Below are positions 1 to 64,000 of a DNA stretch of 64,000 bases, in pieces. Position numbers and translations under genes: made by a program. Below the pieces are notes generated by a model. It was not told the origin of the DNA, ran no database searches, and was given only the letters and a program-made list of their open reading frames with translations. The number at the start of each line of letters is the position of its first letter. The stretch's first letter is position 1. Location of the stretch: contig JAJDTM010000002.1 of NCBI GenBank assembly GCA_022827185.1, positions 1,560-65,559 of the forward strand. The letters are read 5' to 3'. Source of the DNA: Candidatus Poribacteria bacterium. GTDB taxonomy: Bacteria > Poribacteria > WGA-4E > WGA-3G.

Positions 1-3000
1 TTGTTTGGATCGACACCTCACACCATGAGTCGAGTTGAGGTGCCTGGACAAGCATCAGAAACATCTAAAGAGCCAACCGTAGTCAACCCAACGAGCCGGG
101 AGAAAGCACTCGAAGGGATGAGCATTTTATATGGCACCAACAAAAACGCGAATACACGTATCCCACCGCCCATGCTGAACCTGTTCCAGCGAGGCGAGGC
201 TCTCACAACGGTGCCATCACAGTTTATCGTAACGTACGACGGTTTCACAGACGAAGCAATCGAAGCGTTTCAATATGCCGTCGATATTTGGAACGCACTC
301 ATCCGGTCACCCGTACCGATCCGGATTGACGCATCTTTTATAGACTTCGGTGGATTTGAGGATGGCACTGTTATTTTAGGCGGTGCGCGCCCCGCAAGCT
401 GGAAATCTTCCAGATCCTTGGATTTGTGGTTCCCAGAAGCACTCGCAGATAACGGAGCCGGTAGAGACATCACAGCTGGTGAACCCGATATTATCACACG
501 ATTCAACAGTCACGAAGACGCAAATTGGTACTTTGGGACGGATGGGAACACGCCATCCGGAAAAACGGATTTCGTGAGTACTGTGCTGCACGAGATCGCT
601 CACGGTCTGGGGTTTAGCAGTTTTGCGACTGTAGATAAGAGTTCAATGTGGAGATTTTCCGCGTCCTCTGAGGGCGGCAAACTCAGAGCACGCCGACCCA
701 AATTAGCGCAGATTTACGATTTCTTTATAGAAAATGGGGCAGGGAAAACTATTATGTCTTTTCCGGACCCATCCTACGCGCTTGAAAATCAATTCACAAG
801 TAACGACCTCTTCTGGAATGGCAAAAAAGGGGCGCAAGCAAACGGCGGTATTCTCCCGCACCTCTATGCGCCGAGTGCGTGGGCTGAAGGTTCAAGTTAT
901 ACCCACTTAGATGAGATAACTTTTCCAGCTGGCACCGCGAATTCTCTAATGACCGCATATCTTGACAACCAAGAAGCGATTCACACCCCCGGGCCCATTG
1001 CGCTCGGTATGCTTGAAGATATGGGATGGACAATCAACAAACCACCCGTGTTCACCGACGGCTCCACTACCACCCGCACAGTCGTGAACGGAAGTGTCGG
1101 GAAACCAGTGGCAGCGACAGATGCCGACAATGACCCACTCACCTATCATCTCAGCGGCACAGATGCAGCAGCTTTTGACATTGATGGCACAACTGGACAA
1201 TTGAAGACCAAGGCAGCACATAATTACAATACCCAGACAGCCTATACGGTAACTGTCACCGTTTCCGATGGGAGCCTGCTCAATGAAATCGCTGTCACTA
1301 TCAATGTGATCGGCACAGAAACTGAGACACCCACAAATAGCACACCGAGGTTCGTGGATGGCAATCACACCCAGCGCACTGTGGCGGAAAATACCGCGAA
1401 AGGCGTAAACATCGGGAACCCGATTGCAGCGACAGATGCCGATAACGATGCCCTCACTTATACCCTCGGCGGGCCCGACGCAAAATCTTTTGAAATTGAT
1501 AACACCACTGGGCAACTGAAGACCCGTGCCAACCTCGACTATGAAACAAAGGATACCTACACCGTAACGGTTACTGTCTCCGATGGTGGCTTGACGGTTA
1601 CCATCACTGTTATTATTATTATTATTGATCTGGACGATCAAGAAAGTCCAGTGCTTACGTTAGTTTCACAACCGCTAACAGAAACAACGCTGAACGGAAG
1701 CGTTGTGACACTGCGTTTGAACAACCGAGTCTATGAAAACTGGCTCAGCGATCCTGTAACAGTCTCTGGTATTCCGGGTGTAACTGTTAAACCGTTTGAT
1801 ATAACCCGTTTGAACGATACAGAATTGTCAGTTCAACTGACATTCTACGGGACAGACCTCAACACGGATGCCACGCTCACCTTCACAGTGAAAGCGGATG
1901 CTATCGCAAACTATGATGGTCCCGCACTCACCGCGACAGCAGAGGTCACCGCGAATGCGGAATCGGTGACCGCATCAACGATAACACCCTTAACGGAAGC
2001 GACACTCAATGGAAGTGCAGTTACATTGACGTTAGACGGCGGTGTTTACGAATCTCAGTATACTGTCGGAAACAGTGTGACAGTATCGGGTATTCCCGGT
2101 GTCACCGTTGACGGATTTAACGTGGAACGCCTCAGCGGGACGCAGGTGAACGTTGGACTGATATTTGATGGTACAGACTTTGACAGAGATGCCACGCTCA
2201 CCTTCACAGTTGGAGCAGATGCCATCGTAGGCTACAACGGCACGGCACTCACCGCACAATTACCCGTCAGCGCGGTCGTAGAAAAGACCCCAATAATAAC
2301 CGCTTATTATCCATCACGAGCCTTGACTGAGGCAACCCTTGATGAAAGTATCGTTACACTCACACTGTCAAGCGGGATGTATACGCAATCCAGTGCCGAC
2401 ATCAGTCGTGCTGTGACAGTCTCCGGTATCGCAGGTGTTACGTTTCTCCAGTCCGATGTCGTGCGCGTCAGTGATACAAAAGTGACTGTTAAACTGACAT
2501 TTGACGGTACAGACTTTGACACGGATGCCACGCTCACCTTCACACTCAGCGCAGATGCCATCACGAACTATGACGGCCCCGCACTTATCACTACAGTACT
2601 TGTCTCCGCCGTGGTCGAAGAAAGGCCTACAATCACGGCTTCGGCGACGCAACCTTTGACGGAGGCAACCCTCAATGGCAGTATTATCCGTCTAACGCTC
2701 AACAACAGCACTTACGTCCGATCTAACTTCGATATTGATAATGCTGTGACTGTATCGGGTATTGCAGGCGTTACTGTTGGATTTTTTGGAGTGGAACGTG
2801 TGAGCGACACGGTCATCATCTTTGAACTTGAATTCAATGGTAACCTTGACACCAACACCACGCTCATTTTCACAGTGGGTGCGGATGCTATTGTTGAATA
2901 CGACGGTCCCGCACTCATCGCACAAATAATTGTTAACGGGGGGCAGGAATCGGTTGTCGCATCAACTGAGACCCCGTTGACAGAAACTACGCTGAACGGA

Positions 3001-5145
3001 AGTGTCGTTACACTGACACTCAACGGGGCAATTTATGAACGATCTACCTTTGATCTCAGGGATGCTGTTGAGGTCTCTGGTATTGACGGTGCCACTTTTC
3101 ACTGGTTTGATTTGGACCGCGTCAGTGATACGGAATTGACGGTTGAATTAACATTCAGAGGCAACATTGACACGGATGCTATCCTCACCTTTACAGTGGG
3201 TGCGGATGCTATTGCCGAATACGACGGTCCCGCACTCATCGCACAAATAACTGTCGCTGGCGGCAAGGAATCCGTGGTGGCATCAACGGAAGCACCTTTG
3301 ACAGAGGTTACGCTCGATGGCAGTGTCGTCACGCTTACGCTCAGCGGGCGTACTTACGAACGATCCAGTTTCAGAATCAGAGACGCTGTGTCGGTCTCCG
3401 GGATTGATGGCGTGACAATCCCGTGGCACGAACCCGACAGAAAAAACGACACACAGATCACCATCGAACTGGAATTCAACGGCGACTTTGACGCGGATGC
3501 GATGCTCACTTTTACGGTCAAGGCAGAGGCACTGTTGAGATATAACGGTCCTGCACTCACCGTACAAGTACCTGTTACCGGCGGGCAGGAATCCATCGCC
3601 GCATCAATAGAATCTCCGTTGACTGAGGCGACCCTGGATGGCAGCGTCGTCACGCTTACACTCAGTGGTAGAGAATATGTTCGGTCTTCTTTTACCATTG
3701 AGCGTGCTGTGACGCTATCCGGCATTGACGGCGTAACCGTAGATGATATAGATCGCAACAGTGCTACGGAGATCGCTGTCGAACTGGCATTTAACGGGGA
3801 CTTCGATGCCGATGCGATACTCACACTCAATGTTGGGGCAGATGCTATAGACGGCTATAAGGGCCCCGCATTTACCGTACAACTCCGTGTCACTGGCGGG
3901 CAAGAATCGGTGGTTGCATCAACAAAAGCACCCTTAACCGAGGCAACATTGGATGGCAGCGTCGTCACGCTTACACTCAGTGGTAGAGAATATGTTCGGT
4001 CTTCTTTTACCATTGAGCGTGCTGTGACGCTATCCGGCATTGACGGCGTGACCATAGACGATGTAGATCGCAACAGTGCTACGGAGATCGCTGTCGAACT
4101 GGCATTTAACGGGGACTTCGATGCCGATGCGATACTCACACTCAATGTTGGGGCAGATGCTATAGACGGCTATAAGGGCCCCGCATTCACCGCAGAAGTT
4201 TCTGTGAGCGGCGGGCAAGAATCGGTGATCGCATCAACGAAAGCACCCTTGACTGAAGCAACATTGGATGGCAGCATCGTCACGCTTACACTCAGCGGTC
4301 GTAAGTATGTGCGGTCTTCTTTTACCATTGAGCGTGCTGTGACGCTATCCGGGATTGACGGCGTAACCGTAGAGGATGTAGACCGCAACAGTGCTACGGA
4401 GATCGCTGTCGAACTGGCATTTAACGGGGACTTCGATGCCGATGCGACACTCACACTCAATGTTGGGGCAGATGCTATAGACGGCTATAAGGGCCCCGCA
4501 TTTACCGTACAACTCCGTGTCACTGGCGGGCAAGAATCGGTGGTTGCATCAACAAAAGTGCCCTTGACTGAAGCGACATTGGATGAGAGCGTTGTCACCC
4601 TCACACTCAACGGCAGGAAGTATGAACGCTGGAATTCTACAATCAGAAGGGCTGTGTCAATCTCTGGTATTACAGGTGTTACCGTCCGGAGTTTTGATAT
4701 AGACCGTGAGAGCGATACGGAAGTCACCGTCGAGTTGACCTTCAACGGCAATATGAACACTGATAGCACACTCACATTCACCGTAGGTGCCGGTGCAATT
4801 GCAGGATACAACGGTCCGGCACTCACGGCGCAAATAACTGTTACTGCTGATAGAGAGAACGCGCTTTTAGCAAACTTCCCGAATCCGTTTAATCCTGAAA
4901 CATGGATTCCATATCAACTCGCGAAATCCACAGAGGTCACCATCACTATCTATGCAGTGAACGGACAGGTGGTTCGGACATTGGCACTCGGGCATCAATC
5001 TGCGGGGATGTATCAGAGTCGTTCCCGTGCGGCATATTGGGATGGCAGAAATGCGTTCGGTGAACCTGTGGCAAGTGGGGTCTATTTCTATACGCTCACC
5101 GCAGGCGATTTCACCGCTACACGAAAAATGTTAATACGGAAATAG
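1..5145 (+). CDS. 5'-partial giant secreted protein: zincin-like metalloprotease domain, two cadherin-like domains, about ten tandem roughly 105-aa repeats and a T9SS-type C-terminal sorting domain
   Basis: ORF runs off the window start. The HEIAHGLGF zinc-binding motif is at about nt 590. Cadherin-like signature (ATDADNDxLTY...TVTVxVSDG) occurs twice between 1080 and 1600. A roughly 315-nt repeat period runs from about 1650 to 4850. The C-terminus NFPNPFNPETWIPYQL...VYFYTLTAGDFTATRKMLIRK matches the Por_Secre_tail/T9SS CTD pattern. Confidence 0.8.
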   Translation: MFGSTPHTMSRVEVPGQASETSKEPTVVNPTSREKALEGMSILYGTNKNANTRIPPPMLNLFQRGEALTTVPSQFIVTYDGFTDEAIEAFQYAVDIWNALIRSPVPIRIDASFIDFGGFEDGTVILGGARPASWKSSRSLDLWFPEALADNGAGRDITAGEPDIITRFNSHEDANWYFGTDGNTPSGKTDFVSTVLHEIAHGLGFSSFATVDKSSMWRFSASSEGGKLRARRPKLAQIYDFFIENGAGKTIMSFPDPSYALENQFTSNDLFWNGKKGAQANGGILPHLYAPSAWAEGSSYTHLDEITFPAGTANSLMTAYLDNQEAIHTPGPIALGMLEDMGWTINKPPVFTDGSTTTRTVVNGSVGKPVAATDADNDPLTYHLSGTDAAAFDIDGTTGQLKTKAAHNYNTQTAYTVTVTVSDGSLLNEIAVTINVIGTETETPTNSTPRFVDGNHTQRTVAENTAKGVNIGNPIAATDADNDALTYTLGGPDAKSFEIDNTTGQLKTRANLDYETKDTYTVTVTVSDGGLTVTITVIIIIIDLDDQESPVLTLVSQPLTETTLNGSVVTLRLNNRVYENWLSDPVTVSGIPGVTVKPFDITRLNDTELSVQLTFYGTDLNTDATLTFTVKADAIANYDGPALTATAEVTANAESVTASTITPLTEATLNGSAVTLTLDGGVYESQYTVGNSVTVSGIPGVTVDGFNVERLSGTQVNVGLIFDGTDFDRDATLTFTVGADAIVGYNGTALTAQLPVSAVVEKTPIITAYYPSRALTEATLDESIVTLTLSSGMYTQSSADISRAVTVSGIAGVTFLQSDVVRVSDTKVTVKLTFDGTDFDTDATLTFTLSADAITNYDGPALITTVLVSAVVEERPTITASATQPLTEATLNGSIIRLTLNNSTYVRSNFDIDNAVTVSGIAGVTVGFFGVERVSDTVIIFELEFNGNLDTNTTLIFTVGADAIVEYDGPALIAQIIVNGGQESVVASTETPLTETTLNGSVVTLTLNGAIYERSTFDLRDAVEVSGIDGATFHWFDLDRVSDTELTVELTFRGNIDTDAILTFTVGADAIAEYDGPALIAQITVAGGKESVVASTEAPLTEVTLDGSVVTLTLSGRTYERSSFRIRDAVSVSGIDGVTIPWHEPDRKNDTQITIELEFNGDFDADAMLTFTVKAEALLRYNGPALTVQVPVTGGQESIAASIESPLTEATLDGSVVTLTLSGREYVRSSFTIERAVTLSGIDGVTVDDIDRNSATEIAVELAFNGDFDADAILTLNVGADAIDGYKGPAFTVQLRVTGGQESVVASTKAPLTEATLDGSVVTLTLSGREYVRSSFTIERAVTLSGIDGVTIDDVDRNSATEIAVELAFNGDFDADAILTLNVGADAIDGYKGPAFTAEVSVSGGQESVIASTKAPLTEATLDGSIVTLTLSGRKYVRSSFTIERAVTLSGIDGVTVEDVDRNSATEIAVELAFNGDFDADATLTLNVGADAIDGYKGPAFTVQLRVTGGQESVVASTKVPLTEATLDESVVTLTLNGRKYERWNSTIRRAVSISGITGVTVRSFDIDRESDTEVTVELTFNGNMNTDSTLTFTVGAGAIAGYNGPALTAQITVTADRENALLANFPNPFNPETWIPYQLAKSTEVTITIYAVNGQVVRTLALGHQSAGMYQSRSRAAYWDGRNAFGEPVASGVYFYTLTAGDFTATRKMLIRK
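1650..4850 (+). repeat. Coding tandem repeats of 315 bp (about 105 aa) unit; the three units at 3636-3950, 3951-4265 and 4266-4580 are nearly identical at DNA level
   Basis: The string ggatggcagcgtcgtcacgcttacactcag recurs at 3636, 3951 and 4266, exactly 315 nt apart. Minus-strand shadow ORFs also recur with 315-nt spacing. Earlier units are more diverged. Confidence 0.75.
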
Positions 5146-5328
5146 TTACCAGTTATCAGTTATCAGTTTTCAGTTAACTTCTTGTGGTGTTTTTGCTTGG
5201 GTATTTCTGCGTATTACTTTTTTGGTTACTACCACAGTATACCTCTTTAACTCTCACTGCGAGGCACACTGAAAGGATTTTTGAAAAAAATCCGTACTGA
5301 CAACTGACAACTACTATAAAAGGAGTTT

Positions 5329-5964
5329 ATGATGAAAACGTTGGTTGTCAATAGAAACAAAATTGTGTCACTCTTAGCGATGTTTACTTTTCTTGTCTTA
5401 ACCACAGTGCCTGCTTCAGCAGCTGAATTTGAGATAGGCACACACTTCGGGATTTCCCACCTCATTCCGGATAGTGATGATGACTTCTCCACAAGTCTCA
5501 CCTATACTCGGTTACCATCAGGCACATTTTTTGATGTAGGCTCTGCTCCGACTTCACTATACGCTACGTGGTTTCCGAGTCAACAGTTTGCTATCGGACC
5601 GGAATTTAGTCTTGGCAGAACATCAGTTTCTGCGGCGTATGGGGGCGAGAGCGAGACGGAGAGTGTAACGATATTCCATCTTGGCGGGCGGGCATCATAC
5701 TTCCTGCTCAGCCACGCAGTGTCTTCACCTTACATCTTAGGACGGGTTTCTCAGACCATATTTAGCGGTAGCGAATCGTCCTTTTTTGACGACGGGCAAA
5801 CCCTGACGAGTTTCGGGGTCGGTTTCGGGTATCAGTGGCGTATAGATGCTGCTTTTGTGCTGCGCGTAGAAGGGCAGTATCAGCGACTCTTCATTTCGGA
5901 TGAAGAGGATGACGCGAATGAGTTCTCACTGATAATCGGGATTGGCACTCGGTTCGGGAAGTAA
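5329..5964 (+). CDS. Small outer-membrane beta-barrel-like protein with signal peptide (OmpA-like or OmpW-like fold)
   Basis: N-terminal signal peptide ending ...TVPASAAEF. Alternating hydrophobic pattern. C-terminal ...GIGTRFGK typical of small OM barrels. A Shine-Dalgarno-like aaggag lies upstream. Confidence 0.45.
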   Translation: MMKTLVVNRNKIVSLLAMFTFLVLTTVPASAAEFEIGTHFGISHLIPDSDDDFSTSLTYTRLPSGTFFDVGSAPTSLYATWFPSQQFAIGPEFSLGRTSVSAAYGGESETESVTIFHLGGRASYFLLSHAVSSPYILGRVSQTIFSGSESSFFDDGQTLTSFGVGFGYQWRIDAAFVLRVEGQYQRLFISDEEDDANEFSLIIGIGTRFGK

Positions 5965-6060
5965 TTATAGTTATGGACTGTCCAGGGGTTGAATGCAGTG
6001 AACCCAAAAAATAGTGGTAGGACGAGGTTCCTGTGCCTCGCCCTTCTACAATATACACGT

Positions 6061-8769
6061 TTACATCGAAATCCCTAATAATCCGCGCGTCAACTGAAAA
6101 TCCGTATTCCCTTTGTCGTGGAGCTTCGGCGTATACTGCCGCGATGCCACCTCTACAATTAACGCTAACAACTTCTCAACATTAGCAGTCTCTAAATCCA
6201 GATCCGCGCCGTAGGTGGATTGCGTTGCGGCATCTGTGGAGACCTGAATGAGTGGCACCATTACATGCGATTGTAAGGGGGCACCGACGATGTGAGCGAG
6301 TGCCAGATCCACACCTGCTGCGCCGAGTCCTGTCAACGTTTCTGTCGGTTGGTCTGTGGGAGTTTCCATGATGTGGAAACCGGCTTTTTCGACGCGCTGC
6401 CCATACGCTAAGGATGGTGGACGGCACGACGGAGCGTGCCTACTACCTTGCACGAATGTCGCGTTTTCAGGCACGATAATTGTTCCACCCGCAGTGGTGA
6501 CTCTGTAGATTAATTGTGTTAGGGATTGAGAGACTTCCTCTGTTATCTCACCTGTTGATGTCACGGCTACACGGAGGTGTTCTAATCCAGCATTGACAAC
6601 CGGAACAGATGGTTTATCCGAAAGCGTTTCCGAAAACCAGTCTTGCACCTTCTCAATAACAGCATCAATCCCGCCATCCAACTGCACGCTCGCCCAACCG
6701 TAACTTTCCGGCGATATTCCCAACTTCTGAATCTCATGTCGGACGTGGTCGTTATGGGTTTTCTCACAACCGTGTTCAAGAAGCAGCCCAAGTGCGACCG
6801 TCGGATGCGTGAGGTGTCCAAGCATCGTGCGGGTATAAATCTCCTCAGAACGTCCACTGGAGACACCGCAGCCCTCTGTATGTGGCAGTGCTACAAAACG
6901 GGATATACCTTGCTTCTCGCCGATCTTCTGTTCATTGCAGCGGTGCGCAATCATCTCCGCAATCTGCCCAGAACAGAGGCTTGTCGGTAAGATGAGTCCG
7001 ACCTGATCCGTGCGGTAACCCGCTTCCGTTTGGAGCGCACGGAAAACCTCCAGACCTGGTAGGTGCGGTTTCCTAACCGCACCTACTCCCAAGGTCTCAA
7101 TCGGAATGGGTTCGCCGGATTTCAACTCGGATGCTGTTAACAACGGGTCTAAATCCACGGGACCCGTCTGCTTCCAATCGCGCCACAGCGAGACTTGCGA
7201 ATGCCCCGCTTTCTCACCGACTGAACGTTCACCGGACGCGACATCCACCGTCAGATCCAACATTGACTCACCGAGTTCTTCCATCGGTGTGCCGTCAAGA
7301 TACGCACCGGCGTTCACGTCCATATCCTTGGTGAGCATCTCATAACGTCCTGTCGTCGTGACAATCTTGATCGTCGGCACGAACGGGAAATTCGTGATAG
7401 AGCCGTTGCCTGTCACAAAGAAGATCATGTTGGAACCGGATGCCACCTGCCCTGCGATACTCTCTAAATCGTTGCCTGGACTGTCCATGAAATAGTAACC
7501 AGGGTTCTCCATGCGTTCACTGTAATTGATGACATAATCCAGACAAACATCCGGATGCCGTTTCATTGCCGCACCGATTGATTTAATGGCGATATTATAG
7601 AGACCGCGGAAGTTGTTACCGCCAGAAGGGTTTCCTTCTGCGGAGTGTCCATGCCACGAGACGCGTTCCTTAAACCGTTCAATCGTATTGAGGAACGTGC
7701 GCGCTGTCGGCAGGTCCCGGACGTTCTGAAGCACGTAAGCCTCTGAACCGATCAGTTCATCGGTTTCCGCGAGGTTGGCGCAACCACCGTAACGGATGAC
7801 CTCTTTTGCTACATAGGCAGCGAGCGGATTGCCTGATACTCCAGAGAACGCGTCGGAGCCGCCACACTGCAAGGCGATTTTTAGATACGTCAGAGATTCT
7901 TCAGTGCGTGGCACACTATTCACACTTTCCAACCATCCGTTAATAATTTCTACGCCGTTGGCTAAATCGGTGTCAAACCCCTCTTGTAGCCGATAGAAAC
8001 GGTGGACGACATCATCTAAAGCGTAGCCTTCGCGTAACATATATGCCTTGAGCATATCGTTCGTAACCGCTTCGGTGCCGTAGTCAACGAGCAGTATCGC
8101 ACCGATATTTGGATGGACAGTAAAACCGGCGAGCGTTCGGAGCAACATATCAATGTTATTGGGTGTCTGGCTTTCACCGCCCTCTGTATGCGTTACGGCG
8201 ACAACTCCGTCTATATTCGGAAATGTATCGGGGTTACAAACCTCTCCTACAGAACACATCTCTGCAAGTCTCCTTGCGAAACCGGAGGTACGTGAAGTCG
8301 TTCCCATGACGACGATATAGTTCCGCGTACCAACGCCACGGTTACCCGGACGTTGGTAGCCAAGGAAGGAACGCGGGGTCGTGTGCCGTGGCGCCTGCTC
8401 TCCAGGGTGGAATTCTGTTTCGTTCAGTACATAGGGCACCATCTTGTCGCTGAAGTTAGGTGTTTCTGGCAATTCAAAGGGCAGATGCCTAATGGACAAC
8501 GAATCAATCATCTTCTGATTGCACACATAGTCGCCGGGGGCAATGGAACGTATTGCATAACCGAAGGGTAATCCCCAGGACAACAAGGGTGCTGCTTCTG
8601 AAATCGACGCAATGGCGAAGCGATGTCCTTCTAAAATGGTATGCGATAGTTGAAACTGCGCTCCATTATAGCGTATGTGAGTGCCGCCTTCTAATGTCTG
8701 CGTGGCAATAGCGACGTTATCATTCGGTGAAGGAAGCCGCGCGACAGAGGTAAGATCAAAATCCATCAA
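6061..8769 (-). CDS. UxaA/GarD-family altronate/galactarate dehydratase with an extra partial duplicated UxaA-like region (902 aa)
   Basis: N-terminal SAF domain (NDNVAIATQTLEGG). The first roughly 520 aa align along E. coli UxaA from memory (GVGTRNYIVV, HTEGG, CGGSD..GNP, PTIKI). Residues about 560-800 repeat the central UxaA motifs (ILPTSLCS, ALPHTEGCG). A REP-like palindrome is embedded in-frame near the 3' end. Confidence 0.6.
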   Translation of the reverse strand: MMDFDLTSVARLPSPNDNVAIATQTLEGGTHIRYNGAQFQLSHTILEGHRFAIASISEAAPLLSWGLPFGYAIRSIAPGDYVCNQKMIDSLSIRHLPFELPETPNFSDKMVPYVLNETEFHPGEQAPRHTTPRSFLGYQRPGNRGVGTRNYIVVMGTTSRTSGFARRLAEMCSVGEVCNPDTFPNIDGVVAVTHTEGGESQTPNNIDMLLRTLAGFTVHPNIGAILLVDYGTEAVTNDMLKAYMLREGYALDDVVHRFYRLQEGFDTDLANGVEIINGWLESVNSVPRTEESLTYLKIALQCGGSDAFSGVSGNPLAAYVAKEVIRYGGCANLAETDELIGSEAYVLQNVRDLPTARTFLNTIERFKERVSWHGHSAEGNPSGGNNFRGLYNIAIKSIGAAMKRHPDVCLDYVINYSERMENPGYYFMDSPGNDLESIAGQVASGSNMIFFVTGNGSITNFPFVPTIKIVTTTGRYEMLTKDMDVNAGAYLDGTPMEELGESMLDLTVDVASGERSVGEKAGHSQVSLWRDWKQTGPVDLDPLLTASELKSGEPIPIETLGVGAVRKPHLPGLEVFRALQTEAGYRTDQVGLILPTSLCSGQIAEMIAHRCNEQKIGEKQGISRFVALPHTEGCGVSSGRSEEIYTRTMLGHLTHPTVALGLLLEHGCEKTHNDHVRHEIQKLGISPESYGWASVQLDGGIDAVIEKVQDWFSETLSDKPSVPVVNAGLEHLRVAVTSTGEITEEVSQSLTQLIYRVTTAGGTIIVPENATFVQGSRHAPSCRPPSLAYGQRVEKAGFHIMETPTDQPTETLTGLGAAGVDLALAHIVGAPLQSHVMVPLIQVSTDAATQSTYGADLDLETANVEKLLALIVEVASRQYTPKLHDKGNTDFQLTRGLLGISM
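6423..6447 (-). repeat. REP-like palindromic element copy (acggcacgacggagcgtgcctactac) lying in-frame inside the UxaA-like ORF
   Basis: Same hairpin family (GGCACG-n6-CGTGCC followed by CTACTAC) as the copies at 14844-14908, 15580-15604 and 38004-38062. It translates as GSRHAPSCRPPS within the ORF. Confidence 0.6.
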
Positions 8770-8804
8770 GTTTTCTCCTTTTGCACTGTGGGGGTACCAA
8801 AGAA

Positions 8805-9386
8805 TTAATGGCGGTAAATGCTGACTTCAATCGCGTCCTGTTTCACCCACGGCAGATCGATATCAAACCAGTGCGTTTCAGATTCATAACGTTCGCGGAC
8901 GTGTCCGAGATAATCCGCCATCGCATCAGCTCCGATACCGACGTTATCTGCCACAACGGTTGCAGGATCCGTCAGTCGCGATTCAATTGCCTGAAAGCAC
9001 GGAAAATAGTTGCTGAAGTTGTTATCAAGGAGTAGAAAATCGACAGGGTCTTGGATGCTTTTGAGTACCTCTTGTGCATCACCGAGGCGTGAATCGACGA
9101 GGTCCGCCATGCCAGCACTTTCAAAGTTTGCGCGTGCCTGCGTCGCTCGGTCAGCGTCTATTTCGATTGTTATCAAGCGTCCAACTCCAGCATCTCTTAG
9201 CACGCGTAACATCCAAAGCCCAGAGTAACCGATAGCCGTGCCACATTCAACAATCAAAGACGGTTTCGCTTTCTCAACGCAGGCGGCGAGAAATTTTGCC
9301 TTTTCTTCGCCTAACATCGGGATACTCTCTGCCTTACACTGTGCTTCGACCTCTTGTAAAACCTGATCAAACATACGAGCCTCCAT
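8805..9386 (-). CDS. Class I SAM-dependent O-methyltransferase (caffeoyl-CoA OMT family 3-like)
   Basis: LIVECGTAIGYSGLWM SAM-binding motif, ITIEIDADRA and DFLLLD motifs typical of family-3 OMTs. Confidence 0.65.
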   Translation of the reverse strand: MEARMFDQVLQEVEAQCKAESIPMLGEEKAKFLAACVEKAKPSLIVECGTAIGYSGLWMLRVLRDAGVGRLITIEIDADRATQARANFESAGMADLVDSRLGDAQEVLKSIQDPVDFLLLDNNFSNYFPCFQAIESRLTDPATVVADNVGIGADAMADYLGHVRERYESETHWFDIDLPWVKQDAIEVSIYRH

Positions 9387-9826
9387 CGGAACGCGGGTGT
9401 CCCGTGCTGAATTTAATGTCTGCTAACAGTTATGGTAAATGTTTATTATTGCGTATAATGTTCTGTTAGATAATCATACACGCGAACCTGTTTTGAGGTC
9501 AAGGGTGTTTCCGATATATCAGGGGTATTCAGTTTTACATATTCACTATAATGGATATGTCCTCCTCTGTAGGAGCGAGCTGTGCTCGCGATCTTGCGAA
9601 AAAACGTTAACTTATGTCAACCAAAACCGGAACCGGAAACTAAATAGCCCTGCGATATATGGTATGCTTAGTAATATCCGCGAAAATTTGAGGGAAGATT
9701 GTGTATAACTCTGATTTTTCTGGAAATTATGCCCTCTTTTCGTCTATAATATTGTATCGTTAAGAATTAGAATTTCCATTTGATGGGTAAATTTTAGGAA
9801 TTATTGTTCTTGGAGGTAATAGACAC

Positions 9827-10663
9827 ATGAACAAAAAACGGATCCTTTTCATAAGTATGCTCGGCATTGTGCTGCTGTGTGTAGGACTCTTTTATTCGCA
9901 TACGCAACGCCAAGCGAACTACGCAAAGACTCGTGAACTTTTTGCACCTATTTATGAATACTCAGGGCGGCTCACACCAGAGGATCAAAAGCGTTTTACT
10001 GAATTTACCAGTGCGATTGCGGGCGTTGAACCTTCCATCGCGAAAAAATACGTCTTACCCAAGCGAGAGATGCTTCAGTTGGAAGCACACAGTATGACGT
10101 TATACCGGAACAATCCTGAACTGATGTTCGTAAATAGTGCACCTTTCCACGCCGATACCGATGTCGAGCCGTATAGACGACACTTCAGTATCTTGGCACT
10201 GATCGCTAAAACCAAACTGGCGGATTTGCCTACTGATAGCAGGAAGTCGATACTCTCGCACCTTGAAACGTTCCAAAAACGCCTAACGAAAAATAGCGTT
10301 GAGGTCTACATTCAAGAGGTCAGAGATACGCCTTTTCGTCCAAGACAAAAACTTCCGACAATGCGTTTCGGCGTTGCGTCTGCACCCGGAGAAATCGCAG
10401 ACGGGATATTGGAAGCGGATGGACTGGTATTTCCTGAAGGTGCTAAACGCGGTGTTATTCAAATCACCGATATTTATGAAAACGTGTACGAAGTTGATCT
10501 GGATGCGCCTACGGGTACAGAAACGACTGAGGATACAACCGAATTGTATGCAGAAATTGACCGGATTTTTGAGCATCTGACTGATGCCGAGTTTCAAAGA
10601 CTCTCAGTTCTCAGCAAAGCAGACCGTTCGGCGGAAATCGAGAAATTGTTCCCACCAGAATAG
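9827..10663 (+). CDS. Hypothetical membrane-anchored protein
   Basis: N-terminal transmembrane segment ILFISMLGIVLLCVGLFY. No recognisable domain. Followed by a hairpin terminator. Confidence 0.45.
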   Translation: MNKKRILFISMLGIVLLCVGLFYSHTQRQANYAKTRELFAPIYEYSGRLTPEDQKRFTEFTSAIAGVEPSIAKKYVLPKREMLQLEAHSMTLYRNNPELMFVNSAPFHADTDVEPYRRHFSILALIAKTKLADLPTDSRKSILSHLETFQKRLTKNSVEVYIQEVRDTPFRPRQKLPTMRFGVASAPGEIADGILEADGLVFPEGAKRGVIQITDIYENVYEVDLDAPTGTETTEDTTELYAEIDRIFEHLTDAEFQRLSVLSKADRSAEIEKLFPPE

Positions 10664-10716
10664 ACGTGTCCGGTCATAGTGATTTGTCACATCTAAACTG
10701 AGAGGCGGTTCGTAGT

Positions 10717-10748
10717 GGCGCAATTCATTGCGCCTTAATTTTTATCCC
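10717..10748 (+). terminator. Hairpin GGCGCAATTCATTGCGCC followed by a T-rich run; member of a small palindrome family
   Basis: Perfect 7-bp stem with 4-nt loop, then ttaatttttat. An inverted copy of the same palindrome lies at 36175-36191. Confidence 0.45.
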
Positions 10749-10749
10749 C

Positions 10750-10920
10750 AGGCCCGGTAGGTTCGGTTTTGCGGCGTACACGCCCAAATTTTGCCCACAC
10801 GCGCCCAAATTTTGCTTCGCAGTGAGAAAACTTTACATTTGCGACGTGCATTCCTAACCGAACTGGATCCTTCAAAAAAAGACGTGAAACCCAATAATTT
10901 CTTAAAATTGAATGGCTCTG
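10750..10920. repeat. Composite intergenic repeat, apparently a hairpin element split by an about 80-bp insertion plus a roughly 55-bp motif shared with 39110-39164
   Basis: aggcccggtaggttcggttt ... ttcctaaccgaac matches the intact hairpin at 41644-41681. ggatcc..aaaaaaagacgtgaaacccaataatttcttaaaattgaatggctctg matches 39110-39164. acgcccaaattttgc occurs twice directly. Confidence 0.55.
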
Positions 10921-10964
10921 CCGTCTCTTGCGTTGCAGGTTGGCTTGTGCTAAACTGATGTATT

Positions 10965-13040
10965 ATGCGACAGCGAAACTCGACAAAAAATAGGATTGAT
11001 GGTACTGCCCTCATCGACACAGATTCTTTGCTGAAACCATACACTGCCCAACTGCGCGAACGGTTTGCGCACTATCAACGTTTCAAGACAGCGATTGAGA
11101 AAACGGGTGGTGTGTTAGGTGAGATTAGCCAAGGTCACCGATATTTCGGTTTCAACCGTGGTGAACATGAAGGTGAGACCGGGGTCTGGTACCGCGAATG
11201 GGCACCGGGTGCGGAGAGGCTGGCGCTCATCGGTGATTTTAACGGCTGGTCGCGCGATGCGAATCCTATGTCTGTTGATGACTGGGGTGTATGGCACATC
11301 TTTTTGCCTGACAGTGAGTATGCTGATAGGTTCACACACGGCAGTCTCGTCAAGGTGCATGTTGTCAGTAGGGACGAGGTGACCTCGCCCCTACGTGGGC
11401 TTGATCGGATTCCGGCGTATATCCAACGCGTCGTTCAGGAAGGCGATGCGGATTTCACAGGTCAGTATTGGGCACCACAACATCCGTATCAGTGGCAGCA
11501 TGAGGCACCCGATTTTGACATCAGCACCGAGGGATTGCGGATTTACGAGGCGCACGTCGGCATGGCACAAGAAGCAGAGAGAGTCGGGACGTTCGCTGAG
11601 TTTACGCAGAACATCTTACCCCGGATTGCAGATTTAGGCTATAACGCTGTGCAACTGATGGCGGTGATGGAGCATCCGTATTATGCAAGTTTCGGGTATC
11701 ATGTCAGCAATTTCTTCGCAGTCTCAAGTCGTTTCGGGACACCGGAGGCACTCAAAGAACTCATTGATACGGCGCACAGTATGGGGTTGCTGGTTATCAT
11801 GGATCTGGTACATAGCCATGCTGTCAAGAATCTCAATGAGGGGTTGAGCCGTTTTGATGGCACGGGGCATCAGTATTTTCACGCTGGCGCGAAAGGTGAA
11901 CACGTCGCATGGGATTCGCTATGCTTCGATTATAGCAAGGACGAGGTGCAACGCTTTCTGCTAAGCAATATCCGTTATTGGTTGGAGACGTATCGGTTTG
12001 ATGGGTTCAGGTTTGATGGTGTCACGAGTATGCTCTATAGCGACCACGGGTTAGAACGGGAATTTACCGGCTATGCGGATTATTTCGATGCTGGCGTTGA
12101 GTTGGACGCTATCGCTTACCTGATGTTGGCAAATGAGGTCGTCCACGCTGTTAATCCGGACGCAATTTCGATTGCTGAGGATATGAGCGGTATGCCGGGT
12201 CTCGCGCGTCCTATTGAGGAAGGTGGACTCGGTTTCGATTATCGGCTTGCGATGGGTATCCCGGATTACTGGATTCGGTTGTTAAAAGAGAAAGCGGACG
12301 AAGCGTGGCACATCGGCGAGATTTATGGCATGCTATGCAACCGACGTACAGGCGAAAAACACATCGCTTACGTCGAGAGCCACGACCAGTCGATTGTCGG
12401 TGATAAGACGCTTGCGATGCAGCTCATGGACGCTGAGCTTTACACGAACATGCGTATCTCCACGACGAGTCATCTCATCTCTCGCGGCGTTGCACTCCAC
12501 AAACTCATCCGACTTCTGACATTTAGTTTGGGGGGTGAGGGTTACCTCAACTTTATGGGGAATGAGTTTGGACACCCTGAATGGATTGATTTCCCACGTG
12601 CAGGGAACGATAACTCCTACTGGTACGCGCGCAGGCAGTGGCACCTTGTTGACGACAATACGCTCCGTTATAAGCATCTCAACGCTTTTGATCGGGCGAT
12701 GCAGCACCTTGATGCAACCTACCATCTGCTTGCTGATGCGGACATCCAATTATTATTTATACACGAGGCCGCGAAACAGATTGTCTATGCGCGGGGTGGA
12801 CTCGTCTTTGCCTTCAACTTTCATCCGAGTGCATCTGTTACAGATTGGCGGATCCCAGTGCCTGAGAGAGCGGATTACCGTCTTATCCTCAACACCGATG
12901 ATACCGTTTATGGTGGTCACGGTGCCGTAGAGGGTGTCCATTATCCGTGGCAAGATGTTGCTATGGAAGGGCAAGCACAGTCGATTCAACTTTACGTCCC
13001 TGCCCGAAGCGCACAAGTGTTAGTATCTGGTCATAAATAG
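10965..13040 (+). CDS. glgB: 1,4-alpha-glucan branching enzyme (GH13)
   Basis: GVWYREWAPGAERLALIGDFNGWS, GH13 catalytic regions (DGFRFDGVTSMLY, EDMSGMP, YVESHDQ). Length matches short-form GlgB. The true start may be a few codons downstream. Confidence 0.85.
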   Translation: MRQRNSTKNRIDGTALIDTDSLLKPYTAQLRERFAHYQRFKTAIEKTGGVLGEISQGHRYFGFNRGEHEGETGVWYREWAPGAERLALIGDFNGWSRDANPMSVDDWGVWHIFLPDSEYADRFTHGSLVKVHVVSRDEVTSPLRGLDRIPAYIQRVVQEGDADFTGQYWAPQHPYQWQHEAPDFDISTEGLRIYEAHVGMAQEAERVGTFAEFTQNILPRIADLGYNAVQLMAVMEHPYYASFGYHVSNFFAVSSRFGTPEALKELIDTAHSMGLLVIMDLVHSHAVKNLNEGLSRFDGTGHQYFHAGAKGEHVAWDSLCFDYSKDEVQRFLLSNIRYWLETYRFDGFRFDGVTSMLYSDHGLEREFTGYADYFDAGVELDAIAYLMLANEVVHAVNPDAISIAEDMSGMPGLARPIEEGGLGFDYRLAMGIPDYWIRLLKEKADEAWHIGEIYGMLCNRRTGEKHIAYVESHDQSIVGDKTLAMQLMDAELYTNMRISTTSHLISRGVALHKLIRLLTFSLGGEGYLNFMGNEFGHPEWIDFPRAGNDNSYWYARRQWHLVDDNTLRYKHLNAFDRAMQHLDATYHLLADADIQLLFIHEAAKQIVYARGGLVFAFNFHPSASVTDWRIPVPERADYRLILNTDDTVYGGHGAVEGVHYPWQDVAMEGQAQSIQLYVPARSAQVLVSGHK

Positions 13041-13095
13041 TATTAGTTTTGACAATTAGATCTTTATGTGATATAATAACTGTAAGTTATAGACA

Positions 13096-13572
13096 ATGCA
13101 AAAACGCATCTACATTGAAACAACAATTCCAAGTTCTTACTATACGTTGCGAACCGATGAAGAATCGCTTATTAGACAGAAATTGACTCGGCAATGGTGG
13201 GACGAATACGCGGATATATTTACCCTAACTTCAAGTAGTGCGGTTGAAACTGAGCTTAGACAAGGAATGGGTAAAACAACACAGGATAGACTGGCATTGC
13301 TTGAAGGTGTTGAGATATTCATTTCTTCCATTGAAATCTTGCAAATTGCACAAATATATATTGATAGTTTGATAATGCCGAAAGAACCACAAGGAGACGC
13401 GCTTCATCTGGCATTTGCCTCATTTCACAAAGTTGACGCGATGCTCACATGGAATTGTACACATCTTGCTAATCCGAACAAATTTGATTTCATCACACGT
13501 ATTAACCGAGAATTGGGATTAACAACTCCAGAATTAAAAACACCATATGACTACTTTGGAGGTGCCGCATAA
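13096..13572 (+). CDS. PIN-domain-like protein (possible degenerate toxin-like nuclease)
   Basis: N-terminal IYIETT, central DALHLAFA and C-terminal LTWNCTHL resemble PIN motifs but with acidic residues substituted (E, N). Overlaps the next small ORF by 26 nt. Confidence 0.3.
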   Translation: MQKRIYIETTIPSSYYTLRTDEESLIRQKLTRQWWDEYADIFTLTSSSAVETELRQGMGKTTQDRLALLEGVEIFISSIEILQIAQIYIDSLIMPKEPQGDALHLAFASFHKVDAMLTWNCTHLANPNKFDFITRINRELGLTTPELKTPYDYFGGAA

Positions 13573-13810
13573 AATGGAAAGGAAAATTGATCTTCGCAGT
13601 ACAGAAATGAATGAAGTCGTTAAGGAAGTTCGCGAAATGCGGATGAAAATTTCAGAAGAATGCGGACATGATCTCAACAGATTGCTTGCTTACTATCAAG
13701 AAGTAGAAAAAGAAATGCGGAAGTCCGGTAAGTATAAGTTTGTCGATCCGGAACCACCTGCTGAGAAACCCGCGACCACAGAATCAACTCGTGGTGAAGC
13801 AGCAGATTAA
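13547..13810 (+). CDS. Small charged hypothetical protein overlapping the PIN-like gene
   Basis: 87-aa ORF, Lys/Glu-rich, overlaps upstream ORF. No domain recognised. Confidence 0.3.
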   Translation: MTTLEVPHKMERKIDLRSTEMNEVVKEVREMRMKISEECGHDLNRLLAYYQEVEKEMRKSGKYKFVDPEPPAEKPATTESTRGEAAD

Positions 13811-13928
13811 GATGTTGTATTACCTTTGCCCGAATACGGGTTTCCGTATGGACGGTGTTTTCCGCTTGGAAAAATAGGGACAGCCAACCGTGACCTCTGC
13901 CACTATGGTATGTTTATGTTGGATTGCT

Positions 13929-13962
13929 GGAGCCAGACACTCCAGCATTTTTGTTTTTACAG
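13929..13962. terminator. Bidirectional hairpin terminator between convergent genes
   Basis: gctggagccagacactccagc has a 7-bp stem, followed by atttttgtttttac. It lies between the 13547..13810 (+) gene and the phyH (-) gene ending at 13995. Confidence 0.5.
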
Positions 13963-13994
13963 TTGGATCATAAAAATCCTACATACGCTTATGA

Positions 13995-14834
13995 CTATGT
14001 AGTATTATTCTCCAACGAATATTCTCGATTGCCACCAGGACCACCACCGATTGCCCATGTGCCACGGAATAGCGATTGCCGCTTCGGAGGCATCGTTTCT
14101 ATGATTTCATGGCTCAGGTTCAATCGGTGCCACTGTGCCCAGATGGAGTTGTAGCAGTTAAAGACCGCACATCGTGGGTTGTCTGGGTTCGTCCAGTCAT
14201 TTGCGGCGTGGACGAGGCTTTCAGTGAAGATAACGACAGAACCCGGTGGGCAGCTATAGTCGTCCATCACCTCACGCATACTTTCCTCCCACGGCGATTC
14301 GCTGATATTCGGACGATACTTGTCGGGACCGCCGTAGTTGAAGTGTGCCTTATGTGAGCCACTGAGGAAAGAGGTAGCACCTTGTCCTGACTTCACCTCT
14401 TCAAGCTCCCACACAACACGCGTCAACCCCGCAAAAATCTTTTCACCAGCGACCTGGTACCGCATCGCGTTCGCTTGTTGCGGTGGACGTACAACGTGCG
14501 GCAGACCGTTATCACCACGTTCCGACACACCCCAACCCGGGGGTCTCACAGTCGTAAATGACCCTTCGCATCGAAATCCATAGCAATCCTCATGTACAAA
14601 CGGATCTTCGGACAGAATTTCATTTAGGACACCTACAATTGCAGGATGGTCAAGCAAGGTTTGCAGTGCACCCTGATAACTCTGTCTTGCACCGTCATAG
14701 ACTTCCGCTTTCATCTCTTCGATTTCTGGTTCCGACAGGACGGATGGCAACAGGATCCAGCCACGAAGATCAAAGAAAAACTTCTGTTCTGGTGTCATTG
14801 CTATTGGTGTATCCGTTGTGGTTTGGTTTGACAT
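13995..14834 (-). CDS. Phytanoyl-CoA dioxygenase (PhyH) family Fe(II)/2-oxoglutarate oxygenase
   Basis: N-terminal LTPEQKFFFDLRGWILLPSVLSEPEI typical of the PhyH family. Size 279 aa. Confidence 0.7.
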   Translation of the reverse strand: MSNQTTTDTPIAMTPEQKFFFDLRGWILLPSVLSEPEIEEMKAEVYDGARQSYQGALQTLLDHPAIVGVLNEILSEDPFVHEDCYGFRCEGSFTTVRPPGWGVSERGDNGLPHVVRPPQQANAMRYQVAGEKIFAGLTRVVWELEEVKSGQGATSFLSGSHKAHFNYGGPDKYRPNISESPWEESMREVMDDYSCPPGSVVIFTESLVHAANDWTNPDNPRCAVFNCYNSIWAQWHRLNLSHEIIETMPPKRQSLFRGTWAIGGGPGGNREYSLENNTT

Positions 14835-14843
14835 TGATTTTCT

Positions 14844-14908
14844 CCTTAATGGTAGTAGGCACGCTCCGTCGTGCCGTTCACTAAAGGGGTTTACGGCACG
14901 CGGAGCGT
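14844..14908. repeat. REP doublet in inverted orientation (BIME-like) immediately 3' of the RAYT gene
   Basis: gtagtaggcacgctccgtcgtgccgt at 14844-14869 and acggcacgcggagcgtgcctactac at 14884-14908, separated by a 14-nt spacer. Each forms a GGCACG/CGTGCC hairpin. Confidence 0.75.
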
Positions 14909-14918
14909 GCCTACTACT

Positions 14919-15563
14919 TTAGATCTGATACAAAAAATACTCACCCTTCTGAAGGTGGATTGGATTTTTCTGGATGTATTGCTGGATCGCACAGAACTGC
15001 TCAGGTGAGCGTACGAGGTGATCGAAGCTCTCTTCCTGCCAAAACCGTCCGGTTTTGCCAAGCACTTTGTTGATTTTACCGGCACTGAACCTTTTCCATG
15101 AACGGCATTGTTTCAGGAGTTCTGTGGCACCTAACAAACAGACTAACAAATGAACGTGATTAGGCATAACCACGAAGTCGCCTATGTGATAACGATCACC
15201 ATTAAAGTATAATAAACTGTCCGCTACGATCTTTGATAGTTCGGGGTTTCGTAGGACGCATGCCCCGAGACCTTTATCAAGGTTTTCCATATACTGCTGT
15301 GAGAAGGTTTCATGAAATTGTTTACGGAATTTTTCTGGAAGTGTCGCCAGTTTATCTTTCCAACCCGATATTGAGGTCGTAATTCCGTGTCGTGCAAGCC
15401 ATGCTGATCGTTCGGCGTACCATCGTCGAGCTACGTGCGTAGGGAGTGAGTCTTCAGTGCGAAACGTGATAAAGTAGGTTGCTGGCAGTTGAAACCAATG
15501 TGGCAGATTTGAACCGGCTATTATAATTTGGAAATCGCTGTTCGGATCAAAGAGGTTGAACAT
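14919..15563 (-). CDS. REP-associated tyrosine transposase (RAYT; IS200/IS605 Y1 HUH transposase family)
   Basis: HUH motif region VVMPNHVHLLV, conserved FWQEESFDH and overall Y1_Tnp layout. Flanked on both sides by REP hairpins. Confidence 0.8.
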   Translation of the reverse strand: MFNLFDPNSDFQIIIAGSNLPHWFQLPATYFITFRTEDSLPTHVARRWYAERSAWLARHGITTSISGWKDKLATLPEKFRKQFHETFSQQYMENLDKGLGACVLRNPELSKIVADSLLYFNGDRYHIGDFVVMPNHVHLLVCLLGATELLKQCRSWKRFSAGKINKVLGKTGRFWQEESFDHLVRSPEQFCAIQQYIQKNPIHLQKGEYFLYQI

Positions 15564-15579
15564 AGTTGTTATGTGGTTT

Positions 15580-15604
15580 ACGGCATACGGAGTATGCCTA
15601 CTAC
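15580..15604. repeat. Degenerate REP copy upstream of the RAYT start
   Basis: acggcatacggagtatgcctactac uses a GGCATA/TATGCC stem variant with the same CTACTAC tail. Confidence 0.6.
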
Positions 15605-15606
15605 TT

Positions 15607-17499
15607 TTAAAGTGCCTGTTTCAATCCAGGCAAGAAATAATCCTTAACAACAACTTCCCAACTCATCCGGGAAGCGATGTCGTAGCCTTCTCGTAGCATA
15701 TCCTCCACATCACGGGGTTTACGCGGCAAACGTCCTAAAAGTTTCGCTGCGATGTCCCGACTATTTTCCATTTCAATCGCGTTCCGTTCCGCTAAGCCAA
15801 TATGCAGCACATCGTCCAACGATTTCGGTGGGATCTGCAGCTGCGTATAGTCAGCGACAACGATATTCGGGACTTCGCGGTTGTCGGTGGCACGTTGAAT
15901 GAAACCGCAACATCCGCACACGTTACTAACGACGCAGATTGCACCGAAACTCAACGGTTCCACCTGCGCGATTCCGAAAGGTTCATAGATAGACTGCCCA
16001 AATTCTGCATCGCTTCCCTTGCGGATGTCCATAAATTCCATCTCTATCGGCATCCGTTTTCCACAAGCGGCTTGACTCCATCCAAACTGATTCACAAAGA
16101 CGACTTTGATCGCCTTAGATTGGAGATTGAATGCGGAGACACCGTTGTTCAATTCGATTTCTGCACCGACGAGATCGGGATAACCGATTTTGTGGTGCAC
16201 GGGCCAACCGTATGCCTCCTCCATTTCGTGAATAGTTTCGTTGGATCTTCCTGTCGCAATTTCTGTGGAGAGGATAAACAGCACGGCGGTTTTATCGTTA
16301 GAGGCGAGGAGCGAATCGAGATGCATCAGCACCTGTAAATCGCGCCATAACCCTTTGCTTTTAACGAGCCGCGTTACGTGTGTGAAGACGTAATCGGGAC
16401 GGTAATCTAACAACGTTTTCGCATATTTTTGGAGCAGTGCTTTCGATGTGAGTTTCTCTTGTAGGCTCACCTCAAATGCAGGGATGCCGTTATAAACGAG
16501 GTTAATCGGAAAATCCTCAAACGACTTTGCTAAGAATCGGAGTTCATCTACGACGAGGTCTCCAACGGCGAAGATAGTATCACAGAGGTGTGCCTTGTCA
16601 ATCAGGGCGTGTTTGAAATACCAGAACGGGTCATCGAACACATCGCGGATCGATTGCCCTTGCGCTTTCGCCTGTTCTAAGGCGTTGTAAAAACGGACAT
16701 CATGACCGGGGTGTCCCTCAACGATAGGACGTATTGTCGCTACCTCGTGCGCGTAGAAGACAGTACGCATGTTCTGCGCCCCATCTACACCACCGTTGCT
16801 TTTCCGCTCAATGAGTGTTTTGAGGGCGAGCGGCATCCCCATGAATTCGTGCGAGATGATGAACACAGGGGTCGTTGTCTCTTCACCGATAATTGCTTGC
16901 AGTGCTGCATACGCGGGTTCCGCAAGACGGACATACTCCTCGAACTCCCACTCACTCTCGTAACGATTTGATTCTATTTGGAAGTGTTCGTAGAGTTGCC
17001 ATTTGAACTGTCCTGTCAGTGCTTCGTTGGTGTTTGAGACGTTCACCAAGATGACATCTGTGAGGGTTGTAATTTTCTTATTTTTATTTTCAAATTGGCG
17101 TTGTCCGTAAACGAGTTCCACATGATAGGTCTGTTCAATTTCGCTGAGAGCCTTTGCGTGGGGTGTATCCGTTATCCCCTCGCTGGCACGGTAGAGGATA
17201 GTATCCAAACTTCCCAAATCGGCACCTGGAAAGAGTGGACCCACAAGAAAGGTGCGCTCAATCGCTTCATTGTAGTTGCGGGTTGTCAGTAACCCTTCCA
17301 AGACTGCACCGATGCCCCCCATTTTTTGGATGGCTTCGTGTGTGACGTGAACAACAATACTCAAATTTTTTACCTCGCCTTGTATCTTTTGTATAGGCTT
17401 GCAAATAGGGTTATCAATGGATGAGATGAATATAAAGACGGTTTTGTAACAGTATATCTGTTGCGAAGAATTATAACACAATGTCGAAATAGATGTCAA
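15607..17499 (-). CDS. Glycogen (alpha-glucan) synthase-like glycosyltransferase, eukaryote-type (GT3-like) architecture
   Basis: HEAIQKMGGIGAVLEG resembles the GT3 glycogen-synthase N-terminal motif (vGGIytVl). A retaining GT-B layout is possible. Sits among glgB/glgP/glgC. The true start is probably downstream of the annotated ATG. Confidence 0.5.
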   Translation of the reverse strand: MTSISTLCYNSSQQIYCYKTVFIFISSIDNPICKPIQKIQGEVKNLSIVVHVTHEAIQKMGGIGAVLEGLLTTRNYNEAIERTFLVGPLFPGADLGSLDTILYRASEGITDTPHAKALSEIEQTYHVELVYGQRQFENKNKKITTLTDVILVNVSNTNEALTGQFKWQLYEHFQIESNRYESEWEFEEYVRLAEPAYAALQAIIGEETTTPVFIISHEFMGMPLALKTLIERKSNGGVDGAQNMRTVFYAHEVATIRPIVEGHPGHDVRFYNALEQAKAQGQSIRDVFDDPFWYFKHALIDKAHLCDTIFAVGDLVVDELRFLAKSFEDFPINLVYNGIPAFEVSLQEKLTSKALLQKYAKTLLDYRPDYVFTHVTRLVKSKGLWRDLQVLMHLDSLLASNDKTAVLFILSTEIATGRSNETIHEMEEAYGWPVHHKIGYPDLVGAEIELNNGVSAFNLQSKAIKVVFVNQFGWSQAACGKRMPIEMEFMDIRKGSDAEFGQSIYEPFGIAQVEPLSFGAICVVSNVCGCCGFIQRATDNREVPNIVVADYTQLQIPPKSLDDVLHIGLAERNAIEMENSRDIAAKLLGRLPRKPRDVEDMLREGYDIASRMSWEVVVKDYFLPGLKQAL

Positions 17500-17529
17500 A
17501 TCCGCGGACGCATCGTTCTGATAGTCAAC

Positions 17530-17558
17530 TTGACAACCTAATCTAAAGTCACTATAAT
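17530..17558 (+). promoter_or_regulatory. Consensus sigma70-type promoter (TTGACA-17-TATAAT)
   Basis: Exact TTGACA at 17530-17535 and TATAAT at 17553-17558 with a 17-nt spacer, about 230 nt upstream of the 17789 ORF. The leader contains a ctgcaggcggggtttaaaaccctgcag near-palindrome. Confidence 0.5.
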
Positions 17559-17788
17559 ATATACGGAACAGGACTTACGTATTTTCTATGATAACGGGCA
17601 TCCTACGTACTGCAGGCGGGGTTTAAAACCCTGCAGAAATACCCAAGCAAAAACCCTGCAAAGAGGGCTGCGTAAGTTCTATGGAAGGCTTGTGCGATAT
17701 TTTTCGCTTTTTCGGCGTAAATTGCACAAGGCATCGGTTAAAATGTATTCAATAAATCCCTCAATTTTTATATGTTTTTGGAGGTAAA

Positions 17789-18013
17789 ATGTTAGAAAAT
17801 ATTGGCAGTGTCGCGGGTGACGTGTGGCACTATCTTGAGGAGAACAGCGAAGCCACTGTTACAAAGTTGACACGCGAACTCGGCGAGAGCGAACGTACGA
17901 TTCTGATGGCGATCGGTTGGCTCGCTCGCGAAGGGAAATTAGATTTTGAGAAACGGAAACAGGGCACCTACATCACACTAAAAACACAACAATCAGACGC
18001 AGCAGCGGCATAG
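17789..18013 (+). CDS. Small winged-helix-like DNA-binding protein
   Basis: 74 aa. The pattern TVTKLTRELGESERTILMAIGWLAREGKL resembles a wHTH recognition helix-wing. Confidence 0.4.
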   Translation: MLENIGSVAGDVWHYLEENSEATVTKLTRELGESERTILMAIGWLAREGKLDFEKRKQGTYITLKTQQSDAAAA

Positions 18014-18040
18014 ATTTCGGAAGGAGAACAGATTAAAAAA

Positions 18041-20638
18041 ATGAAGCCACTTCGTCAGTTAACAGTGGTGCCTACCTTACCCCCGAACCTTGAACCGCTG
18101 CGTGAACTCGCCTTAAATCTATGGTGGACCTGGGATCGTGAAGCACTGGATCTGTTTCATCATCTTGATGCGGAATTATGGGAAAAGACCTATCATAACC
18201 CAGTCGCTATGCTCGGTCAGATTTCACAAGAACGGTTAGATGCAACCGCAGAAAACAGCGTGTTCCTTGCACGCCTTGAGGTCATCCACAAGAAGTTTAG
18301 AGAATACCATAAGACCCCTTCATGGTTTGAGACGAATCACAATGATGGGACGCTCAACGCACTACAAATTGCCTACTTTTCAATGGAGTACGGGTTGACG
18401 GAGTGCATGCCGCTCTATTCTGGGGGCTTAGGTGTCTTAGCAGGCGACCACCTAAAGTCCACGAGTTACTTAGGACTGCCTTTCGTCGCAGTCGGACTCC
18501 TCTACCAACACGGTTATTTCCGCCAGACCCTTACCGCAGATGGCTGGCAGATGGCGGATTACCCTACCAATGACTTTTACAATATGCCCATTCAGCCAGC
18601 GAAACTTGCTAATGGGTCCCCGCTTTTCGTCGAAGTCGAATATCCAGAGGGGAAAGCGATCGCCAAAGTTTGGTGTGCGCAAGTCGGACGTATCTCCTTG
18701 TATCTGCTTGATACGAATATCCCTGAAAATCAGAACGAAGAGTTGCGGAACATCACGGATTACCTGTACGGCGGTGATGAACGCCTCCGTATCAAACAGG
18801 AAATCCTGCTCGGTATTGGCGGCTACCGCGCCTTAGCAGCACTCGGTATTCAGCCCACCGTCTGCCACATGAACGAAGGGCACGCTGCGTTCCTTGCAAT
18901 TGAACGTATCCGGCAGATGATGTTGAAGACCGGCATCCGTTTTGAAGAAGCCTGCGAGGCAACACGCGCAGGAAATATCTTCACGACGCATACACCTGTT
19001 CCTGCTGGCATCGACTGGTTCCCGCCGGATTTGGTCAACCACTACTTCAACGGTTATTACCGTGAACTCGGTGTCTCCATGGATACCTTCCTCGGTCTCG
19101 GTAGGACAAATCCATCGAATACGCACAGTGAATTCAGTCCTGCGCTTCTTGCACTCCGACTCTCCGCGATGTGTAACGGTGTGAGCCAATTACATGGACA
19201 CGTCGCTCGTGAGATGTGGAAGGATCTCTGGCCCGGTACACCGGTGCATGAGGTGCCTATTGGCGCGATTACAAACGGGATTCACACGCGTTCATGGGTC
19301 TCTGGTGATATGCAGAGCCTTTTTGATAGATACCTTGGACCCCGCTGGATTGTGGAACTCACAAATCAAGCCGTCTGGACGCAAATTTCACAGATTCCTG
19401 ACCCCGAATTGTGGCGGATACACGAACGGCGGCGCGAACGCCTCATCACATTCGCTCGCCAACGACAGGAACAGAAACAGGCACTCGGCGGAAATATTTC
19501 CAAGCGCGCCCCAGAAAGCGAGAGTATGGCAACGAAAACGCTCAATTCAGCAGCATTGACCATCGGCTTTGCACGCCGATTTGCGACCTATAAGCGCGCA
19601 ACTTTGCTGTTCCATGATGTTGATCGGCTTGATAAGATACTCAACCATCCTGAGCGTCCTGTTCAACTTATTTTTGCGGGGAAAGCGCATCCGCATGACT
19701 ATGAGGGGAAATTGCTTATCCAGCGCATCGCTCGGATCGCGGCGGAACCGCGGTTTTATCATAAGATCGTCTTCATTGAGAATTACGATATTTGCGTCGG
19801 ACGTTATCTCGTTGAAGGTGTTGATGTGTGGCTGAACAACCCGTTACGTCCGAATGAGGCGAGTGGCACGAGCGGTATGAAAGCGGCTGCGAACGGGGTC
19901 TTGAATCTCAGTATCGCAGACGGTTGGTGGGCTGAGGCGAACCATTTGGGCGGCGGGTGGACGATTGACACAGGACCCGTTCCAGAGGATTCCAAATCTA
20001 CCAACAAAGCGCACGCAAATGCCATCTATGATCTCCTTGAAAATGAGATTGTGCCACTCTTTTACCAGCGGAACCCCGTTGACGATGTACCCTACGAATG
20101 GGTTGCACGGATGAAGGGTGCGATGCAGAACCTCGCGCCTGTCTTCAATACCAAACGGATGGTGTCAGAATACGCGGAACAGTTATATTTTCCGGCACAT
20201 CGGCGTTGGCAAGAACTCAATGCATCGGAGGCGAAACGCAGCATCGCCTTAGCACGTTGGAAAACTCACATTCGAGATCATTGGAGCGACCTTCGGATTG
20301 AAGAAAAACCGACCGATACCAAAGTCGCTTCCACGCAAAGTTCTGAACTTGGCGTGGGTGAATCTACAACCGTGCAGGCGGTCATCCGAACCGACGTGCT
20401 GTTTCCGCACGAACTTGCTGTTCAGATTTACCACGGTGTGTTAGATGAGGCGGGTGAAATCCATAACGGTGCAATTAGTCCTATGAAATATAAGGACGAC
20501 CTCGGCGGCGGTACCTATCTTTTTCAAGGGACGCTGACCTTGAAACAGACGGGCTTGCACGGTTATACTGTACGTGCCTTGCCGTATCATGAGGATCTAC
20601 AATCTCCACATGAGCTTGGACTCATAACATGGGCGTAA
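18041..20638 (+). CDS. glgP: Alpha-glucan phosphorylase (GlgP; DUF3417-containing alpha-glucan phosphorylase subfamily)
   Basis: N-terminal LWWTWD motif, GGLGVLAGDHLKS and the pyridoxal-phosphate region FARRFATYKRATL...EASGTSGMKAA. Length 865 aa. Confidence 0.85.
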   Translation: MKPLRQLTVVPTLPPNLEPLRELALNLWWTWDREALDLFHHLDAELWEKTYHNPVAMLGQISQERLDATAENSVFLARLEVIHKKFREYHKTPSWFETNHNDGTLNALQIAYFSMEYGLTECMPLYSGGLGVLAGDHLKSTSYLGLPFVAVGLLYQHGYFRQTLTADGWQMADYPTNDFYNMPIQPAKLANGSPLFVEVEYPEGKAIAKVWCAQVGRISLYLLDTNIPENQNEELRNITDYLYGGDERLRIKQEILLGIGGYRALAALGIQPTVCHMNEGHAAFLAIERIRQMMLKTGIRFEEACEATRAGNIFTTHTPVPAGIDWFPPDLVNHYFNGYYRELGVSMDTFLGLGRTNPSNTHSEFSPALLALRLSAMCNGVSQLHGHVAREMWKDLWPGTPVHEVPIGAITNGIHTRSWVSGDMQSLFDRYLGPRWIVELTNQAVWTQISQIPDPELWRIHERRRERLITFARQRQEQKQALGGNISKRAPESESMATKTLNSAALTIGFARRFATYKRATLLFHDVDRLDKILNHPERPVQLIFAGKAHPHDYEGKLLIQRIARIAAEPRFYHKIVFIENYDICVGRYLVEGVDVWLNNPLRPNEASGTSGMKAAANGVLNLSIADGWWAEANHLGGGWTIDTGPVPEDSKSTNKAHANAIYDLLENEIVPLFYQRNPVDDVPYEWVARMKGAMQNLAPVFNTKRMVSEYAEQLYFPAHRRWQELNASEAKRSIALARWKTHIRDHWSDLRIEEKPTDTKVASTQSSELGVGESTTVQAVIRTDVLFPHELAVQIYHGVLDEAGEIHNGAISPMKYKDDLGGGTYLFQGTLTLKQTGLHGYTVRALPYHEDLQSPHELGLITWA

Positions 20639-20642
20639 AAGT

Positions 20643-20680
20643 AGTATCTCCTGTCCTATGGGTGGGAGATACAATTTTGC
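20643..20680 (+). terminator. Hairpin terminator after glgP
   Basis: gtatctcc-n13-ggagatac stem-loop followed by aattttgcg. Confidence 0.4.
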
Positions 20681-20682
20681 GT

Positions 20683-20710
20683 TGCTCAAACTCTTTTTTA
20701 AGGGTATAAT
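20683..20710 (+). promoter_or_regulatory. Putative sigma70-like promoter for hisB-glgC (TTGCTC-16-TATAAT)
   Basis: ttgctc at 20683 and tataat at 20705, roughly 85 nt upstream of the hisB start. Confidence 0.35.
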
Positions 20711-20793
20711 AGAGGTGCGCAGCTTGAAACGAATTTTGATAAAAAACGTAATCCCAAGCAACTACTTGACCGAACCGTAAGGGACGATAAAAA

Positions 20794-21381
20794 ATGGACA
20801 GAAAAGCGGAAATTGCCCGCGAAACAGCAGAGACCCGCATCCGACTCACCCTTGACCTTGACGGAACTGGCGCATCCGACATTAATACCGGTGTCGGATT
20901 CTTGGATCACATGTTGGAACTCTTTGCCAAACATGGTTTCTTTAACCTTGAGATTGCGGCGAAAGGTGATTTACATGTAGATGCGCATCATACGACCGAA
21001 GATGTTGGCATCTGTTTGGGGCAAGCCCTTCAGAAAGCGGTACTCGACAAAGCGGGGATGCAACGGTTCGGTAGTTTCGCTGTCCCAATGTATGAATCGC
21101 TTGCGAAAGTGGACTTGGATGTCTGCGGACGACCTTATCTCCACTTTGAGACACCGCTGCGTTATGGAAAAGTCGGCGATTTTGATATTGAACTTGCCGA
21201 AGAATTTTTTCACGGATTTGTGAACAATAGCGGTACCACCTTACATATCAATGTCCCGTACGGCACGAATCAACACCATATCATTGAAGCCATCTTTAAG
21301 GCGGTTGCGAAAGCGTTGCATATTGCCACTCGTCTTGATGAAAATATTACGGGTGTCCTGTCCACTAAAGGGAGTTTGTAG
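20794..21381 (+). CDS. hisB: Imidazoleglycerol-phosphate dehydratase
   Basis: Conserved IGPD motifs: ETRIRLTLDLDGTG, GFLDHMLELFAKHG, DAHHTTEDVGI, HHIIEAIFKAVAKAL. Confidence 0.9.
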   Translation: MDRKAEIARETAETRIRLTLDLDGTGASDINTGVGFLDHMLELFAKHGFFNLEIAAKGDLHVDAHHTTEDVGICLGQALQKAVLDKAGMQRFGSFAVPMYESLAKVDLDVCGRPYLHFETPLRYGKVGDFDIELAEEFFHGFVNNSGTTLHINVPYGTNQHHIIEAIFKAVAKALHIATRLDENITGVLSTKGSL

Positions 21382-21406
21382 GACGGATGACAACTAAATT
21401 AGGAGC

Positions 21407-22705
21407 GTGCTTATGAGCAATGGGAGCGTTATTGCGGTTATTCTTGGCGGGGGTCGCGGCACACGGCTATTTCCGTTGACACGGGATCGGGCAAAACCGA
21501 GTGTCCCGATTGCGGGTAAATTTCGACTCGTGGACATACCGATTAGTAATTGCCTGCACTCAGGACTGGAAAAAATCTATGTCTTAACCCAGTTCAACTC
21601 TGTCTCCTTGAATCGACATATTGCGCAGACGTACCGCTTTGATACGTATCGCCGCGGGTTTGTCCAAATCCTCGCAGCACAGCAGACGCTGATGGGCGAA
21701 GAGTGGTATCAAGGGACAGCAGATGCCATCAAGCACAATCAACCTTACATTCTGAATCCGAGGTTCCAAGACGACCATGTTCTAATTCTTGCGGGTGACC
21801 ATCTCTATCGGATGGATTACCAAAAAATGCTGGCTGTGCACACTGAATCCAATGCTGATATTACAGTCTCTGTCATTCCCGTGGAGAAAGAGATTACAAG
21901 TGGACTCGGTATTCTCCAAGCAGACGCAAGTGGACGTATCGTCGATTTCGTTGAAAAGCCACAAACGGAGGAGGAACTCCAACGACTCCGCGTTGAACCT
22001 GAAGTGTTTACATCACGGGGCATTGCGCCACACGGTAGGGAATACATCGCCTCAATGGGGATCTATATCTTCAATCGAGAGGTCTTGCGAGAGGTGCTTC
22101 AAGATGATGCAAACGTGGACTTCGGTAAGGATATTATTCCGAAGAGCATTCAGACACGTACGGTTTCAGCCTACTTTTTCGATGGCTATTGGGAGGATAT
22201 TGGTACGATTCACTCATTCTATTTGGCGAATATTGCGCTCACCGATGCCACACCTTCGTTCAATTTCTACGATGAACAGGCACCGATCTATACCAACCGT
22301 CGGCATCTGCCGAGTACCAAAGTCAACAGCAGTAGTGTCCGCTCATCGATTCTTGCCGAAGGTTCTATCATTGATGATTCTGAACTCGATAGAACGATTG
22401 TCGGTATTCGTAGTATCATCTCCGGTGGTAGCCGAATTTACCAGTCTATACTTATGGGAGCAGACTATTATGAGTCAGATGCGTCGCGTGTTGAGAGTGA
22501 AAGGTTGGGTGTTCCCAAGGTCGGTATTGGACGGAATTGTTTGATTCAGAATGCAATTATTGACAAAAATGCGCGTATCGGTGATAATTCAGTACTTGTG
22601 AACCGAGACGGAATTGACAACTACGATGGCGAAAATTACTACATTCGGGATGGGATTGTGATTGTGCCAAAGGACGCGACGATACCGCCCGAAACTGTCG
22701 TCTAA
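21407..22705 (+). CDS. glgC: Glucose-1-phosphate adenylyltransferase
   Basis: VIAVILGGGRGTRLFPLTRDRAKPSVPIAGKFRLVDIPISNCLHSG N-terminal signature. C-terminal left-handed beta-helix region. Confidence 0.9.
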   Translation: MLMSNGSVIAVILGGGRGTRLFPLTRDRAKPSVPIAGKFRLVDIPISNCLHSGLEKIYVLTQFNSVSLNRHIAQTYRFDTYRRGFVQILAAQQTLMGEEWYQGTADAIKHNQPYILNPRFQDDHVLILAGDHLYRMDYQKMLAVHTESNADITVSVIPVEKEITSGLGILQADASGRIVDFVEKPQTEEELQRLRVEPEVFTSRGIAPHGREYIASMGIYIFNREVLREVLQDDANVDFGKDIIPKSIQTRTVSAYFFDGYWEDIGTIHSFYLANIALTDATPSFNFYDEQAPIYTNRRHLPSTKVNSSSVRSSILAEGSIIDDSELDRTIVGIRSIISGGSRIYQSILMGADYYESDASRVESERLGVPKVGIGRNCLIQNAIIDKNARIGDNSVLVNRDGIDNYDGENYYIRDGIVIVPKDATIPPETVV

Positions 22706-22761
22706 ACGATAACCTTGAATTTCAGCATTAAGGTCTGTTTATTTGAACGGGAGGATTTCTG

Positions 22762-23538
22762 ATGTACAAAGTGCTAACATTCCTAATCCTAAGTCTTTTT
22801 GCGCTGACACTTTTCGTGGCGACGCAGGTTGTAGCATTGGACACGGATGGTCTCGTCGGTGCGTGGCTGCTGGATGATGGCAAAGGAGAAACCGTTACGG
22901 ATTCCTCTGATAACGGATTGGATGGAAAAATCGCGAGAGGTAAACCGAAGTGGGTTGATGGCAAATTTGGTGGTGCGATGGAATTCGGCGGGGCTGATAT
23001 GGTAACGGTTGATGATGATAATGCGCTCGACTTGGCGGAATTCACAATTGCCGCATGGGTGAATATCCCGAAAATCTCCGGCGCGTGGCAAATTATCGCC
23101 TCTAAAGAGCACCGCGGTCCGACCGGTAGAAACTACGGACTCTTCGGTCATATTAACAGGGGCGTTGTCCACTACTCTTTCACAACAAACTCTGGCTGGA
23201 AATCGTTTGATGCCCAAACTGTTGTGACGGATGGTGATTGGCATCACGTTGCGGGTACTTACGACGGTTCAGACTTCAAGCTCTATCTCAATGGAGCGGT
23301 TGATGGGCAAGTCGCACCCGGGACGAAACCCGATAACCACGATAATTTCCTTTTTATCGGTGGCTGCGACATCGGTAACTACTGGATGACAGGCACTATT
23401 GACGAGGTAGTTCTCTATGACAGAGCCCTCAGCGAGAAAGAACTCAATGAATTAATGGAAGATGGAATGTCCGTTGCGTTAGACGTGCAACCCGGTGGAA
23501 AACTGGTGACAACTTGGAGTCGGATTAAGACTCAATAG
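22762..23538 (+). CDS. Secreted concanavalin-A-like lectin/LamG domain protein
   Basis: Signal peptide. DGDWHHVAGTYDGSDFKLYLNG matches the LamG/laminin-G-3 core. Confidence 0.55.
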   Translation: MYKVLTFLILSLFALTLFVATQVVALDTDGLVGAWLLDDGKGETVTDSSDNGLDGKIARGKPKWVDGKFGGAMEFGGADMVTVDDDNALDLAEFTIAAWVNIPKISGAWQIIASKEHRGPTGRNYGLFGHINRGVVHYSFTTNSGWKSFDAQTVVTDGDWHHVAGTYDGSDFKLYLNGAVDGQVAPGTKPDNHDNFLFIGGCDIGNYWMTGTIDEVVLYDRALSEKELNELMEDGMSVALDVQPGGKLVTTWSRIKTQ

Positions 23539-23607
23539 CGTCTAAAACTGGAACAACTCATCGGCGCGTTTACAAAGAGCGTTCCAAGGAAGGCTGACTT
23601 TAAAAAC

Positions 23608-23883
23608 ATGTCTGAATTAAGACAAAAACTTCTGGTACTACATTTACACACACCTGACCTGAATAGTAGCGTTGTCGCTTGGGCGATGTATGATGGTACT
23701 GGCGAAAAACGTCATACCACAGGTGATAGCGAGACACCCCCCTATAACTCGGTTCTGGAAGCGATGCGGGATGGTTGGCGAGTGATTCAGTTTCCACAAC
23801 AATTCCCTGCCTACCCCGGCATGGAATATCATACTTCATATCTCAGGTTTGAATATATCCTGGAGAAATTGGAGGAGATCTAA
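23608..23883 (+). CDS. Small hypothetical protein, translationally coupled to the downstream PhyH gene (TAATG overlap)
   Basis: 91-aa ORF. Its stop overlaps the next start by 1 nt. Confidence 0.35.
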   Translation: MSELRQKLLVLHLHTPDLNSSVVAWAMYDGTGEKRHTTGDSETPPYNSVLEAMRDGWRVIQFPQQFPAYPGMEYHTSYLRFEYILEKLEEI

Positions 23884-24701
23884 TGTTAGATAAAAAGTAT
23901 TTGCTTACTACGGAGCAGATGGCGAACTTCGTTGCGGACGGTTACCTCCGCTTCGATAATTTGATCCCCGATGAATTGAATAAAGCCGCACATGCTGAAA
24001 TGGAAGCCGGTGTGAGTGTCCGCGGCGGTGGCGGCACGGTTTTAAACGATGTCTGGGGCGATGATTCAGCCGTCGGCAAAGTTTTTGGGATGCCGGAAGT
24101 ACAGGGTATCGTTCAGAGTTTAGTCGGTGAGGATCCGCTCTATGATCACCATGCCGTTCACATCGTCCGTCCGCAAAATGAGATCGGACAAATTTGGCAT
24201 GCCGATGCTATTATCGACCTGCGGATGCATTTTGACATCCAATTCTTCTATTTCTCGCACGATACACCGCGTGAAATGGGTGGGACGATGATTCTACCCG
24301 GGAGCCACTATCGTCGCGTCTGCGAAACGGACATCGCGCGTTACCAAAACTTCCTCAGCCAACTACCCATCGCTTGTGACGCAGGCACGCTTTTTGTCGT
24401 GCATCACGGGATGTGGCACTGTGCACAACCGAATTTAACGGATGAGACGCGCTACATGTTCAAACTCCGTCTCAACCCGACGGTGCGTCAGTGTCAACTC
24501 TGGAACACTGATGATATCGACACGGCACCGATCCACGGTATCTTAGGCAGGAATCATAGATGGTATGGGAACGATGTCCGACTTGAGATCGTCAATCGGA
24601 TCAAGCAGTGGCGTTTCCTTATCGGCGACGATTCGTTTGATGTCGGTTACTGGCTCTCCCGGCTTGAGAACATGCCTGAGAACGTTGAAGCAGCGGCATA
24701 G
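23883..24701 (+). CDS. Phytanoyl-CoA dioxygenase (PhyH) family protein
   Basis: N-terminal LTTEQMANFVADGYLRFDNLIPDE and H..D...H iron-binding layout typical of PhyH. Confidence 0.7.
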   Translation: MLDKKYLLTTEQMANFVADGYLRFDNLIPDELNKAAHAEMEAGVSVRGGGGTVLNDVWGDDSAVGKVFGMPEVQGIVQSLVGEDPLYDHHAVHIVRPQNEIGQIWHADAIIDLRMHFDIQFFYFSHDTPREMGGTMILPGSHYRRVCETDIARYQNFLSQLPIACDAGTLFVVHHGMWHCAQPNLTDETRYMFKLRLNPTVRQCQLWNTDDIDTAPIHGILGRNHRWYGNDVRLEIVNRIKQWRFLIGDDSFDVGYWLSRLENMPENVEAAA

Positions 24702-24783
24702 TTATCTAAAAACGAAAAAGGCGCGGTTTTGAACCGCGCCTTGAAATCAATTGATGTGTAAGTTCTAAAGGCATTGCGACGTA

Positions 24784-25647
24784 TCAATCTCTGCCACCAC
24801 GTCCTCTCCTGCCACCACGGTCACCACGTCCTCCCCGAAATCTTTGTATCATTTCTCGCCGTTCCTCAGGTGAAGCGTTCCGCATCCGCTCTATCATCCG
24901 GCGCCTGTTTTGTTCAGCGTTCGCTCGCTCTCGCTGCTCCGCTTGTTCGCGCCTTGCAGCATCTGCTTGATTGCCTCTGTTTCGCTCGTTGTTATTGTTT
25001 GCGCTTTCGGAGCTACCTTCGCCGCGATCTCCACCTCTGTCACCACCGCGTCCCCGCTTAGCCGTGAGGAGTTGCAGTTCACCGATTTTGAGTGTTATTG
25101 TCTCGCCTGCTTTGTCCAAGGTTACCTGTTCGGCTTGGATGTCTGTTACTGTTATATCGCCAAGTTTTGTTCCGATGGTGACAAAGTGATGGCGATTAGA
25201 TCTCTTTTCCAGCAGTGTCGCTTGTGATATTGCCCCGTTTGCGTCAACAGCCTTGGTACCAAGCAGACTATATGCGGGTTCGTTTTTCGGAGGTGTCCAG
25301 CCTAAGGGTCGAAAGAGATTGTGATCGATGATAGTTTTGTAAAACGCTGCATTCTCTCCGAAATCGACGCTTCCTCCACGGTTTTGCCCTCGGTTTTGCC
25401 GTCCCCAAGTTCTATTGCGTTGCGGTTGGGCTTGTTCTCTCGCTTTGGCCATTGCCTGCATTTTAGCGGCATTTGTTTCTTTCATCTCTTTCATTTCAGG
25501 CTTTGTGGCGATGAACTCCGATTTCGTTTTTTCTTGTGCATAGAGCAATATCCCAAAGCCGAGGAGCAGGCATACCACACAACCGATGCCAAGTTTTGTA
25601 ATGATACTTCCTCGATTATTAGCAGTTTTCACTGGCTTTTCCTCCAT
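24784..25647 (-). CDS. Membrane-anchored protein with a PilP/GspC-like beta domain and an Arg/Glu/Gly-rich low-complexity tail (tandem paralog 1)
   Basis: N-terminal TM helix. Domain YHFVTIGTKLGDITVTDIQAEQVTLDKAGETITLK resembles the GspC/PilP HR domain. The C-terminal RGGDRGGDRGEG tail. Paralog of 25791..26633. Confidence 0.5.
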   Translation of the reverse strand: MEEKPVKTANNRGSIITKLGIGCVVCLLLGFGILLYAQEKTKSEFIATKPEMKEMKETNAAKMQAMAKAREQAQPQRNRTWGRQNRGQNRGGSVDFGENAAFYKTIIDHNLFRPLGWTPPKNEPAYSLLGTKAVDANGAISQATLLEKRSNRHHFVTIGTKLGDITVTDIQAEQVTLDKAGETITLKIGELQLLTAKRGRGGDRGGDRGEGSSESANNNNERNRGNQADAARREQAEQRERANAEQNRRRMIERMRNASPEERREMIQRFRGGRGDRGGRRGRGGRD

Positions 25648-25790
25648 TGTCTCCGACCCAGGCGCGTTTCTTAAGTGTTTTATTTTTTGAGCATTCGTAT
25701 TTCGGAAACTGGCATAGACATCCCTTTGCGACTTAAGACAGGTTCTATTGTAAAAAGGTTCTGTTTAATTTGACTGAAGAAGTCGCAACA

Positions 25791-26633
25791 TTATTTATCG
25801 CGATCGCTTTTACCACCGAACTCTTTCTTGTAATACTCCATAATTTCTTTTCGCTCTCCGTCTGATGAAGCGTGCCGCATCTTCTCCATTATCTCCCGTT
25901 TCAACGCCTCTCGTTGCGCGGCGGCTCGATTTTTCTGCTCCATTTGCCTGCGTTTTTCAGCGGCAGCCTGATTGGCTTTTTGGCGATCGTTGTTATTGCC
26001 CGCTTTTTCGGAGCCGCCTTCGCCACGATCTCCACCTCTGTCGCCACCGCGTCTCCCCTTAGCTGTGAGAAGTTGCAATCCCCCGGTTTTGAGCGTTATA
26101 TTCTCTCCCGCTTTATCCAATATAACCCGTTTCGCTTGGATGTCCTTTACTGTTATATCACCGAGTTTTGTCCCGATCGTCACAAAGTGGTAGCGATTTG
26201 ATCTTTTTTCCAAGAGCGTTGCTTGTGAGATTGCACCGTTTGCGCTGACAGCGGTACTGACCAAACTATATGCAGGTTCATTATTCGGCGGTGTCCACCC
26301 CAGGGGTCGGAAGAGATTATGGTCAATAATTGTCTTGTAAAACACTGCATTCTCTCCGAAGTCAACGCTACCGCCACGGTTTTGCCGTCCGCGGGACCTG
26401 TTGCGTTGCGGTTGGGCTTGTTCCTTTGCTTTGGCCATTGCCTGCCTTTTAGCGGTGTATGTTTCTTTCATCTTTTTCATTTCAGCAGTGTCCATCTCCG
26501 GCTTTGTAGCGATGAACGCCGATTTTGTTTTCTCTTGCGCGTAGAGCAGTATCGCGAAACCGAGAAGCAGGCATACCACACAACCGATTCCAAGTTTTGT
26601 AATGACGCTTCCCCGATTATTAGGGGTTTTCAT
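25791..26633 (-). CDS. Tandem paralog 2 of the membrane-anchored PilP/GspC-like protein
   Basis: About 80% identical N-terminal 200 aa to 24784..25647. Same TM helix, same domain, a different low-complexity tail. Confidence 0.5.
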   Translation of the reverse strand: MKTPNNRGSVITKLGIGCVVCLLLGFAILLYAQEKTKSAFIATKPEMDTAEMKKMKETYTAKRQAMAKAKEQAQPQRNRSRGRQNRGGSVDFGENAVFYKTIIDHNLFRPLGWTPPNNEPAYSLVSTAVSANGAISQATLLEKRSNRYHFVTIGTKLGDITVKDIQAKRVILDKAGENITLKTGGLQLLTAKGRRGGDRGGDRGEGGSEKAGNNNDRQKANQAAAEKRRQMEQKNRAAAQREALKREIMEKMRHASSDGERKEIMEYYKKEFGGKSDRDK

Positions 26634-27006
26634 TGCTTTTCCTCCGTGATCTTCGGTTTCCAGACGTGTTTCTTAAGACTTCCACTTCACGGGATTCCAT
26701 TTCGGAACCTCGCGTAGACATCTCTTTGCAACTTAAGGCAGACGCTAATGCGAAAAGATTTTCTTTAATTTTACTTTGTATTTTGCTGAATGTCAAATCA
26801 AATGGCTCCTAAGGTGTCGAACTATTTGAATTTATGAACCGCCCTATACATTTATTTGGACGAAAAGATTGCCTACAAGTTTATTTCAATAAGGAGAATT
26901 GATCGCTACAGGTCTTCAACTGTCATTGCAAAAAGCGTTGACTTTCCGAAAAAAATGGGGTAAACTTTATAGAAATAGATCTTTCTCATAAAAGGAAAAA
27001 CTTGAC

Positions 27007-27561
27007 ATGAAGCGTTATAGTCCGATTCAAAAATTCATCGTCTTTGCGTGTAGTTGTGTCCTTATTTTTATTTTAACAAGTCAGCATGCGGATGCGGCGC
27101 GCCGGTCTCGTGTCCTGTCGGTAGCACTCTTTGCCTCTGGTATGAGTCTCCAAGTTGGTGGCACGCTTCTTAAAGCCTCCGCTCAAGACAGTTACGACGC
27201 ATATCTCAACGCCGCAATCCAAGCGGACATCCAATCGCACAAGGACGCTTTTCTTGTTAGACGGGATGCCAGTACCATTATGTCGCGTGTCGGTCTCGGA
27301 TGTGTCGGACTTGCTGTCCTTTTCTCACTTTATAGTCAACTTGACACACCCTCGGAGTCGTCTGAATCTGCAGAAGGTGTTCTCTCTTCCGGCATCCGCT
27401 CGCAAGTCCTTAGAACAAATCTACGCACAAGCAAGATTAATTTTACGAATTATCGCTTTGGAAACATAGGGTTGTTGTCCCCGCGCGCTTCGTTCCAATT
27501 GCTGCCACACTACGATTTCCAAAGCCAGCGTGCAAGTCTAAGGCTTCTACACATTTTTTGA
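27007..27561 (+). CDS. Secreted hypothetical protein
   Basis: Signal peptide FACSCVLIFILTSQHADA. No domain recognised. First of a three-gene putative operon. Confidence 0.35.
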   Translation: MKRYSPIQKFIVFACSCVLIFILTSQHADAARRSRVLSVALFASGMSLQVGGTLLKASAQDSYDAYLNAAIQADIQSHKDAFLVRRDASTIMSRVGLGCVGLAVLFSLYSQLDTPSESSESAEGVLSSGIRSQVLRTNLRTSKINFTNYRFGNIGLLSPRASFQLLPHYDFQSQRASLRLLHIF

Positions 27562-28685
27562 GGAGTAGAATTATGCGTTTATTCCACACCTTATTCAACC
27601 GTAAGATTGGTATGCTAAGTTTTCTTATTTTCTTTGTTTTTGTTCTCTGCTATGCCTGCACAAATAGTGAGGACTTCGCGAACCCACTTGACCCAGAAAA
27701 TCTGCGCACCTCTGGTGCCCCGGATGGTCTTATGCTCTTCGCTGGGGATAAACAGGTACGGGTCACGTGGAATGATATAGGTCAGGAGGGGATTAAAGCA
27801 TACCGTATCTACAGACGTTCTACAGGGGGAACGGATGCGGCGTTTGCGTTAGTTGGTTCTGTTGACGCACCTGCGAACGAATTTATTGACACCCAAAACC
27901 TCGAAAACGACCGGCGTGATGCGGATGGACGGCTCCTTGGTTATGAATATCGTATTACATACATTGATGTCAACGATGTTGAAACACCGGATCCGACGAA
28001 CCCGCCAACTGAGAATGAAGAGCCGCGGCGTTTCTGGAAAACGGCGATCGCGACACCAAGTGTTCCACCGCCTGCCCCGACTGTAACGCTCGGCGATCCA
28101 ACGGACCTCACTATTAAACTCTTTTGGGACGGTTATGAATTTCCTTACGATTTTTCTGTCTTCCGCGTCTATGCTGCAATTGATCCCGAGGATGACAAAC
28201 CGCTCCGATTCAAACTGATCGCTGAACCGAAGCGAGATCAACTCTTCTATTTTGACCACGATTTCCAAGTCGATGGTACTCGGAAAGTCTATCGCGTCGC
28301 TGGCGTTGACGAGTTTGGTGCCGAGGCGATCACGACAGTCACCGCAGCCGCCCCAAATCTGCCACCCGCACCGCCAAGAAACGTCCGGGTCCTTTACCTC
28401 CCCCGGTCCCTATTTAACACAAAATACGATGCCGTCATTTCATGGACACCGAATATCGAACCGGATCTCGCGGGGTACCAACTCTATACCAAAGACGCGG
28501 ATGGCAATTTACTCCTTCGTCCCGCGCCCGGAAAAAAGGATCGCACTTGGACAGTCCCGGGCGAAGACCCGATTCTCGTCGGACAAGATCTGCGTTTCAA
28601 GCAGTACTTCATAACTGCCTTCGATGATACACCTGGCCCCGATGGACAACGAGACGAAAGCGCGATGGTAGAAGCAAAACCCTAA
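27558..28685 (+). CDS. Secreted protein with fibronectin-III-like repeats
   Basis: Three FN3-like segments, for example DGLMLFAGDKQVRVTWNDIGQEGIKAYRIYRR and PRNVRVLYLPR...DAVISWTPNIEPDLAGYQLY. The likely true start is the ATG near 27573. Confidence 0.45.
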   Translation: MRSRIMRLFHTLFNRKIGMLSFLIFFVFVLCYACTNSEDFANPLDPENLRTSGAPDGLMLFAGDKQVRVTWNDIGQEGIKAYRIYRRSTGGTDAAFALVGSVDAPANEFIDTQNLENDRRDADGRLLGYEYRITYIDVNDVETPDPTNPPTENEEPRRFWKTAIATPSVPPPAPTVTLGDPTDLTIKLFWDGYEFPYDFSVFRVYAAIDPEDDKPLRFKLIAEPKRDQLFYFDHDFQVDGTRKVYRVAGVDEFGAEAITTVTAAAPNLPPAPPRNVRVLYLPRSLFNTKYDAVISWTPNIEPDLAGYQLYTKDADGNLLLRPAPGKKDRTWTVPGEDPILVGQDLRFKQYFITAFDDTPGPDGQRDESAMVEAKP

Positions 28686-28715
28686 AACCGGTCTCTATAC
28701 CTAAAGGATAAGTCT

Positions 28716-29693
28716 ATGCTCGCTAAAAACAGACAATTCGGAACACAATACTCTATTTTCATTATTTGCACCTTACTTCTCATTGGTCCCACACTGTCGC
28801 TCTCGGCGCAATTGCCGGCCATTTCGCACCTCAGTACCATTCAAACTGCGGAACCGATCGGCAAGGGGGGTTCGAGTACCTCGTTTGGGCTCCTTCAATA
28901 CTCAAAAGTTGATCTGTTACCGGATCATCGGCAAAGAGTGGATATTGGTGGGTTTGAGGAATTTCATCGCGTATCGCTCCAAATCGAGACTTTCCTTATA
29001 CCGGTCAGATTCAATTACGGCTTAAGCGACGAACTTGATTTGGTGCTGGGCGGCACGTTTTCAACGGGCGGTGTACGGAAAGTTGTTCACGATTTCTATA
29101 ATGTTGCTGAAGCGGCTGATATTGACCCCGCAGCCACCGCTCACCGGGTCTATGATCAACCGCTGTTTGATGGTGTTATCGGACTCAAGTATAACATCAA
29201 ACCCGATCGGGATGATAATTTTCCAAGCATCTCTATTGGTGGCGATGCCCAGTTCGGGTTCACTGCCGATGATCGACTCAACTCAGATAATGAATTCCTC
29301 GACTATAGTCCTGCTGACGGGTTTCCGTTTATGGGAATCAATACCTATATGGTCGGTACCCAAAGACTTGGTAGCCTTTTCAAAGTGCACGCGGGTGTGG
29401 GTGTCTTCCTAACATCAAAGTTACTTAAAACGACAGACTTTTTTACGCTCAATTGGCAGGTCGGCGGTGAAATTGCGATCGCAGATAACATGTGGTTAGT
29501 GGCTGATTTCTCACGTGAACTGCCGTATGCAGGCATAAATGTAACGAACTTCATCGGACTCGCTTTCCGTTATGAGGTCTCGGATACGCTGGCATTTCAA
29601 CTCGGATTTAACAGTCAACCCGGCTTCCAGTTTAACTTGACCTTCGGTGGCGAGAAAGCACAGACACTCGGTGGCGAGAATTTGCTGTTTTAG
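28716..29693 (+). CDS. Outer-membrane beta-barrel protein (C-terminal Phe)
   Basis: Signal peptide. Alternating beta-strand pattern. C-terminus ...NLLF typical of OMP barrels. Confidence 0.45.
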   Translation: MLAKNRQFGTQYSIFIICTLLLIGPTLSLSAQLPAISHLSTIQTAEPIGKGGSSTSFGLLQYSKVDLLPDHRQRVDIGGFEEFHRVSLQIETFLIPVRFNYGLSDELDLVLGGTFSTGGVRKVVHDFYNVAEAADIDPAATAHRVYDQPLFDGVIGLKYNIKPDRDDNFPSISIGGDAQFGFTADDRLNSDNEFLDYSPADGFPFMGINTYMVGTQRLGSLFKVHAGVGVFLTSKLLKTTDFFTLNWQVGGEIAIADNMWLVADFSRELPYAGINVTNFIGLAFRYEVSDTLAFQLGFNSQPGFQFNLTFGGEKAQTLGGENLLF

Positions 29694-29876
29694 CGATGAA
29701 AATTGAAAGAACTCTTAAGGAAAATTAGTAAGAATGCAAGCAGTATCCCACAATCAGAGCCTATCCCCGTCCGATATCAACTAATCAGTAGTCTGTAACG
29801 TAGTGGAGGACGGCTCGAACACAGAAAACGTCAAGGTCTTAAACCCCGTTATTTACCCGCAAGGAAAATTAAAAAA

Positions 29877-30326
29877 ATGAGAGCAGTCGTTCAGCGCGTT
29901 AAATCTGCCAGTGTCACGGTAGAGGGTGAACTCGTTTCCGAGATTGGAGCAGGTGTACTTGTCTTCCTCGGCGTTGCGCATGACGATACCGCAACGCAAC
30001 TGGAATATATTGCCAACAAAATCGCCAACCTGCGTATCTTTGAAGATGAGGAAGGCAAAATGAATCTTTCGCTCCTCGAAACAGGAGGGGCTGCCCTCGT
30101 TGTCTCGCAATTCACGCTCTACGGTGATTGTCGTAAAGGACGGCGACCGAGTTTCATTAATGCCGCACGTCCCGAAGTCGCGAACGCACTTTATGAGGAA
30201 TTCATCGCCCTCCTAAAACAGCAGAATATCCCGACACAAGGGGGCACGTTTCAGGCGATGATGGATGTGCAACTCATTAACGACGGTCCTGTCACCATTC
30301 TATTGGATAGCGACAAACAGTTCTGA
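29877..30326 (+). CDS. dtd: D-aminoacyl-tRNA deacylase
   Basis: MRAVVQRV...SQFTLYGD with the conserved SQFTL and NDGPVT motifs. 149 aa. Confidence 0.9.
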
Positions 30327-30373
30327 TTTTTATATTACCTTGCGGTTCGATTTTTTATATTACCTTGCGGTTC
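30327..30373 (+). repeat. Perfect tandem direct repeat of about 22-25 bp (ttttatattaccttgcggttcg x2)
   Basis: Copies at 30327-30348 and 30352-30373 lie immediately after the dtd stop and about 180 nt upstream of uxuA. Confidence 0.6.
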
Positions 30374-30551
30374 GGTCAGGTGGGTTTGATAGGTTGACGT
30401 TCCACTCCGTAGATCCGCCCTCCATTACATTACGGGCTACGGTTGCTTGCTGTTTTTCATCAGAAACCCGATTTTGTTCTCACTGCGAAGCAGGGAAAAT
30501 CGGCGAAGAAACCCAATATTTAAAAAAGTACTATGTCTATAGGAGAAAATC

Positions 30552-31517
30552 ATGGCTCGGAAGATGCGTCTCGGTTTAGGTCAATTCAGTGAACTTAGTG
30601 AAGAACGGTTGAAATTCATCAAACAACTCGGTGTTGAGGATGTCTTGCTCAATACGGCACAGCTCCCCGGCACGGAGCGGTGGGAATATGAGGACATCCT
30701 TCAACTTCGGAAAGAGGTTGAAGCGGTTGGATTACGGTTGGCGGCACTTGAAAACGTGCCTGTCCCGTTTTACGATAAAGCGATGCTCGGTCTGCCCGGT
30801 CGCGATGAACAGATTGAGAATATGGCAGCCACGATTCGTAATATCGGCAAGGCTGGCGTTGAGATCTTCGGATACCACTGGATGCCGAGCGGTGTCTGGC
30901 GTACTTCTCGAACCACACCCGGTCGAGGCGGTGCTGAAGTTACGAGTTTTGATATGGACGAGGTTAAAGACGCGCCGCTATCGCATGGTCGGGTTTTCAC
31001 TGAAGCCGAAATGTGGGAGAATTACGAGTATTACATGAATGCCATCCTGCCTGTTGCCGAAGAAGCAGGCGTTAAACTGGCACTTCATCCGGATGACCCG
31101 CCTGTCGAAATTCTTGCAGGGGTGCCGCGTCTGTTCCGCAACTTTGAAGGTTTTAAACGTGGGATGGAGATCGCCGACAGTCCGATACATGGACTCGATT
31201 TCTGTGTCGGTTCTTGGTCTGAGATGGGACCGGGTGTCACGGACGCGATCCGCTACTTCGGCGAACGCGACAAGATTTTCTATGTTCATTTCCGCGACGT
31301 GGAAGGACATGTTCCGAAGTTTGCTGAATCCTTTGTTGACACCGGCAATTGCGATATGTTTGATGTGATGCGCACGCTGAAGGAAGTCGGTTTTACAGGC
31401 TTCATGATTACCGACCATGTCCCACACATCGTTGATGATACAGGTTGGGGACACCGGGGCCGCGCATATGCTATCGGATACATGACAGCCTTTCTTGAAG
31501 TCTTAACAGCGACGTAG
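30552..31517 (+). CDS. uxuA: Mannonate dehydratase
   Basis: ILPVAEEAGVKLALHPDDPPV matches the E. coli UxuA region [20 protein letters not shown]. Xylose-isomerase-like TIM barrel. Confidence 0.75.
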   Translation: MARKMRLGLGQFSELSEERLKFIKQLGVEDVLLNTAQLPGTERWEYEDILQLRKEVEAVGLRLAALENVPVPFYDKAMLGLPGRDEQIENMAATIRNIGKAGVEIFGYHWMPSGVWRTSRTTPGRGGAEVTSFDMDEVKDAPLSHGRVFTEAEMWENYEYYMNAILPVAEEAGVKLALHPDDPPVEILAGVPRLFRNFEGFKRGMEIADSPIHGLDFCVGSWSEMGPGVTDAIRYFGERDKIFYVHFRDVEGHVPKFAESFVDTGNCDMFDVMRTLKEVGFTGFMITDHVPHIVDDTGWGHRGRAYAIGYMTAFLEVLTAT

Positions 31518-31535
31518 AAATGGATAGAAAAGGAA

Positions 31536-32351
31536 ATGAACCAGCCTGAATACATTGACACCATCAAGCAGGGGGACTGTATTGAGTTGATGTCCGAAAT
31601 GCCGGATGAATGTGTTGACCTCATCATAACGGATCCGCCCTTTGCCATCGACTTCAAAGCGACGCGTCACAACTACAATCGAAAAGGGAATCGCGTCCTT
31701 CAAGGTTACAACGAGATTGAAGCGAGCGACTATCTTGCTTTTACACTTGATTGGCTTTCTGCTGCCACAAGAGTGCTAAAGGATTCCGGCAGTATGTACA
31801 TTTTTTCCGGTTGGAATCATCTGAAAGATCTCTTAATAGCCATTGATCAGTGCCAACTTACGACAGTCAATCACCTCATTTGGAAATATCAGTTTGGCGT
31901 TGTTACCAAACGTAAGTACGTAACGTCTCACTATCACTGCCTTTTTGTATGCAAAAACGATAGGAAACGGAAGTTTTATCCCTATCGTCGATTTGATAAA
32001 GATGCAAAGACTGAAGACGGTGGGTCGGCACACTACAAAGATAAAGAGGATGTCTGGGAAATTAAGAGAGAATATTGGCAAGGCGCAATCAAAACGCCAA
32101 CGAAGCTGCCCGCTGAGCTTATTAATAAAATTCTTGATTATTCCAGTCAAAAAGGCGATGTTGTTTTAGATCCGTTTTTAGGCTCTGGACAGGTTGCTGT
32201 CGTCAGCAAAATGAAGGGACGGCACTACATAGGTTTTGAGATTGTGCCAGCGTATTATGAATTTGCCCTTGACCGACTTGAATCGGGAAAATACTTAATT
32301 CAAAAAACTGAAGAGGAGCCTGTATGGGATTTATTCAGTCAGAAAGAGTGA
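31536..32351 (+). CDS. Beta-class amino-DNA methyltransferase (N6-adenine or N4-cytosine)
   Basis: Motif IV DPPF (IITDPPFAIDF) precedes motif I FLGSGQ, the beta-class order. AT-rich coding bias distinct from the flanks. Confidence 0.8.
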   Translation: MNQPEYIDTIKQGDCIELMSEMPDECVDLIITDPPFAIDFKATRHNYNRKGNRVLQGYNEIEASDYLAFTLDWLSAATRVLKDSGSMYIFSGWNHLKDLLIAIDQCQLTTVNHLIWKYQFGVVTKRKYVTSHYHCLFVCKNDRKRKFYPYRRFDKDAKTEDGGSAHYKDKEDVWEIKREYWQGAIKTPTKLPAELINKILDYSSQKGDVVLDPFLGSGQVAVVSKMKGRHYIGFEIVPAYYEFALDRLESGKYLIQKTEEEPVWDLFSQKE

Positions 32352-32358
32352 TTTTATT

Positions 32359-33024
32359 ATGGTAAATCAAAAGATAGTTGACACTGTTGAAAAATTACAA
32401 AATGCCTCTCAAAGTATGCCGAAAGTTTGGGATGGGAGAAGTGCCATTCTTGAAATGAGAGATTCTGGCTCCAGACAGTGGAGGCAAATGGAATGGATGG
32501 GGTTTTACTTTGAATTTTTGTGTCAAAAATATTTTGACGGCATAATTGATATGCCCGGGAAAAAATATGGTAGGACGGAATTCGACGCATTTCGTGAAAT
32601 TTCATGGGACTTTAAAACACATGCAGCCAATACTACAAACCATAATGTCATCACAAATGATGCGGAGGCAGTGGCAAATACGATAGATGATTACGGTCAT
32701 TATGGAATTATCCTCGCGATTGGTGAAGTGGAATACAACGACGAAGAGAGGACCTTTAAAAGATGGCATGACGAGCTGAAAGAGGGTATTAGCCAATATG
32801 AAGTCAACCGAATAAATAGAGGGGCAATGTCAAGAAGACGTAAAACCGAGTTTGTTTTATCGGAAATCCATTTCATCTGCTTAAATGACGAAACCCTAAG
32901 CCAATGTAGCGGTTCATTTCAGAAAGGTTTTAGAAATGCTGATGGCAGTCTAAGACGAACAAAAGTCATGATAAACATCCGTAAAATTCCAGATGCTGCC
33001 CTTATTGCCACTGAAGAGTTCTAA
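32359..33024 (+). CDS. Putative type II restriction endonuclease partner of the methyltransferase
   Basis: Begins 8 nt after the MTase stop in the same AT-rich block. No confident family match. Inferred from context only. Confidence 0.35.
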   Translation: MVNQKIVDTVEKLQNASQSMPKVWDGRSAILEMRDSGSRQWRQMEWMGFYFEFLCQKYFDGIIDMPGKKYGRTEFDAFREISWDFKTHAANTTNHNVITNDAEAVANTIDDYGHYGIILAIGEVEYNDEERTFKRWHDELKEGISQYEVNRINRGAMSRRRKTEFVLSEIHFICLNDETLSQCSGSFQKGFRNADGSLRRTKVMINIRKIPDAALIATEEF

Positions 33025-33469
33025 AAAAGGCTGTATCAACGGTATTGATTTACTTTCGTGCACATTTTTTATAGCAGGTGTTGCTTGCAAACAACGCAAA
33101 CAAAGATTTGACATTTTCTCAAAAATGTGGTTCAATTAAAGTGTCAGTTGGACAGGAATAGCATCACGTGCATCTCTGCACGTGTCCTGTCCACCGAATG
33201 CTATCGGTAGACTGGCCCTGACGTACCTACAAGAGTGGCACTCTTCAGCCAACGGAAATTGTCAATATATGGGGTTGTCCTCAGCCTTTTCATAAGAAAT
33301 GTTCTCCGGATGCCATTGTGTCAAGTTTAGGTAGAATCTTCTTGTGAGAAGTGCCATTGTTTGTGTTAGAAGTTGAATGTATCACGGAGCTTTTCTAAAA
33401 ACTTTATCTTGCGAGGTTCGCTAAAGAATGCGCTTTGTGGATTGAAGAAACGATAGACTGAGGTGAAAT

Positions 33470-34576
33470 ATGAATATAAGTACAGAACTTCAATATGCCG
33501 GACTAGATAACTTTTATCTTGATGCAAAAAACCCGAGACTTGGGCGTTTTCAGTCTAATAGAAATCTTTCCCAGGAAGAGGTTCTGAATTTGATGCGTAA
33601 CTGGGTTCTTGATGAACTCGCTGGATCTTATCTGGAAAACGGTTTTTGGCAACACGAGGCATTGCTGGTTGTGAAAGAAGAATTATATGGAAAGGAACGT
33701 CTTGTTGTCGTTGAAGGGAACCGTAGACTGGCTGCTCTAATCTATCTTTGTCGAGCTGTTAACGGAAATCCAGTTTCCAAAAAATGGGGTTTACTCGTTG
33801 AAAACAGAGAGGTTCCTAGAGAATTTTTCGATAGAGTTCCCTACATACAGGTTGAAACTCGCGAAACGATTGAGACATTTCAAGGATTTCGTCACACCAC
33901 CGGTATTAAAAACTGGTATCCGCTAGAGAAAACGCGATACATTGGTAGATTAATAGATGATCACGGTATGACGTATAAAGAAGTAGCTCTGAAAATTGGA
34001 AGCTATACTTCCACAGTTCGACATCATTATATCTCATATCGGTTTATCCTACAGATAGAAAGCATCTTGGAGGGATTTTCTTTTGAAGATGCTGATAGTC
34101 AATTCAGTACGCTGTACCATCTGCTTCGTAAGCGGACAGTGCAGGAGTATCTTAACATTGATCCCTCTGCAGATCCACACGAGGCCCAAACACCAGTCCC
34201 CAAAAAGAGGTTGGATGCGCTGGCGCACTTTGCACGATGGTTGTTTGGCACTCAGCAACAGCCTCCTGTTTTCATTGAACCATGGCGGATTGATGACTAC
34301 GGCAAAATTTTTGAAAACCCGGAAGCCGTACAATATTTGGAAAACAGCAAAAAACCTAACTTTGACCACGCTTTGCAGCTGGCAGTTGATGATGAGTCAG
34401 AATTGGCTTATCTTCTCAGCGAGGCGGCAGCCAACGTTAAACTCGTTGTGAATCGCATTCATCTCTATAAGAACTCTCCCGAGATCCAACGCGCTGTTGA
34501 AAATTTGGTGATTGATTACAAAGAGTTACTTGACCAGTCGCTGAGTTCCGAAATGAAACCCTTGAGTGATGATTGA
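33470..34576 (+). CDS. ParB/Srx-like nuclease-domain protein with a central HTH
   Basis: VVEGNRRLAAL matches the ParB N-terminal GxRRxxA motif. A probable HTH lies at MTYKEVALKIGSYTSTVRHH. Confidence 0.5.
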   Translation: MNISTELQYAGLDNFYLDAKNPRLGRFQSNRNLSQEEVLNLMRNWVLDELAGSYLENGFWQHEALLVVKEELYGKERLVVVEGNRRLAALIYLCRAVNGNPVSKKWGLLVENREVPREFFDRVPYIQVETRETIETFQGFRHTTGIKNWYPLEKTRYIGRLIDDHGMTYKEVALKIGSYTSTVRHHYISYRFILQIESILEGFSFEDADSQFSTLYHLLRKRTVQEYLNIDPSADPHEAQTPVPKKRLDALAHFARWLFGTQQQPPVFIEPWRIDDYGKIFENPEAVQYLENSKKPNFDHALQLAVDDESELAYLLSEAAANVKLVVNRIHLYKNSPEIQRAVENLVIDYKELLDQSLSSEMKPLSDD

Positions 34577-34783
34577 GGCCTATACGTTGTCTCTCTGAGT
34601 CCTCTTAAGTGTTGTCTCACACTTGGAGTAGAGTCTGAAAATAGGTGATCAGGTTCGCTGAGGGATGGTGCAGCTAGTTTCCACCAACTGCTCTACCCTC
34701 ATATCAGGTGGTATACGCGCGGTACCGTAAGAATTAGTGTGGAAACATAATTATCGGCTTTGCTATAAAAGGCACCTATAAAA

Positions 34784-35290
34784 ATGCTAAGGTATCAGCT
34801 ATTTCCCAGATCCCAGGGCATAACCCAGCAAATTCAATACGTTATTGAATGTTTTGAACGCACGTACGATCAGATAAAGTCTCCTGAAAACGAACTGAAA
34901 AGTGACGAAGTTTTGGACATATTGAGGTCTCATCTTGAACAGATTGGATTCACAGTAGAAACCGGGAAAGCAAAAGGGCAAAAAATTCCTGTGCCTGTTC
35001 TCTTCGGCTTGAATAATACCGTTGACCAGTCTTTCAACGCCGATGGTGTAAGCAATGACGGGAAAATAGTTATTGAAGTTGAAGCAGGCAGAGCAACTGC
35101 TAATTACGCATTTCTTAAAGACATTTTTCAGGCATCAATGATGCATGGTGTTGAATTCCTAATCTTGGCTGTTAGAAATGATTATAGAGGTGGCGACGAT
35201 TTCCAGAAAGTTTATACTTTTTTGGAAACATTATACATCAGCAGCCGATTGGTGCTGCCGCTGAAGGGAATTATCCTGATCGGATATTAA
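34784..35290 (+). CDS. Hypothetical protein (possible PD-(D/E)XK-like fold)
   Basis: 168 aa. D...IVIEVEAG resembles a restriction-endonuclease-like core, but this is weak. Confidence 0.3.
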   Translation: MLRYQLFPRSQGITQQIQYVIECFERTYDQIKSPENELKSDEVLDILRSHLEQIGFTVETGKAKGQKIPVPVLFGLNNTVDQSFNADGVSNDGKIVIEVEAGRATANYAFLKDIFQASMMHGVEFLILAVRNDYRGGDDFQKVYTFLETLYISSRLVLPLKGIILIGY

Positions 35291-35387
35291 CGGTAAGACC
35301 TACCTAAGAGCAGCCAGCAGGAGAAAACGTCTGCAACTGCCATAAACGAGAACCCATAGCCGCCCGTCAATACAAGAGGACTATAAA

Positions 35388-36161
35388 ATGGCGCAAGTTG
35401 TCCCTTTAAGATACGATACTGCATTTAAGAAAGCGTTCGGTCAACCCGAGATTTTTTGTCAATTTGCCGAAGACGTTTTAGGTATCAAATTCCATACCGA
35501 TGAGGTGCATCGCGGCTACAAGTTCCTTGAACCTATCGGGCAGGTCGATATTGAATACGATCTGTTTGCTGAGGATCCAGAATCTCGAATTGTGGTTGAG
35601 ATACAACACGTCAGAGAACGCAACTTTCGTGATCGTTCCCGCTATTATCATCGGCAGGTGAAAAATAGCAAGGCGTATCAGTTCGATCGGACAGTTTACA
35701 CGATTGTTGTTTTAACAAGTCCGTATCATGAGGACGAAATCGACTTTAGTGTGGCTATCACAGATTTCAACCTGGTCAACGAATTTAGTCGCAAAGTCGA
35801 TGTCTATCCGCATCAACTTGTATTTGTGGTCCCGCGTATGGTCAACGATAAGACCCCGTCTGGCATTAAAGCGTGGTTGGAACTTGTGTTGGATTCTCTG
35901 GATGGCGAGATAGATGAAAGCCGCTATAGTTCGCCAATTTTCGAGCGGGTGATTGATGCGGTTAAACTTGGCAATATCTCACCGGCGGAGCGCAGGGTAC
36001 TCAAAGATGAAGAGTCTTGGGAAGATACCCTAATAGATGCAAGGCAGCAGGAAAAGGAAACGATTGCACGCGCAATGATTAGTGAAGGATTAAGCACCGA
36101 GGTCATCGCAAGAACAACGGGAATTCCAGAAGCAGACATCGAAAAACTAAGGCAATCCTAA
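35388..36161 (+). CDS. Rpn/YhgA-like PD-(D/E)XK nuclease family protein (putative transposase)
   Basis: N-terminal RYDTAFKKAFG and C-terminal helix IARAMISEGLSTEVIARTTGIPEADIEKL are characteristic of the Rpn/TIGR01784 family. Confidence 0.55.
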   Translation: MAQVVPLRYDTAFKKAFGQPEIFCQFAEDVLGIKFHTDEVHRGYKFLEPIGQVDIEYDLFAEDPESRIVVEIQHVRERNFRDRSRYYHRQVKNSKAYQFDRTVYTIVVLTSPYHEDEIDFSVAITDFNLVNEFSRKVDVYPHQLVFVVPRMVNDKTPSGIKAWLELVLDSLDGEIDESRYSSPIFERVIDAVKLGNISPAERRVLKDEESWEDTLIDARQQEKETIARAMISEGLSTEVIARTTGIPEADIEKLRQS

Positions 36162-36360
36162 ATACCGAACGCGAGGCGCAATGAATTGCGCTACTACGAG
36201 CCAGGATACTTTACTGTTTGGAGGGACGCGATTCACCGCAGCGATGGGGGTTGTCTGGTTTCTATGCACAGCCTAACAGGCTATGCTACAAACGCTATCT
36301 ACTATAATCCTTCGTAATACCATGGCACGCTAAAAATAATATACACAATGAGGTGACTTC

Positions 36361-38001
36361 ATGTTTAATAGACCCCCAACCATCGGTGAATACCTACTCA
36401 GAAAACTGGAAAGTTACGATATTGGACACATCTTCGGTATCCCTGGCGATTATGTGCTGCGGTTCTATGACCTCATAGAGAAAAGTTCAATTCGGCATAT
36501 CGGGATGACCCGTGAGGACGCGGCAGGTTATGCGGCAGATGCCTACGCACGCACAAACGGGATGGGGGCTGCCTGTGTTACCTATTGCGTCGGTGGGTTA
36601 TCAATGGTGAACGCCGTTGCGGGTGCCTACGCCGAGAAATCACCCGTCGTTGTCATTAGCGGCGCGCCAGGTATCAGAGAACGCGGGAAAGATGCCCTGC
36701 TCCACCATAAAGTCAGGGATTTCCATACACAACAACATATCTATGACGAGATTACCGTCGCGACCGCGCTGCTCGATGAACCCTTTACGGCTTTCAACGA
36801 AATTGATCGGGTGCTTGATGCGGTGGATCGCTATAAACGCCCTGGCTACTTAGAACTCCCACGCGATATGGTAGATGTCCGCGGCACACTCTACCAACGT
36901 CCATCAACGGGTGGACATCTCAGTGACCCAGACACATTAGATGCCGCTGTTACGGATGCTATTGATTTCATTAATCAGAGCAAGAAACCGGTGGTTCTTG
37001 CAGGTGTAGAGGTACACAGATTTGGCTACCGAAACAAATTGACCCGGTTCGTAGAAGAGAAACGCATTCCTGTGGTGGCGACGCTCCTCGGGAAATCTGT
37101 TATCTCAGAATCACATCCGCTCTACTTGGGTATCTATGAAGGTGCCATGGGACGGGAAGAAGTCAGACGATTCGTTGAAGATTCGGATTGTGTTATCATC
37201 CTCGGGGCATTCATGACGGATGTCAATCTCGGCATTTACACGGCAAACCTCGACCGTTCGCGTTCTATCTATGCGACATCGGAAAAGATCATGGTCCGCT
37301 ATCACTCATACGAAGAAGTGATGTTTGATGACTTTATTGACGGCATCAATTCGCCGAAACTCCGAAAGCGGCGGAAACCGAATTTGGAGTGGGCACTCCG
37401 AGATTCAAAACCGTTTGTTGTCGAGCCTAATGCCCCTCTAACAGTGCGTCGGTTGTTTCGACACCTCAACGAATTTATTACCGATGGGCTGGTAGTAATC
37501 GCGGATGTCGGCGATAGCCTCTTCGGTGCTGTGGAATTGCGAATGTCTCAAGACACCGATTTTATCAGTCCTGCGTACTATACCTCAATGGGATTTGCCG
37601 TCCCCGCATCTGTTGGTGCGCAACTCAGTATGCCTAACAAACGTCCGCTCGTTATCGTCGGAGATGGTGCCTTCCAGATGACTGGCACCGAACTCTCAAC
37701 AACCGTGCGTTACGGACTCAATCCGATTATCCTGCTTTTAAACAACCACGGGTACGGCACAGAACGGCATCTTCTTGAGGGAGCTTTCAACGATATAGGG
37801 TGTTGGAACTACAGCAGCATGCCAGCCCTCTTTAGTGCGGGGCGTGGCATCCATGTCCGGACGGAAGGTGAGTTTGAAACTGCTATCAAAACTGCACTCG
37901 CTGAGACGCAGCACTTTACGCTGATTGAAGCGGAGCTCGAAAAGTTGGATACGTCACCTGCCCTTGCCCGGTTAGCAGAACGGATGTCCGGCACAGTTTA
38001 A
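36361..38001 (+). CDS. Thiamine-pyrophosphate-dependent 2-keto acid decarboxylase (indolepyruvate/pyruvate decarboxylase family)
   Basis: IGEYLLRKLESYDIGHIFGIPGDY, GYAADAYAR and the TPP-binding GDGAFQMT motif. 546 aa. Confidence 0.65.
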   Translation: MFNRPPTIGEYLLRKLESYDIGHIFGIPGDYVLRFYDLIEKSSIRHIGMTREDAAGYAADAYARTNGMGAACVTYCVGGLSMVNAVAGAYAEKSPVVVISGAPGIRERGKDALLHHKVRDFHTQQHIYDEITVATALLDEPFTAFNEIDRVLDAVDRYKRPGYLELPRDMVDVRGTLYQRPSTGGHLSDPDTLDAAVTDAIDFINQSKKPVVLAGVEVHRFGYRNKLTRFVEEKRIPVVATLLGKSVISESHPLYLGIYEGAMGREEVRRFVEDSDCVIILGAFMTDVNLGIYTANLDRSRSIYATSEKIMVRYHSYEEVMFDDFIDGINSPKLRKRRKPNLEWALRDSKPFVVEPNAPLTVRRLFRHLNEFITDGLVVIADVGDSLFGAVELRMSQDTDFISPAYYTSMGFAVPASVGAQLSMPNKRPLVIVGDGAFQMTGTELSTTVRYGLNPIILLLNNHGYGTERHLLEGAFNDIGCWNYSSMPALFSAGRGIHVRTEGEFETAIKTALAETQHFTLIEAELEKLDTSPALARLAERMSGTV

Positions 38002-38003
38002 TA

Positions 38004-38062
38004 GTAGTAGGCACGCTCCGCCGTGCCGTAACAGGGTAGTAGGCACGCTCCGCCGTGCCGTA
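38004..38062 (+). repeat. Two direct tandem REP copies (gtagtaggcacgctccgccgtgccgt x2)
   Basis: Copies at 38004-38029 and 38037-38062, in the gap between convergent genes. Confidence 0.75.
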
Positions 38063-38067
38063 TACTT

Positions 38068-38871
38068 CTACAACGCAGTGATCTTCTCACGTAAGAAGTT
38101 CGTACAGAAAGGCACCTGTTCTTCCGAAAGTCCGTGCAGCACGACTGCGCCGTCATAACCGCTCTCCTTTAGCAGACCGAGATATTGGTCGTAGTCGAGC
38201 AACCCTGTCCCCGCGGCGAGGTGTCCTGCCTGTCCGTCCGTGTCCAAATCTTTAGCGTGTGCAAGTGCAATGTCGCCGCCGAGCAGTGCGAACGCCTCAT
38301 TAAGGATTTCACGCATCTTTGGCAGCTCACCTTTGTGAAAAATGTTCGCGCCGTCCATACACACCTTTAGGTAAGGGGATTGCATCTCATCAAGCAGGCG
38401 ACGCGCTTTCTGGGCAGAATCAATTACGTTTGCGACTTCAGGTTCAAGTGCAAGCACTACGTCGTATTCCTCCGCCACTGCTAACGCCTGTTTCATGGAT
38501 TCAACGAGATCGCGCCACGCTTCTGGCGTATTGTTGTCAGGATGTGCACGCCACATGCTCTGCGGGTCGCGAGAGCCGGTGCAGAGCGTAATGACCGATG
38601 TTCCGAGCGGTGCGCAGGTCTCCGCGACAGAACGCAACATCCGCAGCCCGGCGTGGCGTTTCTCAACATCAGGGTCAATCATATTATAGGTGCCTGAAAG
38701 TGCAGAAATCGTAATCTGTCGAGCGTCCATCTCTTTGCGGATCTCGGCAATCGACGGTCCCGATGCAGGCACATGATACTGTAGATGATGGACACCGTGT
38801 TCCACAACGGCATTAAGATTCTCGGTGAGTGTTTTTCGGCGAATTGTTCCTTCCATGAGTCCAACGTGCAT
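38068..38871 (-). CDS. Sugar phosphate isomerase/epimerase (xylose-isomerase-like TIM barrel)
   Basis: 267 aa with the AP-endonuclease-2/XylI-like TIM barrel pattern (LALEPE..., HAKD). Confidence 0.55.
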   Translation of the reverse strand: MHVGLMEGTIRRKTLTENLNAVVEHGVHHLQYHVPASGPSIAEIRKEMDARQITISALSGTYNMIDPDVEKRHAGLRMLRSVAETCAPLGTSVITLCTGSRDPQSMWRAHPDNNTPEAWRDLVESMKQALAVAEEYDVVLALEPEVANVIDSAQKARRLLDEMQSPYLKVCMDGANIFHKGELPKMREILNEAFALLGGDIALAHAKDLDTDGQAGHLAAGTGLLDYDQYLGLLKESGYDGAVVLHGLSEEQVPFCTNFLREKITAL

Positions 38872-39109
38872 AAATTTCTCCTACTGAATGATGGTTTGCG
38901 GTAAGTTTAGCGTAAAAAAATAGGAATATCACAGAAAACACAACGATTATACAACACAAAGGATAAGATGACAAGCAAAATGGGGTGTCGCGTCAGAGTC
39001 ATTCAATTGTAGGTTTTGGTGTTTGGTGTTGTATTTTTCGCAGGTGGTAACACTTAATGTATGTTATGTATTAAAACAAAACGCCGAAATTTTCGCTAGA
39101 TTTCGCAGC

Positions 39110-39164
39110 GGATCCTGAAAAAAAGACGTAAAATCGAATAATTTCTTAAAATTGAATGGCCCTG
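39110..39164 (+). repeat. Roughly 55-bp conserved intergenic motif shared with 10866-10920
   Basis: ggatcctgaaaaaaagacgtaaaatcgaataatttcttaaaattgaatggccctgg is about 90% identical to 10866-10920. Both lie about 100 nt upstream of a plus-strand gene. Confidence 0.55.
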
Positions 39165-39267
39165 GTTATCGCGTAGGTGAGTACCACTGAAGTACTTCGC
39201 TATTTTGGTATCTTGACATTATTTCTACATTCATGATACGATACTTTCATTCAGGAGTGCGGAGGTA

Positions 39268-40698
39268 TTGTCTACGATGAACTCGGAATTGATTATCACT
39301 AAAATATGCAACGCTATTGATCTGATGATCGAAAGTAGTAAGCCATATAAAGGGCTGTTCCCATCTATGCTACATCCGAAAACGGGTGAGATGCTAACAG
39401 AAAAACCGCCCAAAATTCCCGGTCAAAGGGATGGTGATCGCGCGCATCTCGGCACGAACTTGATCCACGATGAACCGTTGCTCGCCACAATGAACGTGCT
39501 TGCTGAAACCGAATCGAAACCGGAATACGCCGAAGCAGTGGATCAATACTTGGAACACTTTGCCCAACGTTGCACGCATACGGCGACCGGTCTGTTCCCT
39601 TGGGGTGAGCATTCGTTTTGGCAGCTGATTGAGGAACGTGTCGGGTGTTCTCGGAATCCAGACGGTGGTGCCGCAATTCACGATCATCTGCGTAAGGTTC
39701 CGCTGTGGCTCTGGCAAAAACTGAATACATATAATCCGGCATGTGTGCAAAGTTTCGCCGATGGCTTGGATTATCATTGGACAGAAGGCGACGGACTTGA
39801 ATACATCCGCCATGCGAATATCGACACAAAAGCGCATCTCGTTCGCGGGGGGCGAGCGTGTGATTTTCCACGGCATTCAGGCTTTTATATTTTCGATTTG
39901 GTGTTCGCATATACGCAAGATCAACGTCCTGAAACCCTTCAACAGATCCAGAATTATACCGATTACTGGTGGGAAAAGCGGGACGCGCGTGGGCTTTTAC
40001 GTATTGAGAGTCGTTCACCCAAAGAGGCAGAACGGTTTTTTGAGATGAATGCGCCGACGCAGACGTTCTCATTAGGGGTAAGTCTGCTTGAATCCGCAGC
40101 ATTGATAGAATCACTTCTCCCTGAATTGGCGGATCAGATGCGGCGATACGGCTTGGTTTACATTGACGGATTTCTCGCCGCCCCGCACAACCTCGAAACA
40201 CGTGAATTTATCAGTTTATGTGAGTGTGAGACGGATCGGATTGTTGAACGTATGTCCTCTTGGGGAAGCGTCTACGGTTCGGGAACTGTGTGCAGCACAG
40301 GGGTGCTATGTCTTGCAGGATGGCGATTGACGCAGAATGAAAGGTTGATGGAATACGCACGCGCCGTTGGCAGTACCTATCTTGATGAGAAATTTCCGGT
40401 TGACCAAGTTCACGCGGAGGCGTTCAAGATTCCAGCATCGGATGCGGGTCTCACACTTGAATTGTTTGCGGATCTCTACGACATCACCGGTGAATCGGTG
40501 TGGTTGGATGGTGGCATTGAACTTGCGGAGACAGTGTTGGAGGTCTATTTTCCCGATACGCTTCCATACGGTGCATCTGCGATTGATTGGTATGAATCAC
40601 AGATGGGGGCAGCGTTCCTGATTCACGGTTTGGCTCGAGTGGCACTGCTATCACTTCATCAAACATGTCCGCTTGCACCTAATTACACGGCGCGATAG
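39268..40698 (+). CDS. Hypothetical protein (476 aa), possibly alpha-helical toroid glycosidase/lyase-like
   Basis: Long ORF with good coding periodicity. No motif recognised. Confidence 0.4.
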   Translation: MSTMNSELIITKICNAIDLMIESSKPYKGLFPSMLHPKTGEMLTEKPPKIPGQRDGDRAHLGTNLIHDEPLLATMNVLAETESKPEYAEAVDQYLEHFAQRCTHTATGLFPWGEHSFWQLIEERVGCSRNPDGGAAIHDHLRKVPLWLWQKLNTYNPACVQSFADGLDYHWTEGDGLEYIRHANIDTKAHLVRGGRACDFPRHSGFYIFDLVFAYTQDQRPETLQQIQNYTDYWWEKRDARGLLRIESRSPKEAERFFEMNAPTQTFSLGVSLLESAALIESLLPELADQMRRYGLVYIDGFLAAPHNLETREFISLCECETDRIVERMSSWGSVYGSGTVCSTGVLCLAGWRLTQNERLMEYARAVGSTYLDEKFPVDQVHAEAFKIPASDAGLTLELFADLYDITGESVWLDGGIELAETVLEVYFPDTLPYGASAIDWYESQMGAAFLIHGLARVALLSLHQTCPLAPNYTAR

Positions 40699-40805
40699 GC
40701 GCACTGAAATTACGAGGCAAGGATTAGCCTGCCTTTTTTTGTTTGTTAACAAATTTTATCAGCGGAGATTATTGGATCTCTGCCTAAAAATGTGAAAGGA
40801 AAATT

Positions 40806-41582
40806 ATGGCAAGAGTACCGATTGGTTTAGAACTGTTTTCTGTCCGAAATGAGTTAGCAGAGGATGCCCGCGGCACGATCAAAGCGGTCGCAGAGATGGG
40901 GTACGAAGGCGTTGAATTCGCGGGTCCGCCCCGACATCCCGCACAAGAGTTAAAAGGCTATCTTGACGAGTTCGGCTTAGTCTGCTGTGGTTGGCACACG
41001 CCGTTCAACCTCGTCCAAGAAGACACACTCGCTGAAACGATTGAATTCAACAAGGTTTTGGAGAACCGTTATGTCATCGTTCCGGGGATACCGGGTGAAC
41101 TGCGTCAGTCGCGAGCAGATTGGTTGAAGTTGGCAGAGGTCTTCAATGGGATCGCCGACAAACTCGCCGCACACGATATGGTGACAGGGTATCATAACCA
41201 TCACGTCGAATTTACACCGCTGGATGGCGAACAACCGTGGGACACCTTCTTCGGGAATACGAATGACGGCGTTGTGATGCAGTTGGATATGGGGAACGCA
41301 TTATCTGGTGGTGCCGATCTCGTCGGTATTTTGGAGCGATACCCGGGACGTGCTGGCACAGTCCATCTAAAACCTTACACCGAATCGATAGGTGAGACGG
41401 ACAGACACGCCGGTTTCCGTCCTATTATCGGTGAGGACAGTGTGCAGTGGGACGAGATCTTCCGTATCTGTGAGACGACCGGTGGCACGGAGTGGTATAT
41501 TGTTGAATATGAAAGCGATGCCTACCCACCGCTTGAGGCTGTTGAACGCTGCCTAACCGCATTGAAGGAAATGGGTAAATAG
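40806..41582 (+). CDS. Sugar phosphate isomerase/epimerase (xylose-isomerase-like TIM barrel)
   Basis: PIGLELFSVRN...GYEGVEFAG N-terminus typical of XylI-like TIM barrel proteins. Confidence 0.6.
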   Translation: MARVPIGLELFSVRNELAEDARGTIKAVAEMGYEGVEFAGPPRHPAQELKGYLDEFGLVCCGWHTPFNLVQEDTLAETIEFNKVLENRYVIVPGIPGELRQSRADWLKLAEVFNGIADKLAAHDMVTGYHNHHVEFTPLDGEQPWDTFFGNTNDGVVMQLDMGNALSGGADLVGILERYPGRAGTVHLKPYTESIGETDRHAGFRPIIGEDSVQWDEIFRICETTGGTEWYIVEYESDAYPPLEAVERCLTALKEMGK

Positions 41583-41643
41583 CGGTCAGCAAGAGAAGCT
41601 CGCGGCAGTTATGAGATATAAGCGTCAATTTAGCAGTGCCTTC

Positions 41644-41681
41644 AGGCCCGGTAGGTTCGGTTTCCTAACCGAACCGGGCCT
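41644..41681. repeat. Imperfect hairpin aggcccggtaggttcggtttcctaaccgaaccgggcct, the intact version of the split element at 10750-10866
   Basis: Two arms ggcccggt..gttcggtt / aaccgaaccgggcc. Located just after the 40806..41582 stop. Confidence 0.55.
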
Positions 41682-41810
41682 GAGACACAAACTGTGTATA
41701 TTCCAAAATTTTCTTGAGTCCCGTAGGGACGCTATGTTTATAGCAGCTTTCAAGCAAAGCTCAAGCCCTGTAAGGGCGGCATGTTTATATCTATGTGAAA
41801 AATCACTAAA

Positions 41811-42590
41811 TTGACCTATGGGGTAAAAATTATGAGAACCTATTGTGCAAGCACCCTCCCCTTTTCCTCTTTTCCTTTGACGGAGTTTGTTGGCGAGTTA
41901 TCTGAAGGTGGTGTGTCTGCTATTGAACTTGCCCAACCCCATTTTTCAGATGTGGCAGCCGAAACTATCGCCGAACTTCGAGAAGAGACAGGGGCCCGTT
42001 TCAAATCTCTGCTAAGCACGGTGCGAGTTGACGCACCAGACGGGATTGAAGCACTCATCTCGATTCTTGACACTGCCGAAAGACTTTCCATTCCAATCGT
42101 CAGCATCGCGAGTGGTGGCAATGAAACCGCCACGGCTCGTGAGATTGAAACGATTATTGAGCATCTCAAAACGGTCACCGAGGAAGCGGCGGCTCGCAAT
42201 CTGACCCTCGTCCTCTATGCGCACGAAGGGAGTCTCGCCTACAACCTTGAACGCACACAGCAGATCCTCAACGCGATCCCTTCCGAAAACTTTGGCTTTT
42301 ACTACAGCCCCTATCATTTCCATCGCGCTGGAGATGATCCCGTTGTTGCCTTGCAAACGTTGTCAGAACGGCTGGTGAGCGTCTATTTCAACTGCGGTGT
42401 CGATTCGCAAACAGGTAGCGAACCGTTCTGGGCACCGGAAATGGATTTCCCTGCTATCTGTCAGGAGATAGACCGCGTCGGTTACACCGAAGAAATCATG
42501 CTGATCTATTTAGGATTGAACGCGGAAACCCCACAACCGATTGTTGATGGGGTCTTAAACGCGCGTGCGAAGTTAGAAACCTACTTTTAA
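41811..42590 (+). CDS. Xylose-isomerase-like TIM-barrel protein
   Basis: 259 aa. GVSAIELAQP and YAHEGSLAYNLE resemble sugar-phosphate isomerase/epimerase family members. Confidence 0.45.
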   Translation: MTYGVKIMRTYCASTLPFSSFPLTEFVGELSEGGVSAIELAQPHFSDVAAETIAELREETGARFKSLLSTVRVDAPDGIEALISILDTAERLSIPIVSIASGGNETATAREIETIIEHLKTVTEEAAARNLTLVLYAHEGSLAYNLERTQQILNAIPSENFGFYYSPYHFHRAGDDPVVALQTLSERLVSVYFNCGVDSQTGSEPFWAPEMDFPAICQEIDRVGYTEEIMLIYLGLNAETPQPIVDGVLNARAKLETYF

Positions 42591-43064
42591 TTGCAGGTAC
42601 TTTATTGTCCCATTCCACACGTTACACGAAAACGACAGATAAAAACGGGCAAAATGTTGGGAACTTTGCTTCTCACGTTGTGCATCATGTATGATCATAC
42701 TTGTGGTTTCTCAAAACCCAATGCCAACGTGCTGTTTGTTTTCTCCAAATTTCTTTAGTATATTCCTATAATTACTCCCGTCTCTCAAAAAAATCCTTTC
42801 AAAAGTGTCCAAACGTCTTTCAGGGACATCCATTGTGTGTTTCCCTCCGTAATCGGGGTTTATCCTGCGTTCAGAACCCGATACTCGCAGAACAACTTCT
42901 AAAAATCCTGATTTTTTTGTTATTTTTTTCAAATGATGTGAGTTTTCCGTCCAAAACTTCGTCTTTAATAATAGAAGGTATGAACCGTATCGCCCTACGT
43001 AGTTTTACAAGACCCGGCATCTGATTAAGCCTTTCGGCGGATACGGACACGCCCCAACTGTTTA

Positions 43065-45602
43065 TTGGAAGGACACCTCGTGGAAAAAGAAAATGATGTT
43101 CAACTGATTCAAAGAATATTATCAGGCGATGAAGCAGCGTTTGATGTCTTGGTCCAAAGGCACCAGAAGAGTGTGCACGCCTTGGCGTGGCGGAAGATCG
43201 GCGATTTCCATGATGCTGAGGAGATTACACAGGACACATTCTTTCAGGTATACAAAAAACTCCCGACACTCACGGACCCTTATAAATTCGCTGGATGGCT
43301 GTATGTCATCACAAATCGGCTTTGTATTGATCGGATGCGGCAGAAAAATCTTACGATACAATCGTTGGAGGACACACCTGTGGAAGAAGTTGAAAAATCT
43401 TCTTATACCCATCACGTATCGGAACAACGGCATACAGAAATCACCGAGCGTCGCCGTGCTATCGTCAAAAAACTTCTTGAAAAACTCCCAGAGAGTGAAC
43501 GGACAGTTATGATCCTCCATTATCTCGGCGAAATGACGGTGAAAGAGATTAGCAAGTTCCTGGGTGTCTCTGCAAACGCAATTCATAACCGGTTGTATCG
43601 GGCACGAAAGCGGTTACAAGAGGAAGAAGCATTCCTTATTCAAGAAGTTCTCAGCAGCGTGCAAATACCAACGAGTGTAGGTCAAAACATTATGCAGCGG
43701 GTCGCTGACATAAAACTCACGCCGCAAACAACGCCAAAACCCGTTATTCCGTGGATCGCTTTCGGTACCGCTTTCCTTCTGCTCGCCTTACTCTTTGGCA
43801 CGAGCAATCAATACCTCACCCGTTTTCAGAGACCCTATAGTTTCGAGGCGGCATCTGAACCGACCATTGCTATCATTGACGCACCCGTCGTTCTTGAGAC
43901 AGACGCGAAACCCGCACTGCGAAGTCAAGTTGGACAGGATACCGCCTTAAATCAAAGAACTGGTGCAGGCTTACATGGATCTGAAACTGTCTCAACAACC
44001 GAGTTACCGATGCAGTCAGAAAATATTGAGGCATGGATGCCAGATGAAAATCTACGTCGGGCTATCAAATCTGAACTCAAACTTGGCGATATTCCGCTCG
44101 AGATAGCACATCTCCAGCAGCTCGAACGGTTACTCAGTATTGATGGCGGCATAGAAAGTATTGTGGGTTTAGAACACGCTGTTAATCTTAAATTTCTACA
44201 TCTTGCGCCCAACAAAATCTCGGATCTCACACCACTCGCAAACCTACACAACCTTCGGACACTGAAACTCTATCTCAACAGACTCGTAGACGTTTCACCC
44301 CTTGCGGGATTAGTAGGTTTAGAGACTTTGCATCTACAAAATAACAGGATCGTTGACATCTCACCCCTTGCCGGACTCGTCAACCTAAGGGATTTACAAC
44401 TCAATGGCAATCACATCGAATATTTTTCACCGCTCGCCGGATTAACAAAACTTCAGGTACTTAGGATTAACGACAACAGAGGCATCGATATTTCATCTGT
44501 CCCGACATCCAGTCTGACGGAATTTCTGTATGATCCGACCTTTAATATCCCAGAGATTCCGAACCGTGACCGGATCATGGCTCGCCAGTATCCATCCGTT
44601 TTCGCAGCTTGGCATAACATCATCAATCTACCGACGCTCTCATGGGACGAAAGATTAGTCTATCACGACTTGTGTTTCTCTAATCCTATGTTCGGGCTTC
44701 ATTGGCGGTGGACTCCTACAAGCATGAAAATCTCTGGGAATTTTCGGACAGCAAAGCAACAGCGAGATACGATGCTCAAAGAGAATCCAAATATGATTTT
44801 TCTCGTCGGGATTTATCACTATGGTACACAAGATACATTCGTTCAGCAGGCTGTTGAAGTTGCCAAATGTGGCATCTATGATGGTATCTTTTTAAATTGG
44901 TGGCAAGGCGATAGAGTTGATGCGAAAGTTGCTATACTGCAGAAAATTCGTGAAGTGGTTAGAGATGATTTTCTCATTATCGTCAACGGACTTCGCTCTA
45001 AAACTCCACACTTAGCTCCGTATGTCAACGGCATATTCATGAAAACGAGACGGTACCATCCACAGGGTTACATCCATACCGAACTTCAAGAGATTGAAAG
45101 TGCTTTGCTATGGTCAGAGAAGAATCTTCGATCTCCACAGATTAATTCCTTAGAGGGTTGGGGGCTCGCTGAAGAACCTCTGGATGCCCCACTTAACCAG
45201 CAATGGATGCGGGTCTTTACAACCTTGAGTTTAACGCATTCTGACGGCTATGTTTCGTATGTAACGGGGATTTCATCGTTAACCCACACACATCATTATC
45301 CCATTTGGGAAGGACATTCCGACGAACACGCACAAGGAAAACTACACGATCATACGCATCAGCACTACTGGTATGATTTCTGGGACGCCGATCTCGGTGA
45401 GCCAGTAGGTGGAAAAGGACAGTTCTACCGCGGTTGCGCTGGATTATTCATCCGCGAGTTTACCAACGGATGGGTCGTCTATAACCGCAGTGGAGAAGCA
45501 CAGCAGATCCAGTTGCCGAGGCAAGCCACCAGTGTCGCGAGCGGTATCACCAGCACATCACACACTGTCCCTGATTTAGACGGTGAGATCTTTGTAAAAT
45601 AG
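43065..45602 (+). CDS. Single-chain fusion: ECF sigma factor, one TM helix, LRR region and a roughly 300-aa conserved extracytoplasmic domain (domain X)
   Basis: Sigma-70 region 2 (DAEEITQDTFFQVYKKL) and region 4 (ERTVMILHYLGEMTVKEISKFLGVSANAIHNRLYRARKRL). TM helix VIPWIAFGTAFLLLALLFGT. LRRs of the 22-aa LxxLxLxxNxIxDIxPLAGL type. The C-terminal domain is homologous to those in 46676..47878 and 48186..50744. Likely start is GTG 43080. Confidence 0.75.
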   Translation: MEGHLVEKENDVQLIQRILSGDEAAFDVLVQRHQKSVHALAWRKIGDFHDAEEITQDTFFQVYKKLPTLTDPYKFAGWLYVITNRLCIDRMRQKNLTIQSLEDTPVEEVEKSSYTHHVSEQRHTEITERRRAIVKKLLEKLPESERTVMILHYLGEMTVKEISKFLGVSANAIHNRLYRARKRLQEEEAFLIQEVLSSVQIPTSVGQNIMQRVADIKLTPQTTPKPVIPWIAFGTAFLLLALLFGTSNQYLTRFQRPYSFEAASEPTIAIIDAPVVLETDAKPALRSQVGQDTALNQRTGAGLHGSETVSTTELPMQSENIEAWMPDENLRRAIKSELKLGDIPLEIAHLQQLERLLSIDGGIESIVGLEHAVNLKFLHLAPNKISDLTPLANLHNLRTLKLYLNRLVDVSPLAGLVGLETLHLQNNRIVDISPLAGLVNLRDLQLNGNHIEYFSPLAGLTKLQVLRINDNRGIDISSVPTSSLTEFLYDPTFNIPEIPNRDRIMARQYPSVFAAWHNIINLPTLSWDERLVYHDLCFSNPMFGLHWRWTPTSMKISGNFRTAKQQRDTMLKENPNMIFLVGIYHYGTQDTFVQQAVEVAKCGIYDGIFLNWWQGDRVDAKVAILQKIREVVRDDFLIIVNGLRSKTPHLAPYVNGIFMKTRRYHPQGYIHTELQEIESALLWSEKNLRSPQINSLEGWGLAEEPLDAPLNQQWMRVFTTLSLTHSDGYVSYVTGISSLTHTHHYPIWEGHSDEHAQGKLHDHTHQHYWYDFWDADLGEPVGGKGQFYRGCAGLFIREFTNGWVVYNRSGEAQQIQLPRQATSVASGITSTSHTVPDLDGEIFVK

Positions 45603-45611
45603 GCACATCGC

Positions 45612-45665
45612 CTGCGGATGTCAACGGCGATGGTGTTGATCCGTGACCTCGTCGCCATCGAAAAT
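45612..45665 (+). pseudogene. Frame-shifted dockerin remnant just 3' of the ECF-fusion stop
   Basis: gatgtcaacggcgatggtgtt encodes DVNGDGV, then a frame break, then DLVAIENN. This resembles the [20 protein letters not shown] dockerin repeats of neighbouring genes. Confidence 0.5.
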
Positions 45666-45721
45666 AATTTGGCGGAGAGACAAGCCAATTCTTACTACTT
45701 ATATGGAGAAGAATATGCCTT

Positions 45722-46567
45722 ATGAAAATTAATGGATTCATATCTACAATTATATTGACCGCATTGCTACTGATTGCCACACTCGGAGGCATCACACACG
45801 CCCAAGACGAAGAAGACTGGCTGCCGGATCCGAACCTCCGGCAGGCTATCCGTGAAGCACTCGATATCCCTGATGAGATACCGATACATCCTGGAGACAT
45901 GGAAGGATTACATGGCCTTCGCTTAATAGAAATAGAACACGATATTAGGAGTTTAAGAGGACTTGAGTATGCCGTGAATCTTAAATTCTTGGTTATCGAC
46001 AGAAGTCAACTCTCAAATTTAACGCCACTGGCGGGGCTTAAGAACTTAGAATTTTTGGTTATTGTTAGAAGTGAAATCTCAGATTTAACGCCCCTTACGG
46101 GACTCAAGAATTTACGGGACTTAAAGTTGCGTGAGAATCGCATCACGGATATTACACCCCTTGCAGGATTGGTAAACTTAGAGTTGCTGGTATTGACCCG
46201 GAATCAAATTGTGGATATAACACCGCTCGCAGGATTGATAAACCTACGACGCTTACAATTGAATCATAACCAGGTAGAAGATATTTCACCACTTCGTAGG
46301 TTGGTGAACCTACAACACTTGCAATTGCAACATAACCAGATCGTAGACATTTCACCGCTTCGCGGGTTGTTATCCCTCAAAGTGTTGAACCTCGGAGACA
46401 ATCCTATTACAGACCTTACACCCATTTACGGACTTGTCGGGATAGAAGCATTAGAGATCCAAGAGATACCTATTGACTTTGAAGAACTTCAGATACTGAA
46501 TCCAGTAGACCGTGTTGTTTGCAATATAGAAAGATCCCCCATACTGCCTCGGATTGAAAACATTTAG
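45722..46567 (+). CDS. Secreted LRR protein, the N-terminal part of a gene interrupted by an in-frame TAG
   Basis: Signal peptide. LRRs homologous to the LRR block of the 43065 fusion. The ORF ends at TAG 46565-46567, and the same frame continues into the next ORF. Confidence 0.6.
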   Translation: MKINGFISTIILTALLLIATLGGITHAQDEEDWLPDPNLRQAIREALDIPDEIPIHPGDMEGLHGLRLIEIEHDIRSLRGLEYAVNLKFLVIDRSQLSNLTPLAGLKNLEFLVIVRSEISDLTPLTGLKNLRDLKLRENRITDITPLAGLVNLELLVLTRNQIVDITPLAGLINLRRLQLNHNQVEDISPLRRLVNLQHLQLQHNQIVDISPLRGLLSLKVLNLGDNPITDLTPIYGLVGIEALEIQEIPIDFEELQILNPVDRVVCNIERSPILPRIENI

Positions 46568-46675
46568 TATCCGTCTATTTTTCAAGCGTGTGGGCTTATT
46601 GTCAACCGTCCGGAACTCTCGTGGGTAGAGCAATTAGCATCCCACGATCTGTTTTTCTGCCGTGGGGAGTTCGGA

Positions 46676-47878
46676 GTGGATTGGATTCAAGCACCAGATC
46701 GCCTGGTTCTCACACTCAGTGAGGCCAAAGTGCGCGCAAAAGAAGGACGCGATCGGAATCCAAATATACTTCTCCTTGCCAGCATAGAATTTTATGGGGC
46801 ATCCCCAGAATCGCCTTATGCACTCAGAGATGAATCGGGAAATGTAATAATAGATCACAAATGGGATGGTGCTTTCGCGGACTTCAGGCATCCTGATATT
46901 CAAAAGAGGTTTATAGAGAAGGCACACGCGATTGCGCGATGCGGGCTTTTTGATGGAATCGCCATAGATCATTGGGGGAAACCTGGACTTGGAGATATGA
47001 CCTTAGAAGAAACTGTTGCCGCAAAAGATCGCATGATACAGGCCATTCGTGATGGTGTCGATGATGATTTCTTGATACTGGTAACGACGACGAACGAGAT
47101 TATTCCGACACAGCATCATGCGGAATATATCAATGGCTTTTTCATGGAAACTATTGAAGGTTATGAGGGCGGTTATACCTACGCAGGACTCGCTCACATC
47201 GAAAACACGCTGCTGTGGGCAGAAAAAAACCTCCGAGAGCCTCAAATAAACTGTTTGGCAGGTAGGGGCGTTAGGAGCGAACTGCTGGATAGTCCGAGAA
47301 ATCTACAATGGATGCGTCTATGGACGACAATGAGTCTGACACATTCTGATGGCTATGTCATGTTTACCATGGGTGGCAACCTTGACCATCCCGCCCACCC
47401 TTTTGAATTTTTGCCAGGTCATGCGGATTGGCATGCACAAGGCAAGCGTCACACTCACCAAAACAGCCACTACTGGTATGATTTCTGGGATGCTCCGCTG
47501 GGTCGTCCGATCGGTGGTGATGAAACCAAAGCACAGTTTTATGAGGATCGCGAGGGGTTGTTTATCCGAGAATTTACTAACGGCTGGGCGGTGTATAATC
47601 GCTCCGGCTCCGAACAACAGATTGAGTTTTCGGAAGAAGTCTCCGGCTGGGACAGTGGGGTGGCGCATCAACGCCAGCATACGTTGGCGGATTTGGATGG
47701 CGAGATTTATTTGAAAGCGGAAACCCCTCCCATTGCGGATGTCAATGGTGACGGGACGGTGAATGTCTTGGATCTGGTTATCGTCGCGAATGCGTTTGGG
47801 GAAGCAGCACCGGATTTGAATGGTGACGGGACGGTGAATGTGTTAGACCTTGTGCTGGTGGCGAATGCGTTTGAGTAG
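46676..47878 (+). CDS. Domain X plus a double-repeat type I dockerin (3' part of the split gene)
   Basis: Homologous to the C-terminal domain of the 43065 and 48186 proteins. Ends [46 protein letters not shown]. Confidence 0.6.
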
Positions 47879-48185
47879 GAAACACGCCAAGTTTTTCGCA
47901 GAAATGACCGATTTTCACTGAAAAATGGTGTTCGTGCGTCTAAAATCACATAGGTAGCAAGTTAGGTTATTCTAAAATGTCGAAACACTTGACGAAACTC
48001 AAGAGACTTGAAAAATATCAGCATTAGAATATTCCTTAAATGCTTCTGCTTAACGATTGCAGAAACCTCGCCCTTTAGGGCGGGGTCTATCACGACTTCA
48101 TTATACCAAAAGGGTTCTGTTTATACAAAAAGTTACGCGATTATTTATCAGAGTCACGTTATACAAACGAATGAGGTAAATCCCT

Positions 48186-50744
48186 ATGAAAATCAAGCCC
48201 TCTTTTTACTACAGTTTCCACCTTCTTTTTCTGATTCTCTATCTCAGTCTTACCCCTGTGCACGCCCAAGACTGGCTCCCTGACCCGGTGTTACGGAAAA
48301 CGATTCGGGAATCTCTGGGTCTATCGGCAAACACACCGCTCACAAAAGACTATATGCAACAACTGATACGTCTTGATGGAAATAACAAAGGCATCACGGA
48401 TCTCAGGGGTTTAGAGTTTGCGACGAACCTAAGAATCCTGCACTTGGGAGGTAATGAAAATAATATCACAGATATCAGTCCGCTTGCCAACTTAACAAAT
48501 CTTGTAGGGCTTCATATCTGGCGTGTTCGGCGTCACGACACGCATCGGGCACCCCTCGACATCCGTCCGCTCGCCAACCTCGTTAACTTAGAGGTGCTCT
48601 CTCTGGAGCGACAGGGACTTTCGGATATAAGCGTGCTTGCGAACCTGACAAAGCTTCATAAGTTAGCACTGACGCACAACAACATCTTGGACTTTAGCCC
48701 GTTAGCAGGATTGACGCATCTGCGGATATTGTGGATAAAAAACAACTGGGGGACGGATTTGAGTCCGCTCAAAGGGTTGAATATTACAGATTTTCGCTAT
48801 GACGAAGTGTGTGATTTCACATCACAAGGGGAGTCCGTCACTGCGCGTGTTGAGAACAGGACGTTTCCGTCGATAGTCGGGCTATTCCCGAAAGGGTCAA
48901 TAGAGGAGATGACCCGGTATGATTTCCATTATGGCACCCATTTCGGATTGTGGTGGAAGCGAACGGAAACCGAGCCGACACACGGCTTAGCGATTCGACG
49001 TTCAGGGGATATGGCGCAGGCGAGAGCGTACCGCCAACAGATGCTCCAACAGAATCCAAACATGTTGTTTTTTGTGGGGGTACCTTTGCTTAATTACAAA
49101 CCTTCCAATGCGGCAACGGCTTTTCCCGCAGATTCTGATTTTTGGCTGCGAGATCGCCAAGGGAATATCATCCAAAATGAGAATGATGCGTGGCTGCTGA
49201 ACATTTTGAACCCAGCGTTACAGGATGTTCAGATTGAAAGAATTGTAGGTTTTGCAAAGTGTGGGATTTTCGATGGTGCGCTGTTAGAAGGATTTACAAA
49301 TCATGGAATTGGTGCTGTGGGCAGCCAGTTTTACCCAGTCGTAACAGATGTGCCGTTAACGGAGGAAGCGATTATTGAGGCGTATCTCCGAATTCTAAGC
49401 GAGGTCCGCGCCCGCGTTCCTGAGGACTTTTTGATCGTCGTCAATGCTACGAGAACCAGACCGACCCGTTATGCGGCATACATCAATGGTAATGTGATGG
49501 AACCGGGTTGGGATTATTCCTACAAAGGACTTGCCGAGATTGAAAGCACTTTACTTTGGTCTGAGGAACATTTCCGGGAACCGCAACTGAATTGGGCACA
49601 AGGGTTTCTTATCACCTCGGAGCCCCCGGAGAGTCCTGGGAACCGTCAACGAATGCGTCTCTTTACAACGATGGGACTCACGCACTCTGATGGCTACATA
49701 AACGTCCATTATCATTCAGCGAAGTGGCAGCGATGGGGAGACATCGCTGAAAATTACTGGTATGACTTCTATGATGCCGACCTCGGCAAGCCGATTGGCA
49801 AAACAGCGCAACGCTGCGACGACTGCGACGGGCTCTTCGTGCGTGAGTTCACCAACGGTTGGGCGGTCTACAACCGGAGCGGCAAAGCACAGACGATCCA
49901 CTTACCCGTCAAAGCCACGGGTGTCGCAAGTGGTATCACAAACACCGAACACATCGTTCCAGATTTAGATGGCGAGATGTATCTGAAACAGGCACCGAGT
50001 GTGAATAGCATCGGCATTGTCACTGTGGTTGAGGTTGCGACCGGTGCGCCAGAGGAACCGGAATCCGAATGGATGCCGGATGCCGCCTTACGCGCAGTAG
50101 TTCGGAAGGAAATGGGACTCCCAACACATATCGCTTTGGAAAAATCCCGCATGCCACAGCTGATACATGTTGATGGAAATAACAAAGGCATCACAGACCT
50201 GACGGGTTTGGAGTTTGCGACGAACCTAAGAATCCTGCACGTCGGGGGGAATAAGAATCAGATAACCGACCTTCGCCCGCTTGCGAACTTGACGATCCTT
50301 GAGCATCTCTATATCTGGCGCACACCTCCAAAAGACCCCGCTTCGGTGAGAGTTCTTGACATCCGTCCGCTCGCCAAGCTCACCAACTTACATGCACTCT
50401 CACTGGCGGGAAACGGGATTACCGATATAGCCCTACTGGCGGGCATGAAGAAGCTCGTCAAACTCATCCTTACAGATAATCGGATTGAAGACTTTAGTCC
50501 GCTGGCTGGGCTGATGAGTTTACGAACGTTGAGGATTCGGAACAACCCCGCCACAGATTTCAGCCCACTTGCCGCTTTACCCCTTATTGAATTTCAACTT
50601 GATGCCGATGTCAACGCCGATGGCTTTGTGAATGTGCTTGACCTCGTTACCGTCGCGAATGCGTTTGGGGAAGCGGCACCCGATCTCAACGGTGATGGCA
50701 TCGTCAATATTCAAGATTTAATTATTGTCGCGAATGCGTTTTGA
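48186..50744 (+). CDS. Secreted protein: LRR, domain X, LRR and a C-terminal dockerin
   Basis: Signal peptide LFLILYLSLTPVHAQD. Two LRR blocks. Domain X motifs ([47 protein letters not shown]). Dockerin [45 protein letters not shown]. Confidence 0.75.
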   Translation: MKIKPSFYYSFHLLFLILYLSLTPVHAQDWLPDPVLRKTIRESLGLSANTPLTKDYMQQLIRLDGNNKGITDLRGLEFATNLRILHLGGNENNITDISPLANLTNLVGLHIWRVRRHDTHRAPLDIRPLANLVNLEVLSLERQGLSDISVLANLTKLHKLALTHNNILDFSPLAGLTHLRILWIKNNWGTDLSPLKGLNITDFRYDEVCDFTSQGESVTARVENRTFPSIVGLFPKGSIEEMTRYDFHYGTHFGLWWKRTETEPTHGLAIRRSGDMAQARAYRQQMLQQNPNMLFFVGVPLLNYKPSNAATAFPADSDFWLRDRQGNIIQNENDAWLLNILNPALQDVQIERIVGFAKCGIFDGALLEGFTNHGIGAVGSQFYPVVTDVPLTEEAIIEAYLRILSEVRARVPEDFLIVVNATRTRPTRYAAYINGNVMEPGWDYSYKGLAEIESTLLWSEEHFREPQLNWAQGFLITSEPPESPGNRQRMRLFTTMGLTHSDGYINVHYHSAKWQRWGDIAENYWYDFYDADLGKPIGKTAQRCDDCDGLFVREFTNGWAVYNRSGKAQTIHLPVKATGVASGITNTEHIVPDLDGEMYLKQAPSVNSIGIVTVVEVATGAPEEPESEWMPDAALRAVVRKEMGLPTHIALEKSRMPQLIHVDGNNKGITDLTGLEFATNLRILHVGGNKNQITDLRPLANLTILEHLYIWRTPPKDPASVRVLDIRPLAKLTNLHALSLAGNGITDIALLAGMKKLVKLILTDNRIEDFSPLAGLMSLRTLRIRNNPATDFSPLAALPLIEFQLDADVNADGFVNVLDLVTVANAFGEAAPDLNGDGIVNIQDLIIVANAF

Positions 50745-50965
50745 AATGGAGATTATATCTTATACTATGACAATCAAAGAAATATATCGTAAATCATTGT
50801 GGTTTCAGTTGCTCCTCGCGTCGGTTGTGGGCATGCTTGTCTATAATGCGTTTACCTATAACTTGAGAATTAAGAATTTACACGACTGCTGCCAAAATGC
50901 CAGCGTGGTTGCAAACCATCTCCTTTGTGAATGGCAGACCAGCAGTAGAAACGGAGATAAACTAA

Positions 50966-53080
50966 ATGCAACTAACTAAGAAACAAAACATTTTTATTTA
51001 CTTACTCATCTTTTGTGCGACACTATTCTTCGTATTTCCACTGATAACAAGTGCACAAACTGTTAACATTCCTGACGCGAATCTTCGCGAAGCAATCAAT
51101 GAGGCACTCGGTAAAGCATCAAATGCCCAGGTTACATTGAAGGAAATAGTGACGTTAACCCGCCTTACTGCGAATAACAGAGGTATCAGCGATTTAACAG
51201 GACTTGAAGTTGCGACAGGATTGGAGAGCGTAGAACTCCAGCATAATCAAATATCCGACTTATCCCCGCTCGCGGGGTTGATGAAACTGCGTGTTATACG
51301 GATGGGCAATAACCTTATATTTGATTTATCCCCGGTCGCAGGTTTAATCAACTTGGCAAGATTAGATATCTGGGAGAATTTGATTTCCGATTTGTCCCCG
51401 GTCGCAGGTTTAACCAACTTACTATCAATAAGTTTCGGGAGTAATTCGGTATTTGACTTATCACCCTTGGCGGGGTTAAGGAAGCTTGAGAGGATAAATA
51501 TGAGCCAAAACCCGCCAGCAGACCTCTCGCCCCTTTCAAAAATAATTGGTTTGACAGGTTTTCATTCTTGGGGCACCCCTATATTAGACCTCGCGCCTTT
51601 GGCGGAATTACCAAAACTCAGCGTCATAGATATCTGCGGGGGCGAGATATCGGACCTCTCCGCTTTAGCGAACGCGACAGGTTTGAAGGAACTGTATTTT
51701 GCTGGCAATCAGATCACGGACGTATCGCCGTTGGTGGGCTTAACAAATTTGACGAGACTGAATTTTGCAGAAAATGAAATATCGGACGTGTCACCACTTG
51801 CTGGATTAACCAACTTGACATGGATACGGATTAACCACAATCCAATATCCGATCTATCGCCTTTAGAAGGGTTAGGTATACCTATTGTTCACCATAATAC
51901 CCCGGCATTTCCACCGGGCGGTCCGAAAATCGAAGGACCATGGTTATGGGTACTTGTACCGGGGGAGCGTATTGGTGGTGGAGATTTGCTGGCAGAAGCG
52001 ACGGGTGGCACAGCGACAGAGGAGAAGGTTGCTACTGTTGGTGCTGCAGAGGGAAAGTCTGTTGGAGACAATGTTTGGGTAGCCGATAACATTACCGCGG
52101 TGGGACGCAATAACATCGGTGAAATGCTGAAACGCCAAGGCGTGGGAAACGACGGAGTCGTCTACGGTTCCACCACCTTGGAGTCACCACGAGAACAGGA
52201 AACAAAAATGTTCGTCGGCGCGCATGATGGTGTTGAAGTCTGGCTCAACGGGGCACTCATTCACCAGAAATCTGGTGGACATTGGGCGGAGGGTTACCAC
52301 ACCTTTTTTCCCGTTACGCTCAACGAAGGAACAAATGTGTTGTTAGTTGCTCTTGACAACCACCACGTTGATCAGTGGCGGGCATTTTTTGGATTTGACG
52401 TTGACACAGAATATACGGTAAATTCTCCGATTTCCCGAGCTCCATCTGAAATACCTGCTTATGATGTCAATGAGGATGGGCAAATCAGTATTCTGGATCT
52501 GATTCTGGTAGGTCAAGACTTGGGAAAAGCAAAGCCCACCAACGCGCGAACAGATGTGAATGGCGATGGAACTGTTAGTATCTCGGACCTCGTCCTTGTG
52601 GCACAACATCTCGGCGAAATAACAGGAATTCCTGCCTCGCCTTCCCCCTACACCTTACGCAGCATGGGGTTAGACGCGGCAACAGTCCACACGTGGATAG
52701 CACTTGCCGAGATAGAAAATGATGGCTCGCTCGTCTTCAAGCAAGCGATAGCGAATCTTCAACGGCTTTTAGCGTTGTTGATGCCCGAAAGGACAGCATT
52801 GCTTGTGAACTATCCGAATCCGTTTAACCCAGAGACATGGATACCCTACCAACTTGCTGAACCTGCCAAGGTCACTATACACATTTATGCGATGAGCGGT
52901 GCTTTGGTCCGGAAGTTAGATTTAGGACATCAGGCTGCTGGTATCTATAGTGAAAAGAACCGTGCAGCGTATTGGGATGGTCGCAACCAACTTGGAGAAC
53001 CTGTAGCGAGTGGTGTGTATTTCTACACGTTCACTACTGGCGACTTTACGGCGACGCGAAAAATGGTGATAAGGAAGTAG
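50966..53080 (+). CDS. Secreted protein: LRR, a roughly 180-aa unknown domain (domain Y), a dockerin and a T9SS-type C-terminal sorting domain
   Basis: Signal peptide. About 12 LRRs. Domain Y (GPWLWVLVPG...KSVGDNVW...SPREQETKMF). Dockerin DVNEDGQISILDL...[41 protein letters not shown]...VYFYTFTTGDFTATRKMVIRK. Confidence 0.75.
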   Translation: MQLTKKQNIFIYLLIFCATLFFVFPLITSAQTVNIPDANLREAINEALGKASNAQVTLKEIVTLTRLTANNRGISDLTGLEVATGLESVELQHNQISDLSPLAGLMKLRVIRMGNNLIFDLSPVAGLINLARLDIWENLISDLSPVAGLTNLLSISFGSNSVFDLSPLAGLRKLERINMSQNPPADLSPLSKIIGLTGFHSWGTPILDLAPLAELPKLSVIDICGGEISDLSALANATGLKELYFAGNQITDVSPLVGLTNLTRLNFAENEISDVSPLAGLTNLTWIRINHNPISDLSPLEGLGIPIVHHNTPAFPPGGPKIEGPWLWVLVPGERIGGGDLLAEATGGTATEEKVATVGAAEGKSVGDNVWVADNITAVGRNNIGEMLKRQGVGNDGVVYGSTTLESPREQETKMFVGAHDGVEVWLNGALIHQKSGGHWAEGYHTFFPVTLNEGTNVLLVALDNHHVDQWRAFFGFDVDTEYTVNSPISRAPSEIPAYDVNEDGQISILDLILVGQDLGKAKPTNARTDVNGDGTVSISDLVLVAQHLGEITGIPASPSPYTLRSMGLDAATVHTWIALAEIENDGSLVFKQAIANLQRLLALLMPERTALLVNYPNPFNPETWIPYQLAEPAKVTIHIYAMSGALVRKLDLGHQAAGIYSEKNRAAYWDGRNQLGEPVASGVYFYTFTTGDFTATRKMVIRK

Positions 53081-53117
53081 GTTGTCGCACTTTCAACCGA
53101 TAGTTAGGAGATTAACC

Positions 53118-56100
53118 ATGAGAATTAGTAAATACCTTTATCTGACAGTATTAATATTTATCGTATTAGGATTTGGAACCGCATCTGCGCAGCAGGATCT
53201 CGCGCAAGAGGCATACACTATCCTTCAAAAGAATTGTTCGCTATGTCATGGAGAACACGGCTCCTTTACCGAGGATTTGGTGCTTGAATACACATCACTC
53301 ATCGGGAATGGGGTTATTGTCCCTGGAAATCCTAATGCTTCGGAGTTCTATAAACGATTAATTGAGAATACACCCGAAAAACCGCGAATGCCGTGGGGAC
53401 AGCCTGCGTTGTCAGCGGATGCGCTTGAGACGATTCGTCAGTGGATTGCAGCGGGTGCACCGAATTGGGAGGTGCAATATGATGTCAACTTCATTACGAT
53501 GGATGCGATGCTTTCGGTGATTGAAGATCACGTCGCGTCGCTTTCGGCATTTGATCGTCCGTCCGCTCGCTACTTCACGCTGACGCATCTCTATAACGCT
53601 GGTGGAAGTCCTGAGGCACTTGATGCCTATCGGCGTGCACTCTCGAAGTTGGTGAATAGTCTCTCCTGGGGGTTTGAAGTGATCAAGCCAGAACCGATTG
53701 ACGAACAAGAGATGATCTTTTATATTGATTTGCGCCACTATGAGTGGGATAGAAACGAAGCGTGGACGCAGATTGAACGGGAATATCCCTACAGCATTGA
53801 ATTTGATTCGGAGACACAAGCGGGTCTGCACGAAAAACTGACGAATTTACGTACAGAAATGGACTGCGAAGTGCCGTTTGTCTATGTGGATTGGTTCCTT
53901 GCTAATGCGTCGTTACCACCGCTGTACCACGATATTCTGGACCTGCCAGAAACGGATCAGGAATTAGAGGAGCAACTGGGAGTCAATGTGACGCGAAATA
54001 TCAACAATGCTCCCGGGGTTCACGTCTGGCGTGCGGGTTTCCTCAAGTCGGGTGTGTCAGGGTACAACCGTGTTGTGGAACGGCACACCTCCGACTATGG
54101 TGCGTATTGGAAAAGCTACGACTTTGCGGGGGATTCGGACGTTCAGAATATTTTTATACATCCGCTGACTTTTAGACACGACGGTGGGGAGGTCGTGTTC
54201 CATCTGCCGAACGGTTTGCAAGGGTATTATATCTCTGATGCGTCTGGGAATCGGATAAATGAGGCACCAACGACGATCGTATCCAACCCAGCGGCAAGCA
54301 ATCCTGCCGTGCGCAATGGTCTCTCTTGTATCGGTTGCCACACAGAAGGCATGAAAACGTTTGAAGATGAGGTGCGTGCGGAGATTATGCTGCGGTTCCC
54401 TGAGGGACCGGTGAAGGATCAGGGATTGCGTCTGTATGTGGAACAATCAAAGATGGATGCGCTTGTGGCGAGGGACACAGCTCGTTACAGGGGAGCACTT
54501 GAAAAGACGGGTGGTGTGTTTGGTGGTACGGTTGAACCGGTACATCGGTTCTATGAGGAGTTTCAACGTCCTGTTGAGGCTGCACACGCTGCGGCTGCTG
54601 TCGGTTTAGAGACAGAGATGTTCCGTCAAGAGATTCGAGATAAACAGCGTTTACGGGACTTAGGTTTGGCGGGGCTATTGGAGGATAGGGGTGTGAGTCG
54701 GGATACATGGACCTCCAACTTTCCCGAAGTGATTTCGGCGCTGCATTCTCCCGACGATACAACAACACAGCCGGTCGATCCAGAAACTGACCTACGTCCT
54801 GGTGATTTAGTCTCTATTCCTGATCCGAACCTTCGTGCTGTGATAGAAAGGTTGCTCGACAAAGCCCCAGGTGCTTTGATTACGGCGGCGGATATGGCAA
54901 GGTTGACGCGGATTGTTGCCGATGATGCTGGGATTAGTAATTTGACGGGACTTGAGGCGGCAACGCAGTTGGAACGCATAGAATTTCGTCGGAATTCGAT
55001 ATCCGATTTATCTCCACTGAGAGGCTTAATCCGACTCAATAACATCAAGCTCCGGGGGAATCGGATAACCGATGTATCACCGCTTGCTGACTTAGTTCGT
55101 GTGGATTGGTTAGGACTTGAGGATAACGAGATAACAGATTTATCTCCGCTGAAGGGATTAACCAGATTAAACGGGATAGGGATTTCAGGCAACCCAATAT
55201 CCGATGTATCACCGCTTGCAAACTTGACCAGTTTAGAAGGCATCAACGCTTGGCGCACACCTATCTCGGATTTCTCATCCTTGGCAAAATTAACGAGATT
55301 CAGGTGGATAGGATTTGGTGATGATAAGTCGATATCAGCACTTCCATCACTGAAGGGATTGAAAAGTTTGAGACGGTTGGAAATTAACAACTGTAGCATC
55401 TCGGATCTCTCCGGATTGGCGGAATTGACACAGTTGGAATGGTTAGGATTGAATAATAACCAGATATCGGATATATCTCCATTGCGAAATTTAAGGGGTT
55501 TAGAACATCTGAATCTTAATGCTAACATTATCGAAGATGTATCGCCGCTTGCGAAGTTAACAAAGTTAAAACTTCTACATCTTGTGAACAACATTATCTC
55601 GGATGTATCGCCGCTTGCAGGATTAACTAACTTGGAACGGTTAGACCTCCGCAACAATGCGATATCTGACTTTTCACCTTTGGAAGGATTATTGGAGGAG
55701 ACATTTGTCAGAATAGAAGGTAACACGGGTGTTCTCCGGCGAGGAGCTCCAAAGATACAAGGGCCATGGTTGTGGGTGCTCGTGCCTGTGCCCGGGTCTG
55801 ATGCCTTCCGTAACATAGATTTGCTTGCACGAGCAAGTAATGGAGATATAACCGAGCGGGAGATCGCTACAAACGGTGCGACAGAAGGGAAGTCTGTCGG
55901 TGATAACGTCTGGTTTTCCGAGAAAATATCTACGGATAGGAACAACATCAGAACCATGCTGGGTGCCCTCGGTATGTTAGAAGAGGGCAGTCGCTCGAAT
56001 CTCGTCTACGGTTCGCTCACCCTTGATTCACCACGAGAACAACAGACAAAGATGTTTGCTGGGAGCGATGATCTGCATAAAGTCTGGTTCAATGGACAGT

Positions 56101-57755
56101 TGGTTAGCGAAGCTGTCCACGGAGGGACAAGTGGTGATTACCAGGAATCTTTCCGTGTTACGTTGAAGCAAGGAAAAAATGTGTTATTAGTTGCAATATA
56201 TGATTATGGGGGTGGATGGGGAGGACATTTTGGGTTTGCGCCTGATGCTGAATATACGGTCTTATCCCCTGACACCAGATTCTCCTTTTCCACAGCGGCG
56301 ACGCGAATTAAAGTTGGCGATAGGTTCACTGTTCAGTTCAAAACAAAAAACATTTCCGACTTAGCGGGATGGCGATCTGATATTACATTTGATCCCGCAG
56401 TGCTAAAAGTCAATAACGTCCGCGAGGGTAGTTTCCTGAAACAAGGTGGTGGACGCACCCACTTCTTGAAAGGCACGATTGATAATACGATGGGTAGAAT
56501 CGCCGATGTCGGTTCTGCACGGATCTCTGAAGGTGGAGTTAGCGGTGAAGGTGCCCTGTTGTCAATTACATTCACGGCAAAGGTGAATGGTGAGAGCCGA
56601 TTGTCACTACGAAAATTTCAAGCTGGTTCCAGTACGGGTGATGCAATTTCTGATCGACCCCCTGATATGATTATTACTGTCGAGGATCCGTCGTCCTTAG
56701 ATGTAAGTGATGGCCCATTTTCCCTTTCTACGGATGTAACACCTGTTCGCCTTGGTAATACCTTTAACCTTCTTCTCAAAGCGGAAGATGTTACGGATTT
56801 AGCGGGATGGCAGACTGATATTGCGTTTGACCCCGATGTGCTTGAAACCGTTGAGGTGAACGAAGGCGATTTTCTGAAGGCGGAAGGCGGGGATACCTTC
56901 TTTTTTCAAGGCGCGATTGATAACACGGCAGGTAAAATTACAGGTCTCAGCGCAGCGAAGTTGAAGGGCGGTGGTAACGGCGCAGGTATGCTACTATTGG
57001 TTACATTCAAGGCGAAGGCTGTCGGGGAAACACGGGTGACACTTAGCAATTTCTTTGCTGGCTCCAGCAGCGGCGAAACTATCTCTTCAGAAGTTCCCGA
57101 AATTAGGATCACTATTGAGGATCGCGCGTTTTCTGCTTCGGATGTCAATCAGGACGGTCGAGTGAACGTTCAGGATCTAATCGTGGTTGCACAACATTTA
57201 GGTGCTGATGCGTCTGTCAACCGCCGAGCGGATGTCAATGGCGATGGAACTATTAACGTTTTGGACATCATCGTTATCGCACAAAATTTAGGTGAATCAA
57301 CAGCGGCTGCGCCTTCCAATGTTGCTGCTATAGACAGTTTAGAATTATATCCAGCAATGGTTCAGGCATGGATAGCGGAGGCAGAGGCTAAGAATGACGA
57401 TTCGATTGCCTTCCGACAGGGTATCGAAAACCTTCAACGACTTTTAGCGTCGCTGCTTCCTGAAAAGACAGTGTTGCTGCCGAACTATCCGAACCCGTTC
57501 AATCCCGAAACATGGATACCCTATCATCTTGCTGAAGCTGCGGATGTGACAGTGCATATCTATGCTACCGATGGGGTCTCGGTTCGGACGTTGGCGTTAG
57601 GGCATCAGGCTGCTGGCACCTATGAGCGTCGTAGCCGTGCGGTGTATTGGGACGGCAAAAACGAGGTCGGTGAGCCTGTCGCGAGTGGTGTCTATTTTTA
57701 TACCCTAACGGCAGGTGATTTCACTGCTACGCGGAAACTGTTGATACGGAAATAG
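53118..57755 (+). CDS. Giant secreted scaffold-like protein: PSCyt1-like CxxCH domain, a second CxxCH, LRR, domain Y, two cohesin-like modules, a dockerin and a T9SS-type CTD
   Basis: ATG 53118 with aggag RBS and signal peptide. CSLCH at about 53235 followed by ...PRMPWGQPALSADALETIRQWIAAGAP, the PSCyt1 pattern. CIGCH at about 54325. LRRs 54820-55700. Domain Y 55740-56280. Cohesin-like beta-sandwich modules at about 56290-56690 and 56700-57120 (DLAGW..DI.FDP.VL). Dockerin at 57130-57300. CTD at 57480-57755. The track ORF starts at TTG 53082, one base after the previous stop. Confidence 0.75.
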   Translation: MRISKYLYLTVLIFIVLGFGTASAQQDLAQEAYTILQKNCSLCHGEHGSFTEDLVLEYTSLIGNGVIVPGNPNASEFYKRLIENTPEKPRMPWGQPALSADALETIRQWIAAGAPNWEVQYDVNFITMDAMLSVIEDHVASLSAFDRPSARYFTLTHLYNAGGSPEALDAYRRALSKLVNSLSWGFEVIKPEPIDEQEMIFYIDLRHYEWDRNEAWTQIEREYPYSIEFDSETQAGLHEKLTNLRTEMDCEVPFVYVDWFLANASLPPLYHDILDLPETDQELEEQLGVNVTRNINNAPGVHVWRAGFLKSGVSGYNRVVERHTSDYGAYWKSYDFAGDSDVQNIFIHPLTFRHDGGEVVFHLPNGLQGYYISDASGNRINEAPTTIVSNPAASNPAVRNGLSCIGCHTEGMKTFEDEVRAEIMLRFPEGPVKDQGLRLYVEQSKMDALVARDTARYRGALEKTGGVFGGTVEPVHRFYEEFQRPVEAAHAAAAVGLETEMFRQEIRDKQRLRDLGLAGLLEDRGVSRDTWTSNFPEVISALHSPDDTTTQPVDPETDLRPGDLVSIPDPNLRAVIERLLDKAPGALITAADMARLTRIVADDAGISNLTGLEAATQLERIEFRRNSISDLSPLRGLIRLNNIKLRGNRITDVSPLADLVRVDWLGLEDNEITDLSPLKGLTRLNGIGISGNPISDVSPLANLTSLEGINAWRTPISDFSSLAKLTRFRWIGFGDDKSISALPSLKGLKSLRRLEINNCSISDLSGLAELTQLEWLGLNNNQISDISPLRNLRGLEHLNLNANIIEDVSPLAKLTKLKLLHLVNNIISDVSPLAGLTNLERLDLRNNAISDFSPLEGLLEETFVRIEGNTGVLRRGAPKIQGPWLWVLVPVPGSDAFRNIDLLARASNGDITEREIATNGATEGKSVGDNVWFSEKISTDRNNIRTMLGALGMLEEGSRSNLVYGSLTLDSPREQQTKMFAGSDDLHKVWFNGQLVSEAVHGGTSGDYQESFRVTLKQGKNVLLVAIYDYGGGWGGHFGFAPDAEYTVLSPDTRFSFSTAATRIKVGDRFTVQFKTKNISDLAGWRSDITFDPAVLKVNNVREGSFLKQGGGRTHFLKGTIDNTMGRIADVGSARISEGGVSGEGALLSITFTAKVNGESRLSLRKFQAGSSTGDAISDRPPDMIITVEDPSSLDVSDGPFSLSTDVTPVRLGNTFNLLLKAEDVTDLAGWQTDIAFDPDVLETVEVNEGDFLKAEGGDTFFFQGAIDNTAGKITGLSAAKLKGGGNGAGMLLLVTFKAKAVGETRVTLSNFFAGSSSGETISSEVPEIRITIEDRAFSASDVNQDGRVNVQDLIVVAQHLGADASVNRRADVNGDGTINVLDIIVIAQNLGESTAAAPSNVAAIDSLELYPAMVQAWIAEAEAKNDDSIAFRQGIENLQRLLASLLPEKTVLLPNYPNPFNPETWIPYHLAEAADVTVHIYATDGVSVRTLALGHQAAGTYERRSRAVYWDGKNEVGEPVASGVYFYTLTAGDFTATRKLLIRK

Positions 57756-57826
57756 GCGTTTGATGAACGGTAGTCGGGATTCGGGAATAGGTGCCTACCA
57801 GTTCATATTCTCCTTGTTAGGGCTTT

Positions 57827-57871
57827 TATGAAACACCCTCATTTAATTGAGGGTGTTTCATTATTCGCGGA
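57827..57871 (+). terminator. Strong hairpin terminator after the scaffold gene
   Basis: atgaaacaccctca-tttaat-tgagggtgtttcat, a perfect 14-bp stem, followed by tattcg. Confidence 0.5.
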
Positions 57872-57894
57872 GGCTTCGTACCGCAAAGACCACA

Positions 57895-57960
57895 ATGACC
57901 TCGTCGCCGTCGCAAACGCCTTCGGCAAGGATACTCTCGGTATCAACGGTGTCTGAAACC
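57895..57960 (+). pseudogene. Orphan dockerin-coding remnant in intergenic DNA
   Basis: Encodes NDLVAVANAFGKDTLGINGV*, which resembles the [15 protein letters not shown] dockerin segment. There is no upstream ORF. Confidence 0.45.
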
Positions 57961-58316
57961 CTTCATTATATACAAATTTCATCTCCGATCTTTCCCGTCG
58001 TCAATATTTTGGATCTTATCCTCATTTCATCTTTACCTCGTCCTCATCTCATTCTCATTACTCAACATTTAAGCGGATAAAAATAAAAACGTCTGTAGCG
58101 TTGTGTGCTAACACTTCCAGACTTTATATAATCTGCGGTTTATCAGGTCCCTGAAACCCGACCTGCCTTCGGGATAACTGTTAAAAAAATAGAAATTTTC
58201 ATTTTTTTTCAGATTATGCACGTTTTCCGTTCCCAAATTACGTCTTTAGAAATCAAGCGGTAAAAAAATCATTTTGTTTAACAATTTTCGTTTAATATCT
58301 GAAGGGAGAAAAAAAG

Positions 58317-58880
58317 ATGTCAAAAACTTTTAGTTCGGAAACTTTCAAAAAAACATTCGATGCCTATATCCTAAGGTGGCATATATCGGAAGCCGTCTTA
58401 TTGATTTTGGCTTTCTTACCTTTCTTGGCGTACGGCATAGCGTACTATTTGGATCTTTCATGGATACCTATCTTGGGTGACATAACTTTTGGGGCAATTT
58501 CATCTGGTATTGTTTCTTTTGGAGCCATCTCTTTTGGATTTGTTTCGATTGGGGCCATATCTTTCGGTGTCATAGCTATTGGCAGTTCGTCTTGCGGGAT
58601 CATAGCAATCGGCGCAATATCCGCGGGGGTTTTTGCTTTTGGAAATGCCTCCGCTGTTGGACTTATCGCTATTTCTACAGGTTCAACTGGGATAACTCCC
58701 CGGGTCGGTGGCACTGCTGTTGGCGTTATAGCGATCGGTCAGCATGCAAGCGGCGTATACGCGCTCTCCTATGAAAGAAAAGACAATAGCGTTTATCAGT
58801 TTTCACCGGAACGCCAAGATATAGAGGCTGTCACACTCTTTACCCGCTGTCTCCGAAAGTTTAAGAAAGCGTATGCATAA
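58317..58880 (+). CDS. Small membrane protein with tandem glycine-zipper repeats (GAISxG x about 10)
   Basis: GAISSGIVSFGAISFGFVSIGAISFGVIAIGSSSCGIIAIGAISAGVFAFG. The DNA is periodic over 58490-58650. Confidence 0.5.
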   Translation: MSKTFSSETFKKTFDAYILRWHISEAVLLILAFLPFLAYGIAYYLDLSWIPILGDITFGAISSGIVSFGAISFGFVSIGAISFGVIAIGSSSCGIIAIGAISAGVFAFGNASAVGLIAISTGSTGITPRVGGTAVGVIAIGQHASGVYALSYERKDNSVYQFSPERQDIEAVTLFTRCLRKFKKAYA

Positions 58881-59090
58881 CCGTCTTAAACTGACGTGCG
58901 GAACGATTGAAGGATGGAATTTCGGAAGTTTTAGCAGTTTATCAAGAAACAAATCCTTTATAGTGGATTTCCTAATTCCTATACATCTTCCGAACTCCGA
59001 AACCCTTATGGCACAGGAAACCAACGGTTTCCTATACTACATGTGTAAACTTATTTTCGGATTTTGCTATAATGTCTGAAGACCTAATAT

Positions 59091-61160
59091 TTGGAGGTAA
59101 AAAAGATGATCAGCAGAATTAAACGCGCCGTGGTTGTATTACTTATCCTTAGCAATTTCTCTCTGGCGTTCGCTGCACCGCCTAAAGTGACACGTTTTAC
59201 ACTCAGTAATGGTATCCGTGTTGTCAGTCTCTACGTTGAGGCATCCACGGATGTCATTATCCTCAGTTATTTGCCCCTCGGACTTGTCACTGATGGGAAA
59301 ACAAAGGCACAATGGAGCCATCTGATTGAACACTTGACACTCCGAACGACGGGACCGATTAATTACCCTTCAAGTAGTGCAGAAACGATGGCTGATAACA
59401 TGCGCTTGGAATCTATCGGGAACACCGATAACTGGACGCAGGGTTTGGAACGCCACGCAAAGTGGCTTTCGGGGTTACCGTTTTCAGAGGAGAGTTTAGC
59501 CGAGGAGTTACCGAACGCTTTGTCCGAGATTGACTTTACTGAAACGAGATTGGCGACCCACAAATGGGCATCCGCTGCATGGAACCAAGTTTTTCGACAC
59601 GGTGAAACGGATATATCCATGCGGGGTGATGTTCAATCCGCACAGTTAGGTGAATTACAAGAATACCGAGATCGGCATTTAGTCCAAGCAGATCGGGTGC
59701 TTTTGTGTGTCATCGGTGGAGTTGACTCGGAAACACTGCAGCCCGTAATGGAAACGCAACTCGGAACTATCAACCTAACAGCAAAGACGCTGCCACCAGC
59801 AACAGTAACATCGGGGGTGGTGAAAGACCGAACTGCCGCTTGGGATATCAATGTAACCCACTACATAGAAACTTACGCGATACCCCACTCGGAAGATGAA
59901 GATTATCCGGCGTTGTATATAACGAACGCGCTCCTGAACTTAGGACTCATGCAGGATACCCAACTGAAGGAATTAACGGGTTTTGTGCTCTGCAGTGTTG
60001 ATCTCGTTACACCTGAACAGACCTATCTACAGATCAGTGCTTCACTCAAGCCAGATACAGATATAGAAGTGGTTAAGCAGCGCATTAAACAGTTGATAAA
60101 CCGGCTCAAGCAGCCAGAGAACAACGCGCAGGTCGCTATGGCTGCCCCGTCACTTTCCAGGCAATTCAGTTCACCACTGGATATAGAGATGATGAAGCAA
60201 CAAAAACCGGCAGGTGTGTCAGAAACCATGATGCTTGGTAACATCGGTCTATGGTGGGGGATGCTGGAATATCAATATGGTGAGATTTTACCGCAGCTCG
60301 CGGGGGCATTTGCCAAGGTCTCTGCGGCTGATGTTGCCGATGTTGTCAATCGGTATTTAACCGAAGATGCGCGGATGACGTTAGTTCTCACACCACATGA
60401 TGCGTTTCTTGATGAATTCGGCGCGGTTAACGAAATTGAGATAAAGCAACCCGAACCGCCGCCTGCGGAGCCGATGCCGGAAGCGAGTGAAGCAGACATG
60501 ACGAGAGCCAAAGAAATCCTCGCTGCAGCAGTTGACGCACACGGTGGACTTGAGAAACTGCAAGCAGTCAAGAACATCGTCATGGAGGGGCACGCAACAG
60601 CCAATTCACCCACAGGACCGCAAATAGAAGGCACATCATACTACGTCCACCCTGACAAATTTAGACAAGATTTGAAGATGCCGCAAGGTGAAACGGCTTA
60701 CGTCTTTGATGGCACTTCTGGATTCGTGTTGACACCCATGGGGGTTCAACCAATACCACCACAGATGGCTGCCACTTTTAAAGATGCGGTTTTCCGAGAG
60801 CCGTTGTGGCTACTGACGAACCTCTCACAAAACGACATCCCGATCCAGTATGCTGGCACAGAAGACCTACAAGGTAAACCTACGTCTATTCTGCTGCTTC
60901 CGCAGCCATCTGGCGAGATGATGAAACTCTTTGTGAGCGAGGATACGCATTATATTGTGAAAATTGCCTATCCTGATTCCTCTCAAGGTATTACTGTTAA
61001 TCGGGAAACGCTCTTGAGTGATTACCGCGATGTTGATGGCGTTAAAGTCGCGTATCATGTTGTGCAGAACATAGAGGGGCAGCTCTTTAGCGAAAGCCGG
61101 ATAACACGTATTGCGTTGAACGCTGAACTTGAGGAATCGCTATTTCAGGAACCGAAGTGA
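59091..61160 (+). CDS. Secreted M16 (pitrilysin/insulinase) family peptidase-like protein with an intact HxxEH motif
   Basis: Signal peptide. TRFTLSNGIRVV M16 N-terminal signature. HLIEH inverted zinc-binding motif at about nt 59323. Two-domain length (689 aa). Confidence 0.65.
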   Translation: MEVKKMISRIKRAVVVLLILSNFSLAFAAPPKVTRFTLSNGIRVVSLYVEASTDVIILSYLPLGLVTDGKTKAQWSHLIEHLTLRTTGPINYPSSSAETMADNMRLESIGNTDNWTQGLERHAKWLSGLPFSEESLAEELPNALSEIDFTETRLATHKWASAAWNQVFRHGETDISMRGDVQSAQLGELQEYRDRHLVQADRVLLCVIGGVDSETLQPVMETQLGTINLTAKTLPPATVTSGVVKDRTAAWDINVTHYIETYAIPHSEDEDYPALYITNALLNLGLMQDTQLKELTGFVLCSVDLVTPEQTYLQISASLKPDTDIEVVKQRIKQLINRLKQPENNAQVAMAAPSLSRQFSSPLDIEMMKQQKPAGVSETMMLGNIGLWWGMLEYQYGEILPQLAGAFAKVSAADVADVVNRYLTEDARMTLVLTPHDAFLDEFGAVNEIEIKQPEPPPAEPMPEASEADMTRAKEILAAAVDAHGGLEKLQAVKNIVMEGHATANSPTGPQIEGTSYYVHPDKFRQDLKMPQGETAYVFDGTSGFVLTPMGVQPIPPQMAATFKDAVFREPLWLLTNLSQNDIPIQYAGTEDLQGKPTSILLLPQPSGEMMKLFVSEDTHYIVKIAYPDSSQGITVNRETLLSDYRDVDGVKVAYHVVQNIEGQLFSESRITRIALNAELEESLFQEPK

Positions 61161-61226
61161 ATCGGAATGATATGAAGTATTAGCAGGAATTCAGTCGTTT
61201 GTGTTGATGCATTATGGAGAGTTCTG

Positions 61227-63419
61227 ATGGATAAAGACGACGTTCAGTTGATTCATAGCACCTTGTCTGGCGACGATGAGGCGTTCGGTACCTTGGTTCA
61301 AAGATACCAAAAGAGTGTTCACGCCTTGGCGTGGCGGAAGATCGGTGATTTTCATTATGCTGAGGAGATTACGCAAGACACTTTCCTTCAAGCTTATGAG
61401 AAACTCTCGACACTCAAGAATCGCAATCAATTTGCCGGGTGGTTGTATGTTATCACCAATAATCTATGTACCGATTGGCTCCGACGGAAAAAACCTGCGA
61501 TGCAACCGCTGGGGGATGCGTCTGTGACAGCAATAGATAAGTTAACCTATGAGCGTTATGTATTGGAACAACGTGAGAGAGAAGTAACTGAGCATCGTCG
61601 TGAAGTCGTCAAACGACTCCTGGACAAATTGCCAGAGAGCGAACGTACTGTCGTAACGCTCTACTATCTCGGCGAGATGACCACCAAGGAAATTGGCAAA
61701 TTCTTGGGGGTATCGGCGAACACAATTACGAGTCGGCTTCGGCGGGCGCGGGAGCGTTTACAAACGTCAGATGAACGCTTGATTAACGAAACGCTCGGCG
61801 GTTGGCAATTGTCTAACAATCTATACGAGAACATCATGCGGGAGGTTGCTGATATAAACCCGGTATCGCCACCGACTGGAAAACCGTTGTTACCGTGGAT
61901 GGCTCTTAGTACGGCTACGGTTCTGGTTGTATTGCTGCTCGGTGTGAGTCATCAATATCTTGCGAGATTTCAGAGACCGTATAGTTTCGAGGCACAGTCC
62001 GAACCGACTATTGAAATTATTGAGGCGGCTGTTATTCTTGAGACTGACGCAAAACCGGCTATCCGCAATCAAATCGGACGGGCTGCCACCCCCAATAAAA
62101 ACAACAGTGTCGGTTCACAGATTTCTGAGGATCTTGAGGCACCTAATGCTTCTGAGGATTTCGCTACGCTTTTTGCTGCTGATGCCACCCCTGAAGTGAC
62201 CCGTTTCACTTTAAGCAACGGCATCCGTGTTGTCAATCTCCACGTTGAGAATTCCACAGATGTCATTATCCTCAGTTATTTGCCCCTCGGCCTCGCCACT
62301 GACGGGAAAGCAAAAGCATATTGGAGCCACCTCATTAATCATCTAACATTCCAAACCATGGAACCGATTGACTATAAGACAGGTAGCGCGGAGACGTTGG
62401 CTGACAATATACGCTTGGAGTTTATCGGTAATACCGACAACTGGACACGGGGTTTAGAACGCCATGCTCGATGGCTTTCTGAACTACCTTTTTCAGCAGA
62501 AGGTCTCGCTGAGGCACGCCCGAATGCCTTACGCCAGTTTGACTATATTGAAGAGAACTTGGCAACACATAAGTTGGCTTACGCTGCGTGGAACCAAGTC
62601 TTTCGGCATGGTGAAACCGATATCCGCATGCGTAGTGGCGTTCAATCGGCGCAACTCAGTGAACTCCAAGCGTATCGCGATCGACATTTGGTCCAAGCAG
62701 ATCGCGTCCTTTTGTGCGTCACTGGTGGCATTGATCCCGAAATATTGAAAGAGACTATGGAAAAACAACTCGGCGTTATCAATTTAACCGAAAAAACGCT
62801 TCCGCATCCAACAGTCCCTCCAGAGATAGCGAAAGATCAAAACGCTACTTGGGATATCAACGTAACCCACTATATGGAAACCTACGCGGTACCACACTCT
62901 AAGGACGCAGACTATCCGGCATTGTATATAGCGGGTGCACTGCTGAGTTTAGCATTCATGCAGGATACGCAATTGAAAGCATTGACAGGTGGTGCTTTCT
63001 GTAACCTTGACCTAATCACTCCAGAAGGGACTTATTTACAGATCAATGTTTCGCTGAAGCCGGATGCAGATATAGGAAAGGTCAAGCAGCGGATTGGTCA
63101 GTTGATAAACCGGTTAAAGCAACCCAAAAACAACGCGCAAGTCGCTATGGCTGCTCCCTTTTTCGCCATGCAATTCAGGGCACCCTTGGATGTAAAGAGG
63201 GTAATGCAACAGCAGCCTGTGGGCGTGTCAGAAACTATGGTCCTTGGTAACATCGGTTTACAGTGGGGAATGCGGGAATACCAGCACGGCGATGCCTTAT
63301 CCCAACTTGCAAGTGCATTTGTCAACGTCTCCGCGGCGGATGTTGCCAACGTCGTCAACCGCTACCTAACCGAAGATCGCCGGATGACGTTAGTTCTCAC
63401 GCCACGCGCCGTGGAATGA
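61227..63419 (+). CDS. Single-chain fusion: ECF sigma factor, one TM helix and an M16-like domain with HxxNH (catalytic Glu replaced)
   Basis: The sigma and TM module is about 70% identical to the 43065 gene (HALAWRKIGDFH.AEEITQDTF, QYL.RFQRPYSFEA.SEPTI.II.A.V.LETDAKPA). The extracytoplasmic part is about 80% identical to the N-terminal half of the 59091 protein, but HLIEH becomes HLINH (gaa to aat at about 62327). Confidence 0.75.
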   Translation: MDKDDVQLIHSTLSGDDEAFGTLVQRYQKSVHALAWRKIGDFHYAEEITQDTFLQAYEKLSTLKNRNQFAGWLYVITNNLCTDWLRRKKPAMQPLGDASVTAIDKLTYERYVLEQREREVTEHRREVVKRLLDKLPESERTVVTLYYLGEMTTKEIGKFLGVSANTITSRLRRARERLQTSDERLINETLGGWQLSNNLYENIMREVADINPVSPPTGKPLLPWMALSTATVLVVLLLGVSHQYLARFQRPYSFEAQSEPTIEIIEAAVILETDAKPAIRNQIGRAATPNKNNSVGSQISEDLEAPNASEDFATLFAADATPEVTRFTLSNGIRVVNLHVENSTDVIILSYLPLGLATDGKAKAYWSHLINHLTFQTMEPIDYKTGSAETLADNIRLEFIGNTDNWTRGLERHARWLSELPFSAEGLAEARPNALRQFDYIEENLATHKLAYAAWNQVFRHGETDIRMRSGVQSAQLSELQAYRDRHLVQADRVLLCVTGGIDPEILKETMEKQLGVINLTEKTLPHPTVPPEIAKDQNATWDINVTHYMETYAVPHSKDADYPALYIAGALLSLAFMQDTQLKALTGGAFCNLDLITPEGTYLQINVSLKPDADIGKVKQRIGQLINRLKQPKNNAQVAMAAPFFAMQFRAPLDVKRVMQQQPVGVSETMVLGNIGLQWGMREYQHGDALSQLASAFVNVSAADVANVVNRYLTEDRRMTLVLTPRAVE

Positions 63420-63490
63420 TATGGAGTGCTGATGGAAATCCAGTCCCAAAAATCAAAGCGTGCTTCATATAGGATCGTAAACTGTGCCGT

Positions 63491-63928
63491 TTATGCGTTG
63501 AGCACTTTTCCGAATAGATCTGTTATCTCCGCTCGGATCTGTTCTTCAACTGACGGCACCAGTGCTAACCGATAGGGACCACTGAGCGCGTGGTTCCGCG
63601 GTCCTGCCTCGTACCCCGCCCGAAGTCCCAATTCATAAGCTGCTCTTGTTGCAATATAGACTTCACTGCCATTTGTGTATCCAAAAACAAAAGTGTGTGA
63701 AAACGGCGATGTTTCGTCTGCAAAGAGTTGGTACTCCGAAAAGAGTTCATGGGATACAGACAGGAAGCAGAGCGCGTCGCCGACAGCGAATGCACTGATA
63801 GGGAAGGGTAAGGTGCGTTTTTCACCACTTTTAGCGACTTCTAATAAGGCGACGTAGCGTTCATCGTCAGGGAATTTTTTTATTAACTGCTCGCATTCCG
63901 CAACCGATGGCGGATCTCGGAACGGCAA
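63491..63928 (-). CDS. Hypothetical protein, possibly continuing beyond the window end
   Basis: 145-aa ORF convergent with the sigma-fusion gene. No motif recognised. Confidence 0.3.
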   Translation of the reverse strand: MPFRDPPSVAECEQLIKKFPDDERYVALLEVAKSGEKRTLPFPISAFAVGDALCFLSVSHELFSEYQLFADETSPFSHTFVFGYTNGSEVYIATRAAYELGLRAGYEAGPRNHALSGPYRLALVPSVEEQIRAEITDLFGKVLNA

Positions 63929-64000
63929 ATTGACGAGTTCTGAATGCGCTTTAAGCGGGGCTGCAGGAATTTCTTCCGCAGTCTTTAAGGCTTGGTGTGT

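Follow-up and report, generated by a model that had tools for sequence, protein, structure and literature searches.

A double-length sugar-acid dehydratase gene of Candidatus Poribacteria, a sponge symbiont, carries GTAG-tagged REP elements inside its reading frame. We consider it highly probable that this is a functional long-form gene whose in-frame REPs are tolerated in loops of the protein, were most likely spread by RAYT (REP-associated tyrosine transposase) activity, and have been turned over repeatedly. The gene lies in the window, by which we mean the whole stretch of 64,000 nucleotides that was analysed, and its features are listed below with the evidence for each in parentheses.

6061..8769, minus strand: long-form UxaA/GarD-family dehydratase-like gene, 902 aa, TTG start (open reading frame, homologs, domains)
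7174..8721, minus strand: first half, with SAF (aa 17-82), GD_AH_second (137-284) and GD_AH_C (295-532) (Pfam)
6175..6996, minus strand: second half, with a GD_AH_second-like domain (aa 592-712), then a GD_AH_C fragment (787-865) (Pfam)
7059..7086, minus strand: site 1, family-F2 REP GTAGGTGCGGTT-AGGA-AACCGCACCTAC, in the linker between the halves (perfect 12-bp palindrome)
6423..6446, minus strand: site 2, family-F1 REP GTAGTAGGCACGCTCCGTCGTGCC (GTAG hairpin, repeat matches, empty-site orthologs)
8230..8250, minus strand: site 3, decayed family-F4 REP GTAGGAGAGGTTTGTAACCCC (differs from the consensus GTAGGAGGGGTTTGTAACCCC by a single mismatch in the stem)

The earlier note had described a 902-aa UxaA-like frame containing one in-frame REP and a partial internal duplication. 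The frame is there on the minus strand, and the REP is a GTAG hairpin with dispersed copies in the window; the duplication was rightly seen but understated, since the halves look complementary. Alignment of both halves to domain HMMs, which that note had proposed, delimits the second GD_AH_second domain and the GD_AH_C fragment at the residues listed above. In the first half, GD_AH_second and GD_AH_C score 151.5 and 274 bits, and SAF (20.3 bits, slightly under the Pfam cut-off of 21) matches 3k3s both in sequence and in fold. In the second half, the GD_AH_second-like domain is recognised by Pfam with an E-value of 2.6e-15 and the GD_AH_C fragment with 24.4 bits, slightly under the cut-off of 26.8. 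The two halves align at 24-25% identity, the second repeating part of the UxaA/GarD core in diverged form. The first half keeps the QCGGSDAFSG motif and is without the three cysteines of the GarD second domain; the second half carries an invariant Cys triad (C599/C634/C668) in its GD_AH_second-like domain and has no counterpart of the QCGGSD stretch of the C-terminal domain. Judged by these residues, the halves look complementary rather than redundant, and the gene would stem from an old tandem duplication and fusion.

SAF, GD_AH_second and GD_AH_C, the domains of the UxaA/GarD family, are all present, and the first half matches E. coli GarD (PDB 6u7l) with a phmmer E-value of 1.3e-36; the score for the GarD equivalog model TIGR03248, 180.9 bits, is far below its cut-off of 730.85. 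The protein is a member of the UxaA/GarD family, yet no GarD ortholog. It is about twice as long as E. coli GarD, and the cysteines of the GarD second domain, which are gone from its first half, are kept in the extra C-terminal half. An AF2 model of the 902-aa protein forms one compact fold (pLDDT 92.3, pTM 0.93) and matches GarD 6u7l in Foldseek with a TMt of 0.80-0.84; this model was built on a diverse alignment, a shallow one (>=85% identity) having given a mean pLDDT of 40. The gene is under strong purifying selection, because dN/dS is 0.05-0.11 in each half, and its product would be a functional UxaA/GarD-family enzyme. The long form with complementary halves is a real architecture for the UxaA family.

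Proteins of this length are widespread. The best 120 database matches are all 888-932 aa long at 100% coverage, an intact ortholog is present in 78 of 79 genome loci, and the ~900-aa form is unbroken in 78 species-level genomes (full or partial orthologs), closed chromosomes among them. The C-terminal half is matched at E < 1e-30 by 223 clusters, many of them 860-1000 aa long, and many distant clusters, 30-44% identical, have the ~900-aa form too. In other lineages, long-form homologs show 30-60% identity, including one MAG labelled Gammaproteobacteria at 50%. The basal Poribacteria clades (65-78% identity) have a continuous ~890-aa open reading frame, and all three sites are free of inserts there.

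The REP at site 2, the one flagged in the earlier note, reads in frame as GSRHAPSCRPPS, in the protein context ...FV-QGSRHAPSCRPPS-LAYGQ... (aa 774-786); the residues are (Q)GSRHAPSCRP(PS), the predicted protein across the site runs ...NATFVQGSR / HAPSCRPPSLAYGQR, and the stop codon follows 116 codons further on. The site falls inside the second half, 230 residues downstream of the junction between the halves. Its hairpin has a 6-bp stem and a 6-nt loop (RNA MFE -13.5 kcal/mol over 46 nt, z = -2.3). Repeat similarity spans 6416-6447 and includes a 32-nt match with two mismatches to 14851-14882; further copies of this type are at 14895-14917, 15582-15604, 38004-38027 and 38036-38059, where 100 shuffles lead one to expect none. 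An empty site 2 is found among the orthologs (NATFITSELSPTLAYGQ), and orthologs that have the same 12-aa segment also have the REP nucleotides; the protein segment apart from REP-like DNA, which the earlier note had named as evidence against an insertion, was thus not seen.

Sites 1 and 3 are two in-frame GTAG hairpins beyond the one flagged earlier. The site-1 element encodes VGAVRKPHLP (aa 562-571; predicted protein ...GAVR / KPHLPGLEVFR) and forms a hairpin with an 11-12-bp stem and a 4-nt loop (RNA MFE -23.5 kcal/mol, z = -4.0). That at site 3 encodes VGEVCNP (aa 174-180) and shifts the protein length by 4-6 residues only; its family consensus has a 6-bp stem, and the window copy folds no better than shuffles. 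The GTAG tag starts all three in-gene elements and all of the intergenic copies (GTAGTAG in F1). That the REP segments are translated is predicted from the conservation of the frame.

Outside the dehydratase gene, the window has 8 other GTAG-hairpin sites, every one of them between genes and at a gene end, with an inverted and a tandem pair among them. The main ones, with a RAYT-like gene that lies 8 kb from the dehydratase gene and is adjoined on both sides by F1 REPs, are as follows.

14919..15563, minus strand: RAYT-like gene, 214 aa (HUH motif MPNHVHLLV, tyrosine in QQYIQKNP)
14851..14918, no strand assigned: inverted pair of F1 REPs (REPIN-like), directly 3' of the RAYT-like gene (GTAG hairpins, RNA fold)
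15582..15604, minus strand: single F1-type REP GTAGTAGGCATACTCCGTATGCC, directly 5' of the RAYT-like gene (GTAG hairpin)
38004..38059, plus strand: two tandem F1 REPs between convergent genes (repeat matches)
41651..41675, plus strand: intergenic relative of the site-1 REP, GTAGGTTCGGTTTCCTAACCGAACC (loop identical, stem differing by a compensated pair)

The inverted pair at 14851..14918 folds with an RNA MFE of -55.2 kcal/mol (z = -10.6). The RAYT-like frame matches NCBIfam NF047646 (REP_Tyr_transpos) over positions 44-133 of 146 with an E-value of 7.9e-15 and 55 bits (cut-off 80), and Pfam Y1_Tnp with 22.8 bits (cut-off 23). It aligns weakly with E. coli TnpArep 4er8 (E 0.4), its MPNHVHLLV pairing with LPEHMHCIW and its QQYIQKNPI with VDYIYINPV, so that both the HUH motif and a tyrosine in a YIxxNP-like context are present. 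It differs from a classical RAYT in scoring below the curated cut-offs and in an N-terminal extension of ~120 aa.

Every REP family has intergenic copies among the 79 loci, and at least 120 unrelated metagenome contigs contain the F1 24-mer in exact form; in a random sample, ~134 of 149 F1 copies were outside any long open frame. Intergenic F1 copies are few in the 12-kb flanks of the ortholog loci. The density of REP families is 62 per 213 kb in the dehydratase gene, against 30 per 114 kb of intergenic DNA and no more than 16 per 783 kb for neighbouring open reading frames (most of these being spurious), an enrichment estimate that is biased because the gene was picked for its REP and its orthologs are not independent samples.

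A variety of states is observed at the three sites in the orthologs, which carry at least five GTAG-REP families at these same positions, in both orientations, nested, or as 2-5 tandem copies. Within the crown clade of Poribacteria there are at least seven distinct insert types, which involve the five GTAG-REP families and one heptamer-repeat insert, together with a hairpin-deletion remnant and partial deletions; empty and alternative states are visible at the DNA level for every site. The heptamer-repeat insert (class B), found at site 2 in some orthologs, consists of heptamer repeats and a hairpin, and a search for its intergenic relatives gave loose heptamer matches only, with no match to the hairpin. 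Fitch parsimony on NJ gene trees gives 17-27 state changes per site, which are not event counts, because the regex classifier mis-scored a few taxa, the crown tree is unresolved and recombination is possible; the turnover argument is built on the number of non-interconvertible states. Read from these sequences, insertion or remodelling has recurred at these three sites in the crown clade.

The sites coincide with the least constrained parts of the protein. In a 78-sequence alignment, large length variation is confined to sites 1 and 2, and in distant homologs all three sites are the least conserved, length-variable segments. Three of the four lowest-pLDDT blocks of the AF2 model (model pLDDT 92) are the three REP sites: block 561-570 at site 1 is the lowest at 55, blocks 771-780 and 781-790 at site 2 have 64 and 84, and block 171-180 at site 3 has 76.

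We propose that three GTAG-tagged REPs, of families most likely spread by RAYT-type tyrosine transposases, landed in frame and stop-free in the least constrained loops, where they would add or replace 7-13 residues. These loops are the one that follows the helix at 159-174, the inter-half linker, and the one that precedes the last alpha/beta unit. Selection would purge inserts that interrupt the frame or upset the fold, and only loop inserts with a length that is a multiple of three would survive. The earlier note had included a tolerated in-frame insertion among its readings, and the empty-site orthologs and the absence of the insert from the basal clades bear it out.

Two further readings in that note concern the integrity of the gene, and neither holds. 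That a UxaA gene and a downstream gene were joined, artificially or recently, through a stop-less REP-bearing gap is suggested by the usual intergenic position of REPs and by the site-1 REP, which does occupy the inter-half linker. Such a read-through is rejected because the flagged REP is off the junction, by the 230 residues noted above, and because the fused form exists in the REP-free basal clades and in distant clusters; it is intact in 78 orthologs, other lineages share the continuous long frame, and AF2 returns a single compact fold, so that we give this origin next to no probability. Chimeric joins in short-read assemblies can start at short repeats, and a misassembly or collapsed repeat seeded by the REP would be of that kind. 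However, the protein flanks of each REP are collinear with all orthologs, the identical local segment and junction are present in the independent assemblies P0001 (98% identity) and P0002 (92%), and closed long-read chromosomes of ~6 Mb have the gene intact, with REPs at the same codon positions; an assembly artefact is extremely improbable. We attach just as little credence to the palindromes being native to the gene or born there by chance, with the gene the source of the similarity and not its recipient. Site 3, with its small effect on length and its imperfect window copy, would fit this; against it are the intergenic copies of every family (in the window at 14851, 38004 and 41651), the F1 copies adjoining the RAYT-like gene, the spread of the exact F1 24-mer over unrelated contigs, and the absence of the segments from the basal clades.

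Conservation of the REP stems is a puzzle that simple neutral tolerance fails to explain. Between species with a dS of 0.6-1.4, the in-gene stems are ~0.9 identical at all codon positions, against 0.55 at the 4-fold sites of the same gene, and the loops are variable. For F4 at site 3 (25 species), pairwise identity is >=0.9 at most core positions, third codon positions included; the species for this test were picked by length state only, the test having been redone in this way because picking by regex favours conserved copies. At site 2, A(-) copies (14 species) have a third-position identity of 0.92, and just outside the REP core third-position identity is down to 0.5-0.7. There is some chance, which we rate as low, that the hairpins are actively maintained by selection on DNA or RNA structure, or that re-insertion or gene conversion is targeted to three 'landing pads'. 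If so, the gene would be a natural system for REP/RAYT action within a reading frame and not between genes, and the hairpins would be candidate structures for a translational pause between the halves or for a RAYT or gyrase site. As a full alternative to tolerated insertion, an account in which the in-gene REPs are kept for a hairpin function in DNA or RNA (possibly in binding RAYT or gyrase, in the stability or processing of the mRNA, or in pausing translation at the inter-domain linker), or are homogenised by gene conversion from other copies, seems to us a little less probable still. It draws on the excess conservation of the cores over neutral sites and on the position of one REP exactly in the linker, but many species have empty sites while the gene shows no damage, decayed copies are present at site 3 of the window and in L026, L035 and L054 (with a remnant in L058), and families and orientations swap, which disfavours a sequence-specific role; high identity could also come from recent recurrent insertion or from recombination between lineages.

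In-frame intragenic REPs have already been described, and the dehydratase adds a clear new case. GTAG/CGTC REPs (Di Nocera, De Gregorio, Rocco 2013, BMC Genomics 14:522; PMC3733652) are 20-40-bp hairpins, mostly intergenic and at gene 3' ends; a minority are in frame in known proteins, some genes being hit twice, and clusters of them encode tens of residues, for which those authors proposed a placement in linkers or loops. Here, the host is a member of the Poribacteria, the recipient is a sugar-acid dehydratase and not a DNA-repair gene, three sites are occupied in one gene, the same codons are seen empty, with another family, inverted, nested or amplified across ~75 orthologs, and stem conservation well exceeds the synonymous background. 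Rickettsia RPEs (Ogata et al. 2000, as related in PMC3733652 and PMC10969869) are selfish palindromic repeats that are in frame, translated and compatible with the fold; RPE-1 is given as ~100-150 bp, and RPEs as ~150 bp in PMC10969869. Intragenic RPE-4 and RPE-6 are short CGTC-tagged REPs in the classification of PMC3733652. The units described here are 21-28 bp and GTAG-tagged with a RAYT-like gene nearby, whereas several RPE families are far longer, and in these accounts RPEs are without a GTAG tag, have no reported RAYT association, and belong to a reduced intracellular genome; the likeness is one of outcome, an in-frame insert, and does not extend to family membership. REPIN-RAYT systems (Nunvar et al. 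2010, PMC2817692; Bertels & Rainey 2011, PMC3116915) share with ours the 5' GTAG, inverted pairs, tandem copies, and one RAYT-like gene, carrying an HUH motif, between its own REPs. REPs are classically described as extragenic; those of the dehydratase persist within a reading frame that looks essential. A literature search for REPs in Poribacteria found nothing specific.

The gene is clean evidence that REPs, although named extragenic, can end up in proteins as residues of loops or linkers. The ~75 orthologs are a natural series for where proteins tolerate insertions and how REPs choose or keep their sites, and bear on the upkeep of REP hairpins by something beyond neutral drift. For annotation, translated REPs can be what lies behind length-variable 'low-complexity' stretches of Poribacteria proteins, and such stretches should not be mistaken for assembly errors or gene fusions.

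Among 15 metagenome candidates for F1 copies in open reading frames, most proved to be spurious frames in GC-rich DNA and two to be real genes. Elsewhere, in-frame F1 REPs are of low frequency (~2 of 149 copies sampled at random): one is in a UbiE methyltransferase, the other in a heparinase-like protein.

The dehydratase gene is a long-form member of the UxaA/GarD family whose second half is a diverged partial copy of the core. Its extent and the three sites at which it carries GTAG-tagged short palindromic repeats (REPs) are listed here, with copies of one REP elsewhere in the window:

6061..8769, minus strand: dehydratase ORF, 902 aa, from the ORF listing
6423-6446, minus strand: REP core GTAGTAGGCACGCTCCGTCGTGCC at site 2 (family F1), a GTAG-tagged hairpin and genuine repeat
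7059-7086: REP GTAGGTGCGGTT-AGGA-AACCGCACCTAC at site 1, the linker between the halves (family F2), a perfect palindrome read VGAVRKPHLP
8230-8250: REP at site 3 (family F4), with one stem mismatch relative to GTAGGAGGGGTTTGTAACCCC
14895-14917, 15582-15604, 38004-38027, 38036-38059: further copies of the site-2 REP, where shuffles lead to an expectation of none

The site-2 REP also matches 14851-14882 over 32 nt with two mismatches, and its codons (CAA GGT AGT AGG CAC GCT CCG TCG TGC CGT CCA CCA TCC) are translated as QGSRHAPSCRPPS, residues 774-786. Pfam recognizes SAF (weakly), GD_AH_second and GD_AH_C across residues 17-532, followed by another GD_AH_second (592-712) and a fragment of GD_AH_C (787-865), and the two halves are 24-25% identical. 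An earlier note had described a REP translated in frame within a 902-aa UxaA-like ORF with a partial internal duplication; the ORF (with the REP 116 codons from the stop), the repeat copies, the profile-defined domain boundaries and the half-to-half alignment show that this description was accurate.

The protein scores 181 bits against TIGR03248 (cut-off 731); it is a member of the UxaA/GarD family and not a GarD ortholog. On superposition with E. coli GarD (6u7l), the first half reaches a TMt of 0.80-0.84. In a diverse alignment, the second half has three invariant cysteines (C599, C634 and C668, in the motifs PTSLCSG, HTEGCG and EHGCEK), at the positions where the second domain of GarD has cysteines. 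All three are lost from the first half (compared over residues 158-232), which retains the C-terminal domain's invariant QCGGSDAFSG block, a block found only there, just as the Cys triad is confined to the second half. A single chain combines both elements in E. coli GarD, whereas here they are split between the halves, which therefore look complementary, much as a sub-functionalised duplication would leave them if these motifs are a guide.

The 120 best database matches are 888-932 aa long, with 85-98% identity and 100% coverage, and the named ones are Candidatus Poribacteria. A survey of one genome per GTDB species gave 79 loci, many from closed 5-6.7-Mb chromosomes, and the frame is intact through the REP region in every locus that covers it (L068 is truncated). 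With the C-terminal half as sole query, an exhaustive search returned 223 clusters at E < 1e-30, many of them 860-1000 aa long and matching approximately residues 550-900 at 30-44% identity. Because so many distant proteins of about 900 aa match this half, the fusion is old and widespread. The dN/dS ratio relative to crown-clade orthologs is 0.05-0.11 in both halves (dS 0.6-1.4). A full-length long-form homolog (50% identity) is also present in L078, a MAG labelled Gammaproteobacteria, and is closer by far than the other representatives from outside Poribacteria; transfer or mis-binning may be the cause.

Three readings of the REP-bearing ORF had been offered. Two adjacent genes read through a gap without a stop would account for its double length, but the intact frame in all covering loci and the many 860-1000-aa clusters among the 223 argue against this. 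A misassembly seeded by the repeat is contradicted by two independent assemblies (P0001 and P0002) with exactly the local sequence of the window, and by the closed chromosomes among the loci. Only the third, a tolerated in-frame REP insertion, survives: comparison with REP-less orthologs reveals empty states at site 2.

The ortholog alignment is hypervariable exactly between ...VPANATF and TLAYGQRVEK. The empty state (AAC GCG ACG TTT ATC ACA TCG GAG TTA TCC CCG ACA TTA GCG, NATFITSELSPTLA) is found in L007, L006, L070 and L034, and more distant clades (65-78% identity) have REP-free variants of the segment. In three loci (L071, L013 and L015) the window's REP is present, oriented as in the window, and SELSPT is kept. 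L058 (8287-8358) retains the remnant CAAGGTAGTAG without the hairpin, as if the palindrome had been deleted directly behind the GTAG tag, through slippage or as an excision footprint. About 20 species have an inverted F1, TACGGCACACGGCGTGTGCCTACTAC (YGTRRVPTT), and in L023, L061, L020, L031, L075 and L019 a second hairpin, GGGGTTACAAACCCC, is nested in its loop. Arrays of 3 and 5 units occur (L005 and L045), with up to 93 aa between the anchors, and about 15 species have another insert (class-B) of CAGCNGT heptamers with a hairpin of its own.

In an alignment of 78 sequences, the only other large length variation is in the linker between the halves, site 1, where the window's REP has an RNA MFE of -23.5 kcal/mol (z = -4.0). 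Orthologs have here nothing, GTAGGAGCGATCTCCGAATCGCG (VGAISESR; duplicated in L006), or inverted F1 in 1, 2, 3 or 5 tandem copies, the five being in L022 as TAQRSVPTTLPP x5. Site 3 (codons 174-180), found by a scan for GTAG hairpins, has GTAGGAGGGGTTTGTAACCCC (VGGVCNP) in about 25 species, GTAGGGGCGAGGTCACCTCGCCCCTAC (RRGEVTSPLQ) in seven, and the short empty state SASAEAYP in others. All three sites lack inserts in the basal Poribacteria clades. If only states that are not interconvertible by point mutation are counted, site 2 has at least three insert types (forward F1, inverted F1 and class-B), site 1 at least three and site 3 at least two; one insertion is nested, and there are several amplifications and several deletions besides.

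When the protein is aligned with 49 distant long-form homologs, all three sites fall where conservation is lowest and length varies: site 1 covers 18-89 aa at a conservation of 0.22 (0.51 for the whole protein), site 2 26-45 aa, and site 3 19-37 aa. From this alignment AlphaFold2 predicts a single body with high confidence (mean pLDDT 92.3, pTM 0.93); the sites are modelled as mostly coil, and the four 10-residue blocks of lowest pLDDT are 561-570 (55; site 1), 771-780 (64; site 2), 631-640 (75) and 171-180 (76; site 3).

Between species, the in-gene REP cores are conserved far more strongly than the gene's neutral sites. In the 25 species with F4 at site 3, chosen by length state only, pairwise identity is at least 0.9 at most core positions, third codon positions included, and in 14 species with inverted F1 at site 2 third-position identity is 0.92; in the rest of the gene, 4-fold degenerate sites have an identity of 0.55, and third positions just outside the cores return to 0.5-0.7. 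Stems are conserved and loops vary. A single old insertion that then drifted neutrally cannot explain this contrast between cores and 4-fold sites. That leaves recurrent re-insertion at one codon, gene conversion by other REP copies, recombination between lineages, and selection on the hairpin; the mosaic combination of REP states on the gene tree is compatible with any of the four.

Matches to five REP-family patterns over the 79 loci and the window number 62 in the dehydratase gene (213 kb), 30 in intergenic DNA (114 kb) and 16 in other ORFs (783 kb), most of the latter lying in spurious small ORFs over REP arrays; the comparison is biased, since the REP was the reason for choosing the gene and the orthologs are related by descent. 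Exact F1 24-mers from metagenome contigs (149 sites, at least 120 contigs) are a less biased sample. Among the sites listed, about 134 of the 149 lie outside any long open frame and only two are convincingly inside real genes: a UbiE/COQ5 methyltransferase (L150:3319-3342; ...SSRHAPSCR...) and a heparinase II/III-like protein (L157:922-945; ...YGTTERAYY...), which also holds VGGVSNPD, resembling a translated F4 REP. In-frame REPs thus occur generally in these genomes, though at low frequency, and the dehydratase gene is a strong accumulator of them. The GC content of the F1-bearing contigs (L080-L199, at least 120) ranges from 0.44 to 0.68 (0.478 in the window), and the F1 sequence therefore seems common to quite different organisms.

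The GTAG and CGTC REP super-families were described by Di Nocera et al. 2013 (PMC3733652), who reported in-frame copies within genes of several species, among them double insertions as well as clusters encoding 43-82 aa, and suggested that such inserts sit in linkers or loops. The Rickettsia RPEs, as cited in PMC3733652 and PMC10969869, are the classical palindromic repeats translated inside functional genes. The in-gene REPs described here therefore belong to an already known phenomenon, of which they are a real, well-documented instance. New are the host phylum, the presence of three sites within a single conserved enzyme, the comparative series of about 75 species, and the excess conservation of the stems.

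Eight further GTAG-hairpin sites in the window are all intergenic and abut gene ends. These, the adjacent RAYT-like (REP-associated tyrosine transposase-like) ORF and other features of the window include:

14851-14918: inverted F1 pair (REPIN-like), RNA MFE -55 kcal/mol
14919-15563, minus strand: RAYT-like ORF, 214 aa, between the inverted F1 pair and the F1 copy at 15582-15604
38004-38059: tandem F1 pair
10712-10734 and 36176-36197: two copies, in opposite orientation, of a further GTAG-hairpin family, GTAGTGGCGCAATTCATTGCGCC, intergenic, just past gene ends
9569-9589: another such family, GTAGGAGCGAGCTGTGCTCGC, likewise placed
1-5145: giant surface-type protein of > 1714 aa, running off the window start
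50966-53080, 53082-57755: LRR/dockerin proteins

The RAYT-like ORF matches the NCBIfam 'REP-associated tyrosine transposase' profile with an E-value of 7.9e-15 (55 bits, cut-off 80) and Pfam Y1_Tnp with 22.8 bits (cut-off 23). It aligns weakly to E. coli TnpArep, with the HUH motif (MPNHVHLLV) and tyrosine motif (YIQKNP) in register, and its N-terminus is about 120 aa longer than the profile. Its location between F1 REPs is typical of RAYT genes, which are classically flanked by REPs of their own, and its product probably mobilises the REPs inside the dehydratase gene.

In L069 (5197-5859), an array of at least seven alternating GTAG REPs (GTAGGGCGAGGGCCTGTCCCTCGCC, GTAGCGCGGGGGCCTGTCCCCCGCG) sits immediately upstream of the ortholog and creates a spurious 220-aa open frame. 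In three basal-clade genomes (L065:13104, L066:12925 and L067:13980), GTAGGAGCGATCTCCAGGTCGC lies on the opposite strand inside an ORF of 0.8-1.5 kaa, possibly an orthologous in-gene REP in another protein. The surface-type protein at the window start has tandem repeats of about 105 aa (315/321-nt period) and a C-terminal sorting-like domain of about 58 aa, the DNA of which (4971-5145) is repeated at 52906-53080 and 57581-57755, the ends of the two LRR/dockerin proteins.

Follow-up and report, generated by a model that had tools for sequence, protein, structure and literature searches.

The window analysed here, a 64-kb stretch of DNA from the uncultured phylum Poribacteria, whose members include sponge symbionts, contains one copy of a RAYT gene. 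This gene is encoded on the minus strand, between a glycogen-synthase-like gene and a PhyH-like gene, and it is bracketed by short palindromes of the REP type. Read in gene orientation, the unit is laid out as REP> RAYT> REP> 15 nt <REP, its outermost REPs being mutually inverted, and three REP copies away from the RAYT occupy two other loci in the 64 kb. The features are the following.

15579..15604, minus strand: upstream REP; in gene orientation, GTAG-TA-GGCATAC-tcc-GTATGCC-GT
14919..15563, minus strand: RAYT (TnpA-REP-like HUH/Y1) gene of 214 residues, with HUH motif H136-V-H138 and catalytic Tyr Y196 in YIQKNP
14893..14917, minus strand: proximal downstream REP of 25 nt; in gene orientation, GTAG-TA-GGCACGC-tcc-GCGTGCC-GT
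14852..14877, plus strand: distal downstream REP, inverted; 26 nt long, its 3' arm having one extra, bulged base
14852..14917, no strand: REPIN, two inverted REPs and a 15-nt spacer forming one long hairpin
6421..6446, minus strand: dispersed REP, lying in frame at a variable loop of a UxaA-like gene (minus-strand ORF 6061..8769) and encoding GSRHAPSCRPPS
38004..38029, plus strand: dispersed REP, first of a head-to-tail pair, beginning 2 nt past the stop of a TPP-enzyme gene (36361..38001)
38036..38061, plus strand: dispersed REP, second of the head-to-tail pair, an exact pattern match

REP copies in the window

The upstream REP begins 3 nt past the glycogen-synthase-like stop codon, and 15 nt separate its end from the RAYT ATG. 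Its 7-bp stem (-6 kcal/mol, z = -3.7) bears a CG>TA change on both arms that keeps all seven pairs, and this GGCATAC/GTATGCC variant recurs at the equivalent position in L121 and L123, which are orthologous loci. An earlier, sequence-only reading of the window had described a degenerate REP on this side of the gene; the REP is indeed there, with a compensated rather than a degenerate stem. Downstream, the proximal REP begins 1 nt past the RAYT stop and is one base shorter than the 26-nt form, with a perfect 7-bp stem and a TCC loop, and the distal REP marks the end of the unit, 17 nt before the PhyH-like gene, which starts at 14834. These two copies are the 3' inverted doublet recognised by the same reading, and they fold together at -34 kcal/mol (z = -10.6), a value equalled by none of 200 shuffles. 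Bertels and Rainey reportedly described in 2011 the REPIN as two inverted REPs that are separated by a short spacer and form one long hairpin. In work on other bacteria, the REPIN is treated as the replicative unit (PMC3116915). Nunvar et al. 2010 (PMC2817692) recognise a RAYT gene by its flanks of at least two inverted REPs, and such flanks are found at the window locus.

The 26-nt REP pattern, GTAGTAGGCACGCTCCGYCGTGCCGT, returns four exact matches in the 64-kb window, at 6421-6446 (-), 14852-14877 (+), 38004-38029 (+), and 38036-38061 (+), and no match in 100 dinucleotide-preserving shuffles; the REPs at 14893-14917 and 15579-15604 are not matched by it. The degenerate REP pattern reads GTAGNAGGCAYRC-N3-4-GYRTGCC. 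All six REPs of the window possess the 5' GTAG foot, a conserved tetranucleotide that the sequence-only reading had anticipated for each copy, and a 7-bp G+C stem. The copies away from the gene had also been noticed, one at its exact position (38004) and two at 6423 and 38037, which are corrected here to 6421 and 38036. They were taken as daughter REPs. The pair at 38004-38061 lies between genes; the copy at 6421 is not extragenic but located inside the UxaA-like gene. In a DNA alignment of orthologues, this UxaA-loop site is unoccupied in L205, is filled by a REP of the same orientation in the window and in L207, and by a REP of the opposite orientation in L206. The pair at 38004-38061, for its part, nearly fills the 66-nt gap between two convergent genes, 36361..38001 (+) and 38068..38871 (-). 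The window also contains two other families of GTAG hairpins, GTAGTNGCGCAAttcaTTGCGCC and GTAGGTTCGGTTtcctAACCGAAC; no second RAYT that would correspond to them is visible in the 64 kb, so that only adjacency assigns the REPs to this RAYT.

The RAYT protein and its known relatives

Judged by its motifs and its modelled fold, the ORF 14919-15563 (-) encodes a HUH/Y1 protein that is intact and of the RAYT (TnpA-REP) type. The MPNHVHLL segment singled out in this 214-residue ORF by the sequence-only reading covers residues 133-140, and the spacing between the HUH and the catalytic Tyr is 58 residues. Residues H136, H138, W175, Q176, Y196, I197, N200, and P201 show no variation across 30 homologues (59-93% identity), both the HUH and the catalytic Tyr being thus invariant. 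The Tyr motif reads YIQKNP in the window protein and YI[AR]xNP across the family. The ORF is full length, and its N-terminus is the family-conserved MF.LFDP. In the AlphaFold model (pLDDT 81), the HUH is located on a predicted strand (residues 136-143) and the Tyr motif on a predicted helix (residues 187-203).

NCBIfam analysis of the RAYT reports a hit with NF047646 REP_Tyr_transpos (55 bits, cut-off 80, E = 8e-15), confined to residues 122-203, and another with transpos_IS200 (16.8 bits, cut-off 55, E = 0.006). Pfam PF01797 Y1_Tnp, from which confirmation had been expected, stays just under threshold (22.8 bits, cut-off 23) and does not provide it; a precomputed PF01797 match is present in many close homologues, and PF01797 covers class 2 proteins only partly (Quentin et al., PMC6006769). 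Since the curated cut-offs of both Y1_Tnp and NF047646 are missed, membership in the RAYTs rests on profile, fold, and context evidence. A single-sequence search of the PDB returns 4ER8 at E = 0.4 only. With a profile of the 30 homologues, the first match is again 4ER8, the E. coli TnpA-REP (E = 0.003), the HUH being aligned opposite LPEHMH and YIxxNP opposite YIYINP. Foldseek analysis of the model against the PDB also reports 4ER8 as the top match (E = 3e-5, probability 1.0, TM 0.40/0.50), followed by IS608 and ISDra2 TnpA, the next 29 matches all being IS200/IS605-family transposases. The superposition on 4ER8 is only moderate because ~60 extra residues, modelled as three helices (about 42-96), separate strand 1 from the first helix of the core. 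Residues 1-25, a conserved N-terminal arm, are modelled with low pLDDT.

Bertels et al. are said to assign the E. coli TnpA-REP to RAYT group 2. In the classification of Quentin et al. 2018, this protein (RAYT, YafM; 4ER8) falls into subclass 2.2 (PMC6006769). It is the best solved relative of the window protein by profile and fold, both having the HUH, the W residue, and the YIxxNP helix, and both genes are bracketed by REPs with a 5' GTAG foot that are also dispersed between genes. However, the two proteins are only ~16% identical, with 214 residues here and 165 in E. coli, the difference comprising the ~60 extra helical residues and the conserved N-terminal arm, and the motifs are NHVH/WQ here and DHLH/WE there. 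As in the E. coli REPs, one stem base is bulged in the 26-nt form; in contrast with those long bulged palindromes of 29-37 nt (PMC8266576), the window REPs measure 23-26 nt, with a 7-bp stem, a 3-nt loop, and the foot 2 nt from the stem.

From the published table description alone, the best fit for the RAYT is TnpAY1 subclass 2.7, characterised by a median length of 213 residues, [ND]HVH, WQ, YI[LR][NQ]NP, and long GT[AG]G REPs (PMC6006769, Table 1). The window protein agrees with this subclass in its 214 residues, NHVH, WQ, YI..NP, and conserved motifs upstream of the core, as well as in its HuH-to-Y distance, which is in the normal range, its low copy number, and its REP flanks with a GT[AG]G foot. 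In contrast, its Y motif, YIQKNP, is off at two variable positions, and its REPs are short instead of long. Subclass 2.7 is distributed among Cyanobacteria and a few other phyla (PMC6006769), and the available part of the supplementary text of Quentin et al. 2018 contains no planctomycete names.

The window REPs resemble the short GTAG REPs of Pseudomonas and Stenotrophomonas, which are GTAG-1/2 in Di Nocera et al. 2013 (PMC3733652) and group 3 REPtrons in Corneloup et al. 2021 (PMC8266576): ~23 nt, a near-perfect stem of 7-8 bp, a 3-nt loop that is conserved, a dinucleotide between GTAG and the stem, and a conserved short tail (GT here). The Stenotrophomonas and Marinomonas systems use the loop as a recognition determinant (PMC8266576). 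The proteins of Pseudomonas and Stenotrophomonas differ from the window protein, which is of a longer and different subfamily, in that they comprise ~151 residues with DH[LF]H and YI[VI]ANP (subclass 2.5). Di Nocera et al. 2013 (PMC3733652) also describe GTAG-20 and GTAG-21 of the planctomycete Rhodopirellula baltica, GTAG REPs with several families per genome and in-frame intragenic copies. The window likewise has several GTAG-tagged families and an in-frame intragenic copy, and its REP family is also present in Planctomycetota. However, the intragenic REP peptides listed for R. baltica (e.g. SRIRQEF) mismatch the translations of the window REP, and the strings GTAGTAG and GGCACGC are not found in the supplementary files of that paper. 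A literature search for Poribacteria together with "repetitive extragenic palindromic" returns only an unrelated review on marine bioactive-compound discovery.

The REP family and RAYT relatives in other genomes

The exact 23-mer of the REP is found in at least 41 Poribacteria and at least 32 Planctomycetota species genomes (47% vs 63% G+C), and the family is thus not specific to one lineage, contrary to what the sequence-only reading had supposed. Among the matches listed, on GTDB genome contigs, up to about 10-12 REP-bearing stretches occur per genome. A RAYT homologue is present in only ~4 of 119 REP-bearing stretches from related GTDB genomes, one of these being weak (29% identity). The REPs therefore extend beyond the gene locus, as had been claimed, at two other loci in the window and mostly on stretches devoid of a RAYT in related genomes.

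From related loci, 208 REP copies were collected with a search pattern that itself required GTAG, so that the presence of the GTAG foot in 208/208 copies is circular. The flank logo of these copies exhibits a GT tail after the stem, in 203 and 197 of them, and then GT[a/c][a/c]c; the CT dinucleotide at which the enzymes studied are known to cleave (PMC8266576) is not evident in it as a conserved feature beside the REP. On the stretches retrieved, the 78 copies from Planctomycetota include 24 inverted doublets and the 100 from Poribacteria 10, and 64 of the latter 100 are singletons, not REPINs. The orthologous loci L121 and L123 repeat the layout of the window with more REP copies, and L124, the locus of a 64%-identical homologue, displays direct REPs upstream and inverted REP arrays downstream. 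With an independent detector applied to 80 metagenome loci, which encode relatives of the RAYT at 33-54% identity, hairpins with a GT[AG]G foot are tenfold enriched within 300 nt of the gene (4.1 vs 0.41 per kb). At least one of them is found in 57 of the 80 loci, and the bracket of upstream direct and downstream inverted copies in 30. Stems vary among these loci, and the TCC loop is present in 78 of 186 hairpins.

The REP type shared by Poribacteria and Planctomycetota is GTAG-[T/C]AG-GCAC[G/A]C-TCC-G[C/T]GTGCC-GT, in genomes ~16 points of G+C apart, and the RAYT synonymous sites are saturated between the two groups. Either the REP might have been held near-unchanged over deep time by the transposase, or the domesticated system might have crossed phyla and then settled. 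Across the wider RAYT subfamily, the stem appears free to change and the GT[AG]G foot and TCC loop constant, which predicts foot and loop as a recognition code; this whole account is tentative, and we would sooner doubt it than rely on it.

A REPtron as the best explanation, and its significance

The region is best explained as a REPtron, that is, a single domesticated HUH/Y1 ssDNA nuclease-ligase gene flanked by its cognate REPs, with a probability of roughly 90%. Profile, fold, and inverted outer REPs all agree with the complete, REP-bracketed RAYT gene announced by the sequence-only reading, and the integrity and motifs of the gene, its fold similarity to TnpA-REP, the dispersal of the REPs, the polymorphism of an orthologous site, and the purifying selection and fixed position documented below point the same way. 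If it works like its counterparts in E. coli, Stenotrophomonas, and Marinomonas, the RAYT would bind the REP on a folded single strand, where it would read the GTAG foot left unpaired at the 5' end, the stem of 7 G+C-rich base pairs, and probably the loop TCC. Cleavage would then take place beside the hairpin via a covalent 5'-phosphotyrosine at Y196, with a metal on H136/H138, followed by rejoining of the DNA, and REPs and inverted doublets (REPINs) may thereby be copied or moved to new sites. We infer this biochemistry, the cleavage site, and mobilisation by this RAYT rather than by another one elsewhere in the genome.

The position of several REPs right after stop codons, those of the glycogen-synthase-like gene (15604), the RAYT (14917), and the TPP-enzyme gene (38004), would also be expected of host regulatory palindromes, either terminators or mRNA-stabilising stem-loops, the adjacent Y1-like gene being then unrelated or inactive and without a role in their spread. 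Indeed, REPs affect termination and mRNA stability (PMC3733652, PMC6006769), and one REP hairpin is flagged as terminator-like, on the non-REP strand. However, the stems are not followed by a T-run on the REP strand, and the promoter/terminator scan is not usefully above background (3 promoter-like sites vs 2.4 expected). One copy is intragenic and adopts either orientation in different genomes, the tenfold hairpin enrichment is observed beside homologues in 80 unrelated metagenome loci, where the stem tracks the RAYT lineage, and the gene has invariant catalytic residues and is under strong purifying selection. Regulatory palindromes next to an unrelated or inactive gene are thus very improbable, and a secondary host function of the REPs is compatible with the REPtron. 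The single match that Rfam analysis reports for positions 14000-16500, to SAM-Chlorobi within the gene, is at chance level (E = 0.5, under the gathering score), and hence no known RNA family explains the hairpins.

IS200/IS605 insertion sequences occur as multiple near-identical copies, frequently have a TnpB partner, and carry subterminal hairpins without a GTAG foot. In the window, the RAYT is single, no TnpB gene adjoins it, and solo GTAG-footed hairpins are dispersed without the gene. The order glycogen-synthase-like gene, RAYT, PhyH is identical in three Poribacteria genomes (the window and two others), with copies apart at dS up to about 0.9. The RAYT dN/dS amounts to 0.06-0.10 at dS 0.37-1.9, and the REP sequence is maintained despite RAYT synonymous sites that are diverged among the Poribacterial orthologues (dS about 0.8-1.9) or saturated vs L124. 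Because the site is fixed and dN/dS is about 0.1, the gene is more in keeping with a domesticated RAYT passed on vertically than with an insertion sequence. That the unit is an autonomous IS200/IS605-type element, in which a Y1 transposase moves itself and the hairpins are subterminal ends, is very improbable: the weak matches to Pfam Y1_Tnp and NCBIfam transpos_IS200, the IS608 and ISDra2 transposases as next-best structural matches, and the hairpins on both sides of the gene would suit it, but the RAYT model far outscores the IS200 model, and the Tyr motif is YIxxNP (RAYT type), not Y---Q (IS200 type, PMC6006769 Table 1). Finally, it is very improbable that the gene has become a decaying relic, the pseudogene of a RAYT active in the past, with the REPs as its immobile fossils, as the singleton majority of the Poribacteria copies (64/100) might suggest, the REPIN being treated as the replicative unit elsewhere (PMC3116915), since the full-length ORF keeps its MF.LFDP start and its low dN/dS, the flanking REPs have perfect stems, including the compensated CG>TA variant, and the REP sequence is kept where the synonymous sites of the gene have diverged or, with L124, are saturated.

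The REPtron described here is an ordinary but complete REP/RAYT example in uncultured Poribacteria, with one surprise, the 23-base repeat that is also found in many Planctomycetota, and the current picture of REPs and RAYTs is unchanged. REP-RAYT systems are among the few cases of a host-kept transposase, and REPs are typically dispersed at more than 100 copies per genome, mostly in intergenic positions. To our knowledge, these systems have been studied almost entirely in Proteobacteria, and we know of no biochemical or structural representative of the long RAYT subfamily of the window protein. A complete and, going by its sequence, apparently functional system is now documented in Poribacteria. 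The 23-nt repeat common to Poribacteria and Planctomycetota may serve as a marker with which to check binning, type strains, and test whether inheritance was vertical or horizontal. The orthologous UxaA-loop site, with its empty, forward, and reverse REP states, would be useful for the study of REP insertion, and the natural covariation series, in which stems vary and the foot and TCC loop are fixed, predicts the determinants by which these REPs may be recognised.

The RAYT gene and its REPs

Features of the window: the RAYT (TnpA-REP, a REP-associated tyrosine transposase), its REPs (short GTAG-footed hairpin repeats) and the genes next to dispersed copies
14919..15563 (-), RAYT ORF, 214 aa, with MPNHVHLL at residues 133-140
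15579-15604 (-), REP, GTAG-TA-GGCATAC-tcc-GTATGCC-GT, found by a shorter core pattern and the hairpin detector
14893-14917 (-), REP of 25 nt, GTAG-TA-GGCACGC-tcc-GCGTGCC-GT, perfect 7-bp stem, found likewise
14852-14877 (+), REP, 26-nt form, exact match to the pattern of the sequence-only reading
6421-6446 (-), REP, 26-nt form, exact match to the same pattern
38004-38029 (+), REP, 26-nt form, exact match to the same pattern
38036-38061 (+), REP, 26-nt form, exact match to the same pattern
6061..8769 (-), ORF with a 902-aa product, two UxaA-like (GD_AH) units in one frame, containing REP 6421-6446
36361..38001 (+), TPP enzyme gene, left neighbour of REP pair 38004-38061
38068..38871 (-), xylose-isomerase-like TIM barrel gene, right neighbour of that pair

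The locus is, with a probability of about 90%, a REP-RAYT system. The sequence-only reading had correctly claimed a 214-aa ORF with MPNHVHLL, here in a single copy within the window, and a 26-nt element at several sites: four exact matches are observed, against none in 100 dinucleotide-preserving shuffles, and two further copies lie beside the gene. In gene direction, the layout is REP> (15 nt) RAYT> (1 nt) REP> (15 nt) <REP. The two downstream REPs are a REPIN, an inverted doublet predicted to fold as a single long hairpin (-34 kcal/mol, z = -10.6), the 26-nt form carrying one additional base in its 3' arm that creates a bulge. The 5' REP is present as claimed, but "degenerate" is better replaced by compensated variant, with CG>TA on both arms and 7/7 pairs kept. 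Two orthologous loci have this stem variant in the same position, right behind the upstream gene's stop codon.

The Pfam Y1_Tnp match anticipated for the protein exists, but at 22.8 bits it falls below the cut-off of 23, as does that of NCBIfam REP_Tyr_transpos (E = 8e-15, 55 bits, cut-off 80); the NCBIfam IS200 transposase model returns E = 0.006. These curated-model matches are sub-threshold but specific. A database search reports 3963 homologues, the best 120 of which share 59-93% full-length identity, most clusters being known from one contig; those named are either "transposase" from Poribacteria, Pirellulaceae, Pirellulales, Planctomyces or Planctomycetaceae, or "REP element-mobilizing transposase RayT". 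The HUH and catalytic tyrosine on which the sequence-only reading depended are in place, since H136, H138 and Y196 are invariant in an alignment of 30 homologues, along with W175, Q176, I197, N200 and P201, among others; the N-terminal half is largely invariant too (F2, F5, G17, L20, H22, W23, Q25, F31, T33, R35, T36, D38, S39 and others). A family-profile search identifies E. coli TnpA-REP (4ER8, E = 0.003) as the best solved relative, followed by ISDra2 transposases, and aligns the HUH with LPEHMH and YIxxNP with YIYINP of 4ER8. The AlphaFold model (pLDDT 81, pTM 0.79) exhibits the expected core strands and helices, plus three additional helices (~residues 42-96) that separate strand 1 from the first core helix; the N-terminal arm has low model confidence, yet is conserved in sequence. 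Foldseek against the PDB ranks 4ER8 first (E = 3e-5), then only IS608, ISDra2 and IS200 transposases. Going by the published table of features, the protein would fit best in TnpAY1 subclass 2.7 (Table 1, Quentin et al. 2018), given its NHVH, WQ and YI..NP, its length of 214 aa and its 58-residue HuH-to-Tyr distance, although REPs are short here and long in that subclass.

Locus conservation and the wider subfamily

A 262-kb metagenome scaffold (ENA ERZ23491282, KELL22-1 scaffold_66) encodes an identical protein. Homologues of 93% and 83% identity, one on a Candidatus Poribacteria bacterium contig (GCA_022821965.1, JAJECN01), have the same neighbours as in the window: a glycogen-synthase-like gene upstream and, downstream, a PhyH-like gene, a small two-gene pair and an alpha-amylase-family gene. 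Both orthologous loci carry REP arrays around the RAYT: upstream, 2-3 copies stand head to tail; downstream, direct copies are followed by inverted ones. Poribacteria orthologues have a dN/dS of 0.06-0.10, with dS ranging over 0.37-1.9. The fixed site, this strong purifying selection, the lack of a TnpB partner and the RAYT-type tyrosine motif oppose an IS200/IS605 element and argue for a domesticated RAYT. The small overlapping gene pair just downstream of the PhyH-like gene (13096-13810, 158-aa and 87-aa ORFs) may be toxin-antitoxin-like; a matching pair, called with lengths of 158 aa and 78 aa, is kept with the RAYT neighbourhood in stretch L001 and in the orthologous RAYT loci L121 and L123.

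A JGI metagenome scan with the family profile confirmed 441 relatives, of which 80 were kept (33-54% identity over the whole length, N-terminal half included). GT[AG]G-footed hairpins, sought with an independent detector, number 4.1 per kb up to 300 nt from their genes versus 0.41 per kb in the rest of the same loci; at least one occurs in 57 of the 80 loci, 36 loci carry them on both flanks of the gene, and 30 display an upstream-direct, downstream-inverted bracket. Stem sequences vary between loci; of 186 hairpins, 78 have the loop TCC and 20 have TCT. This is natural covariation, hairpin, foot and loop being retained and the stem sequence drifting with RAYT lineage. Loop positions help determine recognition in the REPtrons of Stenotrophomonas and Marinomonas (PMC8266576), and by analogy we infer that the loop would act likewise in this subfamily.

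REP copies beyond the gene

Scanning one genome per GTDB species with GTAGTAGGCACGCTCCG(N)CGTGCC returned at least 119 stretches. Those listed belong to at least 41 Poribacteria and at least 32 Planctomycetota assemblies, so the family is not lineage-specific as first proposed. The Planctomycetota among the matches listed include Pirellulales, Gemmata, Isosphaeraceae, Planctomycetaceae and Lacipirellulaceae; one listed MAG is labelled Alcaligenaceae. Cross-contamination as the source of this sharing is ruled out by base composition (median G+C of 47% in Poribacteria stretches and 63% in Planctomycetota). Only ~4 of the 119 listed stretches contain a RAYT homologue, one of them weak (29% match); almost every copy therefore lies apart from the gene, and the REPs are not confined to one locus. 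Poribacteria copies are mostly singletons, those of Planctomycetota mostly inverted doublets with GTAG outside.

A 64%-identical RAYT (locus L124, on a 9.2-Mb contig) has GTAGCAGGCACACGCCGTGTGCCGT upstream and arrays of its inverse downstream, and a 55%-identical one in a Bythopirellula MAG adjoins the exact 23-mer. The downstream L124 tandem array (5650-5950), far longer than that of the window, consists of ~60-nt units, in each of which a CACACG-rich spacer comes after one inverted REP (ACGGCACACGGGAGTGTGCCTGCTAC). The window RAYT and that of L124 are saturated at synonymous sites, and the link between the two phyla is therefore old; whatever that link is, the REP core has hardly changed. 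Built from 208 copies, a logo lengthens the element in both directions (t t [a/c] A [a/t] [a/g] GTAG TAG GCACGC TCC GCGTGCC G T [a/c][a/c] c), with no conserved CT visible beside it.

Within the window, the head-to-tail pair 38004-38061 nearly fills the 66-nt gap between two convergent genes, while REP 6421-6446 is translated in frame as GSRHAPSCRPPS. In-frame intragenic REPs are known from other bacteria (PMC3733652). The REP-bearing loop is variable among UxaA-like homologues: the insert is absent in some and the same in one, and several read (Y/D/H)GTR(R/S)VPTT, which is what the reverse complement of the REP encodes. At the DNA level, the site is empty in the orthologous locus L205, holds a REP in the same orientation with a decayed 3' arm in L207, and a REP in opposite orientation (stem GGCACAC/GTGTGCC) in L206. 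These differing states are direct evidence of REP insertion, or turnover, at a single orthologous site. The L206 equivalent of the ORF is called as separate overlapping genes, and the 902-aa fusion may therefore stem from repeat insertion or from gene calling.

Two other GTAG-footed families occur. The second, GTAGT[N]GCGCAA-ttca-TTGCGCC (10712-10734 (+) and 36175-36197 (-), both intergenic), shares the GTAGT leader of the main REP and differs in stem and loop; eight further copies lie in Poribacteria stretches L002, L005, L031, L064, L070, L072, L080 and L111, and no RAYT dedicated to it is visible within the window. The third, GTAGGT[T/G]CGGTT-tcct-AACCG[A/C]AC (7059-7086, 41651-41674, also 10749-10768), is often embedded in CAGGCCCGGTAGGTTCGGTT and has fifteen more copies in Poribacteria stretches. 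Its copy 7059-7086 forms a perfect palindrome of 28 nt that begins and ends with GTAG/CTAC ("double foot"); it is located at the junction of the two UxaA units, the second of which has the main REP in a loop. Loops of a similar kind (tcct or ttcc) also occur beside distant RAYT relatives (L187, L201, L203), which suggests that a second RAYT resides elsewhere in the genome.

Larger repeats are also present. Nine or more tandem coding repeats (1672-4699, 315-321 nt, 62-86% alike) belong to a gene whose product, as called on the source contig, has 1730 aa and matches Big_9, cadherin and FlgD_ig. Several large paralogous genes (44277-55627, 47736-57294) contain 66-nt-period leucine-rich-repeat-like units and dockerin-like DVNGDG repeats, and share with the cadherin-like gene a C-terminal module of 70-80% DNA identity (4873-5145 / 52808-53080 / 57483-57755). 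Two pairs of adjacent paralogous segments (24912-26640 and 59174-63056; offsets 1001 nt and 3009 nt, 73-85% identical) point to probable tandem gene duplications.

Presumed activity and relation to known systems

TnpA-REP binds the REP strand in its single-stranded, folded state and recognises its GTAG foot together with irregularities or features of the loop; it cleaves at a dinucleotide close by, via a 5'-phosphotyrosine intermediate, and then rejoins (PMC3479197, PMC3333891, PMC8266576). The Poribacteria locus displays the catalytic apparatus, substrate-like repeats, and their arrangement and turnover. By analogy, from which its activity, cut site and specificity are extrapolated, its RAYT would work on its REPs in the same way; the cut site may differ from studied systems, because a CT conserved beside the REP is not seen.

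GTAG REPs, RAYTs, REPtrons, REPINs, several REP families per genome, REP families common to distant taxa and intragenic REPs have been described (PMC2817692, PMC3733652, PMC6006769). A search for literature naming both Poribacteria and the REP phrase returned only an unrelated review. What is new is Poribacteria as a host phylum of REP-RAYT, a long RAYT subfamily documented with TCC-loop REPs, and one 23-mer common to Poribacteria and Planctomycetota.

Follow-up and report, generated by a model that had tools for sequence, protein, structure and literature searches.

The DNA analysed here, called the window, is a 64,000-nt stretch of a Candidatus Poribacteria metagenome scaffold, and the locus under study is a 4.6-kb block within it. 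The preliminary description had proposed that five plus-strand genes fill the space between uxuA and a gene for a TPP enzyme, and all five open reading frames were present there. The block, its borders and its noncoding features are as follows.

30552..31517, plus strand: uxuA-like host gene, left border of the hotspot (PF03786)
31536..32351, plus strand: MTase271, beta-class N6/N4 DNA methyltransferase, 271 aa (PF01555, PADLOC MTase_II)
32359..33024, plus strand: p221, predicted PD-(D/E)XK endonuclease, 221 aa (conserved D...DxK motif)
33140..33205, plus strand: conserved bulged hairpin of 66 nt between p221 and ParBL (folding z, conservation)
33275..34770, no strand assigned: allele-replacement segment, ParBL and both flanking spacers (DNA identity profile)
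33470..34576, plus strand: ParBL, predicted ParB/Noc/KorB fold with HTH, 368 aa (AF2, Foldseek, phrog_3694)
34784..35290, plus strand: p168, predicted small endonuclease, 168 aa (AF2/Foldseek, BamHI/OkrAI-like)
35388..36161, plus strand: Rpn/YhgA-like PD-(D/E)XK protein (PDDEXK_2), 257 aa (PF12784)
36361..38001, plus strand: TPP-dependent decarboxylase-type host gene, right border of the hotspot (PF02776/PF00205/PF02775)

The turn to AT-rich composition reported for this block is real and matches the gene boundaries, and its size is moderate, at about 6 GC points. The block had the lowest GC of the window (42.4% versus 48.3% in the remainder); a GC this low was found in only 0.25% of equal-length windows, and the window-wide minimum lay at 31801. 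The suggested k-mer comparison agreed, with a tetranucleotide distance between the block and the rest of z = 3.57, which was reached by 2.5% of other windows. The five block genes had GC3 values of 0.37 to 0.45, whereas those of Dtd, uxuA and the TPP gene were 0.51 to 0.53. No tRNA gene, which the preliminary description had proposed as a possible att site, was found anywhere in the window, and no convincing direct repeats flanked the block.

MTase271 matched PF01555 (5.3e-40), PADLOC MTase_II (3.8e-65) and the DNA methyltransferase family phrog_67 (4e-57). The DPPF motif at residues 33 to 36 precedes FLGSG near residue 213, the order of the beta class, so the catalytic and SAM-binding motifs of a SAM-dependent DNA methyltransferase are both present, as had been described. 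The DPPF motif suggests that the target is probably N6-adenine. The gene was found in eight related loci at pairwise identities of 82 to 93%. The next gene, p221, starts 8 nt past the MTase271 stop. In a 17-sequence alignment, residues D76, D84 and F85 were invariant and K86 was near-invariant (motif FDAF..SWDFK). The protein showed a weak match to PADLOC REase_II (6.6e-4) and no match in Pfam, PDB or PHROG; its 409 homologs included none with a name, and its dN/dS was 0.06 to 0.13. The proposed restriction-modification pair was partly supported, by MTase271, the PD-(D/E)XK-like motif of p221 and the 8-nt spacing. However, p221 orthologs with an intact motif occurred without MTase271 in loci L003 and L010, where tblastn found no MTase271 remnant nearby, and six Dcm-type loci carried p221 orthologs beside another MTase class. 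Judged on the MTases at the locus, p221 departs from the rule that a restriction endonuclease is not kept without its cognate MTase.

ParBL was modelled by AF2 (pLDDT 81) as a ParB/Noc/KorB-fold putative NTP-switch domain, an HTH and a family-specific C-terminal helical domain. Foldseek matched this model to CTP and CDP complexes of ParB, Noc and KorB in the PDB (E 2e-6 to 1e-4, about 250 aligned columns). From coliphage to Poribacteria, at 24 to 62% identity, residues D18, NPR21-23 and GNRR83-86 were invariant, and the 130-aa C-terminal domain was conserved. The noted VVEGNRRLAAL motif is present in the protein, and the HTH is supported by the fold match; together, the GxRR motif and the HTH place the N-terminal part with the ParB-type fold. 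The name "ParB-like nuclease" holds for the ParB/Noc/KorB CTPase fold with HTH, but nothing points to nuclease activity of ParBL itself. ParBL matched phrog_3694 over residues 5 to 348 (1.8e-47). Its PADLOC matches covered only the N-terminal domain or domains; they were PD-Lambda-5_A (3e-15), confined to the N-terminal 226 aa, and PDC-M38A (2e-13). PADLOC had no model for p221, p168 or C8, a protein described below. No published description of the ParBL family was found.

The AF2 model of p168 (pLDDT 77.6, pTM 0.78) matched OkrAI best (3odh; Foldseek probability 0.99, TMq 0.60, with a weak E value of 0.012), followed by seven BamHI chains, and no Pfam or PDB match was found at the sequence level. 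In 68 sequences of 32 to 62% identity, a candidate catalytic triad D87/E98-x-E100 was conserved, with D87 and E98 at >=90% and E100 invariant. The acidic residues of BamHI are D94, E111 and E113. The candidate D...ExE pattern of p168 is similar and may correspond to these residues. p168 differs from BamHI and OkrAI in lacking detectable sequence similarity, in having only 168 aa, in often lacking a nearby MTase and in having solitary relatives. Its 2,878 homologs formed 730 clusters at 50% identity, and its dN/dS was 0.02 to 0.08. In L003, L010 and L036, p221 or p168 occurred without any nearby MTase. Relatives of p168 occur without ParBL, either beside another MTase or alone. Some distant ones stand by themselves among housekeeping genes, which is a poor fit to classical Type II restriction.

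The assignment of the last gene of the block to the Rpn/PDDEXK_2 group in the preliminary description is supported by a PF12784 match above the cut-off (1.9e-9, 38.1 bits versus 27.4). Its match to TIGR01784 (7.5e-8) was below the cut-off (32.5 bits versus 52.1), with the best stretch covering only the C-terminal 46 positions, and that to the "transposase" family phrog_3300 (8e-9) covered only the C-terminal part. Besides the window, this gene was present in only five related loci, always in the arrangement MTase271-p221-ParBL-p168; it is an optional addition, placed after p168 and before the TPP gene.

Comparison of 31 species-level loci identified the slot between uxuA and the TPP-decarboxylase gene as a variable hotspot. 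The uxuA-like gene was 88 to 99% identical between loci with different cargo, and hosts with 98 to 99% identical uxuA carried different cargo in the same slot; the TPP-decarboxylase-type gene was 84 to 91% identical between loci. ParBL is the constant element of the cassette family in these 31 loci. Its neighbors were always restriction-modification parts, namely, beta-class N6/N4, Dcm or Dam-type MTases, PD-(D/E)XK proteins and an HNH protein, and modules were mixed and matched between loci. Several ParBL alleles were represented among the roughly 11 species-level loci with the order p221-ParBL-p168, and p168 lay downstream of ParBL in 17 of the 31. The cassette was also found in a second chromosomal slot, on contigs labelled Ignavibacteria, Victivallaceae, Planctomycetaceae, Chloroflexota and Binatia, and on a Neorhizobium conjugative plasmid; ParBL-(C8)-p168 was seen again in the second slot and on the Ignavibacteria-labelled contig. 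In L009, C1/C2 were 61% identical, yet the MTase was 89% and p168 was 88% identical, so that cassette genes exceeded host genes in some pairs. The second slot, the other phyla and this excess conservation support the proposal of a horizontally acquired, defence-type accessory block. Syntenic orthologs in related genomes, which had been taken as the sign of a core region, do formally exist for ParBL and p168, but the variable slot content marks the region as a hotspot rather than core. Within a hotspot, association does not separate functional linkage from co-accretion.

Outside the window, ParBL has a co-evolving partner, a protein of about 312 aa termed C8. The Spearman correlation between ParBL and C8 was 0.82, and the ParBL-C8 spacer was 0 nt in all 14 loci in which C8 was called as an open reading frame; ParBL-C8 is a genuine unit. 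In the window, C8 is absent: a 207-nt spacer follows ParBL, then p168, and tblastn with C8 found no remnant. The correlations of p168, p221 and the MTase with ParBL were 0.21 to 0.31 (0.21 for p168), and a physical partnership of ParBL with these proteins is unsupported because they do not co-diverge with it. The suggestion that ParBL and the following small gene form one module therefore holds for the recurrent order in 17 of 31 loci but not for co-divergence, since distant relatives of p168 occur without ParBL and the protein that does co-diverge, C8, is missing.

The ParBL-C8 unit was also found in P2-like phages. In Wphi, gp98 and gp96 matched ParBL and C8 (5e-37 and 7e-13), and these genes form a ParBL-C8-Dcm triad (gp98/gp96/Mth), with a C5 MTase, located at the end of the genome behind gene A and orf91. 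This is the variable region of P2-like phages beside replication gene A, in which P2 carries tin and old. Phage D14A, phage 12474III and the Neorhizobium plasmid (3e-104) likewise carried ParBL-C8, in every case together with a C5 MTase. The ParBL profile aligned with gp98 over positions 7 to 334, and the matches to gp98, D14A and 12474III together lay within positions 5 to 351, so that homology to the phage family is full length and includes the C-terminal helical domain. The phage families of the triad are phrog_3694 and phrog_3984/phrog_14650, of which the ParBL and C8 families are labelled "unknown function". As in the window, the phage triad places a hypervariable ParBL beside a conserved DNA MTase; between coliphages, the MTase was 98% identical, whereas ParBL was 32% and C8 25% identical. 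The window differs in lacking C8, in carrying p221 and p168 instead, and in having, two genes upstream of ParBL, an N6/N4 MTase rather than the C5 MTase of the phages.

ParBL also varied sharply between closely related cassettes. DNA identity between the window and L026 was 81 to 93% up to about 33275, 51 to 75% over 33425-34622 (with gapped spacers) and 81 to 91% from 34772, and the same pattern was seen against L023 and L031. ParBL was 56% identical between flanks of 88 to 99% identity, with sharp DNA boundaries. ParBL has thus been swapped or has diverged allele by allele relative to otherwise near-identical cassettes. Its dN/dS was 0.18 to 0.44, compared with 0.02 to 0.13 for its neighbors, and dS was several-fold below that of the flanks. 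ParBL was intact in 12 of 12 loci lacking C8, and purifying selection on it was seen in the six tested loci of allele group 1. No palindrome or repeat common to both ParBL spacers was conserved across loci. The hairpin upstream of the replaced segment had a minimum free energy of -30.1 kcal/mol (z -5.3), and none of 200 shuffles folded equally well. In five further loci, also where the ParBL alleles diverge, it was 92 to 100% identical; the stem carried four changes, all G.U-compatible on the plus strand, and no double compensations. It had no match in Rfam and is probably an RNA element, namely, a terminator, stability or regulatory element.

Next, we compared the block with known systems. 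PD-lambda-5 (Vassallo et al. 2022, PMC9519451) is prophage-borne, and its published description is that of a compacted "RM+Abi" system. Its protein A starts with a ParB-N-type domain and is paired with a DNA methyltransferase, like ParBL and its MTase; ParBL matched 18 PD-Lambda-5_A profiles (best 3e-15), and in L007 the MTase adjoining ParBL matched PD-Lambda-5_B (3e-16). However, only residues 13 to 226 of ParBL aligned (profile 17 to 229 of 473), leaving the C-terminal half of PD-Lambda-5_A unmatched, and the phage relatives of ParBL aligned over only about 160 N-terminal positions. The window MTase belongs to PF01555, whereas that of PD-lambda-5 is of the D12 class; PF02086 scored 16.4 bits on MTase271, below the cut-off of 22, and PD-Lambda-5_B was not among the best 25 of its 75 PADLOC matches. 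Among PADLOC models, PD-lambda-5 has no equivalents of p221, p168 or C8. Identity with PD-lambda-5 was rejected, as neither a full-length protein A nor an adjacent D12-class protein B is found in the window. GmrSD, BrxU and SspE (DUF262 + DUF1524) are defence enzymes that join a ParB-clan NTP-binding domain to a DNA nuclease. ParBL has GNRR (EGNRR in the window) with an HTH, as do ParB, KorB and Noc, whereas GmrSD-type DUF262 has DGQQR, and the window nucleases are encoded separately and have other folds. A GmrSD/DUF262-DUF1524 Type IV system was rejected on this motif and on the lack of any reported PF03235 or PF07510 match in the five block proteins. ParB-HNH fusions have been noted (PMC12704722), and an HNH_2 protein directly after ParBL in L038 resembles this concept. 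DndB regulates a DNA-modification/restriction operon (PMC12704722). DndB and KorB, which are NTP-dependent transcriptional repressors, share with ParBL the ParB fold and DNA binding, and KorB chains were among its structural matches; no operator was found in the ParBL spacers. A DndB-type regulator was rejected, with no DndB/DGQHR-type Pfam or NCBIfam match reported and neither dnd nor ssp genes present in the neighborhoods.

It is possible, though somewhat unlikely, that ParBL acts on transcription alone, controlling the adjacent nuclease and restriction-modification genes with no direct role in DNA cleavage. As a large analogue of C-proteins, DndB and KorB, it would bind operators in the flanking spacers and delay or limit nuclease expression, and its allele diversity would reflect operator-specificity (incompatibility) groups. 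The HTH and the KorB/Noc-like fold are consistent with this role. ParBL is always upstream of and codirectional with nuclease-like genes, and its stop abuts the C8 start; the phage and L037 versions often have a divergently oriented MTase. This arrangement mirrors the C-R / M layouts of known C-protein systems. The replaced segment spans both spacers, where operators would lie, and DndB (PMC12704722) is a ParB-like protein that itself represses a DNA-modification operon. In contrast, the ParBL-C8 co-divergence (0.82) and the translational coupling of the two genes point to a protein complex, the spacers share no palindrome or repeat across loci, the conserved hairpin is positioned beyond the replaced segment and does not change from allele to allele, and the invariant NTP-motif residues and 130-aa C-terminal domain surpass the needs of a simple repressor.

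It is clearly unlikely that a recombination hotspot houses the five genes as tenants without functional ties. The block would then contain an ordinary Type II pair of MTase and p221, a decaying or orphan ParBL from ParBL-C8, an unrelated p168 (e.g., a modification-dependent or repair enzyme) and an Rpn-family gene. Independent evolution (Spearman 0.21 to 0.31 against ParBL, differing dS), the mixing of modules, the p168 relatives that stand without ParBL and the missing C8 favor such tenancy. However, the recurrence of p221-ParBL-p168 in about 11 loci and of ParBL-(C8)-p168 in the second slot and on the Ignavibacteria-labelled contig speaks against it, as does ParBL remaining intact under purifying selection without C8. 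The p221 motif also stays intact where the MTase is missing, which an ordinary Type II endonuclease should not tolerate. It is extremely improbable that ParBL serves as a conventional ParB in the partition or maintenance of an integrated mobile element, with the block being a plasmid or prophage remnant. The ParB/Noc/KorB fold with HTH, relatives in phages and plasmids, weak TIGR00180 and HTH_ParB matches and a match to phrog_1033 "ParB-like partition protein" (3.8e-7) would fit such a protein. Nevertheless, TIGR00180 reached 15.8 bits against a cut-off of 58.45, PF02195 had no match at E <= 0.1, and the chromosomal neighborhoods held no ParA-type, integrase, replication or phage structural gene; for ParA, no such Pfam family occurred among the called neighbors of L001-L007 and no such recurrent annotated cluster in the 31 loci. 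The cassette comprises just one to five genes with host genes on both sides. P2-like phages integrate and have no need of a partition system; in them, the gene lies in a cargo region and not among the core genes.

With moderate confidence, we interpret the block as a laterally exchanged restriction-type defence cassette in a Poribacteria hotspot, with ParBL as its organizing subunit. The beta-class MTase would mark self DNA, p221 (PD-(D/E)XK) and p168 (BamHI/OkrAI-like) would be the DNA-cutting parts, and the Rpn-like gene would be an independent add-on. Like ParB, KorB and Noc, ParBL may act as a DNA-binding switch gated by NTP, one that either licenses or targets the adjoining nucleases on DNA or sets their expression. 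The ParBL family is widespread; elsewhere, it is translationally coupled to C8, usually beside a DNA methyltransferase, and the window would represent a C8-less variant. Altogether, we infer that ParBL is an uncharacterized ParB-fold hub of a defence-type cassette, and its fast, swapped alleles would be expected of a component under arms-race or specificity/incompatibility selection.

The locus is a defence-type hotspot cassette around an uncharacterised ParB-fold family. Five plus-strand ORFs are flanked by a UxuA-family gene on the left and a TPP-enzyme gene on the right, both recognised from Pfam tags, and lie at exactly the positions reported in the preliminary description:

30552-31517: uxuA, left flanking gene
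31536-32351, + strand: MTase271, DNA methyltransferase
32359-33024, + strand: p221, putative nuclease
33470-34576, + strand: ParBL, 368-aa ParB-like protein
34784-35290, + strand: p168, putative nuclease
35388-36161, + strand: Rpn-like protein
36361-38001: TPP-decarboxylase-type gene, right flanking gene

The block had also been described as AT-rich, and this was borne out by its GC content of 42.4%, compared with 48.3% elsewhere in the window. For its size it ranks as the lowest-GC stretch, with only 0.25% of equal-length windows having an equally low value. The tetranucleotide distance between the block and the remaining window gave a z of 3.6, and GC3 was 0.37-0.45 in the block genes versus 0.51-0.53 in the flanking genes. 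Elsewhere, the stretch at approximately 1001-5626 showed a tetranucleotide distance of 0.272, slightly above the 0.259 of the island, and short patches of approximately 0.39-0.41 GC were located at 26500-27250, 38750-39500, and 42500-43000. The proposed search for a tRNA attachment site or flanking repeats gave neither: the window contained no tRNA gene, and no att-like flanking repeats held up. Close to the borders, only one long-range repeat was present, an inverted pair of 14 nt (31688/36221), and it was judged to be due to chance because its left arm is inside the MTase ORF. A 17-nt direct repeat (core AGGTTCGCT) present in both ParBL-flanking spacers was considered as an operator or cassette-boundary candidate and was rejected as chance, since it was missing from the closest relative, L008, and no motif shared by the spacers recurred across 30 loci. 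An Rfam search over the block gave no match, and scans for sigma-70 promoters and terminators gave nothing above shuffled expectation.

The closest relatives were Candidatus Poribacteria MAGs. Across 31 species-level loci, ParBL was the constant element, and its neighbours fell into four recurring arrangements, including A, B, and D below, where C8 is an approximately 312-aa ParBL partner.

Table. Arrangements of ParBL neighbours, with outgroups
Arrangement A: [MTase271] p221 ParBL p168 [Rpn]; approximately 11 loci, including the window
Arrangement B: [another N6/N4 MTase] ParBL C8 p168; approximately 6 loci
Arrangement D: ParBL, D12 MTase, and SacI-like endonuclease
Outgroup Victivallaceae: ParBL-C8 alone
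Outgroup Chloroflexota: ParBL-C8 and divergent C5 MTase
Outgroup Binatia: ParBL and HNH_2 protein

Taken together, the arrangements and outgroups indicate that all ParBL neighbourhoods are built from restriction-modification parts. Poribacteria carry the cassette in two different chromosomal slots. The slot bounded by uxuA and the TPP gene has different cargo in hosts whose uxuA matches that of the window at 98-99% identity (L024 versus L026). For L009 and L011, identity to the window is 80-91% in the cassette genes and just 59-61% in the host genes C1 and C2. The variable cargo, the closer relationship of cassette genes than of host genes, and the composition establish a hotspot with lateral exchange. 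The earlier view of the block as a defence-like island was upheld. In L007, a DDE_Tnp_1 transposase with DUF4277 (2240-3865; Pfam tags) adjoins the second slot, and L021 carries a member of the same 541-aa protein cluster (C33) within its slot-2 cassette; this transposase is a possible vehicle for moving the cassette.

In the structure search, the ParBL model (pLDDT 81) matched nucleotide complexes of ParB, Noc, and KorB over approximately 250 columns (E of 2e-6 to 1e-4). The matched region consisted of the N-terminal CTPase fold and the HTH; the C-terminal helical domain of approximately 130 aa was unmatched. These matches agree with the ParB-like part of the earlier label of ParB-like nuclease; no sign of nuclease activity was seen in ParBL itself. 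The sequence was below the PF02195 and TIGR00180 thresholds; a match to phrog_3694 ("unknown function"; 1.8e-47) spanned the whole protein, and 1,788 homologs were present in the protein collection. Sequences ranging from coliphage to Poribacteria (24-62% identity) all retain D18, N21-P22-R23, G83-N84-R85-R86, R131, H142, T144-G145, K147, W149, K154, and G177-S178, including the residues of boxes I and II through which ParB binds nucleotide. ParB-fold CTP/NTP switches are now being recognised beyond chromosome segregation. A 2025 survey of ParB-CTPase folds relies on PF02195 (PMC12704722), whereas the ParBL family has no PF02195 match.

MTase271 is a beta-class N6/N4 DNA methyltransferase (PF01555, 5e-40; PADLOC MTase_II, 4e-65), and the motifs previously quoted, DPPF ahead of FLGSG in MTase271 and VVEGNRRLAAL in ParBL, were present in the translations. 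The p221 protein showed a weak PADLOC REase_II match (6.6e-4) and otherwise no family match; its D76 and D84-F-K86 form a PD-(D/E)XK signature kept across 17 orthologs. The Rpn-like last gene was assigned to PDDEXK_2, over the Pfam cut-off and under the NCBIfam cut-off. Of the restriction-modification pair suggested for MTase271 and p221, both the methyltransferase and the nuclease signature were found; strict pairing was not, as L003 and L010 have motif-intact p221 orthologs without MTase271 and no MTase remnants were found beside them.

The top structural match of the p168 model (pLDDT 77.6, pTM 0.78) was OkrAI, a statistically weak match (probability 0.99, TMq 0.60, E 0.012), with seven BamHI chains as the next matches. 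Among 68 p168 relatives (32-62% identity), E100 was invariant and D87 and E98 were near-invariant; this D...ExE arrangement, predicted from the sequence ahead of the fold search, is the pattern expected of a BamHI-type site. No sequence-level link for p168 was obtained from PDB sequences, against which the p221, p168, and ParBL profiles gave only noise, or from Pfam, which gave nothing consistent on the 68 relatives. A weak precomputed "Halo_RE" tag on one p168 relative was not reproducible, and relatedness among p168, p221, and C8 was discarded after p168 gave nothing in profile-profile comparison with either p221 or C8. In L036, p168 is accompanied by ParBL alone. A 39%-identical relative lies in another defence-like cluster without ParBL or C8 (L042, 1-8912), in the order 307 aa, DUF6339, DUF4420, 782-aa C5 MTase, 219 aa, p168-like, MazG-like, and SLFN-type helicase, and one with 33% identity stands alone among housekeeping genes. 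Because p221 occurs without MTase271 and p168 occurs with ParBL alone, without ParBL or C8, or by itself, p168 is not an obligate ParBL partner and neither protein behaves as a classical MTase-dependent Type II enzyme.

C8, for which no Pfam or PADLOC model was found, was called as an ORF in 14 loci and in each of them starts at or ahead of the ParBL stop codon; in L024 and L029 it was found by tblastn. Co-divergence with ParBL (Spearman) was 0.82 for C8, compared with 0.31 for p221, 0.23 for the MTase, 0.21 for p168, and -0.14 for uxuA. Since C8 abuts ParBL and co-diverges with it whereas the others do not, ParBL-C8 is an evolutionary unit. The suggested module of ParBL and the following small gene was sustained only in part, p168 not being the co-evolving partner. 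In the window, C8 was absent, and no remnant was present in the ParBL-p168 spacer. Right after the ParBL stop codon in L036 (approximately 9108-9168), a 10-residue match to the C8 N-terminus (80% identity, E 1.6) may be the scar of a deletion in this locus of ParBL and p168, the match being very short.

Between L026 and the window, the flanking host genes are 95-99% and the cassette neighbours 88-94% identical, and ParBL is just 56% identical. DNA identity was 81-93% to approximately 33275, 51-75% across ParBL with gapped spacers, and 81-91% from 34772. At a 70% threshold, at least 11 ParBL allele groups were present among the Poribacteria loci. Within the allele group of the window, dN/dS was 0.18-0.44 for ParBL versus 0.02-0.13 for p168, p221, MTase, and uxuA. 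The dS of ParBL was several-fold below that of p221, MTase, and uxuA for the same genome pairs (window versus L008, L009, L010, L011, and L003) and also below that of p168, except in the L008 and L010 pairs; the values were 0.34 versus 1.0-2.0 for the flanks with L009 and 0.07 versus 0.45-0.58 with L008. The low dS indicates that the ParBL allele of the window was shared laterally at a more recent date than the DNA around it.

Immediately beyond the replaced segment, the p221-ParBL spacer contains a 66-nt bulged hairpin (33140-33205, + strand; GGACAGGA / CACGTGCA-TCTC-TGCACGTG / TCCTGTCC), which is very stable (MFE -30.1 kcal/mol, z -5.3). Its conservation is 92-100% in L008, L011, L023, L025, and L026, above that of adjacent coding DNA and including loci with divergent ParBL alleles, and all stem changes are G.U-compatible on the + strand. 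The hairpin had no Rfam match and contains the canonical parS core, CACGTG, two times.

A related triad was found in P2-like phages. In phage Wphi (L039, 96-3266), gp98 is ParBL-like (profile E 5e-37) and gp96 is C8-like (7e-13), and together with the C5 MTase Mth they are located behind gene A and orf91, at the end of the genome, which is the site of tin and old in P2. The tin/old region of P2 is a recognised anti-phage hotspot (PMC9122126). The triad was also present in a Pseudomonas P2-like phage and in phage vB_EcoM-12474III (L050, 3501-6537). The C5 MTases of Wphi and vB_EcoM-12474III are 98% identical, and their ParB-like and C8-like proteins are 32% and 25% identical; the signature of ParBL replacement recurs here, the pair having been swapped beside a conserved MTase. 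Among PADLOC profiles, ParBL matched PD-Lambda-5_A over the N-terminal half of that profile only and PDC-M38A in part. The published description of PD-lambda-5 is of a compacted "RM+Abi" system of prophages (PMC9519451); its common part with ParBL is limited to the N-terminal ParB-type region. In the literature, we found no description of the ParB-like and C8 pair, PDC-M38, or the function of Wphi gp98/gp96.

We lean toward a defence cassette in which ParBL has a functional link to the neighbouring nucleases and MTase. Such a cassette would be a restriction-type defence unit in which the MTase would mark self DNA, p221 and p168 would be nucleases, and ParBL would be an NTP-gated DNA-binding switch, acting either by licensing or targeting nucleases on DNA or by governing their expression. 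Within this defence-cassette reading, a sensor role (licensing or targeting) has only a modest lead. A pure transcriptional controller, analogous to DndB, KorB, or a C-protein, is a serious if rather unlikely rival, as the gene order, the HTH, and the replacement of both spacers along with ParBL all fit it. Independent co-tenancy of the genes in a hotspot is possible at a low probability, and the locus would then be an ordinary defence island. A partition ParB is very unlikely: the locus has no ParA and no replicon context, and ParBL does not reach the curated ParB thresholds.

More tentatively, and with considerable doubt, ParBL may represent an undescribed restriction or defence class, in which a ParB/KorB-type NTP-gated DNA clamp would sense or license swappable nuclease modules (C8, p221, p168, and HNH) and methyltransferases. 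Next to a conserved MTase, the clamp gene would be the part that evolves fast and is swapped laterally, determining specificity or anti-defence evasion, a pattern that would extend from P2-like coliphages to the chromosomes of sponge symbionts. If this is true, a candidate system unmodelled by PADLOC v2 would be added, and Wphi or vB_EcoM-12474 prophages carrying gp98/gp96/Mth would provide a ready E. coli model for a system of uncultured Poribacteria. The replacement of a single gene or gene pair by 25-56% identical alleles within near-identical cassettes would point to a component under arms-race or incompatibility selection, and the widespread ParBL family would tie the ParB switch to restriction-type nucleases and methyltransferases.
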